Source: Cyanidioschyzon merolae (Eukaryota). Taken from it: a stretch of DNA of 64,000 nt. Under the pieces are notes generated by a model. It saw only the letters and a list, made by a program, of their open reading frames with translations. It searched no databases and was not told the DNA's origin. The position numbers and the translations under genes are program-made. How positions within the stretch are numbered: position 1 is the stretch's first letter; each line of letters opens with the position of its first letter. The stretch lies in the NCBI GenBank assembly GCA_000091205.1, contig AP006494.2; one strand, written 5' to 3'. Of this stretch, positions 1-64,000 are shown piece by piece.

Positions 1-1141
1 CGAGTTTTGCAAGTTGCACTGCGCGTACCGTGCAACGTGTTGTTGGTAACGACCAACAACGTGCTCCGCATCGACGTTGCCCGCAGCTTCTGTTCGCAAG
101 CGATGCTGACCTGGTACTATCCCTTACTAGGCACACGCACGACCAAGATACTGTTGAAGCCAGACCTCTGCGAGGCGAGCTCGGTGCTGTGCACAAGGCG
201 GTCGTATCTCGCTGCGGATGGAGCTGTGCAAGAGGAAAAGGCTTAAGCGCCCTTTATCGTTCTTATGAACTCGCAGCGGGCGCTTGGACACCGCTCACCG
301 GAAGCAGCTCGAGACCAGTTTGGGCCCTGAACGGATACAGGCTCGGTGCATTACACTCGTGACCTTAGCCCGTACTCTTAGGACTGGTGCTGCTCCTGGG
401 TCACGAACGGTATTCGTTGACAGGCTCGACGCGAGTAGTGCAGCGTTCGCAGACGCTGCGTCCAAGACACAACGAACCCGCTACACCGAGCAGCAGCAAA
501 CGCACACCTGTAACTTGCGTCAGGGGGCACCGAGGCGCCTGGCACCGAGTGCTGGCATTCGCACAGTCACGTTTCTTGGCACTCCATTGCATTCATAGGC
601 GAGGGATCCATACGCCATCATGAGCTGTAGAGTGCGTTTACAACTTCAGTATCCATGCACAGCGCCACACCTGCACCGGCCAGAGAGATATAGAGCCATA
701 CCGCCAAGTAGGCTCTACATAGTTGCAAACCATGGTGACTCGATAGCAAACACGTGGACGTGGCTCCTAGCCAGGCTTTGATTCAACAATGAGCGATCAC
801 AGCGATATCGTTGAGGTTACGCGCCTCCAGTGACGACCCCGAGTGGTGCACCCGATCTACACGCCGTATCGCTGCCGCTCACGAACAGGATGCCTCTCGA
901 AAGCTGAGTTCCAACTCATTTGGATGCCGCGCACAAGTCATGATGCCCTTCTTCACGTTTCGATACGTTCAAAGGCTGCATGATACGCGATCTGAACAAA
1001 ACGACTCGATCTTAGCGTGGCTGCGAGCGTCTATTCGTTCTGGACTCGATTGCCTCCCAGCGGACGCGTTCGTTGCTAAAAATGCCAAGTGCAAGCACGG
1101 CTGCGGAGGGTATGCGTAAGCGCCGGACGCTGCGCATGTCA

Positions 1142-2917
1142 CTACATGCGGAGGTCGGTAATAGCGACGGTGCCATTGCTCAATGCAGCTGCGACTTTTG
1201 ATCCGGTTGCATTCCATGCCACCTCGAAGATACCGCCTTGGCAGCGCAGGACTCGAATGAGCTTGCCGCCCTCTCGCAGGCTCCATATCAGCATGTTGCG
1301 ATCGGAGGAACCGGACGCGAGGTACTGGCCACACGGTGAGAATGCAATGGAGAACACGGGCCCAAAGTGACGTGCCAAAGTAAGCGTCGCTTTGGCAGCT
1401 CCGTGCGCAGGCTCCCAGATACGCACTGTGCTGTCGAAAGACGCAGATGCGAGGTAGTGATTGGTGCCCGGGCTCCATCGCACGGTGTAGACCTCTTTGG
1501 TATGGTCAGTGTAGTCCTGAACGAGGTAATCACTACTTGAACTGACATTCTGGCCGTTGGATGTTCTCGACGCAAGCGATACGCTTGTTCCGCTCTGACG
1601 AATAGGTCGCCAGATTTTGACGGTGCAGTCGTCAGAGGCGCTTGCGAGCAGGGTACCCGTCGGGTCCCATTTGATACTATTGACTTCGTCTTGGTGCCCG
1701 CAGAAGACTCGAAGCGGCTTTGGCTCGCCAACGCGCCACACATAAATCATTTTGTCGCTGCCGGATGACGCGAGCGTGTCCTCGCTCTGCCAGTCCACGT
1801 CGAGAACTGGTGCTCGATGAAGCTGTACCTGTTGTTCCATTCGACCAGAGAAAGTGTCCCAAATGGCGACGCTGTGATCCACGCTAGATGTCGCCAGTCG
1901 CTTCCCTGTGGAGTTCCACTTCAACGAAAGGACCGGGCCAACATGAACCGTAAACATTCGTTCCAGTGCGCCCGTGCTGCTCCAGACGCGGGCGGCTCCG
2001 TCGTACGACGCGGTCGCCAGGTGATGACCATCGGACGACCAGTCCAGAGCGGTAACGTCACGGGATGGAGCGCGACGTTGACGCGCATTGCCCGGAGCGA
2101 GCGGCGCTCCACTCGTGCTGTTGACAGTGACCTCATCTGTTCCACTGGACAACGTGGGACTACCCCGTGGTTGACGTTCCTCCGAACTCTGATGACGAAG
2201 CTCGAGCGGCGGCGCGACAGCGGTTCGTCCCGAAGGCCCAGCAGGAACTGCCCAGATACGAGCAGTCGCATCGCCGCTCCCACTTGCGAGCAGGTACTCG
2301 TGGACGGGGTTCCAGGCTATGGCGAAAACTTCCGCAGTGTGCCCGTAAAGAACGGTGACTTCGCTGTCGTGAACGGTGTAAAGTGTCTCGGGCGCTGCTG
2401 CGGTATCGGGACCGGTCGCGCTGCGCCGAGCCGGAGCCTCCACTGCAACCACGTTTCGACGTCGTTTGGGCCTGTTGACCAGCGCCCGATGTACGTCAGC
2501 AAGGTTGACAACTACCGGAGTCCTTGCATCTTTTTTATCCGCAGAACTGACGGTCTCGGGGGCAAGCGCACCGTTTTCCTCGCAGCTTGTGCTACGTTTG
2601 ACGCGCTCTGCGTGCAAGCGCGCAACGTGCGCTTCAATCTCAGCGTAGCTGACGCCTCGCTGCAGAAAACCCAAAAGAGCCCCTGGTGGAACTCCAGTAG
2701 CATCAAAGTCGTTTTCCAGCACAAGCGCCTCGTGACCAAAAGTAAAGGCCGAGTGGGTGTAACCACTCTCCAATAGGTAGCGAAAGACTAGGTAGTTGAC
2801 CTCCTCGGACGTGATAGTGTTCGACATGCCGAGGTGTGCAACCCGGCGTCGGGCGTCCCTGTCCGAGCCCCTCTGCGGATATGAAGCTTGTGCCCCAAAG
2901 AAAGTAGAGTTTTCCAC
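1142..2917 (-). CDS. TBL1/TBL1XR1-like (Ebi/Sif2 family) WD40 corepressor subunit, intronless 591 aa
   Basis: N-terminal LisH motif EEVNYLVFRYLLESGYTHSAFTFGHEA, followed by WD40 repeats and the C-terminal IRVLRCQGGIFEVAWN...TDLRM typical of TBL1; full ORF in the track. Confidence 0.85.
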   Translation of the reverse strand: MENSTFFGAQASYPQRGSDRDARRRVAHLGMSNTITSEEVNYLVFRYLLESGYTHSAFTFGHEALVLENDFDATGVPPGALLGFLQRGVSYAEIEAHVARLHAERVKRSTSCEENGALAPETVSSADKKDARTPVVVNLADVHRALVNRPKRRRNVVAVEAPARRSATGPDTAAAPETLYTVHDSEVTVLYGHTAEVFAIAWNPVHEYLLASGSGDATARIWAVPAGPSGRTAVAPPLELRHQSSEERQPRGSPTLSSGTDEVTVNSTSGAPLAPGNARQRRAPSRDVTALDWSSDGHHLATASYDGAARVWSSTGALERMFTVHVGPVLSLKWNSTGKRLATSSVDHSVAIWDTFSGRMEQQVQLHRAPVLDVDWQSEDTLASSGSDKMIYVWRVGEPKPLRVFCGHQDEVNSIKWDPTGTLLASASDDCTVKIWRPIRQSGTSVSLASRTSNGQNVSSSSDYLVQDYTDHTKEVYTVRWSPGTNHYLASASFDSTVRIWEPAHGAAKATLTLARHFGPVFSIAFSPCGQYLASGSSDRNMLIWSLREGGKLIRVLRCQGGIFEVAWNATGSKVAAALSNGTVAITDLRM

Positions 2918-3104
2918 GAAAGTGTTCGAAAGCTTCCCAACAGCAGCTCACAAACGAACGCAGTTGCCTAGCAACAGCAGAGACAGCGGCAGGTGCGCGC
3001 CAGCGAGCAGTTGGGTGCGGGATATATCTGTACAATAAGGACATATCAAATGCAATCATCTGCGGCGCATCCACTGCGACGGATACCGGCTTTCGCCCTG
3101 CAGT
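2918..3104. promoter_or_regulatory. 187 bp head-to-head intergenic region; putative bidirectional promoter between TBL1-like (-) and Myb (+)
   Basis: Divergent start codons at 2917 (- strand) and 3105 (+ strand) with only 187 bp between them. Confidence 0.4.
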
Positions 3105-4469
3105 TTGGGTTGCGGTGAAGGTATGGACCCAGGCAAGTCCACGGGGGCAACAAGTGGGACGCTTTCAGCCGTGCTTGTTTTGAAGGACGGTACCGACAAG
3201 GTGTTTAACCTGCACGGGTTCCGAGTGTGTGGAGCGCGCAACTGTAAGCAGCTTTTTTGTGGTCGTCTGGGGCGTTGTCCTTTCCACGCTGCGCAGTTTC
3301 TTGCTGCAGACGACTGGCAACGTGACCAGCTGGACTTGAGCGAGCCGCGGGCGGCACAAGGACCAGAAGCTGTTGATGCGGTTGCTGTTGCGCCACGTGA
3401 GCAGCTGGTGTGCCGTTCTGGCGCAACAGCGAGTACAGCGGTCGGAACTCTACGTCAAAGCGACAAAGGCGAGCTCGCCGGTGCCCCCGGGTCCCGGGGC
3501 AGCGCTGCGGAAACATCTGCGCGGCCGACAGTCGGCGAATATAGCTTATCGCAAGGGCGAGGTGCCGACTACTTGTCAGAGGACGCACGTAGGTGCGCGC
3601 TGAAGAGCGGGGCAGCAGTCATTTTGATCGCAGGTGGCAGAGAAGGACGCGAGGAGGAGCTCTGCGGACCGGCGGCGCTGCGCTTCTGGGAAGCGTGGCG
3701 GGCAACGAGCCACGCTGAACCGTCTCTAAAGCGGGCTCGTTTTAAACGAGCATGGAGCTTGCAAGAGCACGCTCGGTTTCTCGAGGCTCTACGCATCTAT
3801 GGTAAGGGGAAATGGAAGGATATCGCCGCGTACGTGGGTACCCGCAGCGCAGCCCAGTGTCAGAGCCACGCGCAAAAGTTTTATGATCGTGCGTTCGTGC
3901 AGCTGGGGTCTCAAACAGATAGCGGTGCTTCGTGCCTCGGAACGACGCTGTGCGCTCCGTCGAGGACCTCTCGCAAACGAAGCATTCACGACATGCGCGA
4001 TCCGCACGCGATCCACCTGGAGCTGGCCCGTCAGCGGCAGGCTCAGCAGCATCGAGCAGAGCGGGATGCTCGGCGGACAGCAGCGCAGCGGAGGAAACTG
4101 CTGGACGCCGAGGCAACCCGCATGGAGGCGCAGCTGCGTTCGCACCTGGACGCATTCGTTAGGGAGCACGCCGAGCAGCTGCCCACGAAAAGAATCGCAT
4201 CAAACATGCGTCGCAGTGTCCAAAAATGTATACAGGACTGGAAACATAAGCATCTAGAGGAGGCATCGGAGACTGCAACCGCCAGAGAGGAGTCGTCTGT
4301 TGTGGATGCTGCCTCTGACGATGAACTCGTTCCGCTCGTTTTCATGGTACCCGAGGAGGCGATGCCAGCAGGTTCTCATGTGGTACTGCTGCGAAAACCG
4401 ATTGTTTTGAAACAAAGCTCCCCGTCTACAAACGTTGCAGCCGAGTCATCGTCGCTGCCGTTTCCCTGA
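3105..4469 (+). CDS. Myb/SANT DNA-binding protein of the SHAQKYF class
   Basis: Single Myb repeat WSLQEHARFLEALRIYGKGKWKDIAAYVGTRSAAQCQSHAQKFY (about nt 3753-3890), with the diagnostic SHAQKF signature. Flanks are low complexity. The true start may lie downstream of 3105. Confidence 0.65.
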   Translation: MGCGEGMDPGKSTGATSGTLSAVLVLKDGTDKVFNLHGFRVCGARNCKQLFCGRLGRCPFHAAQFLAADDWQRDQLDLSEPRAAQGPEAVDAVAVAPREQLVCRSGATASTAVGTLRQSDKGELAGAPGSRGSAAETSARPTVGEYSLSQGRGADYLSEDARRCALKSGAAVILIAGGREGREEELCGPAALRFWEAWRATSHAEPSLKRARFKRAWSLQEHARFLEALRIYGKGKWKDIAAYVGTRSAAQCQSHAQKFYDRAFVQLGSQTDSGASCLGTTLCAPSRTSRKRSIHDMRDPHAIHLELARQRQAQQHRAERDARRTAAQRRKLLDAEATRMEAQLRSHLDAFVREHAEQLPTKRIASNMRRSVQKCIQDWKHKHLEEASETATAREESSVVDAASDDELVPLVFMVPEEAMPAGSHVVLLRKPIVLKQSSPSTNVAAESSSLPFP

Positions 4470-4877
4470 TTCCGACCATTCGATGTCAGACGGCAAGCGG
4501 CGACAGCCGCGACGCCTATCAGGTCTCGAGCAGGGCGTTGCGGTACCGTGTTCTTGGCGTTGCTGGACAGGATTCGGGGACTCTGGTACCAGCGACGACC
4601 AGCTTGCCCTGGTACGCCCGTGCATCGGCGCGCCAGCGGCAGAGGCGAGATCGCGGGGTGGTGACCGTTCTGTGCCTTGATGTGCTGATTTGTACGTTTT
4701 TGTTGATTAATATTCATAAACGTTACGTCTTGTTCCATGTCGACACCAGCAGAAGCACTCGCCAGCACCGGCACCAGCACTAGCCCTGCGTCCTCGTGCG
4801 CTTTCGAACTTGCACGCGTAACTGTCGCTTCGAACGTGTTCATTTGAAAAACCCGACCCCTGCACCGGTATGACGCC

Positions 4878-6689
4878 ATGCCTCTAGGGCGCACTCGCTC
4901 GGAATCGAGTCCAAACTCGTTGGTCACAGAGAACGAAACCGTTGGAAACCAGCCAGAGGGAAACCGAGGCGGCGTAGCCAGGGTCACGAGGCGAGCGCTG
5001 CGTCGTAGTGCAACGGCCGGCGTTGCGACCAACTCGACCGGGACTGCCGAGTCTGCAAACGCACTCAGCGAGTGCAGCATACCAGGCGAAACGAGCTTCG
5101 AGCACGGGACGCTGCGTGAACCTGGTCAGCGGTCAAGCGACTCCAGCCTGGAGCGTGCGACGCCCACCGCAGCCAGTGACCTTGAGCTCGCCTCGGATAC
5201 GTCTGACGAGAGCGCACTTCGCCGAGAGCGCTCCGAACGACATCGGATACAACGAAGTCATGCCGTTTCTTCTTCTCTAGTGGCTACTGAATACGACGCA
5301 GTGGGTGGCAAGGCCGGAAACACACCACGTTCAACCCTGTCGCCTCAGGCGAGTGCGTCGAGCGTCAGCGACGAGGCTCTGGACGCCGACCTGAGTAAGC
5401 ACGTGGACCTGGGTCGAATTCCGCTGCCGCGAAACTTGCAGCTCATAGCGCAGTCACAAATACTGCATGAGCCGCACCTGGGCTCCATCGTCGACGTGCG
5501 CTATAATGATGAACTTCAGCAGCATGAATACTACATCCATTTCGATGGATGGAATAAACGGCTGGATGAATGGCTAACGATCGAGCATTTCGACCTTTCG
5601 GATTTGTCAGAGCGTCTCAGGGAGCATTATCGTCGCGAGCGAGCATCCCAGGCGAGGCGCCGCTCGCGTTCTAGCGCTACGGCGAGCAGTGGCAAACGTT
5701 TGCGCAAAGCGGAGCATGCCACCGCCGCCGACGTTGCTTCTTCCACTGCTGCTGCTGCTGCTGCTGCCGCTTTGGGTAACGAGTCTCGTGCAGATCAACA
5801 ACAAAAGGCTGCTTCAGGCACTAGTGCTGGCGCAGACCTGCCTGCGGATGTGGTCACTCGGGTGAAAAACCTCCACAGCATCGTCATCGGACGCTGGGAG
5901 ATGGAGACCTGGTACTATTCGCCTCTTCCACCAGAATACCGCAATTTGCGAACACTCTACGTGTGCGAATTCACACTCAAATTCTTCCGTACCCGAGATG
6001 GGCTTGAGCGACATCTCGCACGAAACACGCGATGGTGCCCACCTGGACGGGAGATCTATCGCAAGGACCATCTCGCGGTCTTCGAGGTCGATGGCGCCCG
6101 GAATCATTTCTACTGCCAGAACATCTGCTACATATCCAAGCTGTTCCTGGACCACAAGACCCTCTACTACGACGTGGATCCGTTCCTGTTCTACGTACTA
6201 TGTGAGATTGATGATTGGGGATACCACTTTGTCGGCTATTTCTCCAAAGAAAAGGCCAGCGAGGAGAACTACAACGTTGCCTGCATTCTCACGTTGCCAC
6301 CCTACCAGCGCAAAGGGTACGGCAAATTCCTCATTGCGCTCAGCTATGAACTGAGTCGACGCGAGGGTATCCGTGGTTCGCCCGAGAAACCGCTCAGCGA
6401 CCTCGGATTGCTCGGCTACCGCAGCTACTGGAGTCAGATCCTCATTGATCTACTGATGAAAGCGACTGGTCCGCTGAGCATAGAGGATATTGCCGATCGC
6501 ACAATGATGAAAACCGAAGATATCATTGGCACACTCCGAGCACTGGATCTCGTGCACTACCACGAGGGCCAACACGTCATCGATTTGAGGCGTGTCGAGC
6601 ACATGGATCTCGGTAACCGTGGTATGCCCTTCGATCCTCAGTATCTTCGTTGGTCGCCACCAGTCGAGCGCAAGCGGCGCAAATCATGA
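4878..6689 (+). CDS. MYST-family histone acetyltransferase (Esa1/Tip60/MOF-like) with N-terminal chromo barrel
   Basis: Tudor-knot GSIVDVRYNDELQQHEYYIHFDGWNKRLDEWL; MYST core LYVCEFTLKFF...HFVGYFSKEK...TLPPYQRKGYGKFLIALSYELSRREG (zinc finger plus acetyl-CoA site). Confidence 0.9.
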   Translation: MPLGRTRSESSPNSLVTENETVGNQPEGNRGGVARVTRRALRRSATAGVATNSTGTAESANALSECSIPGETSFEHGTLREPGQRSSDSSLERATPTAASDLELASDTSDESALRRERSERHRIQRSHAVSSSLVATEYDAVGGKAGNTPRSTLSPQASASSVSDEALDADLSKHVDLGRIPLPRNLQLIAQSQILHEPHLGSIVDVRYNDELQQHEYYIHFDGWNKRLDEWLTIEHFDLSDLSERLREHYRRERASQARRRSRSSATASSGKRLRKAEHATAADVASSTAAAAAAAALGNESRADQQQKAASGTSAGADLPADVVTRVKNLHSIVIGRWEMETWYYSPLPPEYRNLRTLYVCEFTLKFFRTRDGLERHLARNTRWCPPGREIYRKDHLAVFEVDGARNHFYCQNICYISKLFLDHKTLYYDVDPFLFYVLCEIDDWGYHFVGYFSKEKASEENYNVACILTLPPYQRKGYGKFLIALSYELSRREGIRGSPEKPLSDLGLLGYRSYWSQILIDLLMKATGPLSIEDIADRTMMKTEDIIGTLRALDLVHYHEGQHVIDLRRVEHMDLGNRGMPFDPQYLRWSPPVERKRRKS

Positions 6690-7287
6690 GTCCTTTCCGA
6701 TTGGTATTCGGCAACGCAGACAGACGGTGTATCGATGATGAGACGGGCGTTTATCGGAAAGTGCGCGGAAGAAGCGCAACACACATACCAGCGACGTGGC
6801 AAGATGATGCCTCGCTGCTGCGCGGGTGTATCGATACCGTTTGGTATGCACCATAGATACCCGCGTGCACTGCACGGCGCCTTTGTTCCGCGAATAAGGC
6901 TCCAGTCTAGACACCGTTCCAAAACGTAAAAAGCTCTGAGCGCCGCATGCTGGTATCACCGCGAATATGCCGGTATCTAGGAGCGTCGCTGCGGTATCGG
7001 CTCGTGTGCAACAATGCCGCAGTGCGGTGGTGTGTTGCCGAGTATCCCCCACTATGAACTGCTCGCATACGACACCTGAAAGCGAAGACCACCAATCCGC
7101 CACAACAGGAAAGCGGGTTCATAGCACAATATACCGAGCTCGGGAGCGGGTCTCAGGCTTGTTCGGTGGCGCCCGCGGTGGTGCGCTTCAGCGTCTCCAT
7201 ACATTCGGAGACAGGGCGACGAACCAGCGACCCCTGGAACCAGCAACAGTCCGCAGATGCACCAAGCGACTGCCCGTTGTTTCCACC

Positions 7288-7773
7288 CTATGCCTGCGTA
7301 TGTCGCTCGAGCTGGCGAAGTCGCCGTCGTCTGGTTTTCAGTAGTGGTGCATACTCTGGTTGCTGGCGCTCCTCGAGCCACGCCGGTTGCCAAACCGCAA
7401 GACTAGCCAGCTCCGTCGTGTCACTGCCAGTGCTGGGCTTATCTGCACCGGAGAGGGAACCTTCTGGCAGCAACTCGCTCAGACGGATCGACTGCAGTAG
7501 CTGCGGATCGAAGGCGGCAAGCGGTACACCAGCGTGTGCCTCCAGCTGCAGCGCAACTTCCAGAAGTGAGCCGGCTCGACAGTGCGGACGGAACGGCAGT
7601 GCCAACACCTCCGTGAGATCTGCAACGTGCCCGAGACACGAACTCGGTAGACGAGCGCGCCTTAGCGTCTCAAATGTCTCCCAGAGTCCGTTCTCTTCGA
7701 GGACACGTGAGCGATCGTCGGTAACGGACCCCGCCATGCTGCTCGACTCGACGTCCGACGCCTTCTCCCGCAA
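7288..7773 (-). CDS. Hypothetical small protein (161 aa), unrecognised
   Basis: Balanced amino-acid composition, in contrast to the Ser/Arg/Cys-rich overlapping + strand ORF 7166-7801. Sits in the 1.4 kb gap between the MYST and SF3B3-like genes. No motif recognised. Confidence 0.25.
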   Translation of the reverse strand: MREKASDVESSSMAGSVTDDRSRVLEENGLWETFETLRRARLPSSCLGHVADLTEVLALPFRPHCRAGSLLEVALQLEAHAGVPLAAFDPQLLQSIRLSELLPEGSLSGADKPSTGSDTTELASLAVWQPAWLEERQQPEYAPLLKTRRRRLRQLERHTQA

Positions 7774-8157
7774 GAGTGTTTCCAGCCAAAACTCAGTTTA
7801 GCTCGATTTCTCTATTTTACCGCACAGTCTGGACGGTTCCGAGCTACTCTACTCGAGTTGTGTAGCGTGAAGAGACGGAAGCGCCGCTTCGGGCCCTGCC
7901 GCCCCAGCCCCGTCAACGCGCTTTCGCACTGGCGTCGATGGAGGCGACGTTGCGCGAGCCGCAGGCACCTTCGACAACGCAGTGCCGCTTCTCCAGCGGT
8001 TGGTTGCAGCGACGACCCCTCTCCTGGTACCGGAACAGCGTCAATCGGGAGCAACTTGCGGACAACGAGGCCAGCTCCTGGCCCTAGTCCATTCAAGGCG
8101 TGCTGCACGCGCTTCTGTCTCGTGCATCTCGTGTGTTGTATAGGACGCTGAGGTGCC

Positions 8158-9043
8158 ATGGCGGAGCCGCTGGCTCTGTTTGCGCTGGATCTGCAGCAGC
8201 CAAGCGCCTTGGTAGCCGCAACCTCAGGTTATTTCACGCAAGAGGAACCAACTGGTACGCGGGACTTGGTGCTGGTCCGCCAGAGTGGGAGCTACGGTGC
8301 GACAATTGAGTGCTGGGCTTATAACGCGGAACTGGGAAAACTACAGCGAGTTCAGGCGACGAGTGCCGCTTTCGCCGAGGCTTCCAACGGGGTCACGTTC
8401 GCGCATATTTGGCACGTTGCTCCGGTACGCAGCTGGAGTGGACCTGATCACTTGCTTGTGGTTTCAGACTCTGGCACGCTGAGCTTGCTGAAATGGTGCG
8501 GCTCGGAGGCCGTATCCGCGGGTAGCATTCGTGCTTCATTGAGGCCGTGGTGCGTCGAGCAGGCTGCTGCCGCTGATGCCGATGTCACATACGACATTGG
8601 CTGGAAATGCGTCAGCAGCGCTGTCTTCAGCAAACCGGGAGCACGAGCGAGTCGCCCCGGTGCTTTCCTAGCAATCGATGAACAAAGTCAAGCCTGTGCA
8701 CTGGCTTCGTTGGACGGATCGATCTGTGCATTTGCGCTTCCGCAGCACACCTCGGAAGCCTCGACTGCATCAAAGGCTGGTCATCGATACTCGGGCAAGA
8801 AACGGAATCCAGCGGGAACCGTACTTTCTCGATCAGCGACGTCTGTGCAGACGAGTCGCGAGAATCCTGTCCGTCGTTCATCTCGACGCCGTAAACGCCC
8901 ACTCGGTGCGGACGCAGCCTCCAGCGTATCGAGTGTGGAAGCTGGGGCGATGCACCCCGGCAGTCAGCGTGCGGCTAGCGACAGGCGTGCCTCGCGTCGA
9001 GACAAGCTGACGGAAGGTACCAGCACCCATTTCACTGATGATA

Positions 9044-9080
<37 letters not shown>

Positions 9081-12000
9081 TGATAGTGATGATGATGATG
9101 ATGATGATGATCATGACGATGATACGAATGCCCGGCTCGGAGACGGTGCTCCATCTGGTGACGCAGACGAAGACGGCCATGAGGATCCCGGTCGAACGAC
9201 GAGAGGCTTCTCCGCCCCCATCGAGTGGTCGACCGAAGATCGAATGGCGCTCGGTGTAGGCACATGCTTCGGACTTGTCGCGCTACCGTGGTCTCGTGCA
9301 GAGAACGAGTCGCTGTTTGTCATGCTCATGGATCGCTCACTATCGACAGCAACAGTGGCGCCCGGACCTGATCGTCGCTTGCTGCTCCTGCTGGTCGACC
9401 GTAACGCTCAAACCGTACACGCCAAGGCGATGAGCAGCCCGCTGGACCCCAGTGCATATGGCATCTATGCGCTCTCTGACGGAATGCTTCTCATTGTATC
9501 GCGCTCCACCGTTGAAGTCTGGTGCTTTCGCGGTACCCCGGAAGCGAACGCGAATGAAGAGCCATCGTCAGGGTTTTCGGCAAATGCGGGGACGTTCTCC
9601 TGCCTCGCGAAGCTTCCACACCGAGCGCTGCTTACCAGGAGGTCCTCGACGAGAGACGGCGCTCATGATATCACGGTGCGTAACGCCTTGTTCGACAGCG
9701 CACACCTCCAGGCAAACGGGGAACCTTCGGGGAGCGTTCTCATAACAGCAGCCGCGCTCTGGGAGGCAGCTTGCTCAAGGGAACAGCTTTGCGTGCTCCT
9801 TGGCGACGAAGATGGCTATCTATTCCGGTTGACGATTGTGCTCAGGCCCGTCGAGGACGGCATCCAAAGCGAAGCACTTTCCGTGCGGATGTTGGGACGC
9901 TTCCACGCACCCGTTAGCGCTCTCTGTTTCCTGGGCGGTGATGACATTGCAGCAGCCGCGGTCTTTGTGACCCTGGAGCAAGGGGATCATGCCGTTGTGC
10001 TCCTCGATAGGCCGCAGCTGCAAGCTGGGAAGCGCGACTCGCTTCCGGTCGCATCCGCGCTGCCGGATACGAGCAGCGACGGCACCTCTGCGTCCAGAAC
10101 GGAGCACCTGGCGGGCCTTGACGACGCCATGAGCAACAGCAACAACACGCTGAGCATTGTCGATACGATACCTGGTCACCATCCGGTGATCATGAGTTTG
10201 CTGTTGCGGACGGATCGCTGCTGCCAAGCTGAAGCAGCACAAACTGGCTGCCTGCCGACCTGGCAGTTACTGGGAGCGTCAGCTACCGCTGATCCCAATG
10301 AAACCCCCCTCCGTATCTTCGTACCAATGCGGGATACAGTAGCACTGGCACAGTCACCGGTGGACGGTCGAGCACAGCGGGTCTTCGCCCTGCCGCCGCT
10401 GCTCCAGCGTTCTACCACGGAACCGGCTGCAACGTTGCCGCCTGAATCAGTCTCCGATACCGCAACTGTTGCTCTCCTGGTGCTCTCGTTTACCCAGCAG
10501 ACGCGAGTGTTTCGCTTCCAGTCCCTGGCGCTTCACGAGGAACACACGCTCGGTTTCGAGCACAACACGAGCACCGTTCATGCAGCACTGCTCTGCAGTG
10601 ACTGGTCGCGTAGCGCTTGCTGCTGGGTTCAGGTTCACAGCCATGGGGTGCGCTTGATCGGTGCGGCGTCCTCGGACTCAAGAAGCGCCTCTGTGGTCGA
10701 CGTGTACACCGCCAGCACGCAGCAGCCCATTGTAGCGGCCGATAGCACTCTATCCCAAGTGCTGCTGCTCCTCGCCGACGGTCAACTGGTCTACCTGGTA
10801 GCTTCCGACACCGATTCGGATTCTGACAAGCAATCCAAAGTCAGAGGTAACGCTTCTCCGCCGGCCATGGAGCTCGGATTCGGGCCCCGGAGTGCTTTAC
10901 AAAGCGCTGCGGCGGCTAATGCGCCCACCGAAGCTCCTCCACGAATACCACCGTCGCCAACGAGTCGTGCTGTGGCCTGCTGCCTGGTGCCGCTGGATAA
11001 TCCATCATGGTCCTCGTATTTGGTTTACGTCGAAGCGGGTGCATCTCCAGTGCTGCGCATCTGTCAGGTGCCGGAGCGAGCGACGCACGCTCCCGTGCAG
11101 TGCCTGTACAGCGTGCTTCTGCCGCAGCTGCCAACCGGGATAGCTGCAGTGCACACCGCAGGCACAGCGTCGCTTGTCGACCTCTGGGCAGGCCTCGAAG
11201 ACGGTACCTTGCTGCGCGTTGAGGCGGTAGATGTGGCCGAGCTCCAGATGACAACAGAGCGAGGCACACCACGTCTGCACAGGTATCACCTCGGAGCGGC
11301 AGCCGGTCTGCGCCTGCGTCGCGTGCTGGTGCCACCAGCGCTCGGCACAGAAGCGTTGCTGGTGTTGGGCTCGAGTTCCTGGTTGATACCACTCTCGTCG
11401 TCGTCGTCGTCGTCGTTATGGACGCATCCGTACCCCATTCACGCTGGGCAGCTACTCGATGCCGCCAGTTTTCCCCTGCCGCAGATGTGCTCCACCGTGG
11501 ATCCCGAGACGCACTCAGAGGCTGTTGCGGTGTTTCCAGCGGCAACAGCGATCGCAGCGCTCAGCGAACAGGGTCGCACGCTCGAGTTTCTCAGCTTTGC
11601 CGCCGACGACTCGAGCTCTAACCTGCTCACCATTCGCCCAGTGTCGAAGCCGCAGCCAGCAGATGCTGCTGCATCAGGAACCACTGTGTCACGGAAGGTT
11701 GTCCGCAAACTCTGCTGGATCTTTCCCAATGAACTTGCCGCCATTGCGATAAGTACAGAAGGCGAACGCGGACCCCAGGTTCAGTTGCAGCTGGTACAGG
11801 TCCCCGGATCAGAACGGGTAGCGTCGCAGCACTTGTCATCGAGCGACATGGAGTCGCATGCTTTCTGGCAGCATTTGCGGCTTGACGGAGGTGTGCGTAT
11901 CGCCGGTGCACCCGCCTGGGGCGGTATACGCGTCACCAGTATGATCAGCGTCGATTTACCGTCATTATCATTACCATCGTCAGATACAAAGAACGAACAG

Positions 12001-13194
12001 CAGCTTCACGCTGCCGGTCGAATGCCTGTTGCCCTGCTGGTTGCCGTTGCACCCCCAGCTGCTGAAGCGGAAACCGCGCCGGAAAGCGGCGATGTAGCGC
12101 GGGCGTTCCTCCTGACGTATCTGGTGGAGCGGCAGGCAGCGAGCGATGCGCCCTGGAAACTCGTCCTGACTGAGCGCTTATCGTTTCCCGAATCCATTGG
12201 TGACCTATCTAGGGTTGGGCGGCACCTCGTGGTTGCCCACGGCAATCGTCTGGCACTCTATACGCACACGCGTTGCGGCTGGCGCCCGTTGACCGTGAGT
12301 AAGCGCGCACTTGCCTCTCCTATCGTCGCACTGACCGCTCACGAAGCACTGTGTCGTATTTTCGTCGCTAGTTTACATCACGGCATTAGTTTATTCAAGT
12401 ACTATGTACAAGAGAATCGACTTGTTCTAGTGGCTGAGGACATGCAGCGGCGCTGGATCCATCGGCTCCAGCTACTCGATGCAGATACCGTTGTTGCCGC
12501 TGACAAGTTCGGCTCCATCGCGGTGCTGCGTCTGCCGGTTGAGTCCAGTGCAGCGATTGAGGGTGATCCCAGTTACGGGCGTCTGGCTGAGCGGTACGGA
12601 GCCAGTCCCGAGTCAGCGCGTTCTTTTGTGGCGCGTCTCATGCCCGAATGCTCGGTCCATGTCGGTAGCGTGGTGACGAGTCTCCATGTTTTCGGCTACG
12701 GAGCCGCCACCGATCCAGATGCAACCCCAGCATCCGCACCCCGATCATGGACAGAAGCGGAAGCAATCCTCTACGGTACCGTGAGTGGAGGATTCGGGAT
12801 GTTGATTCCTTTTCGAACGCGAGCCGAATGGGATATTGTGCAGCGCCTCGAACGAGAGCTGCACTTGTTCTGGGCGAAATGCTGTGCACCCGGGCACACA
12901 ATGGATGCAACGCATACCCGGAACCTGCTGCACGCGTCCGTGCTGCGCTTTCAAGGAAGGATCGAACCGACACGCCATGTTGTCAACGGGCACTTGTGTG
13001 GATTATTTGCCCTCTTGGATCCTGAGACACAGCGGAGCATTGCGGCACGTGTGTTGGGTCTCCAGGAACCGTCGACACCAAGCGAAGAACAGCGAGCGCT
13101 GACGCTCCTGCTCAGCACGTTGCATCGACTGTATGCACGGGTGCTGTGGCCGCTTGGACACGAGGTTCAGGCGGCTCCGTTGCATGCGACGTAA
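8158..13194 (+). CDS. SF3B3/DDB1/CPSF160-family (Rse1-like) beta-propeller scaffold protein, highly divergent, 1678 aa
   Basis: N-terminus LALFALDLQQPSALVAATSGYFTQ resembles SF3B3 LYNLTLQRATGISFAIHGNFSG. C-terminus DADTVVAADKFGSIAVLRLP ... LYGTVSGGFGMLIPFRTRAEWD ... VVNGHLCGLF matches SF3B3 DYDTVAGADKFGNICVVRLP ... TLSGGIGILVPFTSHEDHD ... VIDGDLCEQF. The middle carries long low-complexity insertions. Confidence 0.8.
9037..9123 (+). repeat. Coding (GAY)n trinucleotide tract giving a poly-Asp run of about 27 residues inside the SF3B3-like gene
   Basis: gacgacgacgacgacgacgacgacgatgacgatgat... read directly; translated as DDNDDDDDDDDDDDDSDDDDDDDDHDDD. Confidence 0.85.
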
Positions 13195-13864
13195 TGCCGG
13201 TTTCCTAGCGATTTGCATGGACGCGGTCATGCTGGTACCGCGTCAGGCACCTGGTGCACGTCCAGTGCCCAGCATGGATGACGGGATCGCGGCAGTGAAT
13301 CCGACGAAAGCTCTTGGACGGATTTCGATGCAGCCATTCGTCTACGTCGATGGTCCGGCTACTGTCGGAGAATCGCTGGTGGAAATGTTTTGCATTTGCG
13401 CCCGGACGAACCCAGAACAGATCCCTGAACTCTTCTGATAGGCATGGAATCAACGTAATGAATACGCATTCGCTGGGAGCGACTCAAGCATCCTTGCGAA
13501 GCGCTCGGCGTCGAAGCGGGTCCTATCGATTCACGTCCGGAAATGATGCAGCAGCTGCGGTTGGGTATTCTGCGAATTACGATATTAGGCAGCGTGCTGG
13601 CTTGACAGATCCGTGTCCATGGGAACGCGTACCTCAGGTAAATCCAGCCCGCTGCGAACATCAGATACACATAAACTGGACGTGCCGCAAATCGCACAAT
13701 CCGCAAGATCACCTATTCACCCTGAGCGCCTCTAGCATACGGAAAGCACTCGTATCGTCTGGAGCTTGTAACCAACAAGCACTCCAGCAATGAGGTCCAG
13801 CGTACTGCGTCGCGATCGGATTTCGACCGGAGGCTCATTCGCAGAACTTGTCACAGAAACGTCG

Positions 13865-15463
13865 TCACCACTGATGCACCAGTCGATGTCTCTCGGAGAC
13901 AGTGACCTGGGACTTTATGTCGCCGTCCTGCTGTCGGTAAGTCGCCTCTTGTTGCTGGCGATCATTGAATCCACAGAACTCGAATCGCAGCGACTGAGGC
14001 TCTGCTTCTCGTAGAGTAGCCCATAGTTCTCGCAACTGCGGCAGCTCGTCTACGTGATAACAAGGCAGACGTTGTAGCGAGCGTTCCATTTCCTGGATTC
14101 GCTCCTGACGGGTGCGCTGGGCGAATACGCGGTTAGCAACTGGTGCCACGCTCTCCGCCGACACCGGTGTCGATGTTGGTGTATCCTGAACGACCCAAAG
14201 GCCGTTACCGTTGCCACAACCACCCGGACACGCCATGACTTCCACAAAATTCCAGTTACACCGGCCGGTATGCTTATATTGGCGAACGATGTTCTGGATG
14301 TTTCGAAAGCCGTACGCAGTTGCTACCGAGTACCTCAATTGCAGGTCGTCGTCTGCGATGACTGGCCGGAAATTCACGACGAAATCTCCCGAGCTCCGAT
14401 GCTGGTAGAGCAGCAGCTGCCGTAGGTCGGGGTTTCTTTCGCGGACAGCGGCTGGTTCGAGCACGGCGTCGCTCACCCTGTGCTTGAACACGTACTGCGC
14501 AACATAGCGAAATACTTCGACGGCGTAACCCCCGGAGAGGCCTCCAAAAGTAGCCCACCACGCGCCTCGAAACTTTGTCAAAGCCGACACCTGTTGCGAT
14601 ATACGAAGCTGGCGTCGAGCATCGTTCGGCATATGCGGCGGGGCGCGCTCCGCCAGCTCGAGCACCTCTGTCGCCGTCAGCACGAAAACGTGCTCCGAGT
14701 CCTTTGCATCTCGCTGACTCTCCAGCTTCTTGTCATAACATGGTGCGATGCTTACAGTCCAGGCATGCTCCCCGAGTTCATGACGGACCAAGAGCTGCAT
14801 CATCGCTTGTGGTGACTTTGCGGTCGCCAAACACGATACCAAATGGGGTTGTGTTTTCTCTACATAGAATGTCCATCCTGGACAAGCACTTGCAAAAAGC
14901 GGTTGCTGTGCTCCTGAACCATCGTTCTGGTCAGGTTGCAGCCGCTCGACAGCTTGAGCGCAGGTCTCCAGAACCGAGAGGCAACGCCCAACGCTATTCA
15001 GAACGACGGCGAAGGCGCCGAACTTGTCAAAGATAGTTTGGATCCTCTCAAGTACAGACTCGATTTCGGCTAGCTTCCACACCGATGCCAGCGAAGCCAC
15101 AACTGCCGGTGCGACAACGACAGCACCAAACGCGTCCGCGCTCTGGCTGCAGGCCGTCACAAAGTTGTCCACCGAGTGCGTTGCCAAGAGAACGGTTTCT
15201 GCGGAGGTAATGCAACCGCTGCAGGACAGACAGTCGGATAGCGTCACTCGAGCAACCGGTGTGTTCGTCTCGCCGTTCGCATCGTGAGCGTTGTGCGAGT
15301 AAACTGGTGCGGCAACAGAGCCGGGAGGTGGTAGCCCACCCTGGAGCGGCAGGACGCACGCCGTAGAGCTCGGGAGAAAATCGTCAAGGTCTGTAACGCG
15401 CAAGCCCGTCGAGAAGCGTGATTGTTGTGTGTCCCTGGGCATCAAAGCATCTGTCTGGTGCAC
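13865..15463 (-). CDS. NARFL: Cytosolic Fe-S cluster assembly factor Nar1/NARFL (iron-only hydrogenase-like)
   Basis: N-terminal LDDFLPSSTACVLP, CLSCSGCITSAETVLL, the H-cluster-like motif MACPGGCGNGNG, and the conserved C-terminal Trp (..HQW). Confidence 0.85.
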   Translation of the reverse strand: MHQTDALMPRDTQQSRFSTGLRVTDLDDFLPSSTACVLPLQGGLPPPGSVAAPVYSHNAHDANGETNTPVARVTLSDCLSCSGCITSAETVLLATHSVDNFVTACSQSADAFGAVVVAPAVVASLASVWKLAEIESVLERIQTIFDKFGAFAVVLNSVGRCLSVLETCAQAVERLQPDQNDGSGAQQPLFASACPGWTFYVEKTQPHLVSCLATAKSPQAMMQLLVRHELGEHAWTVSIAPCYDKKLESQRDAKDSEHVFVLTATEVLELAERAPPHMPNDARRQLRISQQVSALTKFRGAWWATFGGLSGGYAVEVFRYVAQYVFKHRVSDAVLEPAAVRERNPDLRQLLLYQHRSSGDFVVNFRPVIADDDLQLRYSVATAYGFRNIQNIVRQYKHTGRCNWNFVEVMACPGGCGNGNGLWVVQDTPTSTPVSAESVAPVANRVFAQRTRQERIQEMERSLQRLPCYHVDELPQLRELWATLREAEPQSLRFEFCGFNDRQQQEATYRQQDGDIKSQVTVSERHRLVHQW

Positions 15464-16394
15464 TCTGGTTCAGGTCTCCGGGCAAAGCGCGGTTGAGTTT
15501 CCTGTTCCAAGAAAGCGCTGCAGCACCTCGCAAGCGAAACGTGTCGATAAGAGACGGGTACGTTTCTATGCGCGCGGGCGCGGGTGCCTCTCGGAAACCG
15601 CGACAGTGCGAGGCCCCCGGACAAGCCTACCCAGCAAAGAGGACAATCATGGTAGTTGTACTCGGGAATACTGAAGCGTGAAACAGTTTATGGAAGCATT
15701 TGCACAGGGCAAGGTCGCAGCGTGAAACAGGCAATGGAGACACGCGAATAAGGTGGTCTTTCCACTCTGACAACCTCTCTGGTGTTGCACTCCCGCTGCA
15801 CAGTGTAATCGAGGATCGAAATCGCTATGCAAAGAACCACGTAGATCGTAGTCGCATTGCCTGTAGGATAGGTGTATATTCTTTGCTGAAGAATCTAAGC
15901 AAGAATGCATATTTCCCCCTGAGGTCAGAAGTACCGCATTACTGAGGTGGTCGAGGAATACTGAAAGAGAGCGCTATATGCGTTGCGCGCCAAAAACCGA
16001 TATTTTCAAAGTGAGCTTGCGGTCCATGGTAGAAATCGACCCCTTCGTTACCTTGGGGGAAGCAAACACGATTATACTAGACGGGACGGGCGTCTCGGCT
16101 TCCGAAAGGCTTGCTCCTGTGGCCCTGAGAACACTGGGATACAATCGCAAAGTCCTAGTACACTCACGGCCATCTTCTACCGAAATTGCAACGACAGCGT
16201 CCGTGGAACTCAGCGATCCGTATAGAGCACAGGGACGTCGATCCATTTTTTCAGTCGATGAGACTTGCTGCTTCCCCTGATGTCTGGCGACATCCTTCTT
16301 TTCGACAACGTGGCATTTCACCATTCCTGTTGCGTTCAAGGCCTTCCCGATTCCATCGGAGTAGAGCCGCTTTTGGCTCCTCCGCACGCTGCGA

Positions 16395-16700
16395 GGTTCA
16401 TCGTCATCGAGGGAGCGTTTCTGCTATCGGGAAACGCAACGATCCCGCCACTGGGTGAATCGCTGAGACCTTCGGCACACGGCGACACGCCGGGGCATAT
16501 CGCGTCTTTCTTGCGCAGGTCTTTCTCGATCCCAGAAGGTCCTCACCTAAGGGCATAAAGAAGCGCGTTCTTTTTAAAAAACTTTTTAAGAGATGAGCTG
16601 GAGTGCACGCCTCAGAGTGTGGAGATGGAGACAAACTAGCAGGGTGCCTCGGCGATGGAAAAGCGCGGAAACCTGACATAGTAGGAGATAGCGCACAAGG
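16395..16700 (+). repeat. Dispersed repeat copy A (about 70% identical to 52350-52650), intergenic
   Basis: Shares the exact 19-mer acctaagggcataaagaag plus alignable flanks (gatc..ccact..gaa..cgc...acgg; atgca..tgga..) with the copy near 52455. Confidence 0.5.
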
Positions 16701-17216
16701 CACGAGTTCGAGGAATCCTTGCATTCATGAGTTGAACCAGAGCCGATCATCGCATAGAGTTCGTGACGTCTGTGTCCCTGGGGTCTCGGCACCGTCCCGT
16801 CGGGTAAAACACCTTTTCCCGCTTATACGCCCTCCTATTCTTCTTCTAATTCTTCTCTTACTGGTTGGCGAGAAGTGCATTTTTTCCGTTTTTTCCACCA
16901 GCCAGCGACACCGCGCCTCCAGGATCCCCGACTTGCACACCGATACATTTCCCTTGGATTTTTCTTTCTTCAAATGCACCCGATCTGAACAAATCCCGTA
17001 TAACCCTCGGAAAAAAAGCATGTAATGCCATGCACCTAAAAGTGGAACACAATTGATGTGACTGGCTGGAACGCGTCCACCGCCGTAAGGCGTGTCACGC
17101 ATGCAGGCGTCACGTGACACGGAGCGGCGGCGGCGTCGCGGCGCACTCGCTCGCTACCACAGCGTCTTCGTCGGGATGGATACTCCTCAGCGCTGGTGCC
17201 TTGGTTGCTGTGGAAC

Positions 17217-17513
17217 ATGTCTCTTGTGTCGGAAGGGGTCGCTGTTGGCAAACAGAAGGGGCACCAAGTGACGAAACGGGTGCTCCCAGTGCGGCCTGCA
17301 CAGCGAAAGGGTCAACTGTCAAAGAGGACGCAGTTTGTGCGGGCGCTCATCAGGGAGGTTGTTGGGTTCGCGCCCTACGAGCGACGAATCATGGAGCTAT
17401 TACGGATCGGCAAAGACAAAAGGGCACTCAAGTTTGCGAAGAGACGCCTTGGTACCCAGACCAGGGCCAAGAGGAAGATCTCGGAGCTCGCAGACGCGTT
17501 ACGGAGGCGCTGA
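17217..17513 (+). CDS. RPL36: 60S ribosomal protein eL36 (RPL36)
   Basis: [13 protein letters not shown]...[51 protein letters not shown] matches eL36 throughout. The track ORF begins at 17196 (MPWLLWNM...); the internal Met at 17217 fits the eL36 N-terminus better. Confidence 0.85.
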
Positions 17514-17537
17514 ACGTTCACCACGGGTCGGTGCACG

Positions 17538-18941
17538 TCAAAGGCGCGTCGGCGACTCTTCCGAGGAGCTGAACTCGATCTGACGCCAGAACTTGGGCGT
17601 GGGCGGTGTGCGCGGACCTTTCGTCGTTGTTATCTTGCGTGCCCGTCTGGAGCAGCGCTGAATCTCTCTCTGCATATCTGGGGGATAACTCCCAGCAAGT
17701 GTCGTAAAGAACGCTTTGCACGACGGGCATCGACAAGTGGAATCTTCGTCAGCGGACTTGCGGGCGTTCGGTGACGTGGTAGGTGCAGCTTCGGCGCGTT
17801 GGTAAGTTGTTTGCTGCTGAGCAAGTTCACGCTTCGTGAGCTGTGCGTCCGGTCTGCCAACGTCAGCAGGCTGCGGCTGGTCCTCTGCTGGAATCGCCCT
17901 GGGCACGCGCTCCCCGCCCAGTTCAGTGAAATGCATTTGGGGTTGACGAATTCCGATTGCTCTCGTATTCGCAGTCCCTAATCTAGCTGGCGTCTGATAA
18001 GCAGTAGCGCAGAGCTGGCGCTCAGCTTGTGCAACATGCTCCAAGCATGATCTGGAGCCTGCAGACGCAGATGGAGGATCAGGAGTCGCTCTCGGCGAAC
18101 TATCTGCCATCGGAGCCACCGTAAACCATGTACTGCTTGGCGCTGCGGCTCGGAGCGATGGAAGGGGCGTGTGCTTCGAGACGTCATCACCGTGTGCGGT
18201 AAATTCTCGTAGACATTCTCCATTCATCTCGCCGAATTGCACAGAATCTATTTTGTCGCAGCACAAAGCGTCCGCATCTGGCAGGGAGCATGCCGTCACC
18301 CCGGGTACTCGATACTCACTTTCATACGTTGCCTTCAAGGGATGCACACGTCGCCGGTAACGGCCGGTGCATCCGAACGGCCGTGCTGCGCACTCCAGAG
18401 TCAAACGTTCCTCTTCCTCTTCAGTGCTGTGGCGTACTGGGTCCGCCTCAGACCGACGACATTGTGGCACCGCTGCATCCGTCGCTGCCGCAGCGGAGTC
18501 GCCACGCGTACCACTGCCAGGTGAGTCCGTGCAGGTTATCGAGTGCTGTTCTGAGCAGGCGACTGAACGACGATACTGCCGCTGGCATCCGCGAGACGCT
18601 GCGCTGTAGAGCGGATCTTCGCGCTGCTCCCTCAAAAAGAGCGTCTTTAGGGACTGCACAATAGCATATACACGCTCCAGCTTCGCTTCGATGCACCTCA
18701 ACTTGGTCGCAACCTTCCCGGACGCAATAGTCCGCATCCGTCGAGGGATACCAATCTGCCCGCACTTCCGACGATGCCTAGTAGCTCGCCCGCGCCGGCA
18801 TTCGCGTCCGCAGCATAAACGCTCAGCGTGTCTGGTGCACGTCGAGCCTCGGGCGAACGCAGTGCCCTCAGACAGGGCGTTGGGCTCCCCCGGGGCACTT
18901 TCTCGAGCAAAACCTCTCCCAGTAACCATAGCGTCTTGCAT
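17538..18941 (-). CDS. Hypothetical 467 aa ORF, low complexity, unrecognised; may be spurious
   Basis: Long ORF in a GC-rich gap between RPL36 and DTL. Arg/Cys/Ser-rich with one coiled-like segment (IEAKLERVYAIVQSLKTLF). Overlaps the 5' part of ORF 18691-21291. Confidence 0.25.
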   Translation of the reverse strand: MQDAMVTGRGFARESAPGEPNALSEGTAFARGSTCTRHAERLCCGRECRRGRATRHRRKCGQIGIPRRMRTIASGKVATKLRCIEAKLERVYAIVQSLKTLFLREQREDPLYSAASRGCQRQYRRSVACSEQHSITCTDSPGSGTRGDSAAAATDAAVPQCRRSEADPVRHSTEEEEERLTLECAARPFGCTGRYRRRVHPLKATYESEYRVPGVTACSLPDADALCCDKIDSVQFGEMNGECLREFTAHGDDVSKHTPLPSLRAAAPSSTWFTVAPMADSSPRATPDPPSASAGSRSCLEHVAQAERQLCATAYQTPARLGTANTRAIGIRQPQMHFTELGGERVPRAIPAEDQPQPADVGRPDAQLTKRELAQQQTTYQRAEAAPTTSPNARKSADEDSTCRCPSCKAFFTTLAGSYPPDMQREIQRCSRRARKITTTKGPRTPPTPKFWRQIEFSSSEESPTRL

Positions 18942-19062
18942 GAAGCCCCCGTTACTCCTTGTTTCCAGTCTGAGCTCCTGGTTTGCACCACAAAACAGAG
19001 CGTCTCGAGCACGTCTTTCACCGAGGGAAAGAAAGCGGTACTTGCGTGGACGCTTTGCCGAA

Positions 19063-21291
19063 ATGGCGCGAACGACGCAGCGGCAACGGCGTGACGCGGC
19101 GCGCTGTACGCCTCGCCACTCGGGGGTGTTTTCAGCGTCTATTCAGTCGATGAAACCGGAAATGTCCAAGTCTATCGTGCGTTTGGTGTCCGATCTAGAA
19201 CGGAACTGTAGAGCACTCGATGCTGCACAGGTGACGCAAACGCTACGGCGAAAGCGTGCACGTTCCCTCTGCCGATATGTCGCTGGCAGCGGCTACCTGC
19301 TACCTACACAGGGACTCGAGCTCGCTGAACTGGACGCTACTGCTCACACGTGGCCTGATCGGGACGAGGCGTACGAAGCACGGCGACCGTGGAGGCATCA
19401 GCTGCAACGGCAGGGGTCGGTCCTCTTTGCTGACTACATGGAGCAAGTCGGGTGGGCTCGCCTGCTCGACCAGTGTCTCTGTGGACGCAGTGCCGCCACA
19501 AGCGAGCCACTGGATGCTGAAGCGCGTGCTGTGCGGGAGCGGCGTAGAGTTCGCTGGCTCCGGAATTTGCCGCTGCAGAGCGCTGCTGAGCGGGCTGTCA
19601 GCAGTGACAGCGCGCAGCAGGCAACTGATGCAACGCTGGCGTACGCGCTTGCCTATCACCCGGGCACCGAGGTTGTTGCCGTTGGCGACCAGGGCGGTCG
19701 CGTGCGGCTGATCGACGTAGACCGTACCGTGCAGATCGCATCGGAAGAAAACGGTCCTATTGGAGTGTCCCGAGAGCGAGCTCTGTACGTGGAATCTGAG
19801 AACCTGGTTGCTTTCTGGAATAGTTGCGAGAGCAACCGGGCAGTGTTTGACGTCGCTTGGCTACCGGGGGCGACGACCAACGCATCCGGACTGGCTGCAG
19901 CTTACGCCTCAGGAGTTGTCGATATCGTGGACGTCTCCACGTGCAGCGCATTAGGTCATAAGAATCGTCAGCGAGGCTGGAATCGAGACTGGCGTTATTT
20001 TCAGGATTACGGAGGAAGCGAGGCGCCTTCGCCACCGGTACGCGTTGCACGGCTGTGCGGACACCATGGCGCAGTGCGAAGCATTGCTCCGCTCCCGGAG
20101 GATGGAGGTCGCATCATCAGCACCTGTGGACGAGACGGGAACATCTTCGTCTACGATCTGCGCAGCTGCAGGCGACTTGCGTCGAGCTCCAGTACGGCGC
20201 TTTCCGGAGATAATAAGACACGTAACGCGCTCCTTCCTGTGCGCGCTGTGCAGCTGGGGCATTTTCGGAACCCTGCGGCTCGTCGACTCGTGGAGCGGGG
20301 CGTAGCTTCCCGGGCTGATCTCCTGGCACCCTCACCTGATCGAGCGATCGCAAGCGTTGTCTGGCTTGGACCTGATCCCAGTGCGCTGTTATCGGCAGGT
20401 GCAACGGATGGATTGCTGAAGGTGTGGGATTTGCGTCAAACATGGTCGACTTGTCCGTTGCTCAGCCCTGAATTCGAAGGTGGCTCGCTCAGAGCACACA
20501 GACGCCTCGCCAAACCGGTGACAACGGTGCAGCTTGCCCCAGGTAACGGCATCGCACATGCGCACCTGCAGCACAGCTGTCGGCGCCTTGCGGTGGCCAC
20601 ACTGCGTCCAGGTGCACCCGAACGTGGCACAGTCTTCATTCTGGACCCGTTGCAGCTCGGAAATGCTCGTCTCTCGAATGGAGTTGTACAGAGCATTCAG
20701 GCACCGCTGTGGTCTCATTATACTCGGGTGCGCCCAAGTCCCGATGGTGCGTACGTTGCCTTTGGGTCCGGTTGCGACCTTATTGTTGCGGATCTGGGGA
20801 ACCTGCCCGCAGCACACTGGGAACTTCCAGCGCAAGTCGCTGGCAGCGATGCGTCGCCCGATCGAGACGATAGGTTCGTTCGCATAGCCTGCACCGGGGA
20901 GGTGACCGCCCTGGACTGGAGCTCACGCTGCGACGGACGCATCGCCAGCGTTGCCGACCTGGAGCCCGTGAAGATTACCCAGTGGACCATGGCCGCCGCC
21001 GCCGCCGCCGCCCTGCACGAGCAACGCTCCCCAAGCGTCATGTCGTACGCATCGCGAGGCGAACGTCGGTATCGAAGCCACGCTGATCGTCATGCCTCAG
21101 GCGATGCAGAACCGAGTCGATCAGGGCGAGGAGCACACGACCAAGCGTCTGAACGCGTTCGCCGTCCGATACCCTGCCAGTGTTGCGAGCAAATCGATGT
21201 GGAGCCTGAGCGATTGGTAACCAGGCTTCCATGTCCACGATGCATGCATGAACGCTTCTGCCCAGTACCAAGGGTAAGACGCTCTCGTTAG
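19063..21291 (+). CDS. DTL: CDT2/DTL (denticleless, DCAF2)-like WD40 substrate receptor
   Basis: NRAVFDVAWLPG vs human HWNAVFDLAWVPG; HHGAVRSIAP..STCGRDGNIFVYDLRS vs HQCSLKSVAF..CTGGRDGNIMVWDTRC; LLSAGATDGLLKVWDLRQ vs LVSAGAVDGIIKVWDLRK. The ORF opens at 18691, but the first Met before the propeller that avoids the - strand ORF is at 19063 (19151 is an alternative). Carries a (GCC)n poly-Ala tract near 21000. Confidence 0.8.
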   Translation: MARTTQRQRRDAARCTPRHSGVFSASIQSMKPEMSKSIVRLVSDLERNCRALDAAQVTQTLRRKRARSLCRYVAGSGYLLPTQGLELAELDATAHTWPDRDEAYEARRPWRHQLQRQGSVLFADYMEQVGWARLLDQCLCGRSAATSEPLDAEARAVRERRRVRWLRNLPLQSAAERAVSSDSAQQATDATLAYALAYHPGTEVVAVGDQGGRVRLIDVDRTVQIASEENGPIGVSRERALYVESENLVAFWNSCESNRAVFDVAWLPGATTNASGLAAAYASGVVDIVDVSTCSALGHKNRQRGWNRDWRYFQDYGGSEAPSPPVRVARLCGHHGAVRSIAPLPEDGGRIISTCGRDGNIFVYDLRSCRRLASSSSTALSGDNKTRNALLPVRAVQLGHFRNPAARRLVERGVASRADLLAPSPDRAIASVVWLGPDPSALLSAGATDGLLKVWDLRQTWSTCPLLSPEFEGGSLRAHRRLAKPVTTVQLAPGNGIAHAHLQHSCRRLAVATLRPGAPERGTVFILDPLQLGNARLSNGVVQSIQAPLWSHYTRVRPSPDGAYVAFGSGCDLIVADLGNLPAAHWELPAQVAGSDASPDRDDRFVRIACTGEVTALDWSSRCDGRIASVADLEPVKITQWTMAAAAAAALHEQRSPSVMSYASRGERRYRSHADRHASGDAEPSRSGRGAHDQASERVRRPIPCQCCEQIDVEPERLVTRLPCPRCMHERFCPVPRVRRSR

Positions 21292-24172
21292 CGACCAGCG
21301 CATGTTGGCGTCTTGTCCTCATGAAACGGAGGCATACTCCGAGGCATGCAGACCGGCAGTGGTGCGGGTCGGCGCTCTGGACCCGGGAACCGGCAACGTC
21401 GTCCTGAGCATTGAGCCTCCGTCTACAGACTGATGTCATGAACTGAAGCGGGCACGGTCGGTACTCGTTCGAAACGAGATACTGCAGGATCTGCCACGAG
21501 CACGTGTGAAGCGCTTTTTTCTGGCGCCATCCGAACGATACTCGTTGAGCACATAAGCCGGTGAGTAGTACGCGCCCTAGTTATCTGGAACATGCGTCGT
21601 TCAGCTTGACGAGCTTACGCTGAGGCGCAAGGGCCTGCTTTCGGCGTTGCACTGGTGCGCATCATAAAATGAAGCGCATGCTGCGTTCTTCATCTTTTCG
21701 CACGACGCTTCATCGGAAGCGTGTTGTTGTCATGCGATAACGCATTGCGTAGGTCGAGCGGACGACACTACGCGCGGAGAATGTGGATGATGTCCCGGTG
21801 CTTCGTTGTTTGCGCCTGGAATGCACCACCGGACATCGCTGCTCCGCTGGCACCAGGAGCTCTCGTACAGCACAATGGACACGCTCCCGGGAACCGATTA
21901 TAATCGAGCTATCGGGGATGCTTTGGCAAGTGCAAAACCATGCAGCAATCCATGAAAATCTGTCGCTCGCAGTGATGGAGCCGGGGTCTGCATTCTCAAG
22001 CCAAGACCAGCCTGATCTCTCGTCGTCTTCGTATGCAGATTAGTGCACGGTGTCGCCCGCAAGTGGCTTGGTGACGAGCAGGCCCATTCCTGGACGCCAG
22101 TGCATCAAGGAGTGAAGGATCGGCAGGATCGCGGATCCGTTTGCATTCGATGGCGAAAATGCCTCTCTTTTCGTTTCTTGGTCATCAGAGCAACTTGCCT
22201 GAGCACTGGCGTGTCGGGGATAAACACACAGGAACAACGAATGATGTCATTTCGTAATTGCCTAGCAATTATCCACCACATCCGTACTTGGTGCGATTTA
22301 TAGTGGAATCTAGGCCTGCTGCATTGCTGACTGGTACGCCATTCGTGTCGTACCCTATGCTAGGCTTCTCGTGGCATGTGCGTTTGCCAATGATGTCTTC
22401 ATCAAAAGTCTGTAGCGTTTCAGCCGAATGCCTCCGCGGAGTACGAGACGATTCGTTCGAAACCTGGCTCGATGCATCTTCGCTGAACGCTCCGGAAACA
22501 CGAAACATATCCGGATATTGATGCAGGTGTTCAAGTCTCGGTTCAGATAGCGCTTGCCCGCATTTTCACTGGTACACGAACATCATAGCGAGACTGTGAC
22601 TTTGCACTGCACTGATGGCAGCTGTTCCGTTACCCCACTCGAGACCGTCTCGAGCATGCGTCTCTGTTTCACGCTCTTCTTCCTTACCAGTCAAAGCGCG
22701 CACACTCGTACCCGTGGTGTGTTGTGGTCTTTTTATCGAGTCGTCGAAGGGTGTCACGCAGCATCGACCCCTGCACTTGTCGTCATCGCTCGCGTCGATG
22801 GGCCAGGAGTGCTGCGACTGCGCGCTGAATCATGTCACGTTGCACAGACTGACACAATACAACGCGACTTGTTGATCATTTCTATCTAGAGTTCCTTGAA
22901 AAAGTTGGAGAATGCACGTATCTTGCCTCCAGAGAATCGATGCACTCGTCGACCGGAACGCAGCCACACAGACTCGTGTCAACAATCGTCCGCATCAGCC
23001 GTTTCAACGCTCGTGTCATCTACGGATGAAGCGTTCGAGGAAACTTCCTCTATTCGATACGGTATTCAGAGCGTCGATGAAGGTGTTGACCTGAGTCCAT
23101 GTTAGCCGGGTCCGCTGGTAATATCCAGCCTTCGATCATGCTGACTCCCTCGTCGTGACCCAGATGGACGATGACGGCAATGACGTCTCGGGAGCTTGGA
23201 TCCATGCCCATGACGAACGCTGTCTCTTCATAGACCTTGAACAGGTGAAAATGAGTCGTATTGGTCGACTCTGGCATAGGTTTTATCAAGCCCACGAAGA
23301 CTGATATTGTATCGATCGAGATGGTCCCTGGAAACTTTTCCATTACCTCTAGGTAAACTGAGATATCCCTTGGACACGTTCAGGGGATGCTCTTCGGAAA
23401 AGTTTGTCGAATGCGTTACAGCTGCTCGTAGAGACATTTGTGGCTCGCTGTGGTGCCCATACAGTCCAGTCCATATGTATCTACGGTGATATAATCGACC
23501 ATGTCATGAATTTGAGGGATCAAACACACGAAGCGCTCGTGGAGGCTGAATCCGCTTGGATACGGTGCGGACGTCTGCTTCGCACTCGAGGGCTTTGTTC
23601 AGGAACACAGATTCATAGTGCAGGATGCAAGGAAGATACGCATCACCAGGTTTCAACCAGCGATGACGTACAACGGTCGTCGGTCTCAGCCCGATGGGAA
23701 CTCAATCCGCTTGGACGACGTGCAGCGACACTTGCTCTCGTTCGGAAATCGATTTGGTGCTTGCAACCACATCGCGCTCTTCTGTACTCATAGTCACACA
23801 AAGGATGTCGTCCATCAGTCCCTTGCTTTCAGGGGTCCGTAACGTCTGGGCACGACGACCGCATACTGTGCCTCTTGAAGCGATCGATATTGACCCGCGC
23901 ATGCCTTTGAGGTTTATTCGGTACGTTCGGCAACTGCACAGTAGCTGTTCCGATCGCCGGTATGAAGCAGCGAAGCGGCAAGGTATTCTGAAAAGGCGTG
24001 TGTGCAGACCTCTGACGCTTGGATGAAACCACGTTCCATCTCCTGCACCGAGCATCAACTGGATCGTCGCTAGAGCAATGGATTGGAAACATTGCAGAGG
24101 AATGTGGACAGTCAGTGGCCCTGCTTCCGGAACCCGTACCAACCGCTTGCTTGACGAGATGCGCCAGTACCG

Positions 24173-24544
24173 CTATAGGCAATGTCTCGTCGAACTACGC
24201 TCTTTTCGCTTCGGTGTCATGGAAGCGAACGACTCGTCTATTGATCTGTAAGCGTAACAATACCATTCCACAACAGAGGAGCCGCCTTCCACGGGAGACA
24301 ATAAGGAAGAATACGCTGGTACGAAGAGCAGCTCGATACCAGATTCGGTTGCGCACACCTCGACTGCTTTTGCGCGATCAAAAGCGACAGTGTCCGAAAC
24401 CCGCCCAGAAGCATACCGGAAACAGAAGCCATCCAAGATGACTCCGACGAAGCATGGAGTGTTCAACCACGCTGTCGATTTCGCGATTCCCGGAAAACGA
24501 CACAAAATTATATCGCCGCTAGCGCTGGTGTTTTCGGAATGCAC
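24173..24544 (-). pseudogene. Degenerate DDE_3 (Tc1/mariner-IS630-like) transposase relic
   Basis: IILCRFPGIAKSTAWL...GIELLFVPAYSSLLSPVEG parallels ILxQDNAPxHTAK...ELLFLPPYSPDLNPIE, but the catalytic D/D/E positions are substituted. Only a 123 aa fragment, inside an AT-richer gene-poor island. Confidence 0.4.
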
Positions 24545-25548
24545 GCTTGTTTTCTCTCGCTACGATCATAGTTTTGGAGCGCCCCGGATACCCATATCCA
24601 GGTCTACCGTCCCTGCCGAATCAAGTCTCATCGATTGAGACGAGATCGCGTTCATCCATCCTATCATGCGCGTTCACGTTTCAGAGCGAAATCGATCCAA
24701 CTGCTCTTCAGTGCACGAGGTTTTCCTCTAGAGACGTACGTTTTTCGTTGCCTATGCGCATTGCTTCATCACCAGTCAGATGAACAGCACAGAGACATTA
24801 CATCCCGTAGCGTCTTTGGTACTGCAGCTTAGAGAACATATGGATTGTCACACATTGAAGAAAACACAGGCGTCTAGCGAGAGCTTGATACCTCGTATGC
24901 CAGGTGCTCTACGTCCAGCATAGGACCGACGAGGAGCGCTCTTCGTCCGCCAGTTGACCGGAGAATGACTGACCTTTAGAAACAAGGCCGTTCTTCGTAA
25001 GCTACCAATGACTGCATCAAGTTTCTCAGCGAGCGTTCTCCAATCAAAATGGTGCATTCCTTCTGTTTTGTGTCTGCGAGAAAAACAGACGTGAACGAGC
25101 CTCACGTTCTCGTACTTGCACGCCAGCAGGCTCTGCACAGAGTCCAGCGCTTCTGCAGGCTACCGAACGTGCATGCGTACAGCATCCGAGGCGCTACTCT
25201 GCGGCCACACCAGGCATACGCCGTTCCATCGCCCGTGAACGATCCTGTGGACCAGTCTTGTGCGCGGACACAAGCGGGCGCTGCAGCAGCCCCTGATAGA
25301 TCAAGTCCCGCAACCCCACAGCGGGGCACTCGATACTCCAGTTGATAGCGACTGCAACACGTCAGCGCACTCAAGTCCGCATCGTATCGCGTGCCCCAGC
25401 AGGCAGCGCTGCTTCAAGGTACCAGGGTATTTGGCTCAGGCTGCATTCTCAGGAAAGTCGTCCATCGTCGCTGTGCAGGTGCTGAGCGCCTGCACGGCGA
25501 TGCGACGCCTCCATAGACCGTCGAGCACGCCGCCCAGACTTTCAAGTC

Positions 25549-25569
25549 TGTGTGTGTGTGTGTCTGTGT
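25549..25569. repeat. (TG)n microsatellite immediately upstream of the NDK start
   Basis: tctgtgtgtgtgtgtgtgtctgtg read directly. Confidence 0.85.
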
Positions 25570-25593
25570 TTTGGATTCGTGCTGTTTCTACCC

Positions 25594-26055
25594 ATGGAGG
25601 AGACGACTTTCATCATGATCAAGCCAGATGGCGTACAACGACGTTTGGTGGCACCCATCATAGCGCGTTTTGAGAACCGTGGACTAACGCTTGTTGCGAT
25701 CAAAATGGTGAACACCAGCGAGGCCCTGATCGATCAACACTACGCGGAACTGGTGAATAAACCATTTTATCCAGGGCTGAAGCAGTACATGCTCAGCGGT
25801 CCGGTTATTGCAATGGTTTGGAAAGGTAAAGCTGCTGCGGCGCTGGGTAGGGCGATCGTCGGTGCAACCAACCCGAAGGAGTCTGCACCTGGGACGATCC
25901 GTGGCGACTTTTGCAACGACGTAGGGCGAAACGTCATTCACGCCTCAGATAGCGTGGAGAGTGCGAAAAGGGAGATCGCACTCTGGTTCAAACCTGAAGA
26001 ACTGGTGCACTATGTGCCGTGTGACCTGGGCTGGGTCTACGAGAACGTTTCTTAG
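25594..26055 (+). CDS. NDK: Nucleoside diphosphate kinase
   Basis: [17 protein letters not shown]...[20 protein letters not shown]; classic NDK motifs including the NxxH active-site region. Start taken at MEETTF (25594) rather than the track start 25552. Confidence 0.9.
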
Positions 26056-27473
26056 ACGTGGCTCGGTCTGGGAGCAGCGGCTGCCAGGCTTTTTCGCTGG
26101 CGCTTGTTGCCCGGGCAGGTAAAGGATTAGGTGCGAACCGCTCAAATCCTAGGACAGCACCTGTAGGCTAGTAGAACGTCCACGAATAGCTCGACAAGAT
26201 GGATGTCACGGTTTACGGCACCAGCGTGCGCCAGTCAAAGGAACGGCTGCTTTATGCTGGATACCTGCGTTTGCCCGCAAGAGTGCTGGCGCTCTGAACT
26301 TCATTAGCGTACGTAAACTTGGCGTTTGACAATGCCCATGACGCGTCCGTGAGACCGTGTGCATTGCGTAGGCTCCGCGGACCCCTTGAAACGAACAGTA
26401 TGCAAACTGAACCTGCTCAAAGGAGATCACTCCCTCTCGCCTGGTGCCGGTATCGAATGTGCCGAGGCGCTGCGGCGGTACAAGCGCAGGATACGCTCAC
26501 ACCAGCCATTCTAGGCGTCGACCCGACGCGCTTCGAGGTGTCGCAAAGTCGTATGGTATTCGTACAAGGGCGACGATGTGCTCCATAGTCTGTGGCTCCT
26601 CGAATCGATAAAGCTTGTGCGCTATGAAGGACCTTGAGTCCAGGGCTCGTCCATGGTGCTTGCGTCTAACGAAGACCCAAAGTCGCTTGCATGGTGCAGC
26701 GCTAGCATGCGCGTACCGGAGAAACGCAGTTCGATGCATCGATTCTGAACCATAAAGCACAACGGACAAGCCAGCGTGTGCGTCTGGGACCCAAACTGGG
26801 CGCTCGTTAAGCCCGTGCGATACCATGCAACTTCACGCGCAGGTATCCCGAAGAAAAGCCGGCCCCGAGTTCGAGATTGCAGGACGCGCTCTACGCCCTT
26901 GGCATAGGGGGGCTCGTCATCAGCGCACCATGGAAGGCGGTACCCAGACGACAGACGAGGCTCATTCGCAACGGACGTTCGTATTCGCCGCCACTCGGCT
27001 GCAGCTGTCGTGGTCATTGGCCAGCAAACTAAGGAGTCGCTCACTTTCCTGACCCAGAGGTGTACGGCTCCACCGAAGGCATGGTGCGCTGGTAACCGTC
27101 GCTCGGTTGGCAGCGCACGCTTTTGTGCGAGGCCGCGGTCCCCGGACAAGATGTAGACGCGGAGTTGTGCGGCGACCCGGACGACCCCATAGGAAAAGCG
27201 TGCATACGATGCCCATAGTTTGCGTGCAACAAGTCAAGGCAAAATGTGCTTTTCTTATGCGTGCATCCGAGCGCTGCAGAACGTAAGCGGAGCTCGCACT
27301 CCGCTTGCCTCGCTTCAACCACCAGTCGCCAAGCGCGCTCCGTGCCATAGTGAACTTCCGGGAAAGCAGTGCCCCCGCGTCTGAAGCAGCGCTCGACTCA
27401 AGTAAAACAGTTTCTTGTGCTTGACGCTCCCGCACGCGTTCCTTGCGACGCAGAATCGCCAGATGACGCCCGT

Positions 27474-27782
27474 CTAAAACGGAGCTGGACCGAGGCCGGC
27501 AGCCCAGCGCGCTTCCCCCACGGTGTAGGGTGCCTCGAGTTCCAGAAGCTTCTCTCTTCGTTTGTGTGGTTTCGAGACCGAGTGCTCATCAAGAGCATTC
27601 CTGCTAATAAAGTAACGACTACAGACGACGCAGCGAAACTGACCGAGCCCGGGTAGGTCCCAGTCTGCTTCCGTCTCTGCGGCAAACGGGCCCCGTTCGC
27701 GGAGTTCTTTGTGGATCACGTCCAACTCCGGACCGCGTTCACGTCTTTTCCGAGCTCTTTTATTCGATCTCTGCCGACTCAT
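27474..27782 (-). CDS. ZNF593: ZNF593/Bud20-like C2H2 zinc finger ribosome-biogenesis factor
   Basis: DLPGLGQFRCVVCSRYFISRNALDEHSVSKPHKRREKLLELEAPYTVGEARWAAGLG closely parallels ZNF593 DLPGxGQHYCxxCARYFIDxxALKxHxxxKxHKRRxKxL...EPYxQEEAExAAG. Confidence 0.75.
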   Translation of the reverse strand: MSRQRSNKRARKRRERGPELDVIHKELRERGPFAAETEADWDLPGLGQFRCVVCSRYFISRNALDEHSVSKPHKRREKLLELEAPYTVGEARWAAGLGPAPF

Positions 27783-28034
27783 TCCCCAGATAAAAACGCA
27801 GTCAAGTTGAAAGGATATCGAGTTGCAGCAGGTGCAGACGCCCGGTGAGACAACCCCGCAATCATGGACGCCTCCCGTTGACGTTCGACGACGGCGCGAA
27901 CCGGACCTCTCTTCCTGGGTATATTCCAGGCACGTTCCAGAGGTGGAAAGGTAGGAACACTTGCTTCAGGAGTAGCAAGCGCGTACTCGTGGAAAGCTTT
28001 ACAGACCGCATCCTTCGACGCAGATACGTCCACC

Positions 28035-28820
28035 ATGAGTTCTACCGTGGTTCGGCCCCAGGCTAGCCTCGGAACCCGCGGGGAGACACGTCGCCTCATG
28101 CGGGAAGTTGAGCGAGCAGCTCGTTACGGTGAGCTTCGTCGTTGGCGGAAAGAGTGGGTGACAATCGGTAACGTGCGCTGTTACGCCTGGGTGCACATAA
28201 CTGAGGAGGAAACGACGAAACCCGAAGAAAACGGCTCTGAGCGCGAGACAGCCGACGAACAAGCGTCATCGGAAGCAACACCCATGGACGATAACCCGCA
28301 GGCACGTGCAGCAGAAAGCGTTATGACTGCGAATGTTGCGTATACATCACAAAAACGACACCGAGATATGCTGGAACAGTCCAGTGGCGTCGGTGGCCCT
28401 GCAAGACGCGAGCAGAGTCTCTCGTCGTCGGTGTCGTCTACCGTTGGTGGCGACGTTGATATAGCTGAAACTGGCGAAACCTCTGCCCAGCTGTCCGAAA
28501 GAACTACCACAGGCAACGCTCGGATCGCTGCAGGTGTAGAGGAGCTCAACATTGCTTCAGCACCGGATGCACTGGGATTCGGTTTACGATCCGAGACTGC
28601 AGTTTCCGGCTTCGACGATGCCCACCGGCAGCTGCCCGAACACGTCGCCGCGTCAGTGTCCAGCAGTGGACGCTGCCCACGAGTTTCGAGTCAAAGCGAG
28701 GTGCCGAGTCCTAACTCGCCTGAGATGCACCCAATCGCGGAGATCAAATTCGGAGGTAGTTCTGAATCAGGTGCAAAGGACACTGCGAATGACGAGCCCA
28801 TGCTGCTTGATGGCGAATGA
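28035..28820 (+). CDS. Hypothetical acidic/Ser-rich protein (261 aa), unrecognised
   Basis: ORF only. N-terminal segment RRWRKEWVTIGNVRCYAWVHITEEE, then low-complexity acidic sequence. Confidence 0.3.
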   Translation: MSSTVVRPQASLGTRGETRRLMREVERAARYGELRRWRKEWVTIGNVRCYAWVHITEEETTKPEENGSERETADEQASSEATPMDDNPQARAAESVMTANVAYTSQKRHRDMLEQSSGVGGPARREQSLSSSVSSTVGGDVDIAETGETSAQLSERTTTGNARIAAGVEELNIASAPDALGFGLRSETAVSGFDDAHRQLPEHVAASVSSSGRCPRVSSQSEVPSPNSPEMHPIAEIKFGGSSESGAKDTANDEPMLLDGE

Positions 28821-29606
28821 GAACGCATCGGGTGTAGCGTTTCCCGCTGCGACTGCAATGCAAACCGATACAGCCTGGAGCAAAAGAAGCGACCAGCGAT
28901 AAGCGCCGTGCCTGTGAAGCTGGCGAAGCAATACGAGCATTCAACGAGCCGCGGGCAGTTTCAGCGCATCCTAGAGACGGATACCGCAGAGCACAAGCGG
29001 CAGCAGTGCGAGAACCCTATCGAATGTTGCACCACCTGATGCCCTGGTGCTGGATCCAGAATCCAGCGTGAATCCTGGCGATCACTGGACACTCCATTCA
29101 ACTGTCTGGGCAATGCGCAACCTTCGTAGTGAATCGCAGGGCGCTGTCGACGACAGACCCTACGTGACACTGTGCGGTTCATCTGTGTGTCGGCTCGATG
29201 GAAGGCCAAGGTCACTGGATGCACGACAAGATCCATACGGGCATCTTGTTTTAGATGAGGTCTCTGAAACAACAAATGCTGAAGCATGCTTCTCCGTTCT
29301 CGGAGCGCAAAAGAGGTGGTGATGGTGGTGATGGTGGATCGACCCCTGGGTGATGCTGCATGCGACGTTGGTTTCTTGCTACGCTCTAGCAACGTTCTCA
29401 ACGGTGTGTGATGCTGAATCCAGCGGCGAGCTCTCGGAACAGACAAGCATGGACCCGAGTAAGTCTCCAGCCGATAACCCGTCTCGCGGACTCGTGATGC
29501 CACTGTCAAGCGCGAAACGTTCGCCAAGTGATCACGAATCAAGCTCGGAGACGCGCAGCCTGTCAGCCTACCTGGTATACGCAGACAGGTAACTTGATCC
29601 GATCGC

Positions 29607-31085
29607 TCAGCTTGGAGGAACGAGACAGGCCCGAAACGCCTCTTGAATGGCTTGCCGATCCAAATTGCGTCCAATGAAGACCAATCGATTGATTCGAGGA
29701 TCGGTTCCCCAGGGTTCCGAGGCCATACTCTCGAAGAGCATGTGGACGCCCTGGAATATGAACCGCCGATCCGTTCCAGCGATGCTTAAAATCCCTTTCA
29801 TTCGAAAGATATCCTCGCCGCGCTCGCTGAGAAACCCACCGAGCCATTCGTTCAAACGGTCCACGTCGAGGTCGCCAGGTTCACAGATACCAACGGAGCG
29901 AATTGTATGGTCGTGGACATGCGAAGCATGACCGTTCACTGGTGCTGCCTCTCCGTGATCATCATGGTGATCATGGTGATCATGGTGATCATGGTGATCA
30001 TGGTCGTCCTCAGAAGAGGTCTTTTCCATTGCCAGGAAAAAGGGATCTCGCTCGGTAATTCTTTCCAGATCAAAGGCTCGCATGTTAAGGAGTTCGTCAA
30101 TGGGTACCTCTGCGCGGACGCAGCGGATGATTGGGGCCGTCCTATTCAGTGCGCGCAGCGTTTCTTCGGCTTCTCGGAGTTGAGCCGGCGTCACCAGGTC
30201 GATTTTGTTCAAGAGCAAACGATCCGCAAAGGCGATTTGCTCGACAGTTTCCCGTCGTACCCCATGTCTTGGATCCAGATGCATTGCCAGATGCTTGCCG
30301 TCCACGACGGTGATGACGCCGTCCAGGCGCAGAAAGTCGGCAAGCGTTTCGTCCAGAAAGAACGTCTGGACGACGGGCGTGGGGTCCGCCATTCCCGTCG
30401 TCTCGATGAGAATTCCATCGTACTTTGTACTCCGGGTCAACAAACGACGCAGAATCCGAACAAGGTCGCTCCGAACTGTGCAGCAGAGACAACCGTTATT
30501 CATTTCGAAGATTTCATCTCCGCCCTCTAAGAGGATATGGCTTTTCACGAGCTCATCGTCGATACCGACCTCACCAAACTCGTTTTCAATAACCGCGTAT
30601 CGTTTGCCTTGCTGGTTTGCCAGGATGCGGTTGAGAAGCGTCGACTTCCCGGATCCCAGAAAACCAGTCAGGATGCTGACTGGAATTCTCTGGTCGACAA
30701 ACGCGGTCGAATCAGGACGCTCCTGGTTATCCTGGCTCGCATCCGGTGCTGGAGACGGAGCTGGACTCGACGGCGCTGCAGCACTAGCCCGAATACGTAA
30801 GAGATCGGGGCGTAGCTGCTGGCTAGCCAGCCGTAAAGGTGCTGTCGTGAAAACGCAGTTCCGGGTCCAAAGGAAGCTCCCGTGAAAACCCGTAGGAAGT
30901 GGTTGATACGTCCTACGATGAGCGCTTGTTGTTGCGAAGACAAACATGCTGTTCACGGTGTCTGAGCACTGCAGCAGGAAAACGCCGTTGCTCAAGTGCG
31001 AGACAAAGAACGTATCTGTCGATTCGGGGCGAAGCGCCGGCGGCGGTGTCGTCATCGTCGGAGCGACATCTTCGCAGCGCAACAA
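29607..31085 (-). CDS. CobW/COG0523 G3E GTPase (ZNG1/CBWD-like zinc metallochaperone) with a His-rich insert
   Basis: P-loop ILTGFLGSGKSTLLNRIL, ENEFGEVGIDDEL, CxCC-region CLCCTVRSDL, His-stretch DDHDHHDHHDHHDHHDDHGE, and the CobW C-terminal domain. About 130 aa N-terminal extension before the GTPase core. Confidence 0.85.
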   Translation of the reverse strand: MLRCEDVAPTMTTPPPALRPESTDTFFVSHLSNGVFLLQCSDTVNSMFVFATTSAHRRTYQPLPTGFHGSFLWTRNCVFTTAPLRLASQQLRPDLLRIRASAAAPSSPAPSPAPDASQDNQERPDSTAFVDQRIPVSILTGFLGSGKSTLLNRILANQQGKRYAVIENEFGEVGIDDELVKSHILLEGGDEIFEMNNGCLCCTVRSDLVRILRRLLTRSTKYDGILIETTGMADPTPVVQTFFLDETLADFLRLDGVITVVDGKHLAMHLDPRHGVRRETVEQIAFADRLLLNKIDLVTPAQLREAEETLRALNRTAPIIRCVRAEVPIDELLNMRAFDLERITERDPFFLAMEKTSSEDDHDHHDHHDHHDHHDDHGEAAPVNGHASHVHDHTIRSVGICEPGDLDVDRLNEWLGGFLSERGEDIFRMKGILSIAGTDRRFIFQGVHMLFESMASEPWGTDPRINRLVFIGRNLDRQAIQEAFRACLVPPS

Positions 31086-32620
31086 CGGCAGCGTTTGACG
31101 TCGATCTCGATATCCTTAACCCGGGGACGGGTTTCTCTCGTCGTACACCACAAGTTCAAGAATATTCTGTGTATAGGTTCGAGTACTCGACAGTGGGGGC
31201 GTTATCGCAGATGATCCTGGCAGTCTCGACAGAGATTCATGCTGGTAGATATATTCATATTCGAATAAACCGGAACAGGTCCTCGAACATAGGCATACAC
31301 GCAACTGTTCTTTTTTTCAACTGTTATGATCACCGACCATTGCTGGATATTTCTGCGACTGCTTCCTTATTTTCTCTCTTTTTTTCGCTTCCAATACACT
31401 TGTCTCTTATTTCCCTCTGGCTCATTGGTCGGTAAACGAATGATGTTGACGGAAACGGTACATTCTTGATGACGCTGTTTGCAGCGCTTGTCGATGCAGG
31501 TCAGGCACAGATCGTAGTTGCGACTGACGCATCGCTCGCCAGGTTCATCGTTTTTATGTAAAGATTCAGTGTGCGCTTTGCAGCCGTGCCATTTGAATGT
31601 GGTCAGGTATTTCGGTTTGTTCACCGCACTTCCTCATCCAGAGGCTGCACTGTGGTACGTGAGCGCCTGCACCATCGCTCGGCACATGCGCTTGACGGGC
31701 ACTGAAAGACCCACCGTCATGCGCTCCTCCTTTTCCGCGCCATGTACCGCATCCCACGCTCACGGGCTTCTTCTGGGCGATGCGCTTGGCTCGTTTCCAG
31801 TCTGCTGCACACGCAAGCGAACGATGCACTATTCGATGAAGGATTTGCAGAACGCGATGTCGTCCATGATGAAACAAGTGCCGGTAGACAAATCCAAGCT
31901 GAAGAAAAAAGAGACAAATTTCGATTCGTCTACGGTCCCTTCAAGCAAATCGCTGCAACACCGTCTCATGGAACCGATCGTTACGACGGCTCAAGTCCGA
32001 GTCCAAAACCATGCACCATTCTAACAGGCGAGATGCGAGCCTCTAGGATCATATCAGTGAGACGCATCATGCTGCTGCCGTTAAAAGGCGTTGCGTCGAT
32101 AGCCACACAGAGAAAAAGATTCGCCTTTCAAAGGGAAATTATTCATGGGCATGAACGAGTCCTTGAACTTTCGACATGAGCACGTGAATCAATCGTCAAG
32201 AGACGACGCTCAGTTTTCCATTGGTCCATCCAGAGAATCCAATTGCTGCACACACGAGTTGACTTGGCAAAGAGATATCGAGAACTTGAGGAATGCATGA
32301 TCTTAGCATGGTAGACGTAAGAAACGTAGAAGCTCGAATGCTTGTACGTATGAATTGGATGATCATATCGGTTATTTTACGATGCCTTGTTCGACGACGT
32401 CGTGAATCATCTTGAGCACGGTGACTTGATAAATTCCAGCGGCTCCGAGACGAAGGAGCTTCTCCGAAAACTCCACTGAGCATCCCAAGACTCCGTATGA
32501 AAACCATGGCGCTCACAGCTGCGCTTCGAATGTCGAGTCCGCACGTCTTAAACTAGGCCAGAACAAACTCGAAACGCTGGCGCAGAGCGAGCACTTCAGA
32601 GGGCCATTTTATTCTGATAA

Positions 32621-32634
32621 GTGTGTGTGTGTGT
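32621..32634. repeat. (GT)n microsatellite
   Basis: gtgtgtgtgtgtgt read directly. Confidence 0.8.
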
Positions 32635-33008
32635 TTGTAGCGTATGCACCAATTGCTCTGAGACAGACGGCTCTCCGAGGTTGTCGTGGAAAGCGCGGGT
32701 GGCGACTCCAGTCCGCTTCTCCAGGGGGCATCGCTGCGACCGCGAGCAGCACTGCGAAGCGAGGGTCGCAGCCGGTGTTTGCATCGACAAACGCGAAAGC
32801 TGCGACTCGGCAGCCGCACGCCATGCAACTTGAGTGCTCGCTGATGTGGTGGTGGCGGCGGCGGCGGCAGTCGCTGTCTTGGTGTCGAAGCTAGAACATC
32901 GTTGCCCGCAAACACCAATTTCAATACCAGAAAGATGGACCTGCGTCAGATCAATTGTTTGCAGCTCACCCATGTGGACCAGGCTGATTGGAAACCTCGC
33001 TACCCGAG

Positions 33009-33617
33009 TCACGTCGACGTGCAGCCTGGATCATCGCAAGTATCTGCTAATGCTGCCTCGACAAGCTTACCAAGTCTTTTCTGTTCCCTTTTCAGTAGTT
33101 TCTTCTGCTCTTTCTCGCGCGCTCTAGCTTGCTCCTCTTCATAATCGGCAAGAGCCTTTCGAGCGGTTCGTAGCATGTCCAAGAGCTCTGGCCGTTTGCC
33201 CCTTGTTGCTTCAAGTTGCCGCTCTGCGTCCGCAAACGAGAACCAACGCCTCGGCCGTTCCCTGGACTCTTGCCACAGGGGATCACCGGGTCTGCGTTCC
33301 AGTTCCACGAGCATCAGAAACATAGTATGTTGTTCCCCGCTCCAAGGTCGCCATGTGCCAAGTTTAGCGAGTACTGTACCCTCGACACCGGCTTCCTCGC
33401 GCGTTTCGCGAACCGCAGCTTCTTTGGGGCTCTCTTTTCGCTTCACTCCTCCTTTCGGAAACAGCCACACTCGCGGGTCGTACTTGGAGCGAACCAGCAA
33501 AACCTCATACCGGTCACAGGGTCGCGCACTGGCTCCGGCAACTGGCTCGGCAACAGCGCTCGAAGCCACGGGCCTCGTGGGGACACAGCCCGCGACTTTT
33601 CGCCCTGAGCCGCCCAT
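33009..33617 (-). CDS. Nudix hydrolase, DIPP/Aps1-like (diphosphoinositol/diadenosine polyphosphate phosphohydrolase type)
   Basis: Nudix box GGVKRKESPKEAAVRETREEAGVEG fits Gx5Ex7REUxEExGU and resembles DIPP GGGMEPEEEPxxAAVREVxEEAGVKG. KR-rich C-terminal tail. Confidence 0.8.
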   Translation of the reverse strand: MGGSGRKVAGCVPTRPVASSAVAEPVAGASARPCDRYEVLLVRSKYDPRVWLFPKGGVKRKESPKEAAVRETREEAGVEGTVLAKLGTWRPWSGEQHTMFLMLVELERRPGDPLWQESRERPRRWFSFADAERQLEATRGKRPELLDMLRTARKALADYEEEQARAREKEQKKLLKREQKRLGKLVEAALADTCDDPGCTST

Positions 33618-33877
33618 GTACTAAAAACATTCACTGTTTCGCTTCGAGATTATATGTAAGAAGTACAAACTTCCATGAACGACCAGGGTTTGCAAAGAAA
33701 GCCCTTGCCGAGTGAAGAAGAGTCCCTGGAGTACTCAACAGCGGTGCATACGCATACCAGGGATCGTGTCTGAGCAACGAAACGCTGAGGCGTAGCGGTG
33801 TCGGGATCCCCGACGATTAGCTGGTGGACCTCGCACCGCGCGATGCAATGCCCTCTGGAATGCTCGGTACCCTAAAC

Positions 33878-34325
33878 GCATGGACATGATGGGTATCGCA
33901 TTGCTCCGGATACTCCGCGATCCTTTGATACTCTCGATCACTTTCGAGGCATGGACATGATGGGTATCGCATTGCTCCGGATACTCCGCGATCCTTTGAT
34001 ACCCCCCGATCACTTTCGAAGCATGGACATGATGGGTATCGCATTGCTCCGGATACTCCGCGATCCTTTGATACCCCCCGATCACTTTCGAAGCATGGAC
34101 ATGATGGGTATCGCATTGCTCCGGATACTCCGCGATCCTTTGATACTCTCGATCACTTTCGAAGCATGGACATGATGGGTATCGCATTGCTCCGGATACT
34201 CCGCGATCCTTTGATACTCTCGATCAATTTCGAAGCATGGACATGATGGGTATCGCATTGCTCCGGATACTCCGCGATCCTTTGATACTCTCGATCACTT
34301 TAGAAGCAGAGACATCATGGGTGTT
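33878..34325. repeat. Minisatellite: about 6.5 tandem copies of a 71-72 bp unit
   Basis: Unit gcatggacatgatgggtatcgcattgctccggatactccgcgatcctttgatac(tctc/cccc)gatcactttcgaa starts at 33878, 33949, 34021, 34093, 34164 and 34235, plus a degenerate last copy. The ORFs listed across it (33735-34187, 33817-34116, 33951-34175) are repeat artefacts. Confidence 0.9.
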
Positions 34326-34402
34326 ACGCTTTCGTTCAGCTTGCGCTCGGGCAGCGACGGCTACGATGCGACGCTCGCGGGCGCTGACGAGATCTGGGCG
34401 AT

Positions 34403-35878
34403 GTGCTGTGGCCTGCAGCACAGAGGAGTTGCTTGCTAGCACTGAAAACGTGGTTGTTGAACTGTGGTCTCGAACGTTGCGCCAAACAAATGCAGTCATT
34501 CACTGTTGACGGACTTGAGTCTGTATTGAATGATGGATCGAAGTTTGCATTCGTACTTAGCAACCCGCGATGCTCGCTGGTGAGCCAGAGCGTTCAGCTG
34601 GAGCGAGCGCAGCTCACGCGCCGTCCTATTCGAAGACGCCGGTGCGTGCTCAAAATCAACAGCCTAGCGCAGCTTCTCTTCGCATCGTCTTGGGCAGCTT
34701 ACGGGTTCCGCGAGCTTGAGCGCCGTTTAGAAGGGCGCCTCGTAACAGCGGGTGCCAGAAGACCCGTGCACGCGGGCGGCGTCGGGGTACCACCCTCGTT
34801 TGCCGGTTCGCAGTACCAGACTGTGGTCGTGTGGCTTCGAGAAGGTGAAAATCTAAGGCTCCACGACAATCCAGTCATAGAAAAGGCACTAGCACTCTCC
34901 AGAGAGGGAGCCAGTACCCCCGATGCGGGCAGATCGTCAGGTCCCGACCAGTCTTCGTGGTTGCCGACACGTTTGTTGCCCATATTTATCGAAACGCCCT
35001 GGGACAAGCATGGACGACTGCGCACCTGGCGACAGCAGAAACAAGTTAGGGAATGCGTTCAGTTCCTTGGGGAGGCGCTCCACCAAACCGGCAGTGGACT
35101 TGTGTGGGTTCGCGTCTCTGACACACACCTGACGCGTCTCGAGGATATGGCCAATTTGAGGACTGCTGCGCTCGTGGAGACCCTTGCATCCCTTGAGCTT
35201 CACTCTCTGACTGCGGTGACGTATCCTTGCGGCGGGACCCGATTACAGGGTCTCGAAGAGGAGATACTCGTTCAGCGCCTTGGCTCCAGCACAGATGCTG
35301 ACGCAGCAGCGAATGCTCTGCAACGCCGTGCTATGTGTCGCGCGATTCGGCTCGTCAGCGTTCAGGATACTGCGAATACGCTGTTCGCGTTGGCGCGGCT
35401 CCCGTTCTCGATTGCAAAGATGCCCGATGATTGCGATGCGTTTGCGCAGGCCCTGGACACACTGGGAGAGCCCGAGCCAAGCCAGCATGCACCGGTCTCA
35501 TTACCGCCTCTGCCCCGCGAAGCACTGGATTCTCCTTTTTACTACAATCCCGAAATCGTATCCGGAAAACCCCCGATGGTCGATTCCCCTGATGCACACC
35601 AACCCTTTCATGAGCAATTCGTTCTCGAAGCGCTTGAAGCGTATGCCAAATCCGAGACGCCGCTCGTCATGATTGCTGATGATACGATTCAAACACGGAG
35701 CCAGGGCATCCTTGGGGTCGCCATGGAGCTGGGTTGCCTCTCGCCGCGGCGCTTCTGGCACGCTATTCGAGAGCATCTTCCGACAACATCCATTCGTCGC
35801 CAGTGTGCGTGGTTTGATATCATCCTTCACGATTTCGTACGTTTATTGACATGGAAACGTGGTATTCACCCAGCATGA
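34403..35878 (+). CDS. Cryptochrome/photolyase-family (CPF, cry-DASH-like) ORF, truncated within the FAD-binding domain; possible pseudogene or split gene
   Basis: VVVWLREGENLRLHDNPVIEKALA matches the CPF N-terminal WFRxDLRxxDNxAL. ...GILGVAMELGCLSPRRFWHAIREH...CAWFDIILHDFVRLL matches cry-DASH FSPWLAFGCISPRFIYEEV...VLFELIWRDYFRFL. The ORF then stops, and a convergent gene follows at 36055. Confidence 0.6.
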   Translation: MLWPAAQRSCLLALKTWLLNCGLERCAKQMQSFTVDGLESVLNDGSKFAFVLSNPRCSLVSQSVQLERAQLTRRPIRRRRCVLKINSLAQLLFASSWAAYGFRELERRLEGRLVTAGARRPVHAGGVGVPPSFAGSQYQTVVVWLREGENLRLHDNPVIEKALALSREGASTPDAGRSSGPDQSSWLPTRLLPIFIETPWDKHGRLRTWRQQKQVRECVQFLGEALHQTGSGLVWVRVSDTHLTRLEDMANLRTAALVETLASLELHSLTAVTYPCGGTRLQGLEEEILVQRLGSSTDADAAANALQRRAMCRAIRLVSVQDTANTLFALARLPFSIAKMPDDCDAFAQALDTLGEPEPSQHAPVSLPPLPREALDSPFYYNPEIVSGKPPMVDSPDAHQPFHEQFVLEALEAYAKSETPLVMIADDTIQTRSQGILGVAMELGCLSPRRFWHAIREHLPTTSIRRQCAWFDIILHDFVRLLTWKRGIHPA

Positions 35879-36054
35879 ATCTTTCTGATACGCTCCGTGT
35901 CGCTCAGGAGCGTCGCCTGATTGCATGCGTACGCAGTGGATTGTGCTAGTGCATCTGAACAACATGTTGCCTCATCTAACTGGTTTCTAAAGCAATTACC
36001 GGGACGCATTCGTCGCTCGTGAAGAGCGCCATCGAAATCGAGTGCTAAGCGTCA

Positions 36055-36453
36055 CTACTGGTGCCTCTGGTCCATTGCGTGCTCGCGGAGGAGCGCAAGC
36101 GACACCACACGCAACGCGTTCTCGTGACAAGCCTCGAGGATGACCGGCGGTGCGACCCCTGCGTCATACGCTTCCTTCCATCGCGATGCGCATAGACACC
36201 ACTTGTCCCCTGGTCGAAGTCCGGGAAAGCCAAATTGCAGGGCAGGCGTCGACAAGTCGTTCCCGCGCGACGCAGTGAAAGCCAGAAACTCCGCCGTAAC
36301 GCGAGCGCACACCGTGTGGGACCCGATGTCCTCTGGACCTGTTGCACAGTAACCGTCGCGATAGAACCCTGTCCGAGGCTGGAAGCAGCAGGGCGCGAGC
36401 GGCCCCCCTAAAACGTTGCGAGGCCGGTCTGTGTTGCCGTTCGGGGCAACCAT
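36055..36453 (-). CDS. DUF2237-family protein
   Basis: NVLGGPLAPCC...GFYRDGYCATGPEDIGSHTVCARVTAEFLAFTASRGNDLSTP...PGLRPGDKWCLCASRWKEAYDAGVAPPVILEACHENAL matches the DUF2237 consensus. The track ORF extends to 36573; the Met at 36453 fits the family length. Confidence 0.7.
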   Translation of the reverse strand: MVAPNGNTDRPRNVLGGPLAPCCFQPRTGFYRDGYCATGPEDIGSHTVCARVTAEFLAFTASRGNDLSTPALQFGFPGLRPGDKWCLCASRWKEAYDAGVAPPVILEACHENALRVVSLALLREHAMDQRHQ

Positions 36454-38426
36454 GCGCACTGGCTGGAACGCGAGCGCCCGCCACGATGAAGCTGCCCAGT
36501 CAGCCGAGCTCAGTGTCTGCCGAGCTGGCGGGAAAGAAAGCGAGTTAGCGAACGGTAGCGCGTTACTTCTCATAGAACTGGTTTCTTAGGCCAATGAAAC
36601 CCAGAAAGTCCCACGAAAGCGATTTTATGGAGCCCACGACTGTTATTGCACCCGAGGTTCGTTCGTCGAGCTCGTCGGCCAGCGTTGCATCCGGTGAAAC
36701 GATGCGGCTCCCGGTGCCGGTATCCTGTCAGGCAGGCAGGCGCGCGTGGGTGCAAAGCCTCGACCCGGGATTCCTGGGGCAGGTCCCGCTCGCTGGGATG
36801 TTCGAAGCTCATGACGTTTGCTGGTATGTTTGGCTGTATCTTGATCCAATGAGAAACGAGCGCCCATTTCAGGTACCTGGCGAATATTCCGCAGCAACAC
36901 GAGATGTGCTCGTTTCGGATGCCTGCTGGTGCGCAGTATTGCTCGTTCTCCACAAATTTCGATGCAGTCTGGGGGCACCACTGTCGGAGCAATTGCAAGG
37001 CTGCGCATGATGCTCGCACAACGGATGCTTCCATGCTCTGCGACGCCGAGCCGGTGCTCCGCGGAGTCCTGATATATACATACGCTGGAAACCAGTGCTC
37101 ATGGAAGCATTGCATCCGAGCTTCGCATTGCGAGCGACGCACAGGCCTGTGCACCGACCTGGGAGCGGTTGCCGCGTCATCTGGAGATACACGCAGTAGA
37201 GCATCTCGAATCAGCTGTATGTATCCATCGAAAAAGCAGCAAATATGGTGGAAAATCCGCATAGTCACGTCGATGGCAAGCAGGGCGCTCGTTCGCACAC
37301 GCCAAAAGCATTTCGTACGACCTGAAACATCGTCGCCGAGGGCATTCGAATCATAAGCATCAACACTTCCCGAAATAGCCATAAGTGTTGCGCATTCGCG
37401 AGATCACCGGCTCAACGCACCATGCCTACACTGCCAGCGACTGGTGCCTCGATTCCGAGCGGCGTGATGCGATCGATGGGTAGTGCTGGTCGCCTGTTCG
37501 TTACTTACGTGCAGAGCGTTGCGGGAAACGCGGATTACGCGTCGACGTGTACTGCTGACAGGATCATGAACGCCAGAGAAAACAAACATAGATGATTGCC
37601 ACCAGGAATACGGCATGATTGAGTGGCATTCATCGGGTCTGTTTTTCTGGCTTTGAATGCCCTCGCTGCCGTACCTGTCGGGTCTGCTGCTGATGGGCAT
37701 GTTTGATTTCCGGAAGCAGAAGCCCGCTGAACAAGCAGTGAAGCATGTAGGGGAATCCATACGCACGGATGTCAAGTCTTCCTAGTCGTTATGATCTGAA
37801 TGGGAATATCTCGAGTGCAAACGGCCGGACACGGTAGCGCCCTGAGTGCAGGTCAACAGCAAGATGCAGGATCTCGCGATGCAACCTGGTTCAAGGTCGA
37901 TGCACATCCGCGGTTCTTCTGTCACTAGTCAAACACATTCGCACCCATTGATTGCAGGAATGAAGATTCATGGATGTAGACGCTGAATCTACCTGCATCG
38001 TTGCGATAGCGGAGCGCTTTCAATCGATGCAGTCAGCACACGTGTGTGGCTGGAGTATCTCGGGGAAAACACTGCGACGTTGCGTGCGCAGATGGAGCCT
38101 CTCTTCCCAGGGGCGAAATACGTATGGTGATTCTGCACGGTCGAGTAGAGGATCATGGCAATATTCTGGGAAACGCAAGCGTTCATGGCTTCGTGCGCTG
38201 CGTACGTGTCCCAGCGTGGATGGATACGCACACGTGTGACTCCAGACACTTCAAAGTAGCCCTGTTTCTGAACCTAATCGCTCTGGAATGGAATCACAAC
38301 CCAAACCATGGCAATCGCGTACCGAGACGATCGATCAATCCCTGAACATACGGCTGTGCCGAATCCATCTGTCCCTTGATTCATAAAACGAATACGGAAC
38401 CACTAACGATTGTAGCATTTTGCAAC

Positions 38427-38558
38427 AACAATAGTCCTCATCGAAGATACTCGCACCTCGATTCATGATACGTATGCCTGGCGAACAACAATTGCGGTAC
38501 TGGGCAACAAAAGTCCTCATCGAAGATACTCGCACCTCGATTCATGATACGTATGCTC
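38427..38558. repeat. Tandem duplication of about 50 bp (two copies roughly 78 bp apart) upstream of gene 38662-40743
   Basis: caacaa(t/a)agtcctcatcgaagatactcgcacctcgattcatgatacgtatgc occurs at about 38427-38477 and again at about 38505-38558. Confidence 0.6.
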
Positions 38559-38661
38559 GACAACTGACAATTGCAGCATCACGCATCATCTGTTTGAGAT
38601 ATCGTGCATTAGGAGGCAGCATCAATGTACGCAGTACGAACAGCAGGCGGATCACCCGTAC

Positions 38662-40743
38662 GTGGACACTCCAGCGGGGCGTGGCGGCTCAAGCGCGGGA
38701 TTCTCGGCAGCGGTTGCGCGCTCCAACGCCACCCGGGTTCGTGCGTGGCTGGGGCCTCCTCACGGGTCTTACAAAGGGTTCTCGGCACTTTTGTTCTTGT
38801 TTATGAATCACGATCCTAGAAAAAATTCTTTGCATAGTATAAGACGGCATGGAGGAGAAGTTTCACCCGTGAGGCTTGATACTCGGCAGCAATCACGTAC
38901 GAGGTTTCTGCGTCCTGTGCGCAGGTGGTACGTTTGGCTGGGACTGCCTCTTCTGGGACTGGCCCTACTCTGTGTGCGGTGGTGTCCCTCCTATAAAATT
39001 GGAAACCTTTTGGATGATCATCAGGACTTGAGGATCATTTCGTACGCGTACCGAGAAAGCTCGCCACATGAACTTCGGAACCTGGAGTTCTTCCTTCGAC
39101 ATGGAGTCTATGCTGACCCGAAGAGTCTCTTTTTCATCATAGTAAACGGTGGGACTTGCACACCCTGTGAGTCCGCTGACGCCAAGCGGCCAAACGTGCA
39201 CGTACTAAGAAGAGAAAACTACGGCTATGATTTTGGTGCACACGGACACCTACTGAACCAGCTTGAGATTCAGGGACAGCTGCAACGTCTGAAGCGCCTC
39301 TACTGCATCAACGCTTCTGTGCGGGGTCCGTTCCTGCCCAAATTCTTTCGTGATCGGCCATGGACTGCTGCGTTTGACAGCCTCATGCGAGGAAATGTAG
39401 CAGCTGTTGGAGCCTCGCTCGTCTGTCTGCCAAAACAGGATGCTGGTGGCCCAGGGGCGCGGCTTGAAGGTTTTGCTTTCGCGTTGAGCGCAGAGGGCAT
39501 GCTGGCCGCTCGACGAGCAGGTGTCTTCCGATCGTACCCTAGCAAAAGGGACGCTATACTATACGGTGAATTTGGCTTGACGCGAGCCCTTTTCCAAGCC
39601 GGTCTCTCTGTGGACACGCTCATGACCAAATACCAGCGAATATGGAACGCATCCAATGAGCTGGTAACCTGCAACCGTAACGTGTTCCCTAGTCGCCACG
39701 GAGCGGTCGATGGCGTCGATCTTCACCCCTATGAGACACTATTCATGAAAACACAATGGATGATGAGCTACCCGTACGTGCTACTGTACTCAGAGTGGAT
39801 GGATCATCCGGATGCACCGGAGCTTCCAGATATTCATAGGTACTACCACTTTCAGCATGATGATCAGGTGCATCCAATTGAACCTCCACGAGTCGCCTCG
39901 CCCCTGATCGGCGATAAGAAGCTCGTTCTGGTGATCTGGGATACGCCCAATTCGTCGGTTGAGTGGGAAAATATCGAGCACTTGCTTGCAAGTATACGGC
40001 TCTCGGACAGCATAGACTACCTGTTGGTTATTCGCGATGGCCAGGTCGCTGCACGCGTTCGAGAAAAACGTGTGGATAGGCTTCCGAACGTGCGTATCGT
40101 CTCCGAAATCCGTAGTTCGTTGAACAGTCTTTGCATGCAAGGCCTCACGATTTTGCGCACGAACAGCCGATATTTAGCATACAATTTTTTTGTCTTCATC
40201 ACACAACATGCGCGCGGACCTGTAGGTGTCTGGAGCAGCAACGACCAGTGGATAGTTTCTTTGGAAGAACACCTTCGCACGAAACAAGTTGGGCTGCTGT
40301 TCTCATTCATTCATCTTTCGGGTGAAATGCTCCAGCCGGATCCGAGTTTTTTCTGCATGGACCATCGCGGCCTGCATCTTTTGCTTCGAGGTAGCGTTTG
40401 TGACCGCACCGACGTGGCAGGCACGCTACTTGGTATGAAACGAGTGGCTTCTGATGTATTGGGTCGCTCGATCGGGTTCAGTTCGTTGCAGCCCGGAACG
40501 CCTGTCCTGCAGAATACGGCGAGCCTGATGGAACCGAATTTGAGACAGATCTTCAGTCGTCCTTTAACCGAGCTATCATCAGAAGAACTTTCAGATCTGA
40601 TCTTTGTTCCCGTTGCGACCATCAACAAGCAGGATTCGGATTCTGAGCGGATCATTGCGGAACGACTTCGAGAGCTTCCCGGTCCCTTTTCGACGAAGCT
40701 GTCCACACAAGTCGCCACGAACACAACGTCCATGATTTCATGA
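38662..40743 (+). CDS. Hypothetical type II membrane protein (693 aa), possibly a glycosyltransferase-like enzyme; family not recognised
   Basis: Long ORF with a single predicted signal-anchor VWLGLPLLGLALLCV about 105 aa from the N-terminus, followed by a large globular region (LRIISYAYRESSPHELRNLEFFLRHGVYADPKSLFFIIVNGG...). No diagnostic motif recalled. Confidence 0.55.
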   Translation: MDTPAGRGGSSAGFSAAVARSNATRVRAWLGPPHGSYKGFSALLFLFMNHDPRKNSLHSIRRHGGEVSPVRLDTRQQSRTRFLRPVRRWYVWLGLPLLGLALLCVRWCPSYKIGNLLDDHQDLRIISYAYRESSPHELRNLEFFLRHGVYADPKSLFFIIVNGGTCTPCESADAKRPNVHVLRRENYGYDFGAHGHLLNQLEIQGQLQRLKRLYCINASVRGPFLPKFFRDRPWTAAFDSLMRGNVAAVGASLVCLPKQDAGGPGARLEGFAFALSAEGMLAARRAGVFRSYPSKRDAILYGEFGLTRALFQAGLSVDTLMTKYQRIWNASNELVTCNRNVFPSRHGAVDGVDLHPYETLFMKTQWMMSYPYVLLYSEWMDHPDAPELPDIHRYYHFQHDDQVHPIEPPRVASPLIGDKKLVLVIWDTPNSSVEWENIEHLLASIRLSDSIDYLLVIRDGQVAARVREKRVDRLPNVRIVSEIRSSLNSLCMQGLTILRTNSRYLAYNFFVFITQHARGPVGVWSSNDQWIVSLEEHLRTKQVGLLFSFIHLSGEMLQPDPSFFCMDHRGLHLLLRGSVCDRTDVAGTLLGMKRVASDVLGRSIGFSSLQPGTPVLQNTASLMEPNLRQIFSRPLTELSSEELSDLIFVPVATINKQDSDSERIIAERLRELPGPFSTKLSTQVATNTTSMIS

Positions 40744-41261
40744 CAACCCAGTCGGCGTCTTGCCGAAACACAAGCAGCGCTTGAGCGTTGTTGATGGCAC
40801 TGCGTCGGCCTACGGGTGCGGAGCGTACATCCATCGCCGTCGCCGATCTGTTCATGTTCGCTTTGAGAGTCGCCTATGAGACAGGAGCAGCGATTGCCAT
40901 CGCTCGGATTCTCGTCCATGTTGTACCCTGCAAGAATGGAGCGCAGCTTTTTGTACAGGAGATGTGATAAAAACCTCCTATATCTGTTACGAAGCATGCG
41001 TCACGTGCAGCACGCAACATTGGTGGTGTCTTCCATCTCCGCGGACGGATCCCGTCGCTTTTCTCTGTTCAGCAACCTGAACCCGATTCCACGGAATGCG
41101 GCTTGTTTCAGCATCGTTCAGGACAGCATCACGATCGTCATCAGCATCACGATCATCATCAGCAGCAGCAGCAACGGTGGTAGCTGTCGTGTCCCCGTGG
41201 AGACCATACCTCCGGCAACGCGTAGCCGACACACCCGCTGGTGTACAGTTTGTCTGTAATT

Positions 41262-42302
41262 TCAAGAGCGCTCACCGAAACGCACTGGCAGCAAATCAGA
41301 CAGCGATGCAGGAGATGCAGCGAGGGTGTCCATCTGTTCTCGCCAACCGCAAAGATCCACGAGGCGCTCCACTGAATGTTGCGCATCATCGGCGATCCAC
41401 AAATCCAGTGGACGTCTTCCGATAGATCCCGAAGGCGAGCGGTTCAACAATATACGCGGTGTTCGCTTCGGGAGCTGTTCCGGGATCCATCGAACAGGTG
41501 CGACCGTGAGAGATGTTCCCATAATTAGGCACAGGTTGCAGCGCCACAGGTCTGTCATGAGCGATCGAAATACACGCCACGGCAGCTTCTCCCCGAAGAA
41601 AATAATGGCCAGTTTGACATAACCAGCCTGGCAACGCGAGCAACGCGGAGGAGCTGCTACAGCCTCTCCCGAAACAACCTGGCGTAGAAGCAGCTTCGCA
41701 TCATAAGCGGCACCACAACCGGGAGCTGTGCAGTGTGCCCGTTGCATCGTGCCGTGCGCCTCAACAAGCAACGATTCTGGGATGCCAGCCAAACGCTCGA
41801 GGCCATCAACGTTCTGCGTATAACATCGCACCAGATAACCACGTTCTGCGAGGCATCGCACGAACCAGTGTGCTCGAGTGGGCTGTAAACAGCCGCCGGT
41901 CTCCCGCAAGAGCTCGTGTGCTAGTGAATAAAACGCCTGCGGCTGTGTCCGAAAATAGTCAATATCGAAAACACGAGAAGCGTCCAGCTGTCCCTTTGTT
42001 TCCAAACGAGCGTATAGACCCGTGGTCGGTGAGCGGAAATCCGGGATTCCCGCTGCAGTCGATACGCCAGCTCCAAGGATAACCAGCACCCGCGGTGTCC
42101 GGTCACGTCGCGTAAGCGCTGTCGCCACGTCTTCGAGCTGGGTGAACGATTGCCGCCTACCGTCTGCTCTGGGTGCTGACTGGCACACCCACTGCCAGAA
42201 GTTCGCGACCCACATTTTCAAAGCAACGCAACACACGTTGTCTCGTCGAAAGGAGCGCTCCCAGGCGAGCGACACCCAGATCGCGAACGCAAGGGTTTCC
42301 AC
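41262..42302 (-). CDS. NAD-dependent protein deacetylase, class I sirtuin (Sir2/Hst2/SIRT2-like)
   Basis: LVILGAGVSTAAGIPDFRSPTTGLYARLE (Rossmann/NAD site); HGTMQRAHCTAPGCGAAYD ... CSRCQAGYVKLAIIFFGEKLP (zinc ribbon plus the FGE motif). Confidence 0.85.
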   Translation of the reverse strand: METLAFAIWVSLAWERSFRRDNVCCVALKMWVANFWQWVCQSAPRADGRRQSFTQLEDVATALTRRDRTPRVLVILGAGVSTAAGIPDFRSPTTGLYARLETKGQLDASRVFDIDYFRTQPQAFYSLAHELLRETGGCLQPTRAHWFVRCLAERGYLVRCYTQNVDGLERLAGIPESLLVEAHGTMQRAHCTAPGCGAAYDAKLLLRQVVSGEAVAAPPRCSRCQAGYVKLAIIFFGEKLPWRVFRSLMTDLWRCNLCLIMGTSLTVAPVRWIPEQLPKRTPRILLNRSPSGSIGRRPLDLWIADDAQHSVERLVDLCGWREQMDTLAASPASLSDLLPVRFGERS

Positions 42303-43149
42303 TCGACAGAACGTTGACGCAGATCAGCGTTCTCTGATTTCCTATTCAACAGAGCGTTTACGTGGACCGTGGATCCCAGATTGCGTGATGCATATTGGTC
42401 ATCGAAATAGCGTCCGTCATGCTGTACGCTACGTCCAAGTCCCATTAGCCATATTTAACCTTGAATGTGCTCGTCGTTTCGTACGTTCTGTTACGCGTCG
42501 AGTCTGAGGCGATGGTCCGCCATGGCGCCCACAGCGCTGGTGTGGATGCGCCACAGAGACAGAGCGGCATTGCCACATCACTGGAAGCGACAGCTCGTGA
42601 GCATCTCGACCGATACGAAGCTGGAGATGCCGGAGCAATCACCCGATGGCGCTGCTGCAATCACGCCCGCAGACAGTTCTCGCACGGGATACGCACCGCG
42701 TATACAGTGGATCGCCGAGTCCAGCCCATCTCGTGATAGAACGCACCAGTGAGCGCGCAGTTAAACCAGCATAACCGACGTTGCCTGGATGAATCCTGTG
42801 CCTCTTCTGGACTCGTATGGAGTGCGCATGAAAACGGCACAACAGGTGTTACCTCAGAGATACGGATTCGTGATATCGCCATGTACCAGCTTAGAACCGC
42901 ATGTAGTTCCGCAAAGCATACCATCACAGATGCACTGCTTCGGCAGTATCCACACGGAAGCCTCACGTGCCGCTGCGGAAAAAACGCGGGAAATTGCGCG
43001 CGATCCATTTTCCCTTCGATGATTCGAATCGCGTCCATCGCTGCGACACGCCCCCGAGGCCTACAACGCGTTGCCGAATATCTCATTCTAAACGATTCGT
43101 TAGCGAATAGTTTGTCCGTGTCAGCTCATTCGTTGACGAGTACTGGATC

Positions 43150-45462
43150 ATGGGTGAGGCGGTCGCACGGAGCACGAATGCTGCTCAGCAGGATCTATTG
43201 CCCTCCGACGGTACGACGAGAGCCCGGGTGCTTCAGTCAGAGAGTGCGCAGACAAGGTCATCAATCTCGGAGAAGCTGCTGCATATGACTCTTAGAAAAG
43301 GTGTGCGTTGGTATCCGAAGGCTCTTTTGCACAAGACAGACGAGCCACCGTCTCAGCCAGAGGGCGAACTCGCTCCGAAGCGAACCACAAAACTGTCGCT
43401 GTTCGAGCGTTTTCGTGACTTATGGAGCAAATGCAGCCTCAAAGAGCAACAAGTTGGTATGTGCATTCTCTACAAGGTACGTGTATTGCGTCTTGAACCA
43501 CTTGAGGGACGCAGTGTGCCACCGCCCCTGTTCCAGGCGCTCCGCGTTGGCTCCAAGGACGTCGACGGCGGAGACGCCGGATCGCACGTACAAAGGTCGC
43601 TATGGCCGTCGACTTTGTGGAGAATCTGCCTTGTAGCCATCTGGGACACCTCTCTTTTGGTCATGGAGGGTGTAGATTCCATCATTCTAGCGATGCCTGT
43701 GGTTGCCCCGGCTCTTGACTGGGGCCAGTTCGATTCCGGCCGCGACGCCGATGGCCGCCTTCGCACGCTGCCGCTGAGCGTCTGTCAGCTCATTTCGGAC
43801 CAAGCTGGGCCAGGGAGCCTGCACGAGGACTTTATCGGGGCCAGCACTGAATTAGAAGATGAAAAAAAGGCATCCGGGTCACCGATTCTGGTTCTCGAGA
43901 CTCCGTTCCTCGGTTTGGTGCTACAGTTTTCCTGTGAAGCAGAGCGCTCGCGATTTGCCGCGGAATTCGATGCAAAGAAGCGGGCCGCCATGCGATGCGT
44001 CCAACTCTATCACAGCGCTGTTCGCTTCGTGGAGTGCCTGTGGCTTCGGTATCGCTGGCGAACGCTCGTGGATGCTTCTGCAGTTCGCTTCGAGAGATTC
44101 CGGGGTCGTAGGGATCGTTCGTTCGCCACGTCGACCAAACCGATGCCCGCTGTGGTAGTGGCGGAGCGTTTCCAAGCGCTCTATCGCGCGGTCCAGGCGA
44201 GAAAGCTCAGAGCGCGTCTGGCAGTGGCATGGCAGGTTGCTCGCCAGAAGGGCATGAATGTTCGCATTGAAGGACAATGTCACGTTGGCGCTTCGCTGGT
44301 TACGAAAGCCTGGCTCAAAGCGGGGCGCGCTCAAGTCCAGTGGCTCCGCGCTGGACATTGCGATTCAGGCCCAGACTCATCTAATCGTGCGGATCCCATA
44401 CCCGGCGCCAACGGCAGGGTCTACACATGCAGCGGGGAGGACCTCTCGCACGCCCTCATTGCACGGTGGATCGTGTGCAGCCCCCGAACTGGGGAAACCA
44501 TAGACCAATTTGAGGTGCAGACAAGGCCGGTGACGATCTCCGCTTCGAGCAAAGAGGGGCTCCTGCTCCAGCGCTTGTTCCAACTGCCACAATGCCGAGT
44601 GCGCTGCGTCTACCATCAGCTCGGCGACCAGCAATCGACAACGTTGAAGGACAACGAGACATATCTAATGGTTCTCCGCTCGGATGATATCTGTCTGTAT
44701 CCTCAGGAACCCGAGCGTGAATCACGAGATTCTGCGGAGAACAGCTGCCAGCGACCATTATCGGTGTCCACTGGAGCGGACGTGGCCGGACCTTGCCTGT
44801 TGCGTTTCCCCTATCGAGCGCTGTATACCAGCTCTGATGTGTTCGTGCCTGCATCAGGACCACTTCTGCTCGTTGCGGACCTCACGCATCATATATATTT
44901 GGTGCTGGCAGCGCGCTCCTTTGCTGAGCGCAACGTGTTGATTTGCATCATCCAGCAACTGGTGCGAACCGCTGCGCCTTCGGTGCACGTCATGATGCCA
45001 CCAGCAGGAATCGCCCGTTTTGCTTTACAGGCAGCAGAAGCTGCTCAACGCCTTACAGCGAGTAGCCCTATGCGACGTCAACACCAGCCACAACAACCAC
45101 AAAAACAAGCGCCGCAAGTTATTCGGCAGAGCGATGCCGAGGACTCCGACTCGGAACCCTGCCCCAGTTTTGAGTCGAGTGGCCTCTGGGATGCGCCCAT
45201 GCTGCGAATCAGCCGAGACGACCCAGAGATGCGTCGAGAAGGTCGTTCCATGGAACTGGCCCGTGCCGGTTGGCAAGCCTTGGGTCGCGGCTTCGCAGGA
45301 CTCATGCACACAGGCAAGACCATTGCGTCGCGAACATCCTCGGAGCAATTCCGAAGTCTCGCGTCCAGAACGCGCGCCAACGATACGAGTCAGCGCGTTC
45401 GTGCCGCGATCCGGAAGCTGTATCAGGAGCATGTACGTGGCCCGCAAACCCGAGTCTCCTAG
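43150..45462 (+). CDS. Hypothetical 770 aa protein with possible IQ-like basic/aromatic helices; unrecognised
   Basis: Long ORF of non-low-complexity composition. Segments AAMRCVQLYHSAVRFVECLWLRYRWR and AERFQALYRAVQARKLRARLAVAW resemble IQ motifs. No family assigned. Confidence 0.5.
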   Translation: MGEAVARSTNAAQQDLLPSDGTTRARVLQSESAQTRSSISEKLLHMTLRKGVRWYPKALLHKTDEPPSQPEGELAPKRTTKLSLFERFRDLWSKCSLKEQQVGMCILYKVRVLRLEPLEGRSVPPPLFQALRVGSKDVDGGDAGSHVQRSLWPSTLWRICLVAIWDTSLLVMEGVDSIILAMPVVAPALDWGQFDSGRDADGRLRTLPLSVCQLISDQAGPGSLHEDFIGASTELEDEKKASGSPILVLETPFLGLVLQFSCEAERSRFAAEFDAKKRAAMRCVQLYHSAVRFVECLWLRYRWRTLVDASAVRFERFRGRRDRSFATSTKPMPAVVVAERFQALYRAVQARKLRARLAVAWQVARQKGMNVRIEGQCHVGASLVTKAWLKAGRAQVQWLRAGHCDSGPDSSNRADPIPGANGRVYTCSGEDLSHALIARWIVCSPRTGETIDQFEVQTRPVTISASSKEGLLLQRLFQLPQCRVRCVYHQLGDQQSTTLKDNETYLMVLRSDDICLYPQEPERESRDSAENSCQRPLSVSTGADVAGPCLLRFPYRALYTSSDVFVPASGPLLLVADLTHHIYLVLAARSFAERNVLICIIQQLVRTAAPSVHVMMPPAGIARFALQAAEAAQRLTASSPMRRQHQPQQPQKQAPQVIRQSDAEDSDSEPCPSFESSGLWDAPMLRISRDDPEMRREGRSMELARAGWQALGRGFAGLMHTGKTIASRTSSEQFRSLASRTRANDTSQRVRAAIRKLYQEHVRGPQTRVS

Positions 45463-46888
45463 GCGAACGCAAGCACTCCTCAGCTTTTTTTCTGTTATTG
45501 GCGGTACATATGGAGCTCACGAGAGGCCTTTCGAAATGATGTAGCATCGAAGGAGAGCTCGCCCTTGGCACCTCTGGTGCACTGCAAGTATGACACGGAT
45601 TGCTTTGGCGGGAGCTTCCTATCCCTACTCGATCTCTGTACGAAGAGGAGCACTGCATGACTGGGCGTATTTCCTGTGTGTCTGCGCGTACCTGAATCAT
45701 TCAGGAACGAACGCTCTGATCAAGATCCATGTTTCTACTCGACATCTAATCGAAGAGGCTTCGTGCATGACTTGCCAGAGATCTCGTACTTGCCTGAACG
45801 CGAGCCATTCTGGAACGAATACCCCGTTTTCGAAAAGCAGTTGCGGGCACAATATTGAATGGGATACCAACTTCTTTACTCGCGCTATTCGTCTCGGAAC
45901 ATCAAGATTTGATCCAGCAGGATACGCTCTTGGAATGCACGCGAGGCTTCGTCTAGCTGAAGAAGCGATACTGAGCGCCGAGCCCCCGAGCCTTCTTCCG
46001 TTTCGTGCATTGAGGCCTCTGGTCGCTCTCACGCCTCGACGTGTTGGTGCTGCGCGAGTACGCGCGCACGGTGCTCTATGCGAGGCCTGCTCCGACCCCG
46101 ATCCTGGGTTGCATCCAACCGCCGTATGTGTGGACGGACCCGGTGCATCTTGAGTACTGCGCCCTAAAAAACGGAACACTGTGCGGCACAGTTCATCCTC
46201 ACAAGCGAACTGCTCGCGAAACGTGCTCGCATTTCGGCGTGATTTGCATGCACCCACTGCGCATATTGCTGGGGTGCAGACGCCCTGCCCTGGCGCTCCG
46301 CTGCGCTGCAGGTGCCAGACTCGCTTGTTGCGAAAGCAGTTCCTCGAGTTGCCTTGCGCGGACGGACGCCAACAGTCCGAGCAGCTTTGCGCTGGCCTCC
46401 CGTCCAACCAGATAACAGTATCATCGGCAAGCGATACCAAAGCAATCGCAGGCCTCGTGGGCGTTTCCGAGGACTCGCGTTCGAGCCCTGTCTCTGGCGT
46501 GGGACAGGGGCGCCACGCGTGCATGGCCATCATGACCCATAACTGCCCAATTGTTCACATCATTGTTCGGTGAGCCTCGTTGCCGCACACACGTTTCCGA
46601 ATCAAGCGACTCGACCGGGTCCATGCCAATCCTGCCGCGTATACCCCGTCCCTGTTCCTGTTACGAGCGAGATGCAAATGTCGATCTCCTTCACAGAAGC
46701 GCCGTTGCATGGGTGGCGTCCAGTGCGGACTCCTGCCGATTCGTGCTGCTGCCGCCACGCGGCTCGACGTCGCAGCGATAGGCGGCGAGCCGATGTCGAT
46801 GAGGCGCACGATGCTGGCGAGCATGGTGAGATATATCCATTTATAATCCTAAAAGTTCTGAATATACCGTTTCATACTGTTTTTCGAT

Positions 46889-49114
46889 TTGATCGAAAGG
46901 CGTCATCACCCGTTTCTGTCATCCTCCGATTTGGACGACAGGCATCTTATGGCAGCCTGCAAACTCGAAACCTTTGAACCCGACTGGGATGGTCATGGAC
47001 TCTGGTGTATTTTTGCAGACGGCAGTCTCTCTCTGGCGTTAGTCCAGAAGGACTCTGGTCTACCAGTGCCTCGGCTTCATTTAGACGCAAAGCTTGTGAC
47101 CCAGGGTTGCCGTTTAGCGGCGTTCCCCAACGGCTGCTTTGTTGCTGAGCGCTCTGGTAGAGTTGCAGCCTATGTATTGGACGTTGCCGATGCAATCAAG
47201 GCCAAAAAACTGGTAAAGGCATGCTGTATGGTTGTCGAGAACGGTCGGACGCCCCAGGTTCTCAGCGTTGCAGTTTGCCCACAGCAGCCTCGTACTGGGA
47301 ACCTTCGCCTAGCACTTCTCTATGTGAGTGGTGCCCCTGATCCAGTCATCTACGCCGCCCATTGGGACGTTCCGACTGCGCGTGGCAGGCCGCAGACGCA
47401 AGTGTGGCAACGTTGGCGAGAGGCACCCATACTCGACGGATTTCTGGGCGTCGACGACGGATACACCTGGCTGCTGTGCGCAGACGGTTATCTGCTTGTC
47501 CTAGACCAGCAGCTGCGAATTTGCAAACGCTTCGAACTGCCGAGTGCAGCGCCCTGGGATCGCATGCGCCCTGACACACCGTCTCAGCGACTTGTTCTGG
47601 GCTCTGCCACAGGCTCGATACTCTGTTGTTCGGTAATGTTGACCCGCAGCAACAGCCTCGATGCGCATAACGTATCCGATTCAATGAACGGCCTTGAACT
47701 GGCATCTAGGGTGATTTGTAACAGGGAAAGCGGTGCAGGTACTCTGGCCGATACATCGACCAGGCTGCTGAGCGATTTCTGTGGCGCACGAGGATTCGTC
47801 CTCGCTGGTTTCAGCGACGGTACGTGCGAATTGCGGAGCGAGGCATTCGATGTCGAGTTACAAGGCGAGCGTGCTGGAGCCTACTGGTCCTGGCGCCAAG
47901 AACCGGTCCAGATGCTGCGCGTGGATCGCCAGCAAACCAGAATCTGGGCCTGGTGTCCGGGCGCTGCCATTCTACTCTGCTGGAACGCCAGCTGTCTGCC
48001 GGTTGTGGCTTCGCATGGTGCTCGGGACGGTTCTTCAGTGGCCGCTAGCCGAGAAACGACGACGATGAGTGCGTTCGAGTCGCAGCGTCAGCGAATGCCG
48101 ACCGATTTCGTTGTATCTGCATCCAAGGTCGTGACTGCTTCGGACTGGCGTCGCACGAGCATGCACCATACGCACGAGACTGGATCCGGTGCCGATGAAA
48201 GAAGCACGCCACCAATGCACACCGGATCGGAACGCGAACGCCATGACACACGCCAGCTGGCGAGTGCTGCGGAGGCCAGCCCGCGAAGCGGCTGCACCCT
48301 CTCGCCGGAGCCTTTCCAATGCCTTCAGGAGCTCGCAACAATTCTGGATACCCAGCGGGCAGCCATCAGCACATCGCTCGCAACATTGGACCGGCGCCTT
48401 CAGCAACTGGAGGGCGCGCCCCGTCTACAACGTCATCCAAGAGCAAGTACCGCTGCGGACGCCGCCGCGTCTGCACAGCAGTCCGAGCAACTTCCCGGAG
48501 CGTGCTGCGGTCCAAGTGACGAATACTCGCTGTCGTGGAACGCCATGGCGCTGGTAATCCGTGATTTGCGCCTAACGCTCACGGAACTGCGCATCCAATA
48601 CGAAGCCCAGTGTCAAACGGTGTATCGATCTATCGATGCGCTCAGATCGGGCAATAGCATCGCCGGCCCGAACTCGGTGCCTGTGAGTGGTGCTCGTTCC
48701 CCAACAGAGGCGTTGGGTCAAAGCGAATCGACCGTATTGCAACTTGAGCGTAGCCTGCTTTTGCCGTTACAGCAGAGCCGTCATTTGCAGCATGAACATG
48801 ATGAACTCTTCCAGGAATTACTCCTGGAGAACGAAGCACTCCGAAATCGGATGCGGGAACTCAACGAGGCCCTGGAGACAGTTGCTGCAGCCAATCAGGC
48901 GCTGCGTCGGGAGCATGCCCAGCAAGCGCGGCAACTCGCTGACATCCAAGCAGAGCGCTGTCGCCTCGTGCAGCAGCTCCGAAGCGCTGTCCGTGCTGCA
49001 CGATTCTTCTCTGAAACGCGTCCGGAGCGCGCTGAATCCGAGCTGCGTGAACCCATCTGCGTTGTCCATGGATCCACAAAGACGGCAACGAGTCGAGAGG
49101 ACTCGTTTCCCTGA
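46889..49114 (+). CDS. Hypothetical 741 aa protein with a C-terminal coiled coil; unrecognised
   Basis: Long ORF. C-terminal heptad-like LQHEHDELFQELLLENEALRNRMRELNEALETVAAANQALRREHAQQARQLADIQAERCRLVQQL. The N-terminal part may be beta-rich. Confidence 0.5.
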   Translation: MIERRHHPFLSSSDLDDRHLMAACKLETFEPDWDGHGLWCIFADGSLSLALVQKDSGLPVPRLHLDAKLVTQGCRLAAFPNGCFVAERSGRVAAYVLDVADAIKAKKLVKACCMVVENGRTPQVLSVAVCPQQPRTGNLRLALLYVSGAPDPVIYAAHWDVPTARGRPQTQVWQRWREAPILDGFLGVDDGYTWLLCADGYLLVLDQQLRICKRFELPSAAPWDRMRPDTPSQRLVLGSATGSILCCSVMLTRSNSLDAHNVSDSMNGLELASRVICNRESGAGTLADTSTRLLSDFCGARGFVLAGFSDGTCELRSEAFDVELQGERAGAYWSWRQEPVQMLRVDRQQTRIWAWCPGAAILLCWNASCLPVVASHGARDGSSVAASRETTTMSAFESQRQRMPTDFVVSASKVVTASDWRRTSMHHTHETGSGADERSTPPMHTGSERERHDTRQLASAAEASPRSGCTLSPEPFQCLQELATILDTQRAAISTSLATLDRRLQQLEGAPRLQRHPRASTAADAAASAQQSEQLPGACCGPSDEYSLSWNAMALVIRDLRLTLTELRIQYEAQCQTVYRSIDALRSGNSIAGPNSVPVSGARSPTEALGQSESTVLQLERSLLLPLQQSRHLQHEHDELFQELLLENEALRNRMRELNEALETVAAANQALRREHAQQARQLADIQAERCRLVQQLRSAVRAARFFSETRPERAESELREPICVVHGSTKTATSREDSFP

Positions 49115-49309
49115 CAGGCATGCGGTACGAGCGTTCGTTTCGTGCAATGGAGTGATCGGTCGGTGTTCCGAGTAAGCTTCGCTTGTACTGATTCTGATCT
49201 GCAGCGTTTTGTAGTATGTGAAGCATGAACACGAACTGAGCGATCACGCACCTACTCGTGACGAATATGAACGACGCAACAACTTGTGCCGAGTCCATAC
49301 CGTGCACGC

Positions 49310-49340
<31 letters not shown>

Positions 49341-49341
49341 G
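49310..49341. repeat. (TTG)n microsatellite, about 10 units
   Basis: gttgttgttgttgttgttgttgttgttgttg read directly. Confidence 0.85.
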
Positions 49342-49696
49342 AGATCATACGCTAAGCTCGAACCGGCTGGCGCACTTGGCGATCGATCAGTCTATCGCAT
49401 GGTGATAGCGTTCAGCTTGACAAGTGCTTGCGCTGCCTCGGAATGGTCAACGTGCACATAGAGACACCGTCGGTGTTTAGAAATCATGCGCTACAATAGA
49501 TAGAGAGCTAGATGGATAGGATGCGTCACGAGCAGTGCACTGCTGCTCGCATGCCATCAACAGTACGGTGTCAAAGTCATGGTGCTGGGTGAGCTTCACT
49601 AGGATCACCTCAAAAGGCGCCTTTCCCAAGGAGCGACTCACCACCAGGCTTGATCGCTGCACTGGACCAGCGCTGGGTGCAAATGCTCAGCGCCAG

Positions 49697-51334
49697 TCAA
49701 ATCGCATCGAGGTCTTCTGGATCCATTTCTACGAAATGTCGGTGTTTGTCGTTGAATATATAGATGCCAGTCAAGGGGTCGAGCTCAAAAAATTGAGGTT
49801 GCCACGTCTCTCCGGTCTGTTCGCGAAGGCTTCGAAGCTCACGCTCACACGCCTCAACTCGACGTTTCTCGACCGTCGCTCGTTCAAAGTCATTTCGTAG
49901 AAGCGCATCGGCTGTGGCCCGCCATACCGTTCGCGCAAACTTGGGAGGTTGCTGGGGTTCCGGTGGTATCCAGACCTGGATGCGACACCGTTCATAAACA
50001 TCACCTGCATTGTAGAGCAATCGAGTCTCACCATTGGTAAGATCCTTCAAATAAATACAATCGTCCCAACGTCCGTAGAAGCGGTAGCGTTTTTGCTCAT
50101 GGACGTACAACTTGCCTTCTACAGCGTGTTCGCTGCCACGGAGTCCAGCAAGAGACACTCCGCTGAAATCGAATTTGGCGAGAAAACCGAGCTTGGGGCA
50201 ATGAAAGATGCACTTTCCGATGCACTCTAGCTGCTGTTTGCCTACACCCAGAATGCCCGAGAATACCATCGCCGGGCGCGTCAGAATGTATTGTTCAACG
50301 TCTTGGGCGTGGGTGAGCTCCATGAGCGCGTGCCCAGCCATTTCAATCTTGAGAGAGTTTCCGCCGAAACTCGGGCGCGGCTCCATAACCGTATGGATAC
50401 GAACGCCAAGTCGACTATTCCGCATGTGCATGGCGGTTCGCGGTGGATGGTGCGATACCTGTTCGCAAAACAATGACGTAATGCCATGCGACGCCTCTCG
50501 GTGGGGAAACGCACACATGAACGTCTCGCCGAGGACGGGGTTAAATGGTTTCCGCAGCGAGCACTGGTTCGGAAGCCCGGATAGAAAGTACTGCATGCCC
50601 TTCAGAAAACGCTCGAAAGGATCGGGCTCGGTGGCCCAGGCTGCGAGCAGCTCTCCGTAGCGCATCGCGAGTGCTACCTTCTCTGTCGCTGAGAGCGGCT
50701 CCAGCAACCATGCCGGTAATGAGATGCTTGGCAAGAGTTCGCCAGCTTTGAGGTTCCGGAGAACCTGTTTGGCTATCTGGACAATGGAGATAGGCGTTTG
50801 TTCGACGGTTGCGCTAAGGCTCGTCGTGATGCGCTCGTCTCGTCGAAAGCCCCGTTCGTAGAGCGCTCGCTCGGTGGCGCTCCACGACTCCGAAACCTCT
50901 GCAGGCGTCTCTGGTGTCTGGGTCACAAGCGGCAGTCTATCGGCATCAGAAACACTGGCATCGGCATCGGCATCGGGGGAACACGAGCCAGGTCTCGGGA
51001 ACGGACTTGCTATGAAGGCACCCGCACCCGAAAGATTCGCCAAATCACTGTCTGACAGCGGTTCGTCGGCTGCATCCAGAAACTCCGTCAGTGTCTGAGA
51101 CAAATCTTCGGTTTCTAGTGTCTCGGCAGTCAGCTCCTCGCCACTGTCGCTGCTGTCGAGTAGGTTGCCGTCCGCCTCCAAGGCGGCCAAGACTTCGCGC
51201 CAGTCGCTCGCAGTCAAGAAACGCTCAAGACTCCGACTATGTCCCCGAGTCCTGACGTCATCGACCGGGACTCTGACTGTGGAGTCCATAGCACCAAACC
51301 GGCGCCCACCGCGACTAAGCACCTGGGAGCCCAC
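49697..51334 (-). CDS. Oxysterol-binding protein-related protein (short ORP, Osh4/Kes1-like lipid transfer protein)
   Basis: OSBP fingerprint EQVSHHPPRTA, plus the surrounding ORD-domain sequence (KPFNPVLGETFMCAFP...). Confidence 0.85.
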   Translation of the reverse strand: MGSQVLSRGGRRFGAMDSTVRVPVDDVRTRGHSRSLERFLTASDWREVLAALEADGNLLDSSDSGEELTAETLETEDLSQTLTEFLDAADEPLSDSDLANLSGAGAFIASPFPRPGSCSPDADADASVSDADRLPLVTQTPETPAEVSESWSATERALYERGFRRDERITTSLSATVEQTPISIVQIAKQVLRNLKAGELLPSISLPAWLLEPLSATEKVALAMRYGELLAAWATEPDPFERFLKGMQYFLSGLPNQCSLRKPFNPVLGETFMCAFPHREASHGITSLFCEQVSHHPPRTAMHMRNSRLGVRIHTVMEPRPSFGGNSLKIEMAGHALMELTHAQDVEQYILTRPAMVFSGILGVGKQQLECIGKCIFHCPKLGFLAKFDFSGVSLAGLRGSEHAVEGKLYVHEQKRYRFYGRWDDCIYLKDLTNGETRLLYNAGDVYERCRIQVWIPPEPQQPPKFARTVWRATADALLRNDFERATVEKRRVEACERELRSLREQTGETWQPQFFELDPLTGIYIFNDKHRHFVEMDPEDLDAI

Positions 51335-52348
51335 TGCGGTTGCCGCTCACAGGCTGTATTGGCAAGTTGCGTGAAGAATCCCGGGTACGGTTTTGAGCGC
51401 TTGGCGGCGTTGGGTGGCGTCGTTTCGACATCCCTGCTGCCTAGCTGCAACCAGCGAGGATTATGGGTTTGTTTAGGGACTTTCAGCTCAAGTTTGTTCC
51501 ATTCTCGTCGCGTATCATCGAGCGCTTTTTCGTAGTGCATGGCAGGAGATCGTAATCACCATGCAACGTGTTGTATAGAGAGAAGGGAAATTGAATGAAG
51601 GACATTGATTCTTGACTGAACTGAGCAAGGAGGACTGCGTTCTTCACTCAGGTCAGTCATACTGCAGTACTCTTACGGTTGAGGAACACTGCAAGAAAGA
51701 CGTGTATAGGCTTCAGAGCAAAAACCGATAGTATGAAAGACTGCTCGTGGTCAACGGCAGAAAACGACCCGTTGATTGTCTTTTTCGGAAAGCAAAAGCG
51801 ACAATAGGAGACGCCACGGGGTCTCTATTCCTCACCAGCTTCTTCGAGTTGTTCGAAAACACTGGGATACAGTCGCGAAAAGTCGAGTCCTAGTTTACGC
51901 ATGACTATCTTCCATTAATCAGAAAGTCAACGTTCCTGGGACGTCATTGTCGGTATGCAGCACCGGGACGTCGCTTTGTTTGTTTCAGTGGATGAGACGT
52001 CATTCGGACCAGAGGGTCGGTAATCACACGAGTACTCGCGGAGAGGGAGCCTGTGTTGTGTTCAAGGGAACTGTTAGAGAACGATGACGTCAGGTATTCT
52101 AGGGATGTTGGATTCTTTTGGATGTCTCAGTTTCATTTGTAGAGAAGGCTCATACGATCGCTGTCTCGAATCATTGAGGTCTTTTCCCAGGCACCTGGTG
52201 ACGTCCCTCTATTGGAAAAAATGGTATTTCACCGTTCCCGTGCGTACGAACTGTTGCTGATTCTATCGGGGGTAGAGCTGCTTTTCATTCCAAGGTGCTC
52301 TCCGTAGTTCAGCCCCATCGATAGAGTGTTTTCCATTGTGGACCAAAA

Positions 52349-52813
52349 TTGATCGCTCCACTCGGCGAAACGCAGAAGCGTTCAGCATACGGTAACGCAT
52401 CGGGAGTACACGTTTTCTTTCTTCTGGAAGCCCTTCCCCATCCGGAAAACTCCTTACCTAAGGGCATAAAGAAGTTCGCTCATTTGAAAAATGAAAAAAT
52501 TTACGTGAATGCTATGCATCTGGAAGTCGAGGGTGCTGAAAGTTACTCATCGCCGGTTTTGGCGAAAATTAGGAAAAAAATCCTCTTCACGCCAACCACC
52601 AAGCGAGCAAGAGCAAGTGATGAAGAGCAAGAAGAAAAGAACAAGAGCGGATATGAGCGAGAAAAGGTGTTTGTCCGACGGGACAATGACGCGAATGTAG
52701 TGGCACAGAGGGTGCGAGTTCTAGCAATTCTCGCTTTGGTGCGTTCAACCAGCGGCAATGCACGCGAGGAGTCCATGAATCGTGACTTCAACGCCGCCAT
52801 CAATACCAGATGA
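52349..52813 (+). other. ORF ending in a TnpB/Fanzor RuvC-III-like motif (NRDFNAAINTR); probably a decayed transposon-derived ORF
   Basis: D-x-N-A-A-I-N at the C-terminus resembles the RuvC-III signature of IS605 OrfB/TnpB/Fanzor. The upstream Zn-finger cysteines are absent, so if this is homologous it is a relic. Confidence 0.2.
52350..52650 (+). repeat. Dispersed repeat copy B (see 16395-16700)
   Basis: Contains acctaagggcataaagaag (52454-52473) and alignable flanks to copy A, in the same orientation. Lies in an AT-richer gene-poor island. Confidence 0.5.
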
Positions 52814-55800
52814 TACGCGGTGTTAAAGTCAAGACCCGAGGAGCTGACGAAATCGAACTTTGTATGGCAGCCTCTCAAGGCCACAGTGAGCAAGTAGAAA
52901 CTGAGGCCGATAGCAGGCGCCGGTCAGAAACCACAGGGAAGCGCCTGTGAGTAGGTTTCAGTTTACCCTACGGTGGTGGCATGTTTTCGCTCCGTTAAAC
53001 TTTTGGAAATGCTCAGTAATATCGAACTACAGATCACTATGAGATATCATGAATTCCCTGAAAAAAATCGTCTGCGTGTATGTGCACGGCATTCAAGTCT
53101 TGCTGGAAGGCTGAAACGCGTACCTGACCGGTGCCTTGCTCCCAGCAGGCACCGAATACACGCTCTCCTGGCCACTGATTTTCTGTATCACAAGCCTTCC
53201 AAATTTCAGCACAATCCCCGAAATGAGTACTGAACGAATCTTTCTCAAGTTCGGTCGCCCCAAAGTCGCTGGGCGCTTTGCAAGCACGAGGCGTTCTCGA
53301 TGCCGACCGAGGCGTTCAGGTTCCAATGACGAAAGCGCTCGAGCGTACCGTTGTCAGTGCAAGCACACCATACCAAGCGTCTAAGCGCTTCGATTGTCTC
53401 GCAATATGAATTTCAGTCTTCGAACAGGATACCATATCAGGTATATTGCTCCATTCTGTTCTCTTGTTCTCTATCTGTTTCAGTGAGCACCCGTGCTCAC
53501 TGATGCTTTTATGTTATCCTGAACGCCTCGAAGGGAATCAGACAGAATCGAATCCAGGACCTGTTCTACGACCTCGTCGACGGTACCGCATTCCAGCCTT
53601 TTCGCACTGCAACACGTCCAGCCCTGTGGGCTACCATCAAACGGAACGATTCGTCGGTCACTTGGTTTTCCAACGCATCATGCTCGTTGGCGAATGCATG
53701 CTTTCTGTCTCCATATAACAGATAGCGTTGGCGACCCCAGCGCTCTCCCAGGTATTCCAGCCAAAGATCGTCTCCGAGCGTCCTCTGGACGCACAAGTAC
53801 TCTCTAGACGAAGCGTACATAGCAATTCGCTCTGCGCAGTAGGGTCCACGGAGCGTCGGCAAGACTCTGTTCAAAGTCATTCCCCTTGCTTGTATGCCTC
53901 CTGGCGCCGATTATGTGCGAATGTCGTAAATATCGAGCCCAGGAAAAGTTGAGCAGCTTCATCTGCTTCTCGTTTACATCGTTGCCTGCCTCCGTGCCCC
54001 AGCCCTGGCGATATGGCGACAGCTGTGATGCCCGTCAACCCGAGATCTACACCCTCGTCGAAGTCTCTCTTGTCGTCTACCTTTAGCGGTTGATCATGAC
54101 TTTCGTTGCTCGACTCAGACCTGATTTTTTAGAGACTGAATGCAGTATGACGTTCCGTCAGTCTCCATCGTTTCTGCGAGCCTCTTTTCATTTCTGCCAT
54201 GTAATCGAGCAGCGTTGAACGAGCGCCGTCAAAGCTCCTCGTAAAGTTTTTCGGATGCTTCACGCTTTGTCGCAGAGGGACGATCTTGCTTCGCAGTGTG
54301 CTTTACTCGGCGAGGTGGCAGGGTTGTGGTCACTCTACTCCATAATCGATCTTTGTCTCCTGGAAAAATACGCACTGAGTGGAACGTTGGATTGGAACCT
54401 GGCTCGTCTATCTGTGTATTCACGTATATGGACAAATCCTCAAATCCTTGTTCGTAACCTTCCCCGTCGTGAACACGCCCAAGGATCGAAGCGCCTTATT
54501 CGGTACCCTCCCGCGCACCATGAGCAGTAGCGCAACACAGCATATTAAGGCTAATCGATGAAGAGAACGAAATGTCGAAGAAATTCCGTGTCATGGTTGC
54601 GAACGGCTCGTGAATTCAACTGTGAGCTCTAAAACAGAGTTCGGCAACAGAGCGCATACCTTCGACTGGATGCAAACTGGGCGAATGTGTCTGCGCGAAG
54701 AGCAGCTCACTGCCAGTATGCGCTGCATACGCCATGAGCGCTTTTAGTCATGGAACGCCACGTTGTCCAGAATAAGGGCGGAGGAGTGTGCGAAGCGGAA
54801 GTCACAAAGTGTGCCTCGACGAAACATGCGGTTTTGAACGATCCTATCTATTTGGCGACTGGCAGATGATCACAGACTGGCATCGCCGCTGGCGCGGATG
54901 TTGTCGGATACTCGCTTGTTGCTTCTTCACGATCAGCAGCCTTCCCTTCTTTCAATACACATATTGAGGTCTGCTTTTTCCCCAGAATGAATTCTCATTG
55001 AATGAGACCATCATTCGTCTTATGAGTTATAAGCGGTCGCAGATCAGTGTGTGAAATCTGTAGTGCATTTGCCAGCGCACGACCGTGTCGCAATAGAGGC
55101 GAGCATTTTTCTTCGTCCGTCGATGTCTCTTCTTCACCGCTCGAGTTAACGGTACGGACACTGCATATTCTGCGGCTGCTCTGGTTGTAATTGTTCGAGA
55201 ACACATGCATTGGAATGGATAGAGGACAAGGCAGTAATGTTCATGGAGTTTAACTTGTTCTTTCGCGGATACACGACGTTTGGAACGAGAACCATCAGAG
55301 GGGCGCTTCAACCACTTGCTGACCGCACAATGACTGGCCGCAACGAGTAATACCGTTTTTCGCGTGCCTGCAACGACAGGATCAGGTCTTTCCGCTGACT
55401 TTCTCCAATCCATTGGATATTTTTTCTGCTGAATATTTGCCAGGAAACCAAACCAAAACAAAAAGCACATTCTTATTCACGTGTTCGAGAATGCACTCCT
55501 CTAAGCATACTGCTTTAGCGAACAGTGGTTCAAGCACTGCTGCTGAGCTTGGTACTTGCAGCAGCGAAAAGGCGTTATTTACCTGTAAAGTGCGTTCGAT
55601 TCGAAGGAGGCACGAGGCTTGCACAAGCGCGTCCAGTGCGGATTCAGCGAGTCTGTTCAGATTCGGTGCATCGGTCACTAATCGAAACCATAGCTTTGTC
55701 CTTCGGTCAGGCTCGCGTGAGCGCAGAGCGCGAGGACCGCTTCGGCCTGAAAGGCTGGATCTAGCGGCCCTCTACGAGCGTCCACAACAACGACTCAGTT

Positions 55801-56242
55801 CCTCGAGGGGTCCGACTTCGATCCAGAAGTTTTCTCTTATTCGCCCCAGTGCAGTAACGGGAGACAGAGAGGAAGCGCGGCGACACGAAGATCGCACCAC
55901 TGTTGGCGACTTGGTTAGACCCTTGAATCTGGGACGCTTTCTACTTGCAATAACTTTGCTTCAAGAACTTTGGAAACGGGTCTGAGTGTTTTTCGCGCGC
56001 TGCGTGCGGTGACGGGTCTTGCGAGACAGCTCGCAAACCAGCCGAAGCTGGTGAACACGGTGGAGGGCATTTGCTGCCCAGACACGCACTAACTGCTTCT
56101 GCACCTGCAGCTGTTCAAGCTGACTCCGGTTTTGAGGAACACATATCGACTGGGGCGTGTTACCGTGCTCGCTCCCCAGCAGGGGAAGAACGGTCCCAGA
56201 GCCCGCCCCTCATCTGCAGTACCAACGAGGCCTGTACACCCT

Positions 56243-56554
56243 ATGGGTCTGTACTACTGCAAACGCTGCGGTGAAGTGCTCTTCAGCGCCAAGGACCTCG
56301 TGGGGCACAGCAACGGTCGTGACCAGCAGAGCGGAACGTGCACATCGCTTTTTACAGAGCCCTTGGACTGGGTCGATGCGGTCGGAAGAAATCAAGGTCG
56401 CATCTACTGTCAGCGGTGTACGTTTTGCGTTGGCCGTTTCTGCTGGAGCGGCATGCCCTGCTCGTGTGGTGAATGGGTTCGGCCGGCTTTCCAGTTCCAT
56501 TCTGCTCGCATCGAAGTACGTGGTGTGGTCAAGCTGGTTCCGAAGCAGCACTAA
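56243..56554 (+). CDS. Yippee/Mss4-like fold zinc-binding protein (two CxxC pairs about 50 residues apart)
   Basis: GLYYCKRCGEVLFSAKDLV ... RIYCQRCTFCVGRF. The Y-x-C-x-x-C-G-x-x-L-F-S start resembles Yippee/MsrB-type Mss4-like proteins. Start chosen at the Met just before the first CxxC (track ORF starts at 56132). Confidence 0.45.
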   Translation: MGLYYCKRCGEVLFSAKDLVGHSNGRDQQSGTCTSLFTEPLDWVDAVGRNQGRIYCQRCTFCVGRFCWSGMPCSCGEWVRPAFQFHSARIEVRGVVKLVPKQH

Positions 56555-57500
56555 CGCGTTCTACTGCCCACTTTTCGAGCTCATCGAGCACTTGTTCCTC
56601 TGAAAGGTGCGATTCAGGTCCGAGCACCTCCTCAACAATGCTGCGCACACAATCGGCAAACTCCGCAAGCCAAATGGCGTTCTCTGCTTCTCGCTGCAAT
56701 TGGCGTATGCGTTCCGGGAGTAAACGGTAATCAGGTACTTGAAGCATGATTTGCAAGTCGGTGACGAGTTGTCGGAGCTCCTGGTGCCAGTCAATCTGCG
56801 AATCAATAGTGCCTTCTCGTTGGGGCGCCCGAGCTTGCGGCTGTAATGATCCACCGACTCGCTGCTCCTGTTGCGACTGCCGTTCGGGCTGTTCTCGCTG
56901 CCGCTGCTGCTGCTGCTGCTGCTGCTCTTGTTGTTGTTGTTGTTGTTCTCGGCGTTCTCTTCGCTTACGTTCGATATATGCACGATATTTGAGCAGTTTA
57001 GACTTGAGCCAGGCAACCTGTCGATTGCTTTTCAGAAGGGCTTGCTCCATTTCCATTAGTGCAGCCTCAGCAACTCGAGTTCGGCTGTCTGCAGGCGGCG
57101 ACTCGCTGAGCAGACTCTGAAGCAGCATTCCTCGCCGCTCGTACTCAGCAAGCACTTGAGCGAAAGCAGCACGCACGGCAGCATCTGATGGCGCGTCCTG
57201 CAGACCTCCGCTTAAAGGCAAAGCTTGGAACCCCGCTTGACCTAACAGTCGATTGATGATGCGCCAGGAAGGTTGCTGCTGCTGCTGCTGCTGCTGCTCC
57301 TGCTGTGCGTTGTTGTACGTGGTGCTGCGACCGGCACCCGGGAGGTCTAGCCCAGCGCGAGCAGCGTCTCGAGGTGGACCCAAACCCCCAAATCCTGTGC
57401 GACTTTGGAAAGCGCCGCCACCGCTACTGATTCCAGTCGTCTCGCGGGGCAAGGGAACGGCTGGCGCAAGCATGAAACTATGCCAACAGCCTGTACGCAA
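56529..57500 (-). CDS. Hypothetical poly-Gln / coiled-coil protein (323 aa)
   Basis: ORF containing two (CAG/CAA)n-encoded Q-runs and heptad-like segments (AWLKSKLLKYRAYIERKRRERRE). Its 3' end overlaps the 3' end of the + strand gene by 26 bp. Confidence 0.35.
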   Translation of the reverse strand: MRTGCWHSFMLAPAVPLPRETTGISSGGGAFQSRTGFGGLGPPRDAARAGLDLPGAGRSTTYNNAQQEQQQQQQQQPSWRIINRLLGQAGFQALPLSGGLQDAPSDAAVRAAFAQVLAEYERRGMLLQSLLSESPPADSRTRVAEAALMEMEQALLKSNRQVAWLKSKLLKYRAYIERKRRERREQQQQQQEQQQQQQQRQREQPERQSQQEQRVGGSLQPQARAPQREGTIDSQIDWHQELRQLVTDLQIMLQVPDYRLLPERIRQLQREAENAIWLAEFADCVRSIVEEVLGPESHLSEEQVLDELEKWAVERVSAASEPA

Positions 57501-59263
57501 GAAGGCGGTGCTGGGAACTGCGTAACGGCATTGGCGTTGGAGGGCGCGAAATCTTCCATCGCATTTGCGTCTTGCGGCAGCGGCGACGCTACCTCGTTAC
57601 GCGAATGGCGCGCGCGAAGCGTGCGGGTGCGCGGCGGTCCCGCCCGCCCCCGTGAGCAGCACCAGAAAGCGATATATCGGCGGTAGAGAAACAGAGGAGT
57701 TCGGGTCTTTACGCGGATACAGGGGAAAGATAAAGCGTTCATGGAGGCATTGGGGTACCTTTTTCTACTATATGTTGAAGACGGGCGACTGGGGAGGTCT
57801 CGTCAGTGTCATCGACGTTGTGTCCATGGAAAGCGTGTAAAGGTTACAGGATAAACGTAGGAGCATATACAGAGTAACTGGGGCTTCTTCCTTGCTGTCC
57901 GTAGAAGAGGGGAATTTCGGGAGGCCTGGGTGGTTCTCACCATCTATTATTACGGAAAATGCGAATACGTTGCTGCGCAAACAACTCGAATGGTGCAGCG
58001 CCGGATTTCATCGATAAACTGCACAGTTCAAACTTTATCACTCGTATTCTGGATATCGTTCTCTAACCGGAGCAAGAACACAGCACGCGCGACAATGCAC
58101 ATGTATGAACGTCCTGTGTGCTCTTTTATTGATGGAATGAGCTCCTTGCGTATCATCAGACGCTCGTGGGTGCACATGTGCAGCCGCATCTCTCGCTGCA
58201 GGTAGCGCAAGCGATGTACAAGCGTCAGGGCTCGCGAGAGACGTGAGCACGCGCTACCAAGGCGCCTCGCAGTGCCGCGTATCGCTGGTGTGGATGCGTC
58301 GTGCCATGCAGACGCTGCGGATGCGCTTCGGAACAGAATCTGGACCTTGGTTCGTATGTTTTTTTTCGGCCCTGAAAGTCCTACAGCATCAAGTACCAGC
58401 ACAATCGATAGTTCGTGTGCTCTCCAGCTCGATTGACTGCCCCGGGTATGTATCAACAGCGAGGGCGAAGGGTATGGTGAGGATTCGGGCCCGCCACAAC
58501 GCGTCGAAGCCAGAGCAATCACCCAAGCACGTCCTTCGTATGCGGCGGAGAAAGGCGCAGCCTGATACGCAACGATGTTCTTGTGCGCTGAGCATTTGGA
58601 ATCTCAACTAGAATATTTCCTTCCACTCTTAGGCAGAAAGAAAAAGGATTTATTGCAGGACGCTCTGTATACAGCTTGGGCACTAGAATGTGCATCGAGA
58701 CAAGATTGAGACGCTTTGAACCCTAGCAATATGAGCAACCATGTATGTGCCGAGTCCCTGTAGAGCCGGTCTAGATCAGGGCGCTTGCATTGTGTTTGCA
58801 AGGGTGCCGCGCGATCCCGGAAATGTTCGCTGATATCGCAATCCTGCTGCTGGATATGATTTCGCCCTGAGAACATTTCTCCCATTTGAGGTGATCGATG
58901 GAAAGTCTCTTGGTTCCCGCTAGAGAGACATTGAAAATTTGGAAGAGCCGCGCTAAATGCCGAGGAGAATGAATCATACACAGCAAGCATGAGCCAAGGC
59001 GCCGAGAGATAGCACGTCCGCACACAGAGACATTGACCTTGATGCAATGGTTATGAATCTGATTGTATGGATTTTTCGGAACCGGCACAAGGAGTCCATT
59101 GCAAGTCCAGCTCGCTGGGCCAGGTCGCCATCAAGACGCGCTTACAGGCATCGAATACCAAGAAGCCAGTGACGCGGACTTGTAACCGAGATACCTATTC
59201 AGTAAACGCGAGTTTCCGAATGGCGACTACTGCAGAACGCAGACTGAATCGTGAAGACATGCG

Positions 59264-59286
59264 CACACACACACACACACACACAC
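59264..59286. repeat. (CA)n microsatellite
   Basis: cacacacacacacacacacacac read directly. Confidence 0.85.
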
Positions 59287-59575
59287 TCCGAGACACTGTC
59301 CAATGTGAGGACGCATCGAGCTGCGGCCTCGACTGGAATACATTGCATCGCGTATCTGCGACGACGCTCTCGTCGAAAACCCGGCAGGCACACGTGCCAC
59401 ACACACATACACCCGCACATCAGTAACCGCTCGCATGGAACAATGTACCCGGCACCATCACACATGGAACGAGTGAATGGAAATGCCCATCATCTCGCTT
59501 ACTGTCAACGTGCCTTATTCGCAACAGATATGGGCATGTGATCGAATTCCCAGCGCTTCAGAGCGCATCGAATCT

Positions 59576-60514
59576 TTACAGATCCGCAACGAGGAGCGAG
59601 TGCAGGACACTGGCGAGCGCTTCCACATCGCCTCTTGCGATCGAAGCCATGAGCTTGCCACCGATAACGATGCCGTCGGCGCCAACGTCACGTAACTGTT
59701 CAACTTGTTCAAGCGTCTCAATGCGTCCACTGCCGAGGCACACTGCTCCAGCGTTGCGCAAATCTACCCGGTACTTGTCCATCAAGTCAACAGCGCGACC
59801 CTTAACAACTCGTCGACGAGCGCGATCCACATCCGTAAACACGTAGATACCGGCTCCTGCCTCGAAAGCGTACTGCAGCTCCTCTTCCGTATGGACCTCT
59901 ACGAGCACCTCCATCCCGAGAATGTATGCCGCGTTCAGGAGTTTCTCGAGGTCCGGCAGGCATGCACCGGCGACCAAACAGGCGGCCTTGGCACCGGCCT
60001 CTGCGGCCTCCGCCAGCTGCAGTTCGTGGACGATAATGTCCTTGTAGATGATAGGGGGTGCTGTGCTCGGGTCCTCTCGGTGAAAATACCTCCAGTGGCG
60101 CGCAAAGTCTGATAGACTTGCACAGTCTTGATCGTAGAGTTCCGAATCGACGCTAACCATAATCCCGTCGAGTCCAAATTTGCTTCCAAGTGGTATTTCC
60201 GCTCTTAGATCCGAAAGTATCTCGGCAGCGGCGTACATATTCAAGGCGTGAAACTCTCGCGCAGGTTCAGAGGTTGCTGAACGTCGCTTGAGGTCGACCA
60301 CCACGGAGAGACGACCGCGACGTCTTCGCAACTTGGCACGGATATCTCGCGACGGTGCCTCTGACATGTAGCTTAATCGAAACGACAGGGGCTCTCTATT
60401 GCTCAGTTCATCGCGCACGTACTCGAACTTGCGCATGACGTCCTTTTCGAGCGCACCAGCAGGCAGCCAGTCCACTAGCTCCTCCTGTTGCGCCGCAAGG
60501 GGCTCTGTCATCAT
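59576..60514 (-). CDS. Indole-3-glycerol-phosphate synthase (TrpC)-like TIM-barrel, stand-alone
   Basis: LSVVVDLKRRSATSE (cf. IAEVKKASPSKG), IIYKDIIVHELQLAEAAEAGAKAACLV (cf. [26 protein letters not shown]), MEVLVEVHTEEELQYAFEAGA (cf. LVEVHxEEEL), AVCLGSGRIETLEQVEQLRDVGADGIVIGGKLM (cf. ISESGIxTxEDV...LVGExLM). The GINNRNL motif is divergent. Start taken at the MMTEPL Met (60514); the track ORF extends to 60715. Confidence 0.6.
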   Translation of the reverse strand: MMTEPLAAQQEELVDWLPAGALEKDVMRKFEYVRDELSNREPLSFRLSYMSEAPSRDIRAKLRRRRGRLSVVVDLKRRSATSEPAREFHALNMYAAAEILSDLRAEIPLGSKFGLDGIMVSVDSELYDQDCASLSDFARHWRYFHREDPSTAPPIIYKDIIVHELQLAEAAEAGAKAACLVAGACLPDLEKLLNAAYILGMEVLVEVHTEEELQYAFEAGAGIYVFTDVDRARRRVVKGRAVDLMDKYRVDLRNAGAVCLGSGRIETLEQVEQLRDVGADGIVIGGKLMASIARGDVEALASVLHSLLVADL

Positions 60515-61036
60515 GAGGGTGCCTCGCTCTTGTCCAGCTCGCAAAGAACAAGTTCGCTTATGGAATCGTATCCGAAAACACGCTCCGACACCTTTGGGGT
60601 CTGTTGGACACAGCGTTACGCAGTGTCGGTGTGCTTTCCGGGCAGGCCGAGCTCCGACCAGACCAGCGCTGGTAACCGCAAAAGCAGGTGAGGCTCGGTG
60701 TTGTAAGGTGTTCATGAGGCTGCGTGCACAGTCATACGCTCTTGAGCGACATAAAATACCCGTTACAATGTAGCAAGGAAGCGCGTTCGCTTGTCAGGTC
60801 CCACACAAGCGTGCGACCGGGTCGTTTCGTTCTGCAATGAAACGCGTCAAGCCAGGCGCCTCGTGGCGAGCATGACGCCCACAGCTGGAGCGAGGAGAGC
60901 GTCTGTCGCGTTTCCAGTGCGCTTTTCAGGAGCCGTGGATCCCGCTTTCCGTCTCGCTTGTAGAACGTTCACAGAACCTCTGAAAACAGGAGAGTTTGTA
61001 TCTGTACGTCTGGTAGGCTGGTGGCCTATGCGGTAG

Positions 61037-64000
61037 ATGCCGTACTTTGTGCAAGGGAGTGCGCGAACGTACGTCGCGGTAGCCACCAGCGGGACCGGAA
61101 CACCGGCCTCTACTGCTGGCTCTCCGGTAAGTCTTGACTTGGGACCACGTTCGTGGCATGCGTATCGGGGACAGAACGGGGAAGACAACTGCCCCGTCCA
61201 CCGACGAAATGAAGCAGGTGCAGTTTGTTCAGAGCAGTCAGCGCCAACGCATGCAACGGACGCGGTTCCTGATTCTATTTGGAGTCGTCTGCTATGGAAA
61301 GCGCCAACCACAGCGACAAGACGTCGCACAGGCGAGGAAACTAGCGGAAGCGTATTCGGAGCGTTCCTCGCAAGCGGAAGCGACCAGCGAACACCGTGGC
61401 AGTCCGCAGCGGCACTGGCACTATTTTCTGAAACGTTGCTGCTGGTTGCCAGCACCGATGCAATGTCCATCTGGCTCGCTGAGCGCATACTTCAGCCGGT
61501 TAGCCACTTTACGGATCAAGAATTACAACTTTCACGATATGGTCGAATTCGACAGGCTCTGTGGGGCCCATCGTGCCCATCTCGGCTCTCTGGAATCGGC
61601 CTTAGTGCCAGTGTTGCACTGCTCACGGAGAAGGGCATTGTGCTGCTGCTGACCCTGTCGGCGAAGGACGCCCCAGCGAGCCCCGAGGAAGCACTGCGCC
61701 CATGGTGGAAACTCGCTGACGACGACGCAGCTGTAGAGGTAGACGATTGGCGTCCAGATAAAGCTGACGGGGGTGCTATCAGCGGCATCCAGCCAAGTGC
61801 CGAGGCGCGGAACACGTCACAGGCGCAGCCTCTGGACGAGTCCCTGCACACTGATCATATTCGGTGCACTTGGACGCTTGCTTTGGAACATGTCGCATCG
61901 GTGGCATTGTCGGTTGCCAAGGAGGACGCCTCTTTGACGTCACATGCACTAGCGATGACAGCATGTCCAGCGGGGGTGATCGTAGCCAGCGCAAGCGGCT
62001 GGGTCGAGTGCATCAGCTGGAACGCGAGCACCATATGGAAGGTCGAAATCTTTGGGGAGACCCTCACAGACGAGCAGCTACTCCTCGAGGATATTTCCAT
62101 TTCCTCCAGAGAGGTACACGTGCACTACGATCAACAGCTGCGTTTAGGAGTCCTGTGTTTCCAGCAACAATGGTTGGTGCTCCTCCAGCTCGATTGTGGA
62201 GGATACTGTCGACCACATTGTGCAGCCCCGAGCGTTCGTTTCTATCGATATCCTGGTTTATGTTGCGTCGCCTTGGAGCCGCGGCACGGACTCGTTGGCT
62301 TAGGCATGGCAGACGGCAGTGTTCGTGTGCACCACCTGGAGTCCATGGCGCTCGAGTCGGTTTGCTCGGGCGCTCCGGGGCAGCAGCACGCTGCCCAAGT
62401 CACTCGACGCGTCAGGTCACTTTCCTGGGCCCCAGACGGTGAGGCTTTCGCACTCGCCTGGGATGAGCGAGGCCTGGCGATATGGAGTCGCCACGGCTGT
62501 CGACTGTTCAGCTCCAGCAGCTGGATAGGACCGCAGTCGCAGTCGCAGTCGCAGAAACGCCTGTCTGCAGTTGCGGTTCCCGCTACTCCCGAGCAGGACC
62601 CGCTACGTGTCCGTTCAGTGCACTGGCATCCTACAGGATTATCGATTTTTGTACAGTTTGCAGGAGAGGCTCCGAACGCGAACGCAGCGCTCTTTGGCGT
62701 ACTTCCTCTGCTGCGCCTGACGGGAGAGTTTGGAGGCTCCAGTGTCTGGGAAGGTAACCGCATCTATCCAACCGCATGTGCTGTCACGGACGATGCGGTG
62801 GGTATCGTCTCTATCCAGCGGGAGTGTGCAGATTACCGAACCTTAGGTGCACAGGTCGCACAACTATTGCTCCAACAGTGCGCTGAAGGTGTTGTGCATG
62901 GGCGTCGCTCCACGGCTACCGGGTGGCACTGGATGACGCTTGACGAAGCGTATTTGCGACGAGCCTGGCCGATTCGCCATGTTGCCTGGCAGGCTGCGTC
63001 ATCGTTTCTCGCGGTTTCTGGAACAAGTGGGGTAGCGCTCTGGAACCCTCAGCGTCGACGCTGGCGCTGGACGGAGCCAACTGTACGCGGTGCAGCGGGC
63101 ATCTGCATCGGCCTCGCTTGGCTGGGGCCGTTCCTGCTAACAATTTGGCGAGAAGATGCACCCTATGAGCTTCTCAAAGAAGAACGTTTCAGGTACTATG
63201 CACCTACTAACGTGCTTGCGCAAATCGATGATGCCGACTCGAGAATGTCGGCACGGAAGACGAGTTCTTATACGCTTCGTGTTTTCCATCGCAGTAAGCT
63301 AGGTGAAGAGCGGTTATCGAAACCGCTGCGTTTCCGCCACCGTCCTTTGAAGATTGATGTCCTAGAGTCCGGAATCGTATGGGTATACAATAGCGACTCT
63401 GTGATGCGAGTCTACAGGTTCAGCTGGGAGCAGCGGCGGCCTTGGAGCAGTTCCGTAGACTGGCGCTTTGTCCATTCTCTGCCTCTTCGTGTGGACTACG
63501 GCATCCAGCAGACCAGTGTTGACGGAGAGTGGCTCGAATCCTTTCGAGTGCTACCTTCACGGGTCCTGTCGCAGGGCGGAGAAACAGAGCACGCTTTTCT
63601 GCTTCCATTCGGTGCATGGCCTGGCTCGATTCTGCTGAGTAAGCCTCACAGAGCGGCTACAGAAACCGCAGAATCGCTGGCGAGCTCGCGAGCTGACCAG
63701 CCGTTTTCGACGCAGCATTCGCCACCGTCTGCTGACTCGGGCAGCATGACGAGTCCTTTGGACGCGAGTCGCGAACACAGCGCACTGTCTCAGGCTCCGG
63801 ACGGCATTCCCCGAAGCATGCTCCTAGTCCTAGGCAGTCGTGGGACACTGTTTATTGTGGATCCCCTGACCCAAGCAGAGGACGTGCTTGCGAGCGCGGT
63901 CATCCGTTACTGGTTCACCGCTGACTTGCGGAAACGACACTCGGTGCCTCAGCCTGCGCTTTGGGTCAGCACAGCAAACGGAGTCTATGCCATGAGCAGC
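61037..64000 (+). CDS. RIC1: RIC1 (Rab6 GEF RIC1/Rgp1 complex subunit) homolog, 5' part; runs off the window end
   Basis: Frame open from ATG 61037 to 64000 with no stop (absent from the ORF track for that reason). [17 protein letters not shown]...[33 protein letters not shown] vs human RIC1 MAFGCVSGSVQVYTID...[53 protein letters not shown] vs [34 protein letters not shown] vs GGLAWWNDFMVL. Confidence 0.75.
   Translation, partial: [988 protein letters not shown]

Follow-up and report, generated by a model that had tools for sequence, protein, structure and literature searches.

What are the two diverged, mutually similar stretches of intergenic DNA that lie about 36 kb apart on one chromosome of Cyanidioschyzon merolae, and do they serve the cell in any way? 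C. merolae is the textbook example of a minimal eukaryotic genome, with a reported transposon content of 0.7%. The window analysed here is a stretch of 64,000 nt from a chromosome of 859,119 bp. A first description made from the letters alone (the sequence-only reading) had placed copy A at about 16395-16700 and copy B at about 52350-52650, in the same orientation, and had proposed either an old non-autonomous element (MITE- or SINE-like, or a transposon terminus) or a shared regulatory module. Here, we argue that copies A and B represent what is best preserved of two copies of an IS630-Tc1-mariner DNA transposon that died long ago, its ~300-aa transposase having a DDE_3 domain with a DD34E triad and a probable N-terminal HTH domain. 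Based on the sequence comparisons set out below, we give this reading a probability of roughly 85%. As far as can be inferred, these are transposon relics without present function that have undergone neutral decay.

The similarity itself is well founded. The two copies share an exact 19-mer (ACCTAAGGGCATAAAGAAG) on the plus strand at 16545-16563 and 52456-52474, which occurs at no other site within the window with up to three mismatches tolerated (chance expectation 0). Outside the 19-mer, the flanks are 67.7% identical over 300 bp (16284-16580 versus 52195-52491; blastn E=4e-19, and E=8e-36 under tuned scoring). Both copies are intergenic in the gene and ORF context of the window. Copy A occupies the 1.77 kb divergent spacer between NARFL (BAM80717, 13865-15442, minus strand) and RPL36 (BAM80718, 17217-17513, plus strand). 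Copy B lies in a gene-poor island of 4.9 kb with a GC content of 0.49-0.51 and without long ORFs, directly upstream of the gene for the oxysterol-binding protein OSBP (BAM80732, minus strand). All three gene identities are exact protein matches to C. merolae 10D.

Some other features of the window are recorded here in their own right. A tandem array of ~6-7 copies of a 71-72 bp unit, some of them 95-99% identical, lies at 33878-34359, directly upstream of a photolyase-like ORF (start 34403). Two neighbouring 70-nt direct repeats (38426-38574; 89% identical, 79 bp apart) are found just upstream of a 693-aa ORF at 38662. The longest ORFs of the 467-aa gene (17538-18941, minus strand) and the WD40 gene (18691-21291, plus strand) have ~250 bp in common at their 5′ ends. 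On orthologous contigs, gene callers give the WD40 protein a later start (711-713 aa), and the true start of the gene is probably near 19150.

The limits of ~300 bp first given to the repeat proved far too narrow. Homology covers 15720-16978 at A and 51530-53000 at B, which we designate the left arm, and continues in a right arm at 22215-25155 (A) and 53011-55518 (B). Over its full length of 4.0 kb, the B island (51530-55518) is thus collinear with a pair of blocks on the A side, 15720-16978 and 22215-25155. Direct comparison of the left arms by tuned blastn and nhmmer aligns 15810-16978 with 51544-52801, and the start at 15720 is obtained via a third copy. In B the arms abut at 53000/53011, while on the A side they are 5.2 kb apart, with RPL36, the 467-aa ORF and the WD40 gene in between. 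A-B identity is 54-68% across the segments and 65-68% in the left arm. The nhmmer segments are as follows:

B 51544-52000 with A 15810-16266, direct
B 52183-52779 with A 16272-16767, direct
B 52479-52801 with A 16978-16684, inverted
B 53013-54298 with A 22228-23452, direct
B 54584-55518 with A 24210-25155, direct

Within these segments, the following features can be distinguished (R1 and R2 denote the transposase-1 and transposase-2 pseudogenes, P0042 an intact relative described below, and locus C the third copy):

15720..16978, plus strand: left arm A, with the transposase-1 relic and segment S (nhmmer versus B, E=7e-39 and 4e-32; versus the third copy, E=1e-60 and 2e-46, starting at 15720)
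15924..16558, plus strand: transposase-1 pseudogene, copy A (R1-A; tblastn with P0042, E=6e-9 and 2e-6)
16679..16978, minus strand: segment S, copy A, ~300 bp of non-coding DNA on the 3′ side, in opposite orientation to copies B and C
22215..23452, plus strand: Rmid, part 1 of right arm A, 1.25 kb, shared and non-coding (nhmmer versus B 53013-54298, E~1e-47)
24210..25155, minus strand: transposase-2 pseudogene, copy A (R2-A; nhmmer versus B 54584-55518, E=1e-63)
51530..53000, plus strand: left arm B, with the transposase-1 relic, segment S and a ~200 bp linker (nhmmer versus locus C, E=5e-173)
51628..52469, plus strand: transposase-1 pseudogene, copy B (R1-B; P0042 aa 21-295, tblastn E=1e-16)
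53011..54298, plus strand: Rmid, part 1 of right arm B (nhmmer)
54562..55518, minus strand: transposase-2 pseudogene, copy B (R2-B; P0042 aa 2-290 over 55419-54562, tblastn E=6e-17)

The common orientation ascribed to the two copies applies to the 19-mer and to most of the left arm, but not to segment S, which is inverted between them: 16679-16978 matches 52803-52479 on the minus strand (nhmmer E=3e-20). Segment S also matches directly (16688-16769 versus 52700-52781, nhmmer). This match in two orientations results from an imperfect palindrome of ~85 bp, seen by folding at an end of segment S in each of the three left arms (16685-16770, 52700-52790 and ~9440-9540 of the locus C contig L029). 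Rmid shows no frame preference and no coding remnant, and its B homologue has no Pfam match, long masked frames included; the long masked frames of R2 likewise gave none. It makes up about one third of the B unit and has no recognisable origin by Pfam search or frame comparison.

Each arm carries the remains of a transposase gene. The window contains four of these, arranged as two convergent pairs of transposase-1 (plus strand) and transposase-2 (minus strand); a six-frame profile search finds exactly these four, and every one is broken by stops, frameshifts or deletions. The idea of an old, diverged, dispersed repeat of transposon origin is thereby borne out. A mere transposon terminus describes it poorly: the 300 bp noted first are the 3′ half of a decayed transposase gene, in a frame that differs from the ORFs that had been named. 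Protein conservation is indeed absent from those two ORFs (16603-17025 and 52349-52813), but is present in other frames, in the form of the transposase relic. Six-frame coding comparison of A and B yields matches scattered over many frames and weaker than the DNA-level scores, which is why the sequence-only reading saw none. No one frame has survived that would connect A with B directly; the coding origin became apparent through profiles only.

A profile built from the four frame-stitched relic cores matches P0042, an intact 301-aa protein with PF01498 (HTH_Tnp_Tc3_2, marked 'faint') and PF13358, with E=8e-28 against 5.8e9 database sequences. Conversely, P0042 spans aa 1-295 across the four relics (tblastn E 1e-17 to 6e-9). 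R1-A aligns to it in two parts, 15924-16265 (aa 29-143) and 16286-16543 (aa 212-295), having suffered a deletion of ~68 codons (aa 144-211) and a frameshift, and shows the motifs SVDET, FDNVAFHH and IVIEG. The relic profile also recovers P0043, the orthologous ORF of R1-A. R1-B aligns to P0042 over 51628-52454, with internal stops and a frameshift, and matches Pfam DDE_3 (E=6e-4) and NCBIfam IS630 (E=4.5e-3). R2-A corresponds to P0042 aa 1-277 over 25057-24215 (tblastn E=1e-17; DDE_3 E=3e-3, IS630 E=4e-4), and R2-B matches DDE_3 at E=0.012, with an LDNVAFH motif on the minus strand.

Several lines of evidence from these relics converge on the same family. DDE_3 (PF13358) and the IS630 model (NF033545, E from 4e-4 to 2e-2 over three relic fragments) are the top match for three of the four relic fragments, in the same C-terminal part of the profile, with single relics scoring 16-20 bits, below the Pfam gathering score of 28.6. 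All four segments share the motif order DE(T/S), DN(V)AFH, P..S(P)...P(I/V)E. The catalytic triad (D141, D218 and E253) does not vary among 17 intact relatives, and 34 residues separate its second D from its E; DD34E is the signature of Tc1/IS630-type elements. R1-A and R2-A have catalytic motifs and spacing as in the intact relatives, while catalytic residues are mutated in R1-B (D to E and E to D) and in R2-B (first D to N). Alignment of the relics to P0042 begins at aa 1-29, and Pfam matches no HTH family directly in them. The relic profile has no match among solved structures.

In the transposase frame, the 19-mer reads as the last codons plus the stop, ..P(H/Y)LRA-stop, with the stop codons of R1-A (16556-16558) and R1-B (52467-52469) both inside it, and the C-termini of R1-A, R1-B and P0042 align. 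In a three-copy alignment, the best-conserved 22-mer covers the 19-mer block, with 18 of 22 positions invariant. Given the length and identity of the A-B alignment, an identity run of at least 19 has P~0.1, so the 19-mer is not special in itself. We infer that it is no distinct motif but the longest stretch to have stayed identical, located where the putative transposase frame ends.

Two other interpretations of the coding and terminal sequences were considered and set aside. The string NRDFNAAINTR at 52778-52810 resembles a RuvC-III motif, as found in TnpB/Fanzor (IS605-type OrfB) proteins. However, no frame has an OrfB or TnpB Pfam match and the string has no counterpart in copy A, and we judge the likeness to be a chance match. 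Long terminal inverted repeats (TIRs) were suggested by a weak inverted similarity between R1 and R2, which is explained by the two oppositely oriented transposase relics. TIRs and target-site duplications, by which the element was to be delimited, were not recovered at the arm ends: local alignments of these ends with the reverse-complemented opposite ends give matches of 8-23 bp, at chance level, and no TA duplications. Short TIRs are not expected to survive at 65% identity between copies.

Metagenome contigs aside, the closest intact relatives of the transposase that were retrieved lie on viral contigs. An alignment-based probe of the motifs of the intact relatives retrieves seven IMG/VR loci (L045-L051), with 29-49% identity to P0042, several of them from giant-virus MAGs, including GVMAG-S-1092401-23 and GVMAG-M-3300023179-111. 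A conserved-motif probe of ~185,000 prokaryotic species genomes yields no relative, and single-sequence probes of the prokaryotic and viral collections give no match. The DDE_3 transposases of giant-virus MAGs resemble the intact relatives of the relics in their shared conserved motifs; unlike the viral copies, those of C. merolae are chromosomal relics, with no viral genes flanking them in the window. Compared with IS630-Tc1-mariner DD34E elements in general, the likeness extends to the ~300-aa transposase, a probable N-terminal HTH (PF01498 in the intact relative), DDE_3, the D...D(34)E triad, the motifs DE(T/S), DNxxFH and PxYSPxxNP(I/V)E, and a left arm of ~1.2 kb. The differences from a typical element are the lack of recoverable TIRs and TA duplications, the death of all local copies, the extra 1.25 kb of Rmid on the right arm, and a diverged convergent pair at three loci.

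The further genomic copies anticipated by the sequence-only reading exist, in the form of a third locus on another chromosome. The relic profile retrieves P0044, an ORF from another left-arm copy, and the arms occur a third time on the contigs with this ORF (L027, L028 and the 64.8 kb contig behind L029), at what is here called locus C. Its features in L029 are:

8206-9746: left arm (versus B, E=5e-173)
10001-11911: oligoendopeptidase F (M3B peptidase), followed by a 160-aa ORF
12724-13334: Rmid, first ~600 bp

The locus C oligoendopeptidase F clusters with C. merolae BAM82523, on the chromosome of 1,253,087 bp, which places this locus on a different chromosome from A and B. The arm junction of locus C is the same point at which the arms abut in B (53000/53011). 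Left-arm identities are 65% (A-B), 69% (A-C) and 67% (B-C), essentially a star. Zero, two or three unrelated genes lie between the convergent arms in B, C and the A side, respectively. Oligoendopeptidase F is mainly a bacterial protein family, and the gene at locus C could be horizontally acquired, sitting between transposon relics.

A degenerate 22-mer covering all three variants was used to scan JGI metagenome contigs and finds nine stretches, all of them orthologues of A, B or C. In these contigs and in the ~100 kb of C. merolae sequence searched directly, the left-arm subfamily was found at three loci only. In the vicinity of locus C, L029 holds two further, heavily decayed members of this transposase family (7537-7830 and 17865-18122, both on the minus strand), in too poor a state for assignment to transposase-1 or transposase-2. 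The wider transposase family thus has more copies than the three left arms.

Simple Tc1-type transposition would not normally pair the same two arms repeatedly around one set of host genes after another. We propose an account based on a composite unit and a local hop. One old transposition burst would have spread a unit of two adjacent elements (the B form) to three sites, after which one element would have hopped a few kilobases locally at two of these sites, parting the arms. All copies would afterwards have decayed neutrally.

Comparison with related genomes separates what is old in this region from what was inserted. In Cyanidiococcus yangmingshanensis and another related lineage, the order NARFL-RPL36-467aa-WD40-NDK is kept, and the spacers that hold the arms in the window are shorter. 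The WD40-NDK spacer measures 4302 bp here versus ~360 bp in the two sister lineages, the NARFL-RPL36 spacer 1.77 kb versus 0.98-1.34 kb, and the OSBP-Yippee-like spacer ~4.9 kb versus 0.55-0.85 kb, an excess that matches the 4.0 kb B element. Neither tblastn nor profile search detects a relic at the sister loci. The arrangement of the window recurs throughout the environmental Cyanidioschyzon strains (>99% identical). Among ~13 strains, segregating sites per site amount to 0.016-0.025 for the arms, compared with 0.011-0.034 for intergenic DNA elsewhere and 0.002-0.011 for coding sequence. The arms thus give no sign of present constraint, their polymorphism being like that of other intergenic DNA.

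Three JGI contigs depart from the window near the A-side genes. L001 (from 3379) and L002 (from 519) match the window at 99.6-99.7% from 17180-17197, 20-40 bp upstream of the RPL36 start codon, and carry different, unrelated sequences upstream of that point. A synteny break by structural variation was rejected here because the upstream sequences are unrelated to each other; from their sequence, both contigs are probably chimeric, transcript-derived assemblies that mark the 5′ end of RPL36. In L007 (JGI Ga0506597_000011, 1-11697), the NARFL protein is identical to that of other strains, and an AAA ATPase, PRP3 and a peptidase M24 lie downstream of NARFL, where the window has a CPSF_A-like gene instead. 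L007 represents either a rearranged strain or a chimeric assembly.

How do these relics relate to the repeats already described in this genome? Nozaki et al. 2007 (PMC1955436) report 26 non-LTR retrotransposons, eight class II elements that weakly resemble transposases of bacteria, and 253 dispersed copies of a repeat with a mean length of 3.2 kb, making up ~5% of the genome and carrying a truncated ORF weakly like WSV486 of WSSV (PMC1955436). The present relics may belong to one of these published classes. They are alike in genome, in the 3-4 kb size class, in their dispersed intergenic distribution and in having truncated ORFs; they differ in that family assignment in the earlier work is limited to weak BLASTX matches, and in that the left-arm subfamily has three detectable loci. 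That the arms belong to the 253-copy repeat of ~3.2 kb in particular, a proposal compatible with a transposon origin, seems possible to us, if still doubtful. A repeat of this abundance is predicted about once per 65 kb, and its density and size resemble what is seen here with the B island (4.0 kb) and the A-side right arm (2.9 kb); the eight class II elements of the same survey offer a second published group with transposase similarity (PMC1955436). Against it stand the restriction of the left-arm subfamily to three loci in the 22-mer metagenome scan, and the status of wsv486 as an uncharacterised ORF with no transposase link or function stated in the literature. Furthermore, no coding sequence is annotated between NARFL and RPL36, which have consecutive accessions. 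An assignment of C. merolae repeats to DD34E elements, to HTH plus DDE_3 transposases or to relatives from giant viruses was not found in the literature searched.

A plain segmental duplication, in which a block of ~9 kb (15.7-25.2 kb) gave rise to a second, equally oriented copy 36 kb along the chromosome, followed by deletion of the copies of RPL36, the 467-aa ORF and the WD40 gene, would make the relics passengers. We consider this unlikely. It would account for several collinear segments in the same orientation, including the non-transposase Rmid, for a divergence that is alike in all segments (54-68%), for the location of A and B on one chromosome and one strand, and for a possible TCGAA microhomology at the arm junction. 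On the other hand, such a duplication predicts that A and B are closest to each other, while the three left arms are equidistant. The third copy, on another chromosome and with unrelated genes between its arms, has the junction point unchanged. In addition, the outer limits of homology lie ~25-100 bp upstream of the two transposase starts, which fits the ends of elements better than those of a duplicated block.

Alternatively, the convergent pair of arms could be a functional composite vehicle of giant-virus-related Tc1/IS630 type that inserts around, or captures, host genes, a reading we regard as improbable. Inverted elements that bracket unrelated genes are also known from bacterial composite transposons (Tn5, Tn10) and from alternative or local transposition of paired eukaryotic cut-and-paste elements (Ac/Ds). 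Unlike in those systems, the genes bracketed on the A side are in their ancestral syntenic position and were thus not carried in as cargo, and neither ends nor duplications survive that would attest to movement of the pair as one unit.

The shared regulatory module of the sequence-only reading, that is, a conserved functional non-coding element (promoter, enhancer or ncRNA) upstream of NARFL and OSBP, finds some encouragement in the like orientation of both left arms, each of which starts 250-370 bp upstream of a gene on the minus strand, and in the 19-mer block as their best-conserved stretch. Nevertheless, we hold it to be very improbable. The arms are missing from the sister-genus spacers next to the same genes, their strain polymorphism equals that of other intergenic DNA, and the copy at locus C is not upstream of a comparable gene. 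The conserved stretch reads as the C-terminus of a transposase, and scans of the whole window for tRNA genes and for Rfam families at gathering score are empty. A short non-autonomous element (MITE or SINE), as suggested by a diverged, dispersed, intergenic repeat with named ORFs that are not conserved, is next to negligible in the face of a unit of 1.2-4 kb with a near full-length transposase remnant, three loci only in the 22-mer metagenome scan, the lack of recoverable TIRs, of a tRNA-like head and of an Rfam SINE match, and a survey that found no MITEs in C. merolae (PMC3964958).

Read as a dead IS630-Tc1-mariner transposon, the repeat is ordinary decayed mobile DNA with no functional sign, and its odd part is the recurrent pairing of arms around different genes. 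If the composite-vehicle reading were true, the pairs would be a eukaryotic analogue of bacterial composite transposons and might have served Cyanidiales as a means of relocating genes or gaining them horizontally. As decayed Tc1/IS630-type transposons, the AT-richer, gene-poor islands explain part of the extra intergenic DNA that sets C. merolae (16.5 Mb) apart from its more compact relatives, and the relics date a past burst of DNA-transposon activity. Finally, they would provide a concrete family, with giant-virus-associated relatives, for repeats that were earlier known by weak BLASTX matches alone.

Follow-up and report, generated by a model that had tools for sequence, protein, structure and literature searches.

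Gene content of the locus

The window analyzed here, a 64,000-nucleotide stretch of contig AP006494.2 from the red alga Cyanidioschyzon merolae 10D, carries on its plus strand an ORF (34403-35878) in which a first-pass annotation, made from the sequence alone, had recognized the N-terminal domain of a cryptochrome/photolyase family (CPF) member and an early end within the FAD-binding domain. Both observations were borne out by the ORF list, Pfam, and a family profile. Counted from its mechanical GTG start, the ORF would encode 491 amino acids. The first in-frame ATG is found at 34490, and the 462 codons that follow contain no internal stops and are closed by a TGA stop ending at 35878. Translation from this ATG exactly matches the 462-aa NCBI protein XP_005536762.1, and the gene is already annotated as CYME_CML116C (hereafter CML116C; BAM80726.1, XP_005536762.1, and M1USP6, all in one 90% cluster). 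The suspicion that the start had been mis-called was therefore justified in part, as the GTG at 34403 is a mechanical start. Since the real start is the ATG at 34490, the extension preceding the W-x-R motif comprises about 114 aa and not about 130 aa, as had been estimated.

The convergent DUF2237 gene that had been proposed downstream was confirmed as well. The minus-strand ORF 36055-36573 matched PF09996 over the full profile length (E = 6.3e-55), and 176 bp separate it from the CML116C stop codon. The coordinates of all features are collected in Table 1.

Table 1. Features of the CML116C locus, with positions given in the window and amino acids counted from the ATG.
Feature	Position	Strand	Evidence
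Complete CDS of CYME_CML116C	34490..35878	+	ORF list, sequence reading, exact NCBI/UniProt protein
N-terminal extension, aa 1-105, beginning M-Q-S-F; putative transit peptide and linker	34490..34804	+	pLDDT, dN/dS, Phe at position 4
Photolyase-type alpha/beta (Rossmann-like) domain, aa ~108-295	34811..35374	+	PF00875, predicted strands, CRY-DASH alignment, Foldseek
Inter-domain linker, aa ~296-372	35375..35605	+	Alignments
Helical (FAD-binding) domain remnant, aa ~373-462, four helices	35606..35875	+	AF2 helices, end of family profile
Conserved natural stop codon TGA	35876..35878	+	Ortholog ends, limit of nucleotide similarity
Convergent intergenic spacer, 176 bp, 3' ends of both genes	35879..36054	.	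blastn, tblastn
Convergent DUF2237 gene (context, separate from the CPF gene)	36055..36573	-	PF09996, synteny

Domain architecture and the absent C-terminal part

In the comparison with CPF HMMs that the first-pass annotation had recommended, PF00875 (DNA_photolyase N-terminal domain) was significant in CML116C, though it barely passed (27.2-27.4 bits vs a cut-off of 26.6), and its match covered aa 112-210 of the 462-aa protein, while PF03441 was absent. The alpha/beta domain holds VVVWLREGENLRLHDNP, in which the W-x-R-x-D-L-R motif carries a 2-residue insertion, and its first helix is followed by another insertion of about 23 aa. For structure prediction we used a family alignment of 35 sequences, i.e. 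CML116C and 34 of the 45 matches of the exhaustive HMM search given below. The AF2 model obtained with this alignment had a pLDDT of 77.7 and a pTM of 0.74, and the input mattered, as an alignment of 3 sequences yielded a pLDDT of 42.6. Five strands were predicted in the alpha/beta domain, with a pLDDT mostly above 90, and the helical-domain remnant, which ends with ...GCLSPRRFWHAIREHLPTTSIRRQCAWFDIILHDFVRLLTWKRGIHPA, was modeled as helices H375-386, H403-414, H419-429, and H435-457 (pLDDT about 90-97).

A Foldseek search with this model returned 6KII and 1NP7 as top matches, and the top matches were all CPFs. The profile of the protein's own family, when compared with CRY-DASH structures, gave E-values from 7e-79 to 2e-72 and spanned residues 5-305 of 1NP7 and 28-341 of CRY3. 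By both profile and predicted fold, the closest solved relatives of CML116C are CRY-DASH proteins (1NP7 from Synechocystis, 6KII from Arthrospira, and CRY3, 2J4D/2VTB, from Arabidopsis), which are collinear with it from the W-x-R-x-D-L-R strand through the WRDFFRF helix. The earlier claim of a match to cry-DASH "segment by segment" holds for family profiles and the predicted fold. It was, however, too strong for the single sequence, because a phmmer search of all PDB chains with CML116C gave no match at E ≤ 1.

The profile match ends at about residue 305 of 489 in 1NP7 and about residue 341 of 525 in Arabidopsis CRY3, directly past the ...ELxWRDFFRF..K.G helix. Beyond this shared end, CML116C has 0 residues, in contrast to 180-249 residues in full-length CPFs. 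The missing part, which includes the flavin pocket of the full-length enzymes, thus amounts to about 190-200 aa and not to about 250 aa, as assumed previously. The protein keeps about 90-100 aa of its helical domain, so that the gene ends early inside this domain and not at its boundary. CRY-DASH proteins, in contrast, have a full length of about 490-570 aa, contain PF03441, bind FAD and MTHF, and repair CPDs in ssDNA, whereas CML116C stops early and, in its remaining part, has the residues aligned to cofactor contacts replaced.

An intact, anciently truncated gene

The two orthologs of CML116C (488 and 502 aa, 54-58% identity) share its last residue (...HPA). That of Cyanidiococcus is F1559_002887, and there is a frameshift in its assembly. 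The gene order CobW / NUDIX / CPF / DUF2237 is kept in Cyanidiococcus and in a third cyanidialean genome, with the position and orientation of the DUF2237 neighbor unchanged, and the convergent arrangement is ancestral. A functional tie between CML116C and this neighbor was considered but set aside, its sole support being the synteny shared by close relatives. In blastn comparisons with the orthologous loci, nucleotide similarity extends as far as 35874-35884, where the stop codon lies, and is seen again within the DUF2237 gene. The spacer between the two genes showed neither blastn similarity to the two orthologous loci nor a tblastn match to photolyase C-terminal halves. The dN/dS ratio (NG86) between CML116C and an ortholog was about 0.11 for the domain, and the last 60 codons proved to be the best-conserved part of the gene (dN 0.106 / dS 1.97, ratio about 0.05), while the N-terminal extension is poorly conserved (dN 0.89 / dS 1.79).

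Two word-indexed homolog searches returned three cyanidialean proteins only, and such a search with a broad alignment retrieved mostly full-length bacterial photolyases. When 1.84 billion representatives were searched exhaustively with an HMM, 45 matches were obtained, nearly all of them 330-503 aa long. The same end helix is present in all 34 aligned homologs, which come from red algae and glaucophytes and include green-type PPLs, and the proteins extend 0-36 aa past it. PF00875 was detected in each of the 35 family sequences and PF03441 in none. Relatives in Compsopogon and Timspurckia have complete transcriptome ORFs that are likewise short and share this stopping place.

These data bear on the first-pass suggestion of a recently truncated pseudogene. 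In such a scenario, a deletion or rearrangement would have removed the 3' half of a full-length cry-DASH gene and brought the DUF2237 gene adjacent to the remainder. Such an origin would account for an end that lies inside a domain essential to all functional photolyases, with the next gene a mere 176 bp away, and for the weak CPF similarity of the single sequence (27 bits; PDB search empty), as in a decaying gene. However, the identical stop and the DUF2237 neighbor recur in two other cyanidialean genomes, the end helix is common to all 34 aligned homologs, the reading frame has no internal stops, and selection (dN/dS of about 0.1) is tightest in the last 60 codons. The pseudogene reading is refuted by these findings, and we give it next to no credence.

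It had also been suggested that the gene is split, with its other half elsewhere. The FAD half would then have to be united with it in the RNA or in the protein to give a functional photolyase. An N-terminal half could conceivably be complemented by a C-terminal half encoded at another locus, and our search for one covered the 64-kb window. Nowhere in this window did the C-terminal halves of 11 full-length CPFs (beyond about residue 300) find a tblastn match, which leaves it with no FAD-domain coding potential. The C. merolae genome has very few introns. Furthermore, the Compsopogon and Timspurckia ORFs are complete and equally short at the transcript level, the conserved ...KRGxHPA followed by a stop speaks for a true C-terminus, a PF03441 fragment is found in 0 of 35 family members, and the DUF2237 gene is the ancestral neighbor. 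As far as the 64-kb window and the family sequences go, a split or spliced gene is highly improbable.

We conclude that CML116C is an intact gene under purifying selection that was truncated anciently. As it is no assembly or decay artifact, inventories of red-algal light sensors and repair enzymes should not include it as a photolyase or cryptochrome.

Relation to PPL/PHR2, cofactor sites, and probable role

The remaining first-pass proposal, that of a novel short protein consisting of photolyase homology only, was right in substance but not in the novelty of its kind. Truncated CRY-DASH-derived PPL/PHR2 proteins, with Arabidopsis GERALT among them, have been described (PMC4564169, PMC9498864, bioRxiv 10.1101/2024.08.16.608208), their FAD domain is truncated to about 95 aa (PMC4564169, PMC9498864), and PPLs have been reported in red algae (PMC9498864). 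CML116C itself appears in the literature as a gene "similar to CRY-DASH" (PMC10252272). Like CML116C, the PPL/PHR2 proteins (At2g47590 = PHR2 = GERALT; Mei & Dvornyk 2015, Deppisch et al. 2022) are composed of a presequence, an alpha/beta domain, a linker, and about 95 aa of the FAD domain, with a total length of about 350-500 aa. Both end a few residues past the "..RDF.R..T.K" helix, and both occur in Archaeplastida, including red algae.

However, CML116C differs from PPL/PHR2 in several respects. Three motifs, ppl1-ppl3, have been defined for the PPL subfamily (PMC9498864). The first, ESxSxxPVYCFDPR, is absent from CML116C, in which the aligned place reads ...SSWLPTRLLPIFIETPWDKHGR, and so is the second, (B)S(J)YGANFSCKI, as CML116C has DTIQTRSQGILGVAM where PPL-type proteins have GADFSCKISPW. 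The third, FFRFxTxK, compares with FVRLLTWK in CML116C, in which 4 of 6 fixed positions are kept, including T-x-K, which is missing from CRY-DASH proteins. The K-T-G-R-Y-R-A-K-F-L block of PPLs is also lacking. In the linker, CML116C carries the signature P-D-D-C-D-A-F (35423-35443) in place of the P-D-x-[YF]-T-x-F of CRY-DASH and PPL proteins.

This signature is shared by a group of 28 short proteins, which we refer to as the DDCD type. Within P-[DE]-D-C-D-x-F, the Cys is present in 89% of the 28 members and the Asp in 93%, whereas all other CPFs have Y/F and T/S, respectively. The clade is further marked by S-x-R-R-x-C-A ahead of the last helix, by L at the W position of "WRDF", and by a C-terminus of the form ...T-x-K-x-G-x-x-P-x. 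Across the 28 members, conservation at these positions is 82-96%, and PPL, CRY-DASH, and other CPFs have different residues there. CML116C shows all of them, as PDDCDAF, SIRRQCAW, ILHDF, and LTWKRGIHPA, the last belonging to its conserved ...L-T-x-K-R-G-x-H-P-A terminus. When CML116C was scored against HMMs, the DDCD-type profile, built without its close orthologs, gave 198 bits, as compared with 56 bits for the PPL type and 19 bits for two CRY-DASH sequences. A numpy-computed NJ tree of Kimura distances, containing no Arabidopsis sequence, recovered the DDCD clade with 92% bootstrap to the exclusion of PPL and joined PPL with CRY-DASH at 91%, although this is a distance method applied to divergent sequences and long-branch effects are possible. 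A single monophyletic group of all short forms received 6% bootstrap in the same tree. Should the two short clades have no ancestor in common, the same truncation point would have arisen twice.

Galdieria yellowstonensis and Timspurckia each contain one PPL-type and one DDCD-type protein, and because the two types coexist in these organisms, CML116C is to be regarded as a paralog and not an ortholog of the PHR2/GERALT subfamily. The named members of the DDCD clade are rhodophytes without exception. CML116C thus belongs to a separate, little-studied clade of short CPFs, found so far in red algae only, that is sister to plant PHR2/GERALT. We also considered that it might simply be a fast-evolving PPL/PHR2 (GERALT) ortholog with no clade of its own. 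The identical truncation point, the partial ppl3 match, the reported occurrence of PPLs in red algae, and the ability of NJ to misplace long branches among divergent sequences could all be read in this way. Against such an assignment stand the coexistence of both types in two species, the absence of ppl1 and ppl2, the difference of 198 vs 56 bits, and the bootstrap support for a DDCD clade without PPL. The PPL listed for Cyanidiococcus is KAF6001014.1 (Deppisch et al. 2022), which may or may not equal F1559_002887. Altogether, we hold orthology with PPL to be unlikely.

The cofactor sites differ between the two types as well. Glu149 and Glu150 of CRY3, which we take to be contacts of the MTHF antenna, align to L252 and Q253 of CML116C. 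The pair is not conserved in the DDCD clade, while PPL and CRY-DASH proteins have E-[DE] there. Similarly, the S-x-K-x-S-P-W loop, which presumably contacts the FAD phosphate, as judged from the E. coli photolyase structure, is replaced by Q-G-I-L-G-V. According to the alignment, PPLs keep both the positions of the MTHF-ligand Glu pair and this loop, and CML116C has neither. Two cysteines are instead conserved in its clade, C315 (in P-D-D-C-D-x-F) and C439 (in R-R-x-C). It appears that red algae harbor two lineages of "half" photolyases, and that the lineage of CML116C is devoid of the flavin- and folate-aligned residues kept by plant PHR2.

With the pocket absent and the loop replaced, the sequence argues against FAD binding and against light-driven repair or signaling by CML116C. 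A different view, in line with the older PHR2 literature, would be that the protein has remained a flavoprotein dependent on light, with FAD or an antenna pigment bound in some non-canonical manner. The alpha/beta domain, which in photolyases holds the antenna chromophores, is kept and predicted with high confidence, CML116C has been listed as CRY-DASH-like, and PPL is called a photolyase in reviews (PMC9498864, PMC4564169). However, PPL was credited with photolyase activity on the basis of a Chlamydomonas protein which is actually a class II CPD photolyase (bioRxiv 10.1101/2024.08.16.608208, a preprint), and of the three putative C. merolae CRY-DASHs, only two were seen to repair CPDs in ssDNA (PMC8591175). 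Moreover, the loss of about 190-200 aa with the flavin pocket is accompanied by the changes of E149/E150 to L/Q, of the FAD-phosphate serines to Q-G-I-L-G, and of the W of WRDF to L. We therefore consider a flavoprotein improbable. Other, full-length CPF genes of the same genome, including the CRY-DASH-like CMA044C and CMJ130C, were reportedly characterized by Asimgil and Kavakli in 2012. CML116C appears in one list with them (PMC10252272) but differs from them in being without the catalytic half.

These findings led us to propose, as a likely explanation, that CML116C is an intact, naturally short nuclear gene of a red alga, derived from CRY-DASH, that it forms part of its own clade, and that it encodes a probably plastid-targeted protein which is likely to be chromophore-free and not a photolyase. 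It descends from a photolyase/cryptochrome of the CRY-DASH type, of which the alpha/beta domain, the linker, and the first 90-100 or so helical residues were retained. The loss of the following 190-200 residues or so is ancestral and not recent. In full-length members of the family, these residues form the flavin pocket and the tryptophan electron-transfer chain as well as most of the lesion pocket. With no flavin pocket, and with replacements at the positions aligned to the MTHF and FAD-phosphate contacts, the present protein most likely carries neither chromophore and would be neither a photolyase nor a photoreceptor. More tentatively, and with somewhat less than even confidence, we suggest that the DDCD type is an unnamed family of short red-algal CRY-DASH derivatives, paralogous to PPL/PHR2, which lost both chromophore sites and gained the conserved cysteine pair C315 and C439. 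If this is true, the photolyase scaffold may have been reused for a light-independent job, possibly as a redox- or metal-regulated plastid factor.

CML116C probably acts in the plastid, as a light-independent scaffold or as a nucleic-acid- or protein-binding factor for plastid gene expression or biogenesis. This assumption is based on the following: (i) the N-terminal M-Q-S-F presequence and (ii) the analogy with GERALT, which is localized in the chloroplast stroma and needed for greening and for PEP-dependent transcripts (bioRxiv 10.1101/2024.08.16.608208, preprint). GERALT, known in this role from a preprint, is a member of a paralogous clade and comes from a distantly related lineage. In the AF2 model, residues 1-5 and 15-105 of CML116C had a pLDDT below 50 and are predicted to be disordered. 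The Phe at position 4 has counterparts in relatives that begin with MEAFVP or MSAFVP, and an F-based motif marks the plastid transit peptides of red algae (PMC7038456). The extension also includes acidic residues and cannot be aligned between the orthologs, so that the case for plastid targeting consists of a single Phe motif and the analogy, and we regard the extension as a plausible putative targeting peptide.

Since GERALT is linked to chloroplast biogenesis and C. merolae is a genetically tractable organism with a single plastid, CML116C and its paralog would offer a simple system for the study of a flavin-less photolyase scaffold. We judge the significance of these results to be moderate, as the gene was already annotated, its general architecture had been described, and its function is one that we infer. 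With respect to localization, Arabidopsis CRY3 is found in both chloroplast and mitochondrion (bioRxiv 10.1101/2024.08.16.608208), and, against the analogy with GERALT, another PPL, CmPHR2 of Chrysanthemum, has been reported to be nuclear.

The gene and the extent of its CRY-DASH similarity

The first in-frame ATG of the cryptochrome/photolyase family (CPF) ORF, at 34490, gives a protein of 462 aa. In an exact-sequence look-up it shared a 90% cluster with BAM80726.1 / XP_005536762.1 / UniProt M1USP6, also of 462 aa and titled 'hypothetical protein CYME_CML116C [Cyanidioschyzon merolae strain 10D]'. This identified the window as C. merolae chromosome 12 and the gene, CML116C, as already annotated. 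The convergent DUF2237 gene seen in the first-pass annotation proved to be full-length, the two stop codons being separated by 176 bp. Between CML116C and the divergent NUDIX gene lies a near-perfect tandem array. It ends 168 bp 5' of the CML116C ATG, occurs once only within the window, resembles nothing at the orthologous loci in the two other cyanidialean genomes and gives rise to spurious repeat-encoded ORFs on both strands. A second repeat, situated just 5' of a 693-codon ORF, overlaps its start; a Pfam search with this ORF gave no match at E <= 1.

Coordinates of CML116C, its neighbors and local sequence features (window positions)
Feature	Position	Strand	Remarks
NUDIX gene, upstream, divergent	33009-33617	-	Pfam
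Spurious repeat-encoded ORF	33735-34187
Tandem array	33878-34322		71-bp unit, 6.2 copies, 96% matches
Spurious repeat-encoded ORF	33951-34175
CPF ORF, mechanical GTG start	34403-35878	+	491 codons; six-frame ORF list
CML116C	34490-35878	+	462 aa
Insertion in W-x-R-x-D-L-R	34844-34852	+	WLREGENLR
Low-complexity insertion	34895-34969	+	~20-23 aa
Cys315	35432-35434	+
Cys439	35804-35806	+
DUF2237 gene, full-length, convergent	36055-36573	-	PF09996, E = 6e-55
Repeat	38426-38574		79-bp unit, 1.9 copies
693-codon ORF	38662-40743

By itself, CML116C is a marginal CPF match: Pfam returned PF00875 (the N-terminal alpha/beta domain) alone, which scored 27.2 bits (gathering score 26.6) over profile positions 1-75 of 164, and phmmer with the single sequence found no match at E <= 1 among all PDB chains. 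The earlier description of a match to cry-DASH 'segment by segment' was thus overstated for the single sequence, although the kinship it asserted is clear through the relatives. With a profile of the three cyanidialean orthologues as the query, HMMER was run exhaustively against 1.84 billion representative proteins and yielded 45 matches, almost all 330-503 aa long; 34 of them were combined with CML116C into a family profile of 35 sequences. The best structures hit by this profile were CRY-DASH proteins (6KII, 7e-79; Synechocystis 1NP7, 6e-73; Arabidopsis CRY3, 2e-72), and the three matches all stopped just past the ...FELxWRD[FY]FRF..K.G helix; in 1NP7 (489 residues) the match ends at residue ~305, and in CRY3 (525 residues) at ~341. 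The AlphaFold2 model built with the same alignment (mean pLDDT 77.7, pTM 0.74) was confident for residues 106-462, with most blocks above 90, and Foldseek ranked 6KII and 1NP7 on top among PDB entries, followed by other CPF members. In the family-HMM alignment, 0-36 residues extend past the HMM end in the short members versus 180-249 in eleven full-length photolyases, and a Pfam search detected PF00875 in 35/35 short proteins and PF03441 (the FAD-binding domain) in none of the 35. These findings indicate that the alpha/beta domain and the linker are retained in CML116C, together with four helices, some 90-100 aa, from the helical domain. About 190-200 aa of the latter are absent, and the ORF does stop inside the FAD-binding domain, as first proposed.

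Age of the short form

The early stop had been ascribed to a recently truncated pseudogene, to a gene split from a half lying elsewhere, or to a novel short protein containing only the photolyase homology region. The following observations bear on these readings: (i) two orthologues, one of 502 aa in Cyanidiococcus yangmingshanensis and one of 488 aa in a third cyanidialean genome, are 54-58% identical to CML116C and share its end residue (...LLTWKRG[IV]HPA); (ii) the order and orientation CobW-like / NUDIX(-) / CPF(+) / DUF2237(-) are kept in the three genomes, with proteins only ~55% identical, so the convergent DUF2237 neighbor is ancestral and was not placed there by a recent rearrangement; (iii) nucleotide similarity to the orthologous loci reaches 35874-35884 and returns inside the DUF2237 gene, none being found in the 176-bp spacer; (iv) Nei-Gojobori comparison with the 488-aa orthologue, approximate since synonymous sites are near saturation, gave dN 0.33 / dS ~2.9 for the folded part, dN 0.106 / dS ~2.0 for the last 60 codons and dN 0.89 / dS 1.8 for the N-terminal 105 codons, which makes the C-terminus the region of the gene under strongest constraint, the reverse of what a truncation scar would show; (v) in tblastn with the eleven full-length photolyases, their residues ~2-290 matched 34820-35845, and their C-terminal halves found no match within the 64-kb window; and (vi) transcriptome ORFs of the Compsopogon and Timspurckia relatives, flagged complete, are equally short. 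The six lines are independent of one another, and together they show an ancient short form that is under selection. The common orthologue end, the synteny and the dN/dS values rule out a pseudogene, and the ancestral neighbor and the last two observations speak against a split gene as far as the 64-kb window and the relatives' transcriptome ORFs reach. Decay might be suspected in Cyanidiococcus, where the orthologue (locus L001 of VWRR01000006.1, 6436-7537) shifts reading frame at ~6893, a change that the deposited gene model spans with a 31-nt gap, losing ~10 conserved residues (YPCGGTRLQG). However, since both halves are well conserved, an assembly indel is likelier than a real intron or pseudogenization.

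The remaining reading, a short protein, was right except for its novelty, as a naturally truncated CRY-DASH architecture is already known. The PPL ('plant PHR2') subfamily, whose FAD-binding domain is just ~95 aa long, has been traced to a probable duplication of CRY-DASH (PMC4564169; PMC9498864) and has been reported from Viridiplantae and Rhodophyta (PMC9498864). The PPL set of Deppisch et al. includes Galdieria XP_005706429, Porphyra OSX75752 and Cyanidiococcus KAF6001014, C. merolae being outside that study; the first two, which we inspected, are PPL-type in sequence.

Two types of short proteins

The alignment divides the 35 short proteins into two types. Seven are PPL-type, with clusters whose named members are Galdieria yellowstonensis, Timspurckia and the glaucophyte Cyanophora, and carry the blocks K-T-G-R-Y-R-A-K-F-L, P-D-x-Y-T-x-F, G-A-D-F-S-C-K-I-S-P-W-L-A-L-G-C and E-L-V-W-R-D-F-F-R-F-I-T-x-K-Y, which span the published ppl1-3 motifs. 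The other 28, CML116C among them, are defined by P-[DE]-D-C-D-x-F (hence 'DDCD type'), ..T-K-F-G-R-L-x-P-F-L-x-x-G-C-x-S-P-R-R, S-x-R-R-x-C-A-E-F, L-R-D-F with L replacing an otherwise universal W, and the C-terminal end ...T-L-K-x-G-x-x-P-x; conservation at these positions is 82-96% among clade members, and PPLs, CRY-DASH and other photolyases have other residues there. All named DDCD members are red algae (Cyanidioschyzon, Cyanidiococcus, Galdieria, Compsopogon, Timspurckia, Rhodosorus and Purpureofilum). Since both types occur in Galdieria yellowstonensis (PPL 443 aa, DDCD 390 aa) and in Timspurckia (442 and 412 aa), they are paralogues. CML116C scored 198 bits with a DDCD-type HMM from which its close orthologues had been left out, 56 bits with the PPL type and 19 bits with two CRY-DASHs, the three training sets being unequal in size. 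In a Kimura-distance neighbor-joining tree (289 columns), bootstrap values were 92% for the DDCD clade, 91% for PPL plus CRY-DASH and 100% for the cyanidialean trio; monophyly of all short forms obtained 6% only, a value for which long-branch effects could account. The identical truncation point and the common T-x-K would argue for a single truncated ancestor of both types. On sequence grounds, CML116C belongs to the second clade and is no PPL orthologue. The gene is intact and under selection, and its product is an anciently short CRY-DASH derivative from a clade of red algae that stands apart from PPL/PHR2.

Two insertions are shared by the cyanidialean subgroup and the three proteins nearest to it: one of 2 residues in the otherwise invariant W-x-R-x-D-L-R strand-loop, and a low-complexity one past the first helix, modeled with low confidence.

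Cofactor sites and possible function

Alignment with CRY3, 1NP7 and 6KII showed that E149/E150 of CRY3, the first of which we take to be the MTHF ligand, are L252/Q253 in CML116C; the DDCD clade shows no conservation of the pair, whereas PPL-type and CRY-DASH proteins keep it as E-[DE]. PPLs also keep the loop S-x-K-[FI]-S-P-W-L-A, in which the serines presumably bind the FAD phosphates in photolyases (as in the E. coli enzyme); it reads F-G-R-L-x-P-F in the DDCD clade and Q-G-I-L-G-V-A in CML116C. The W of W-R-D-F, which belongs to the lesion pocket of photolyases, is replaced by L in CML116C. Because of these replacements and the missing flavin pocket, canonical chromophore binding by CML116C appears unlikely.

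Residues 1-105 are disordered in the AlphaFold2 model, scarcely alignable among orthologues and fast-evolving. The protein starts with M-Q-S-F, and many DDCD members with M-[ES]-A-F-[VI]-P. In red algae and glaucophytes, plastid transit peptides have a phenylalanine-based motif at their extreme N-terminus (PMC7038456), which this start resembles. Plastid targeting is therefore plausible, although the extension also contains several acidic residues.

CML116C has been listed as one of three C. merolae 'CRY-DASH-similar' genes (PMC10252272), and according to a review, two of three putative C. merolae CRY-DASHs repair CPDs in ssDNA (PMC8591175). The Arabidopsis PPL GERALT (At2g47590), a relative of the CML116C paralogue, is a chloroplast stromal protein whose loss causes albino cotyledons and fewer plastid-encoded-polymerase transcripts, and its authors judged it neither photolyase nor photoreceptor (preprint 10.1101/2024.08.16.608208). 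By likeness to GERALT, we tentatively propose, at slightly less than even chances, that CML116C might be a plastid-imported, light-independent binding or scaffold protein without flavin or folate, acting in plastid gene expression or biogenesis.

Cys315 and Cys439 are conserved in ~90% of the DDCD clade, the corresponding positions being Y/F and T/W/D in every other CPF group. The two could make up a redox or metal site, and they hint at regulation of this kind.
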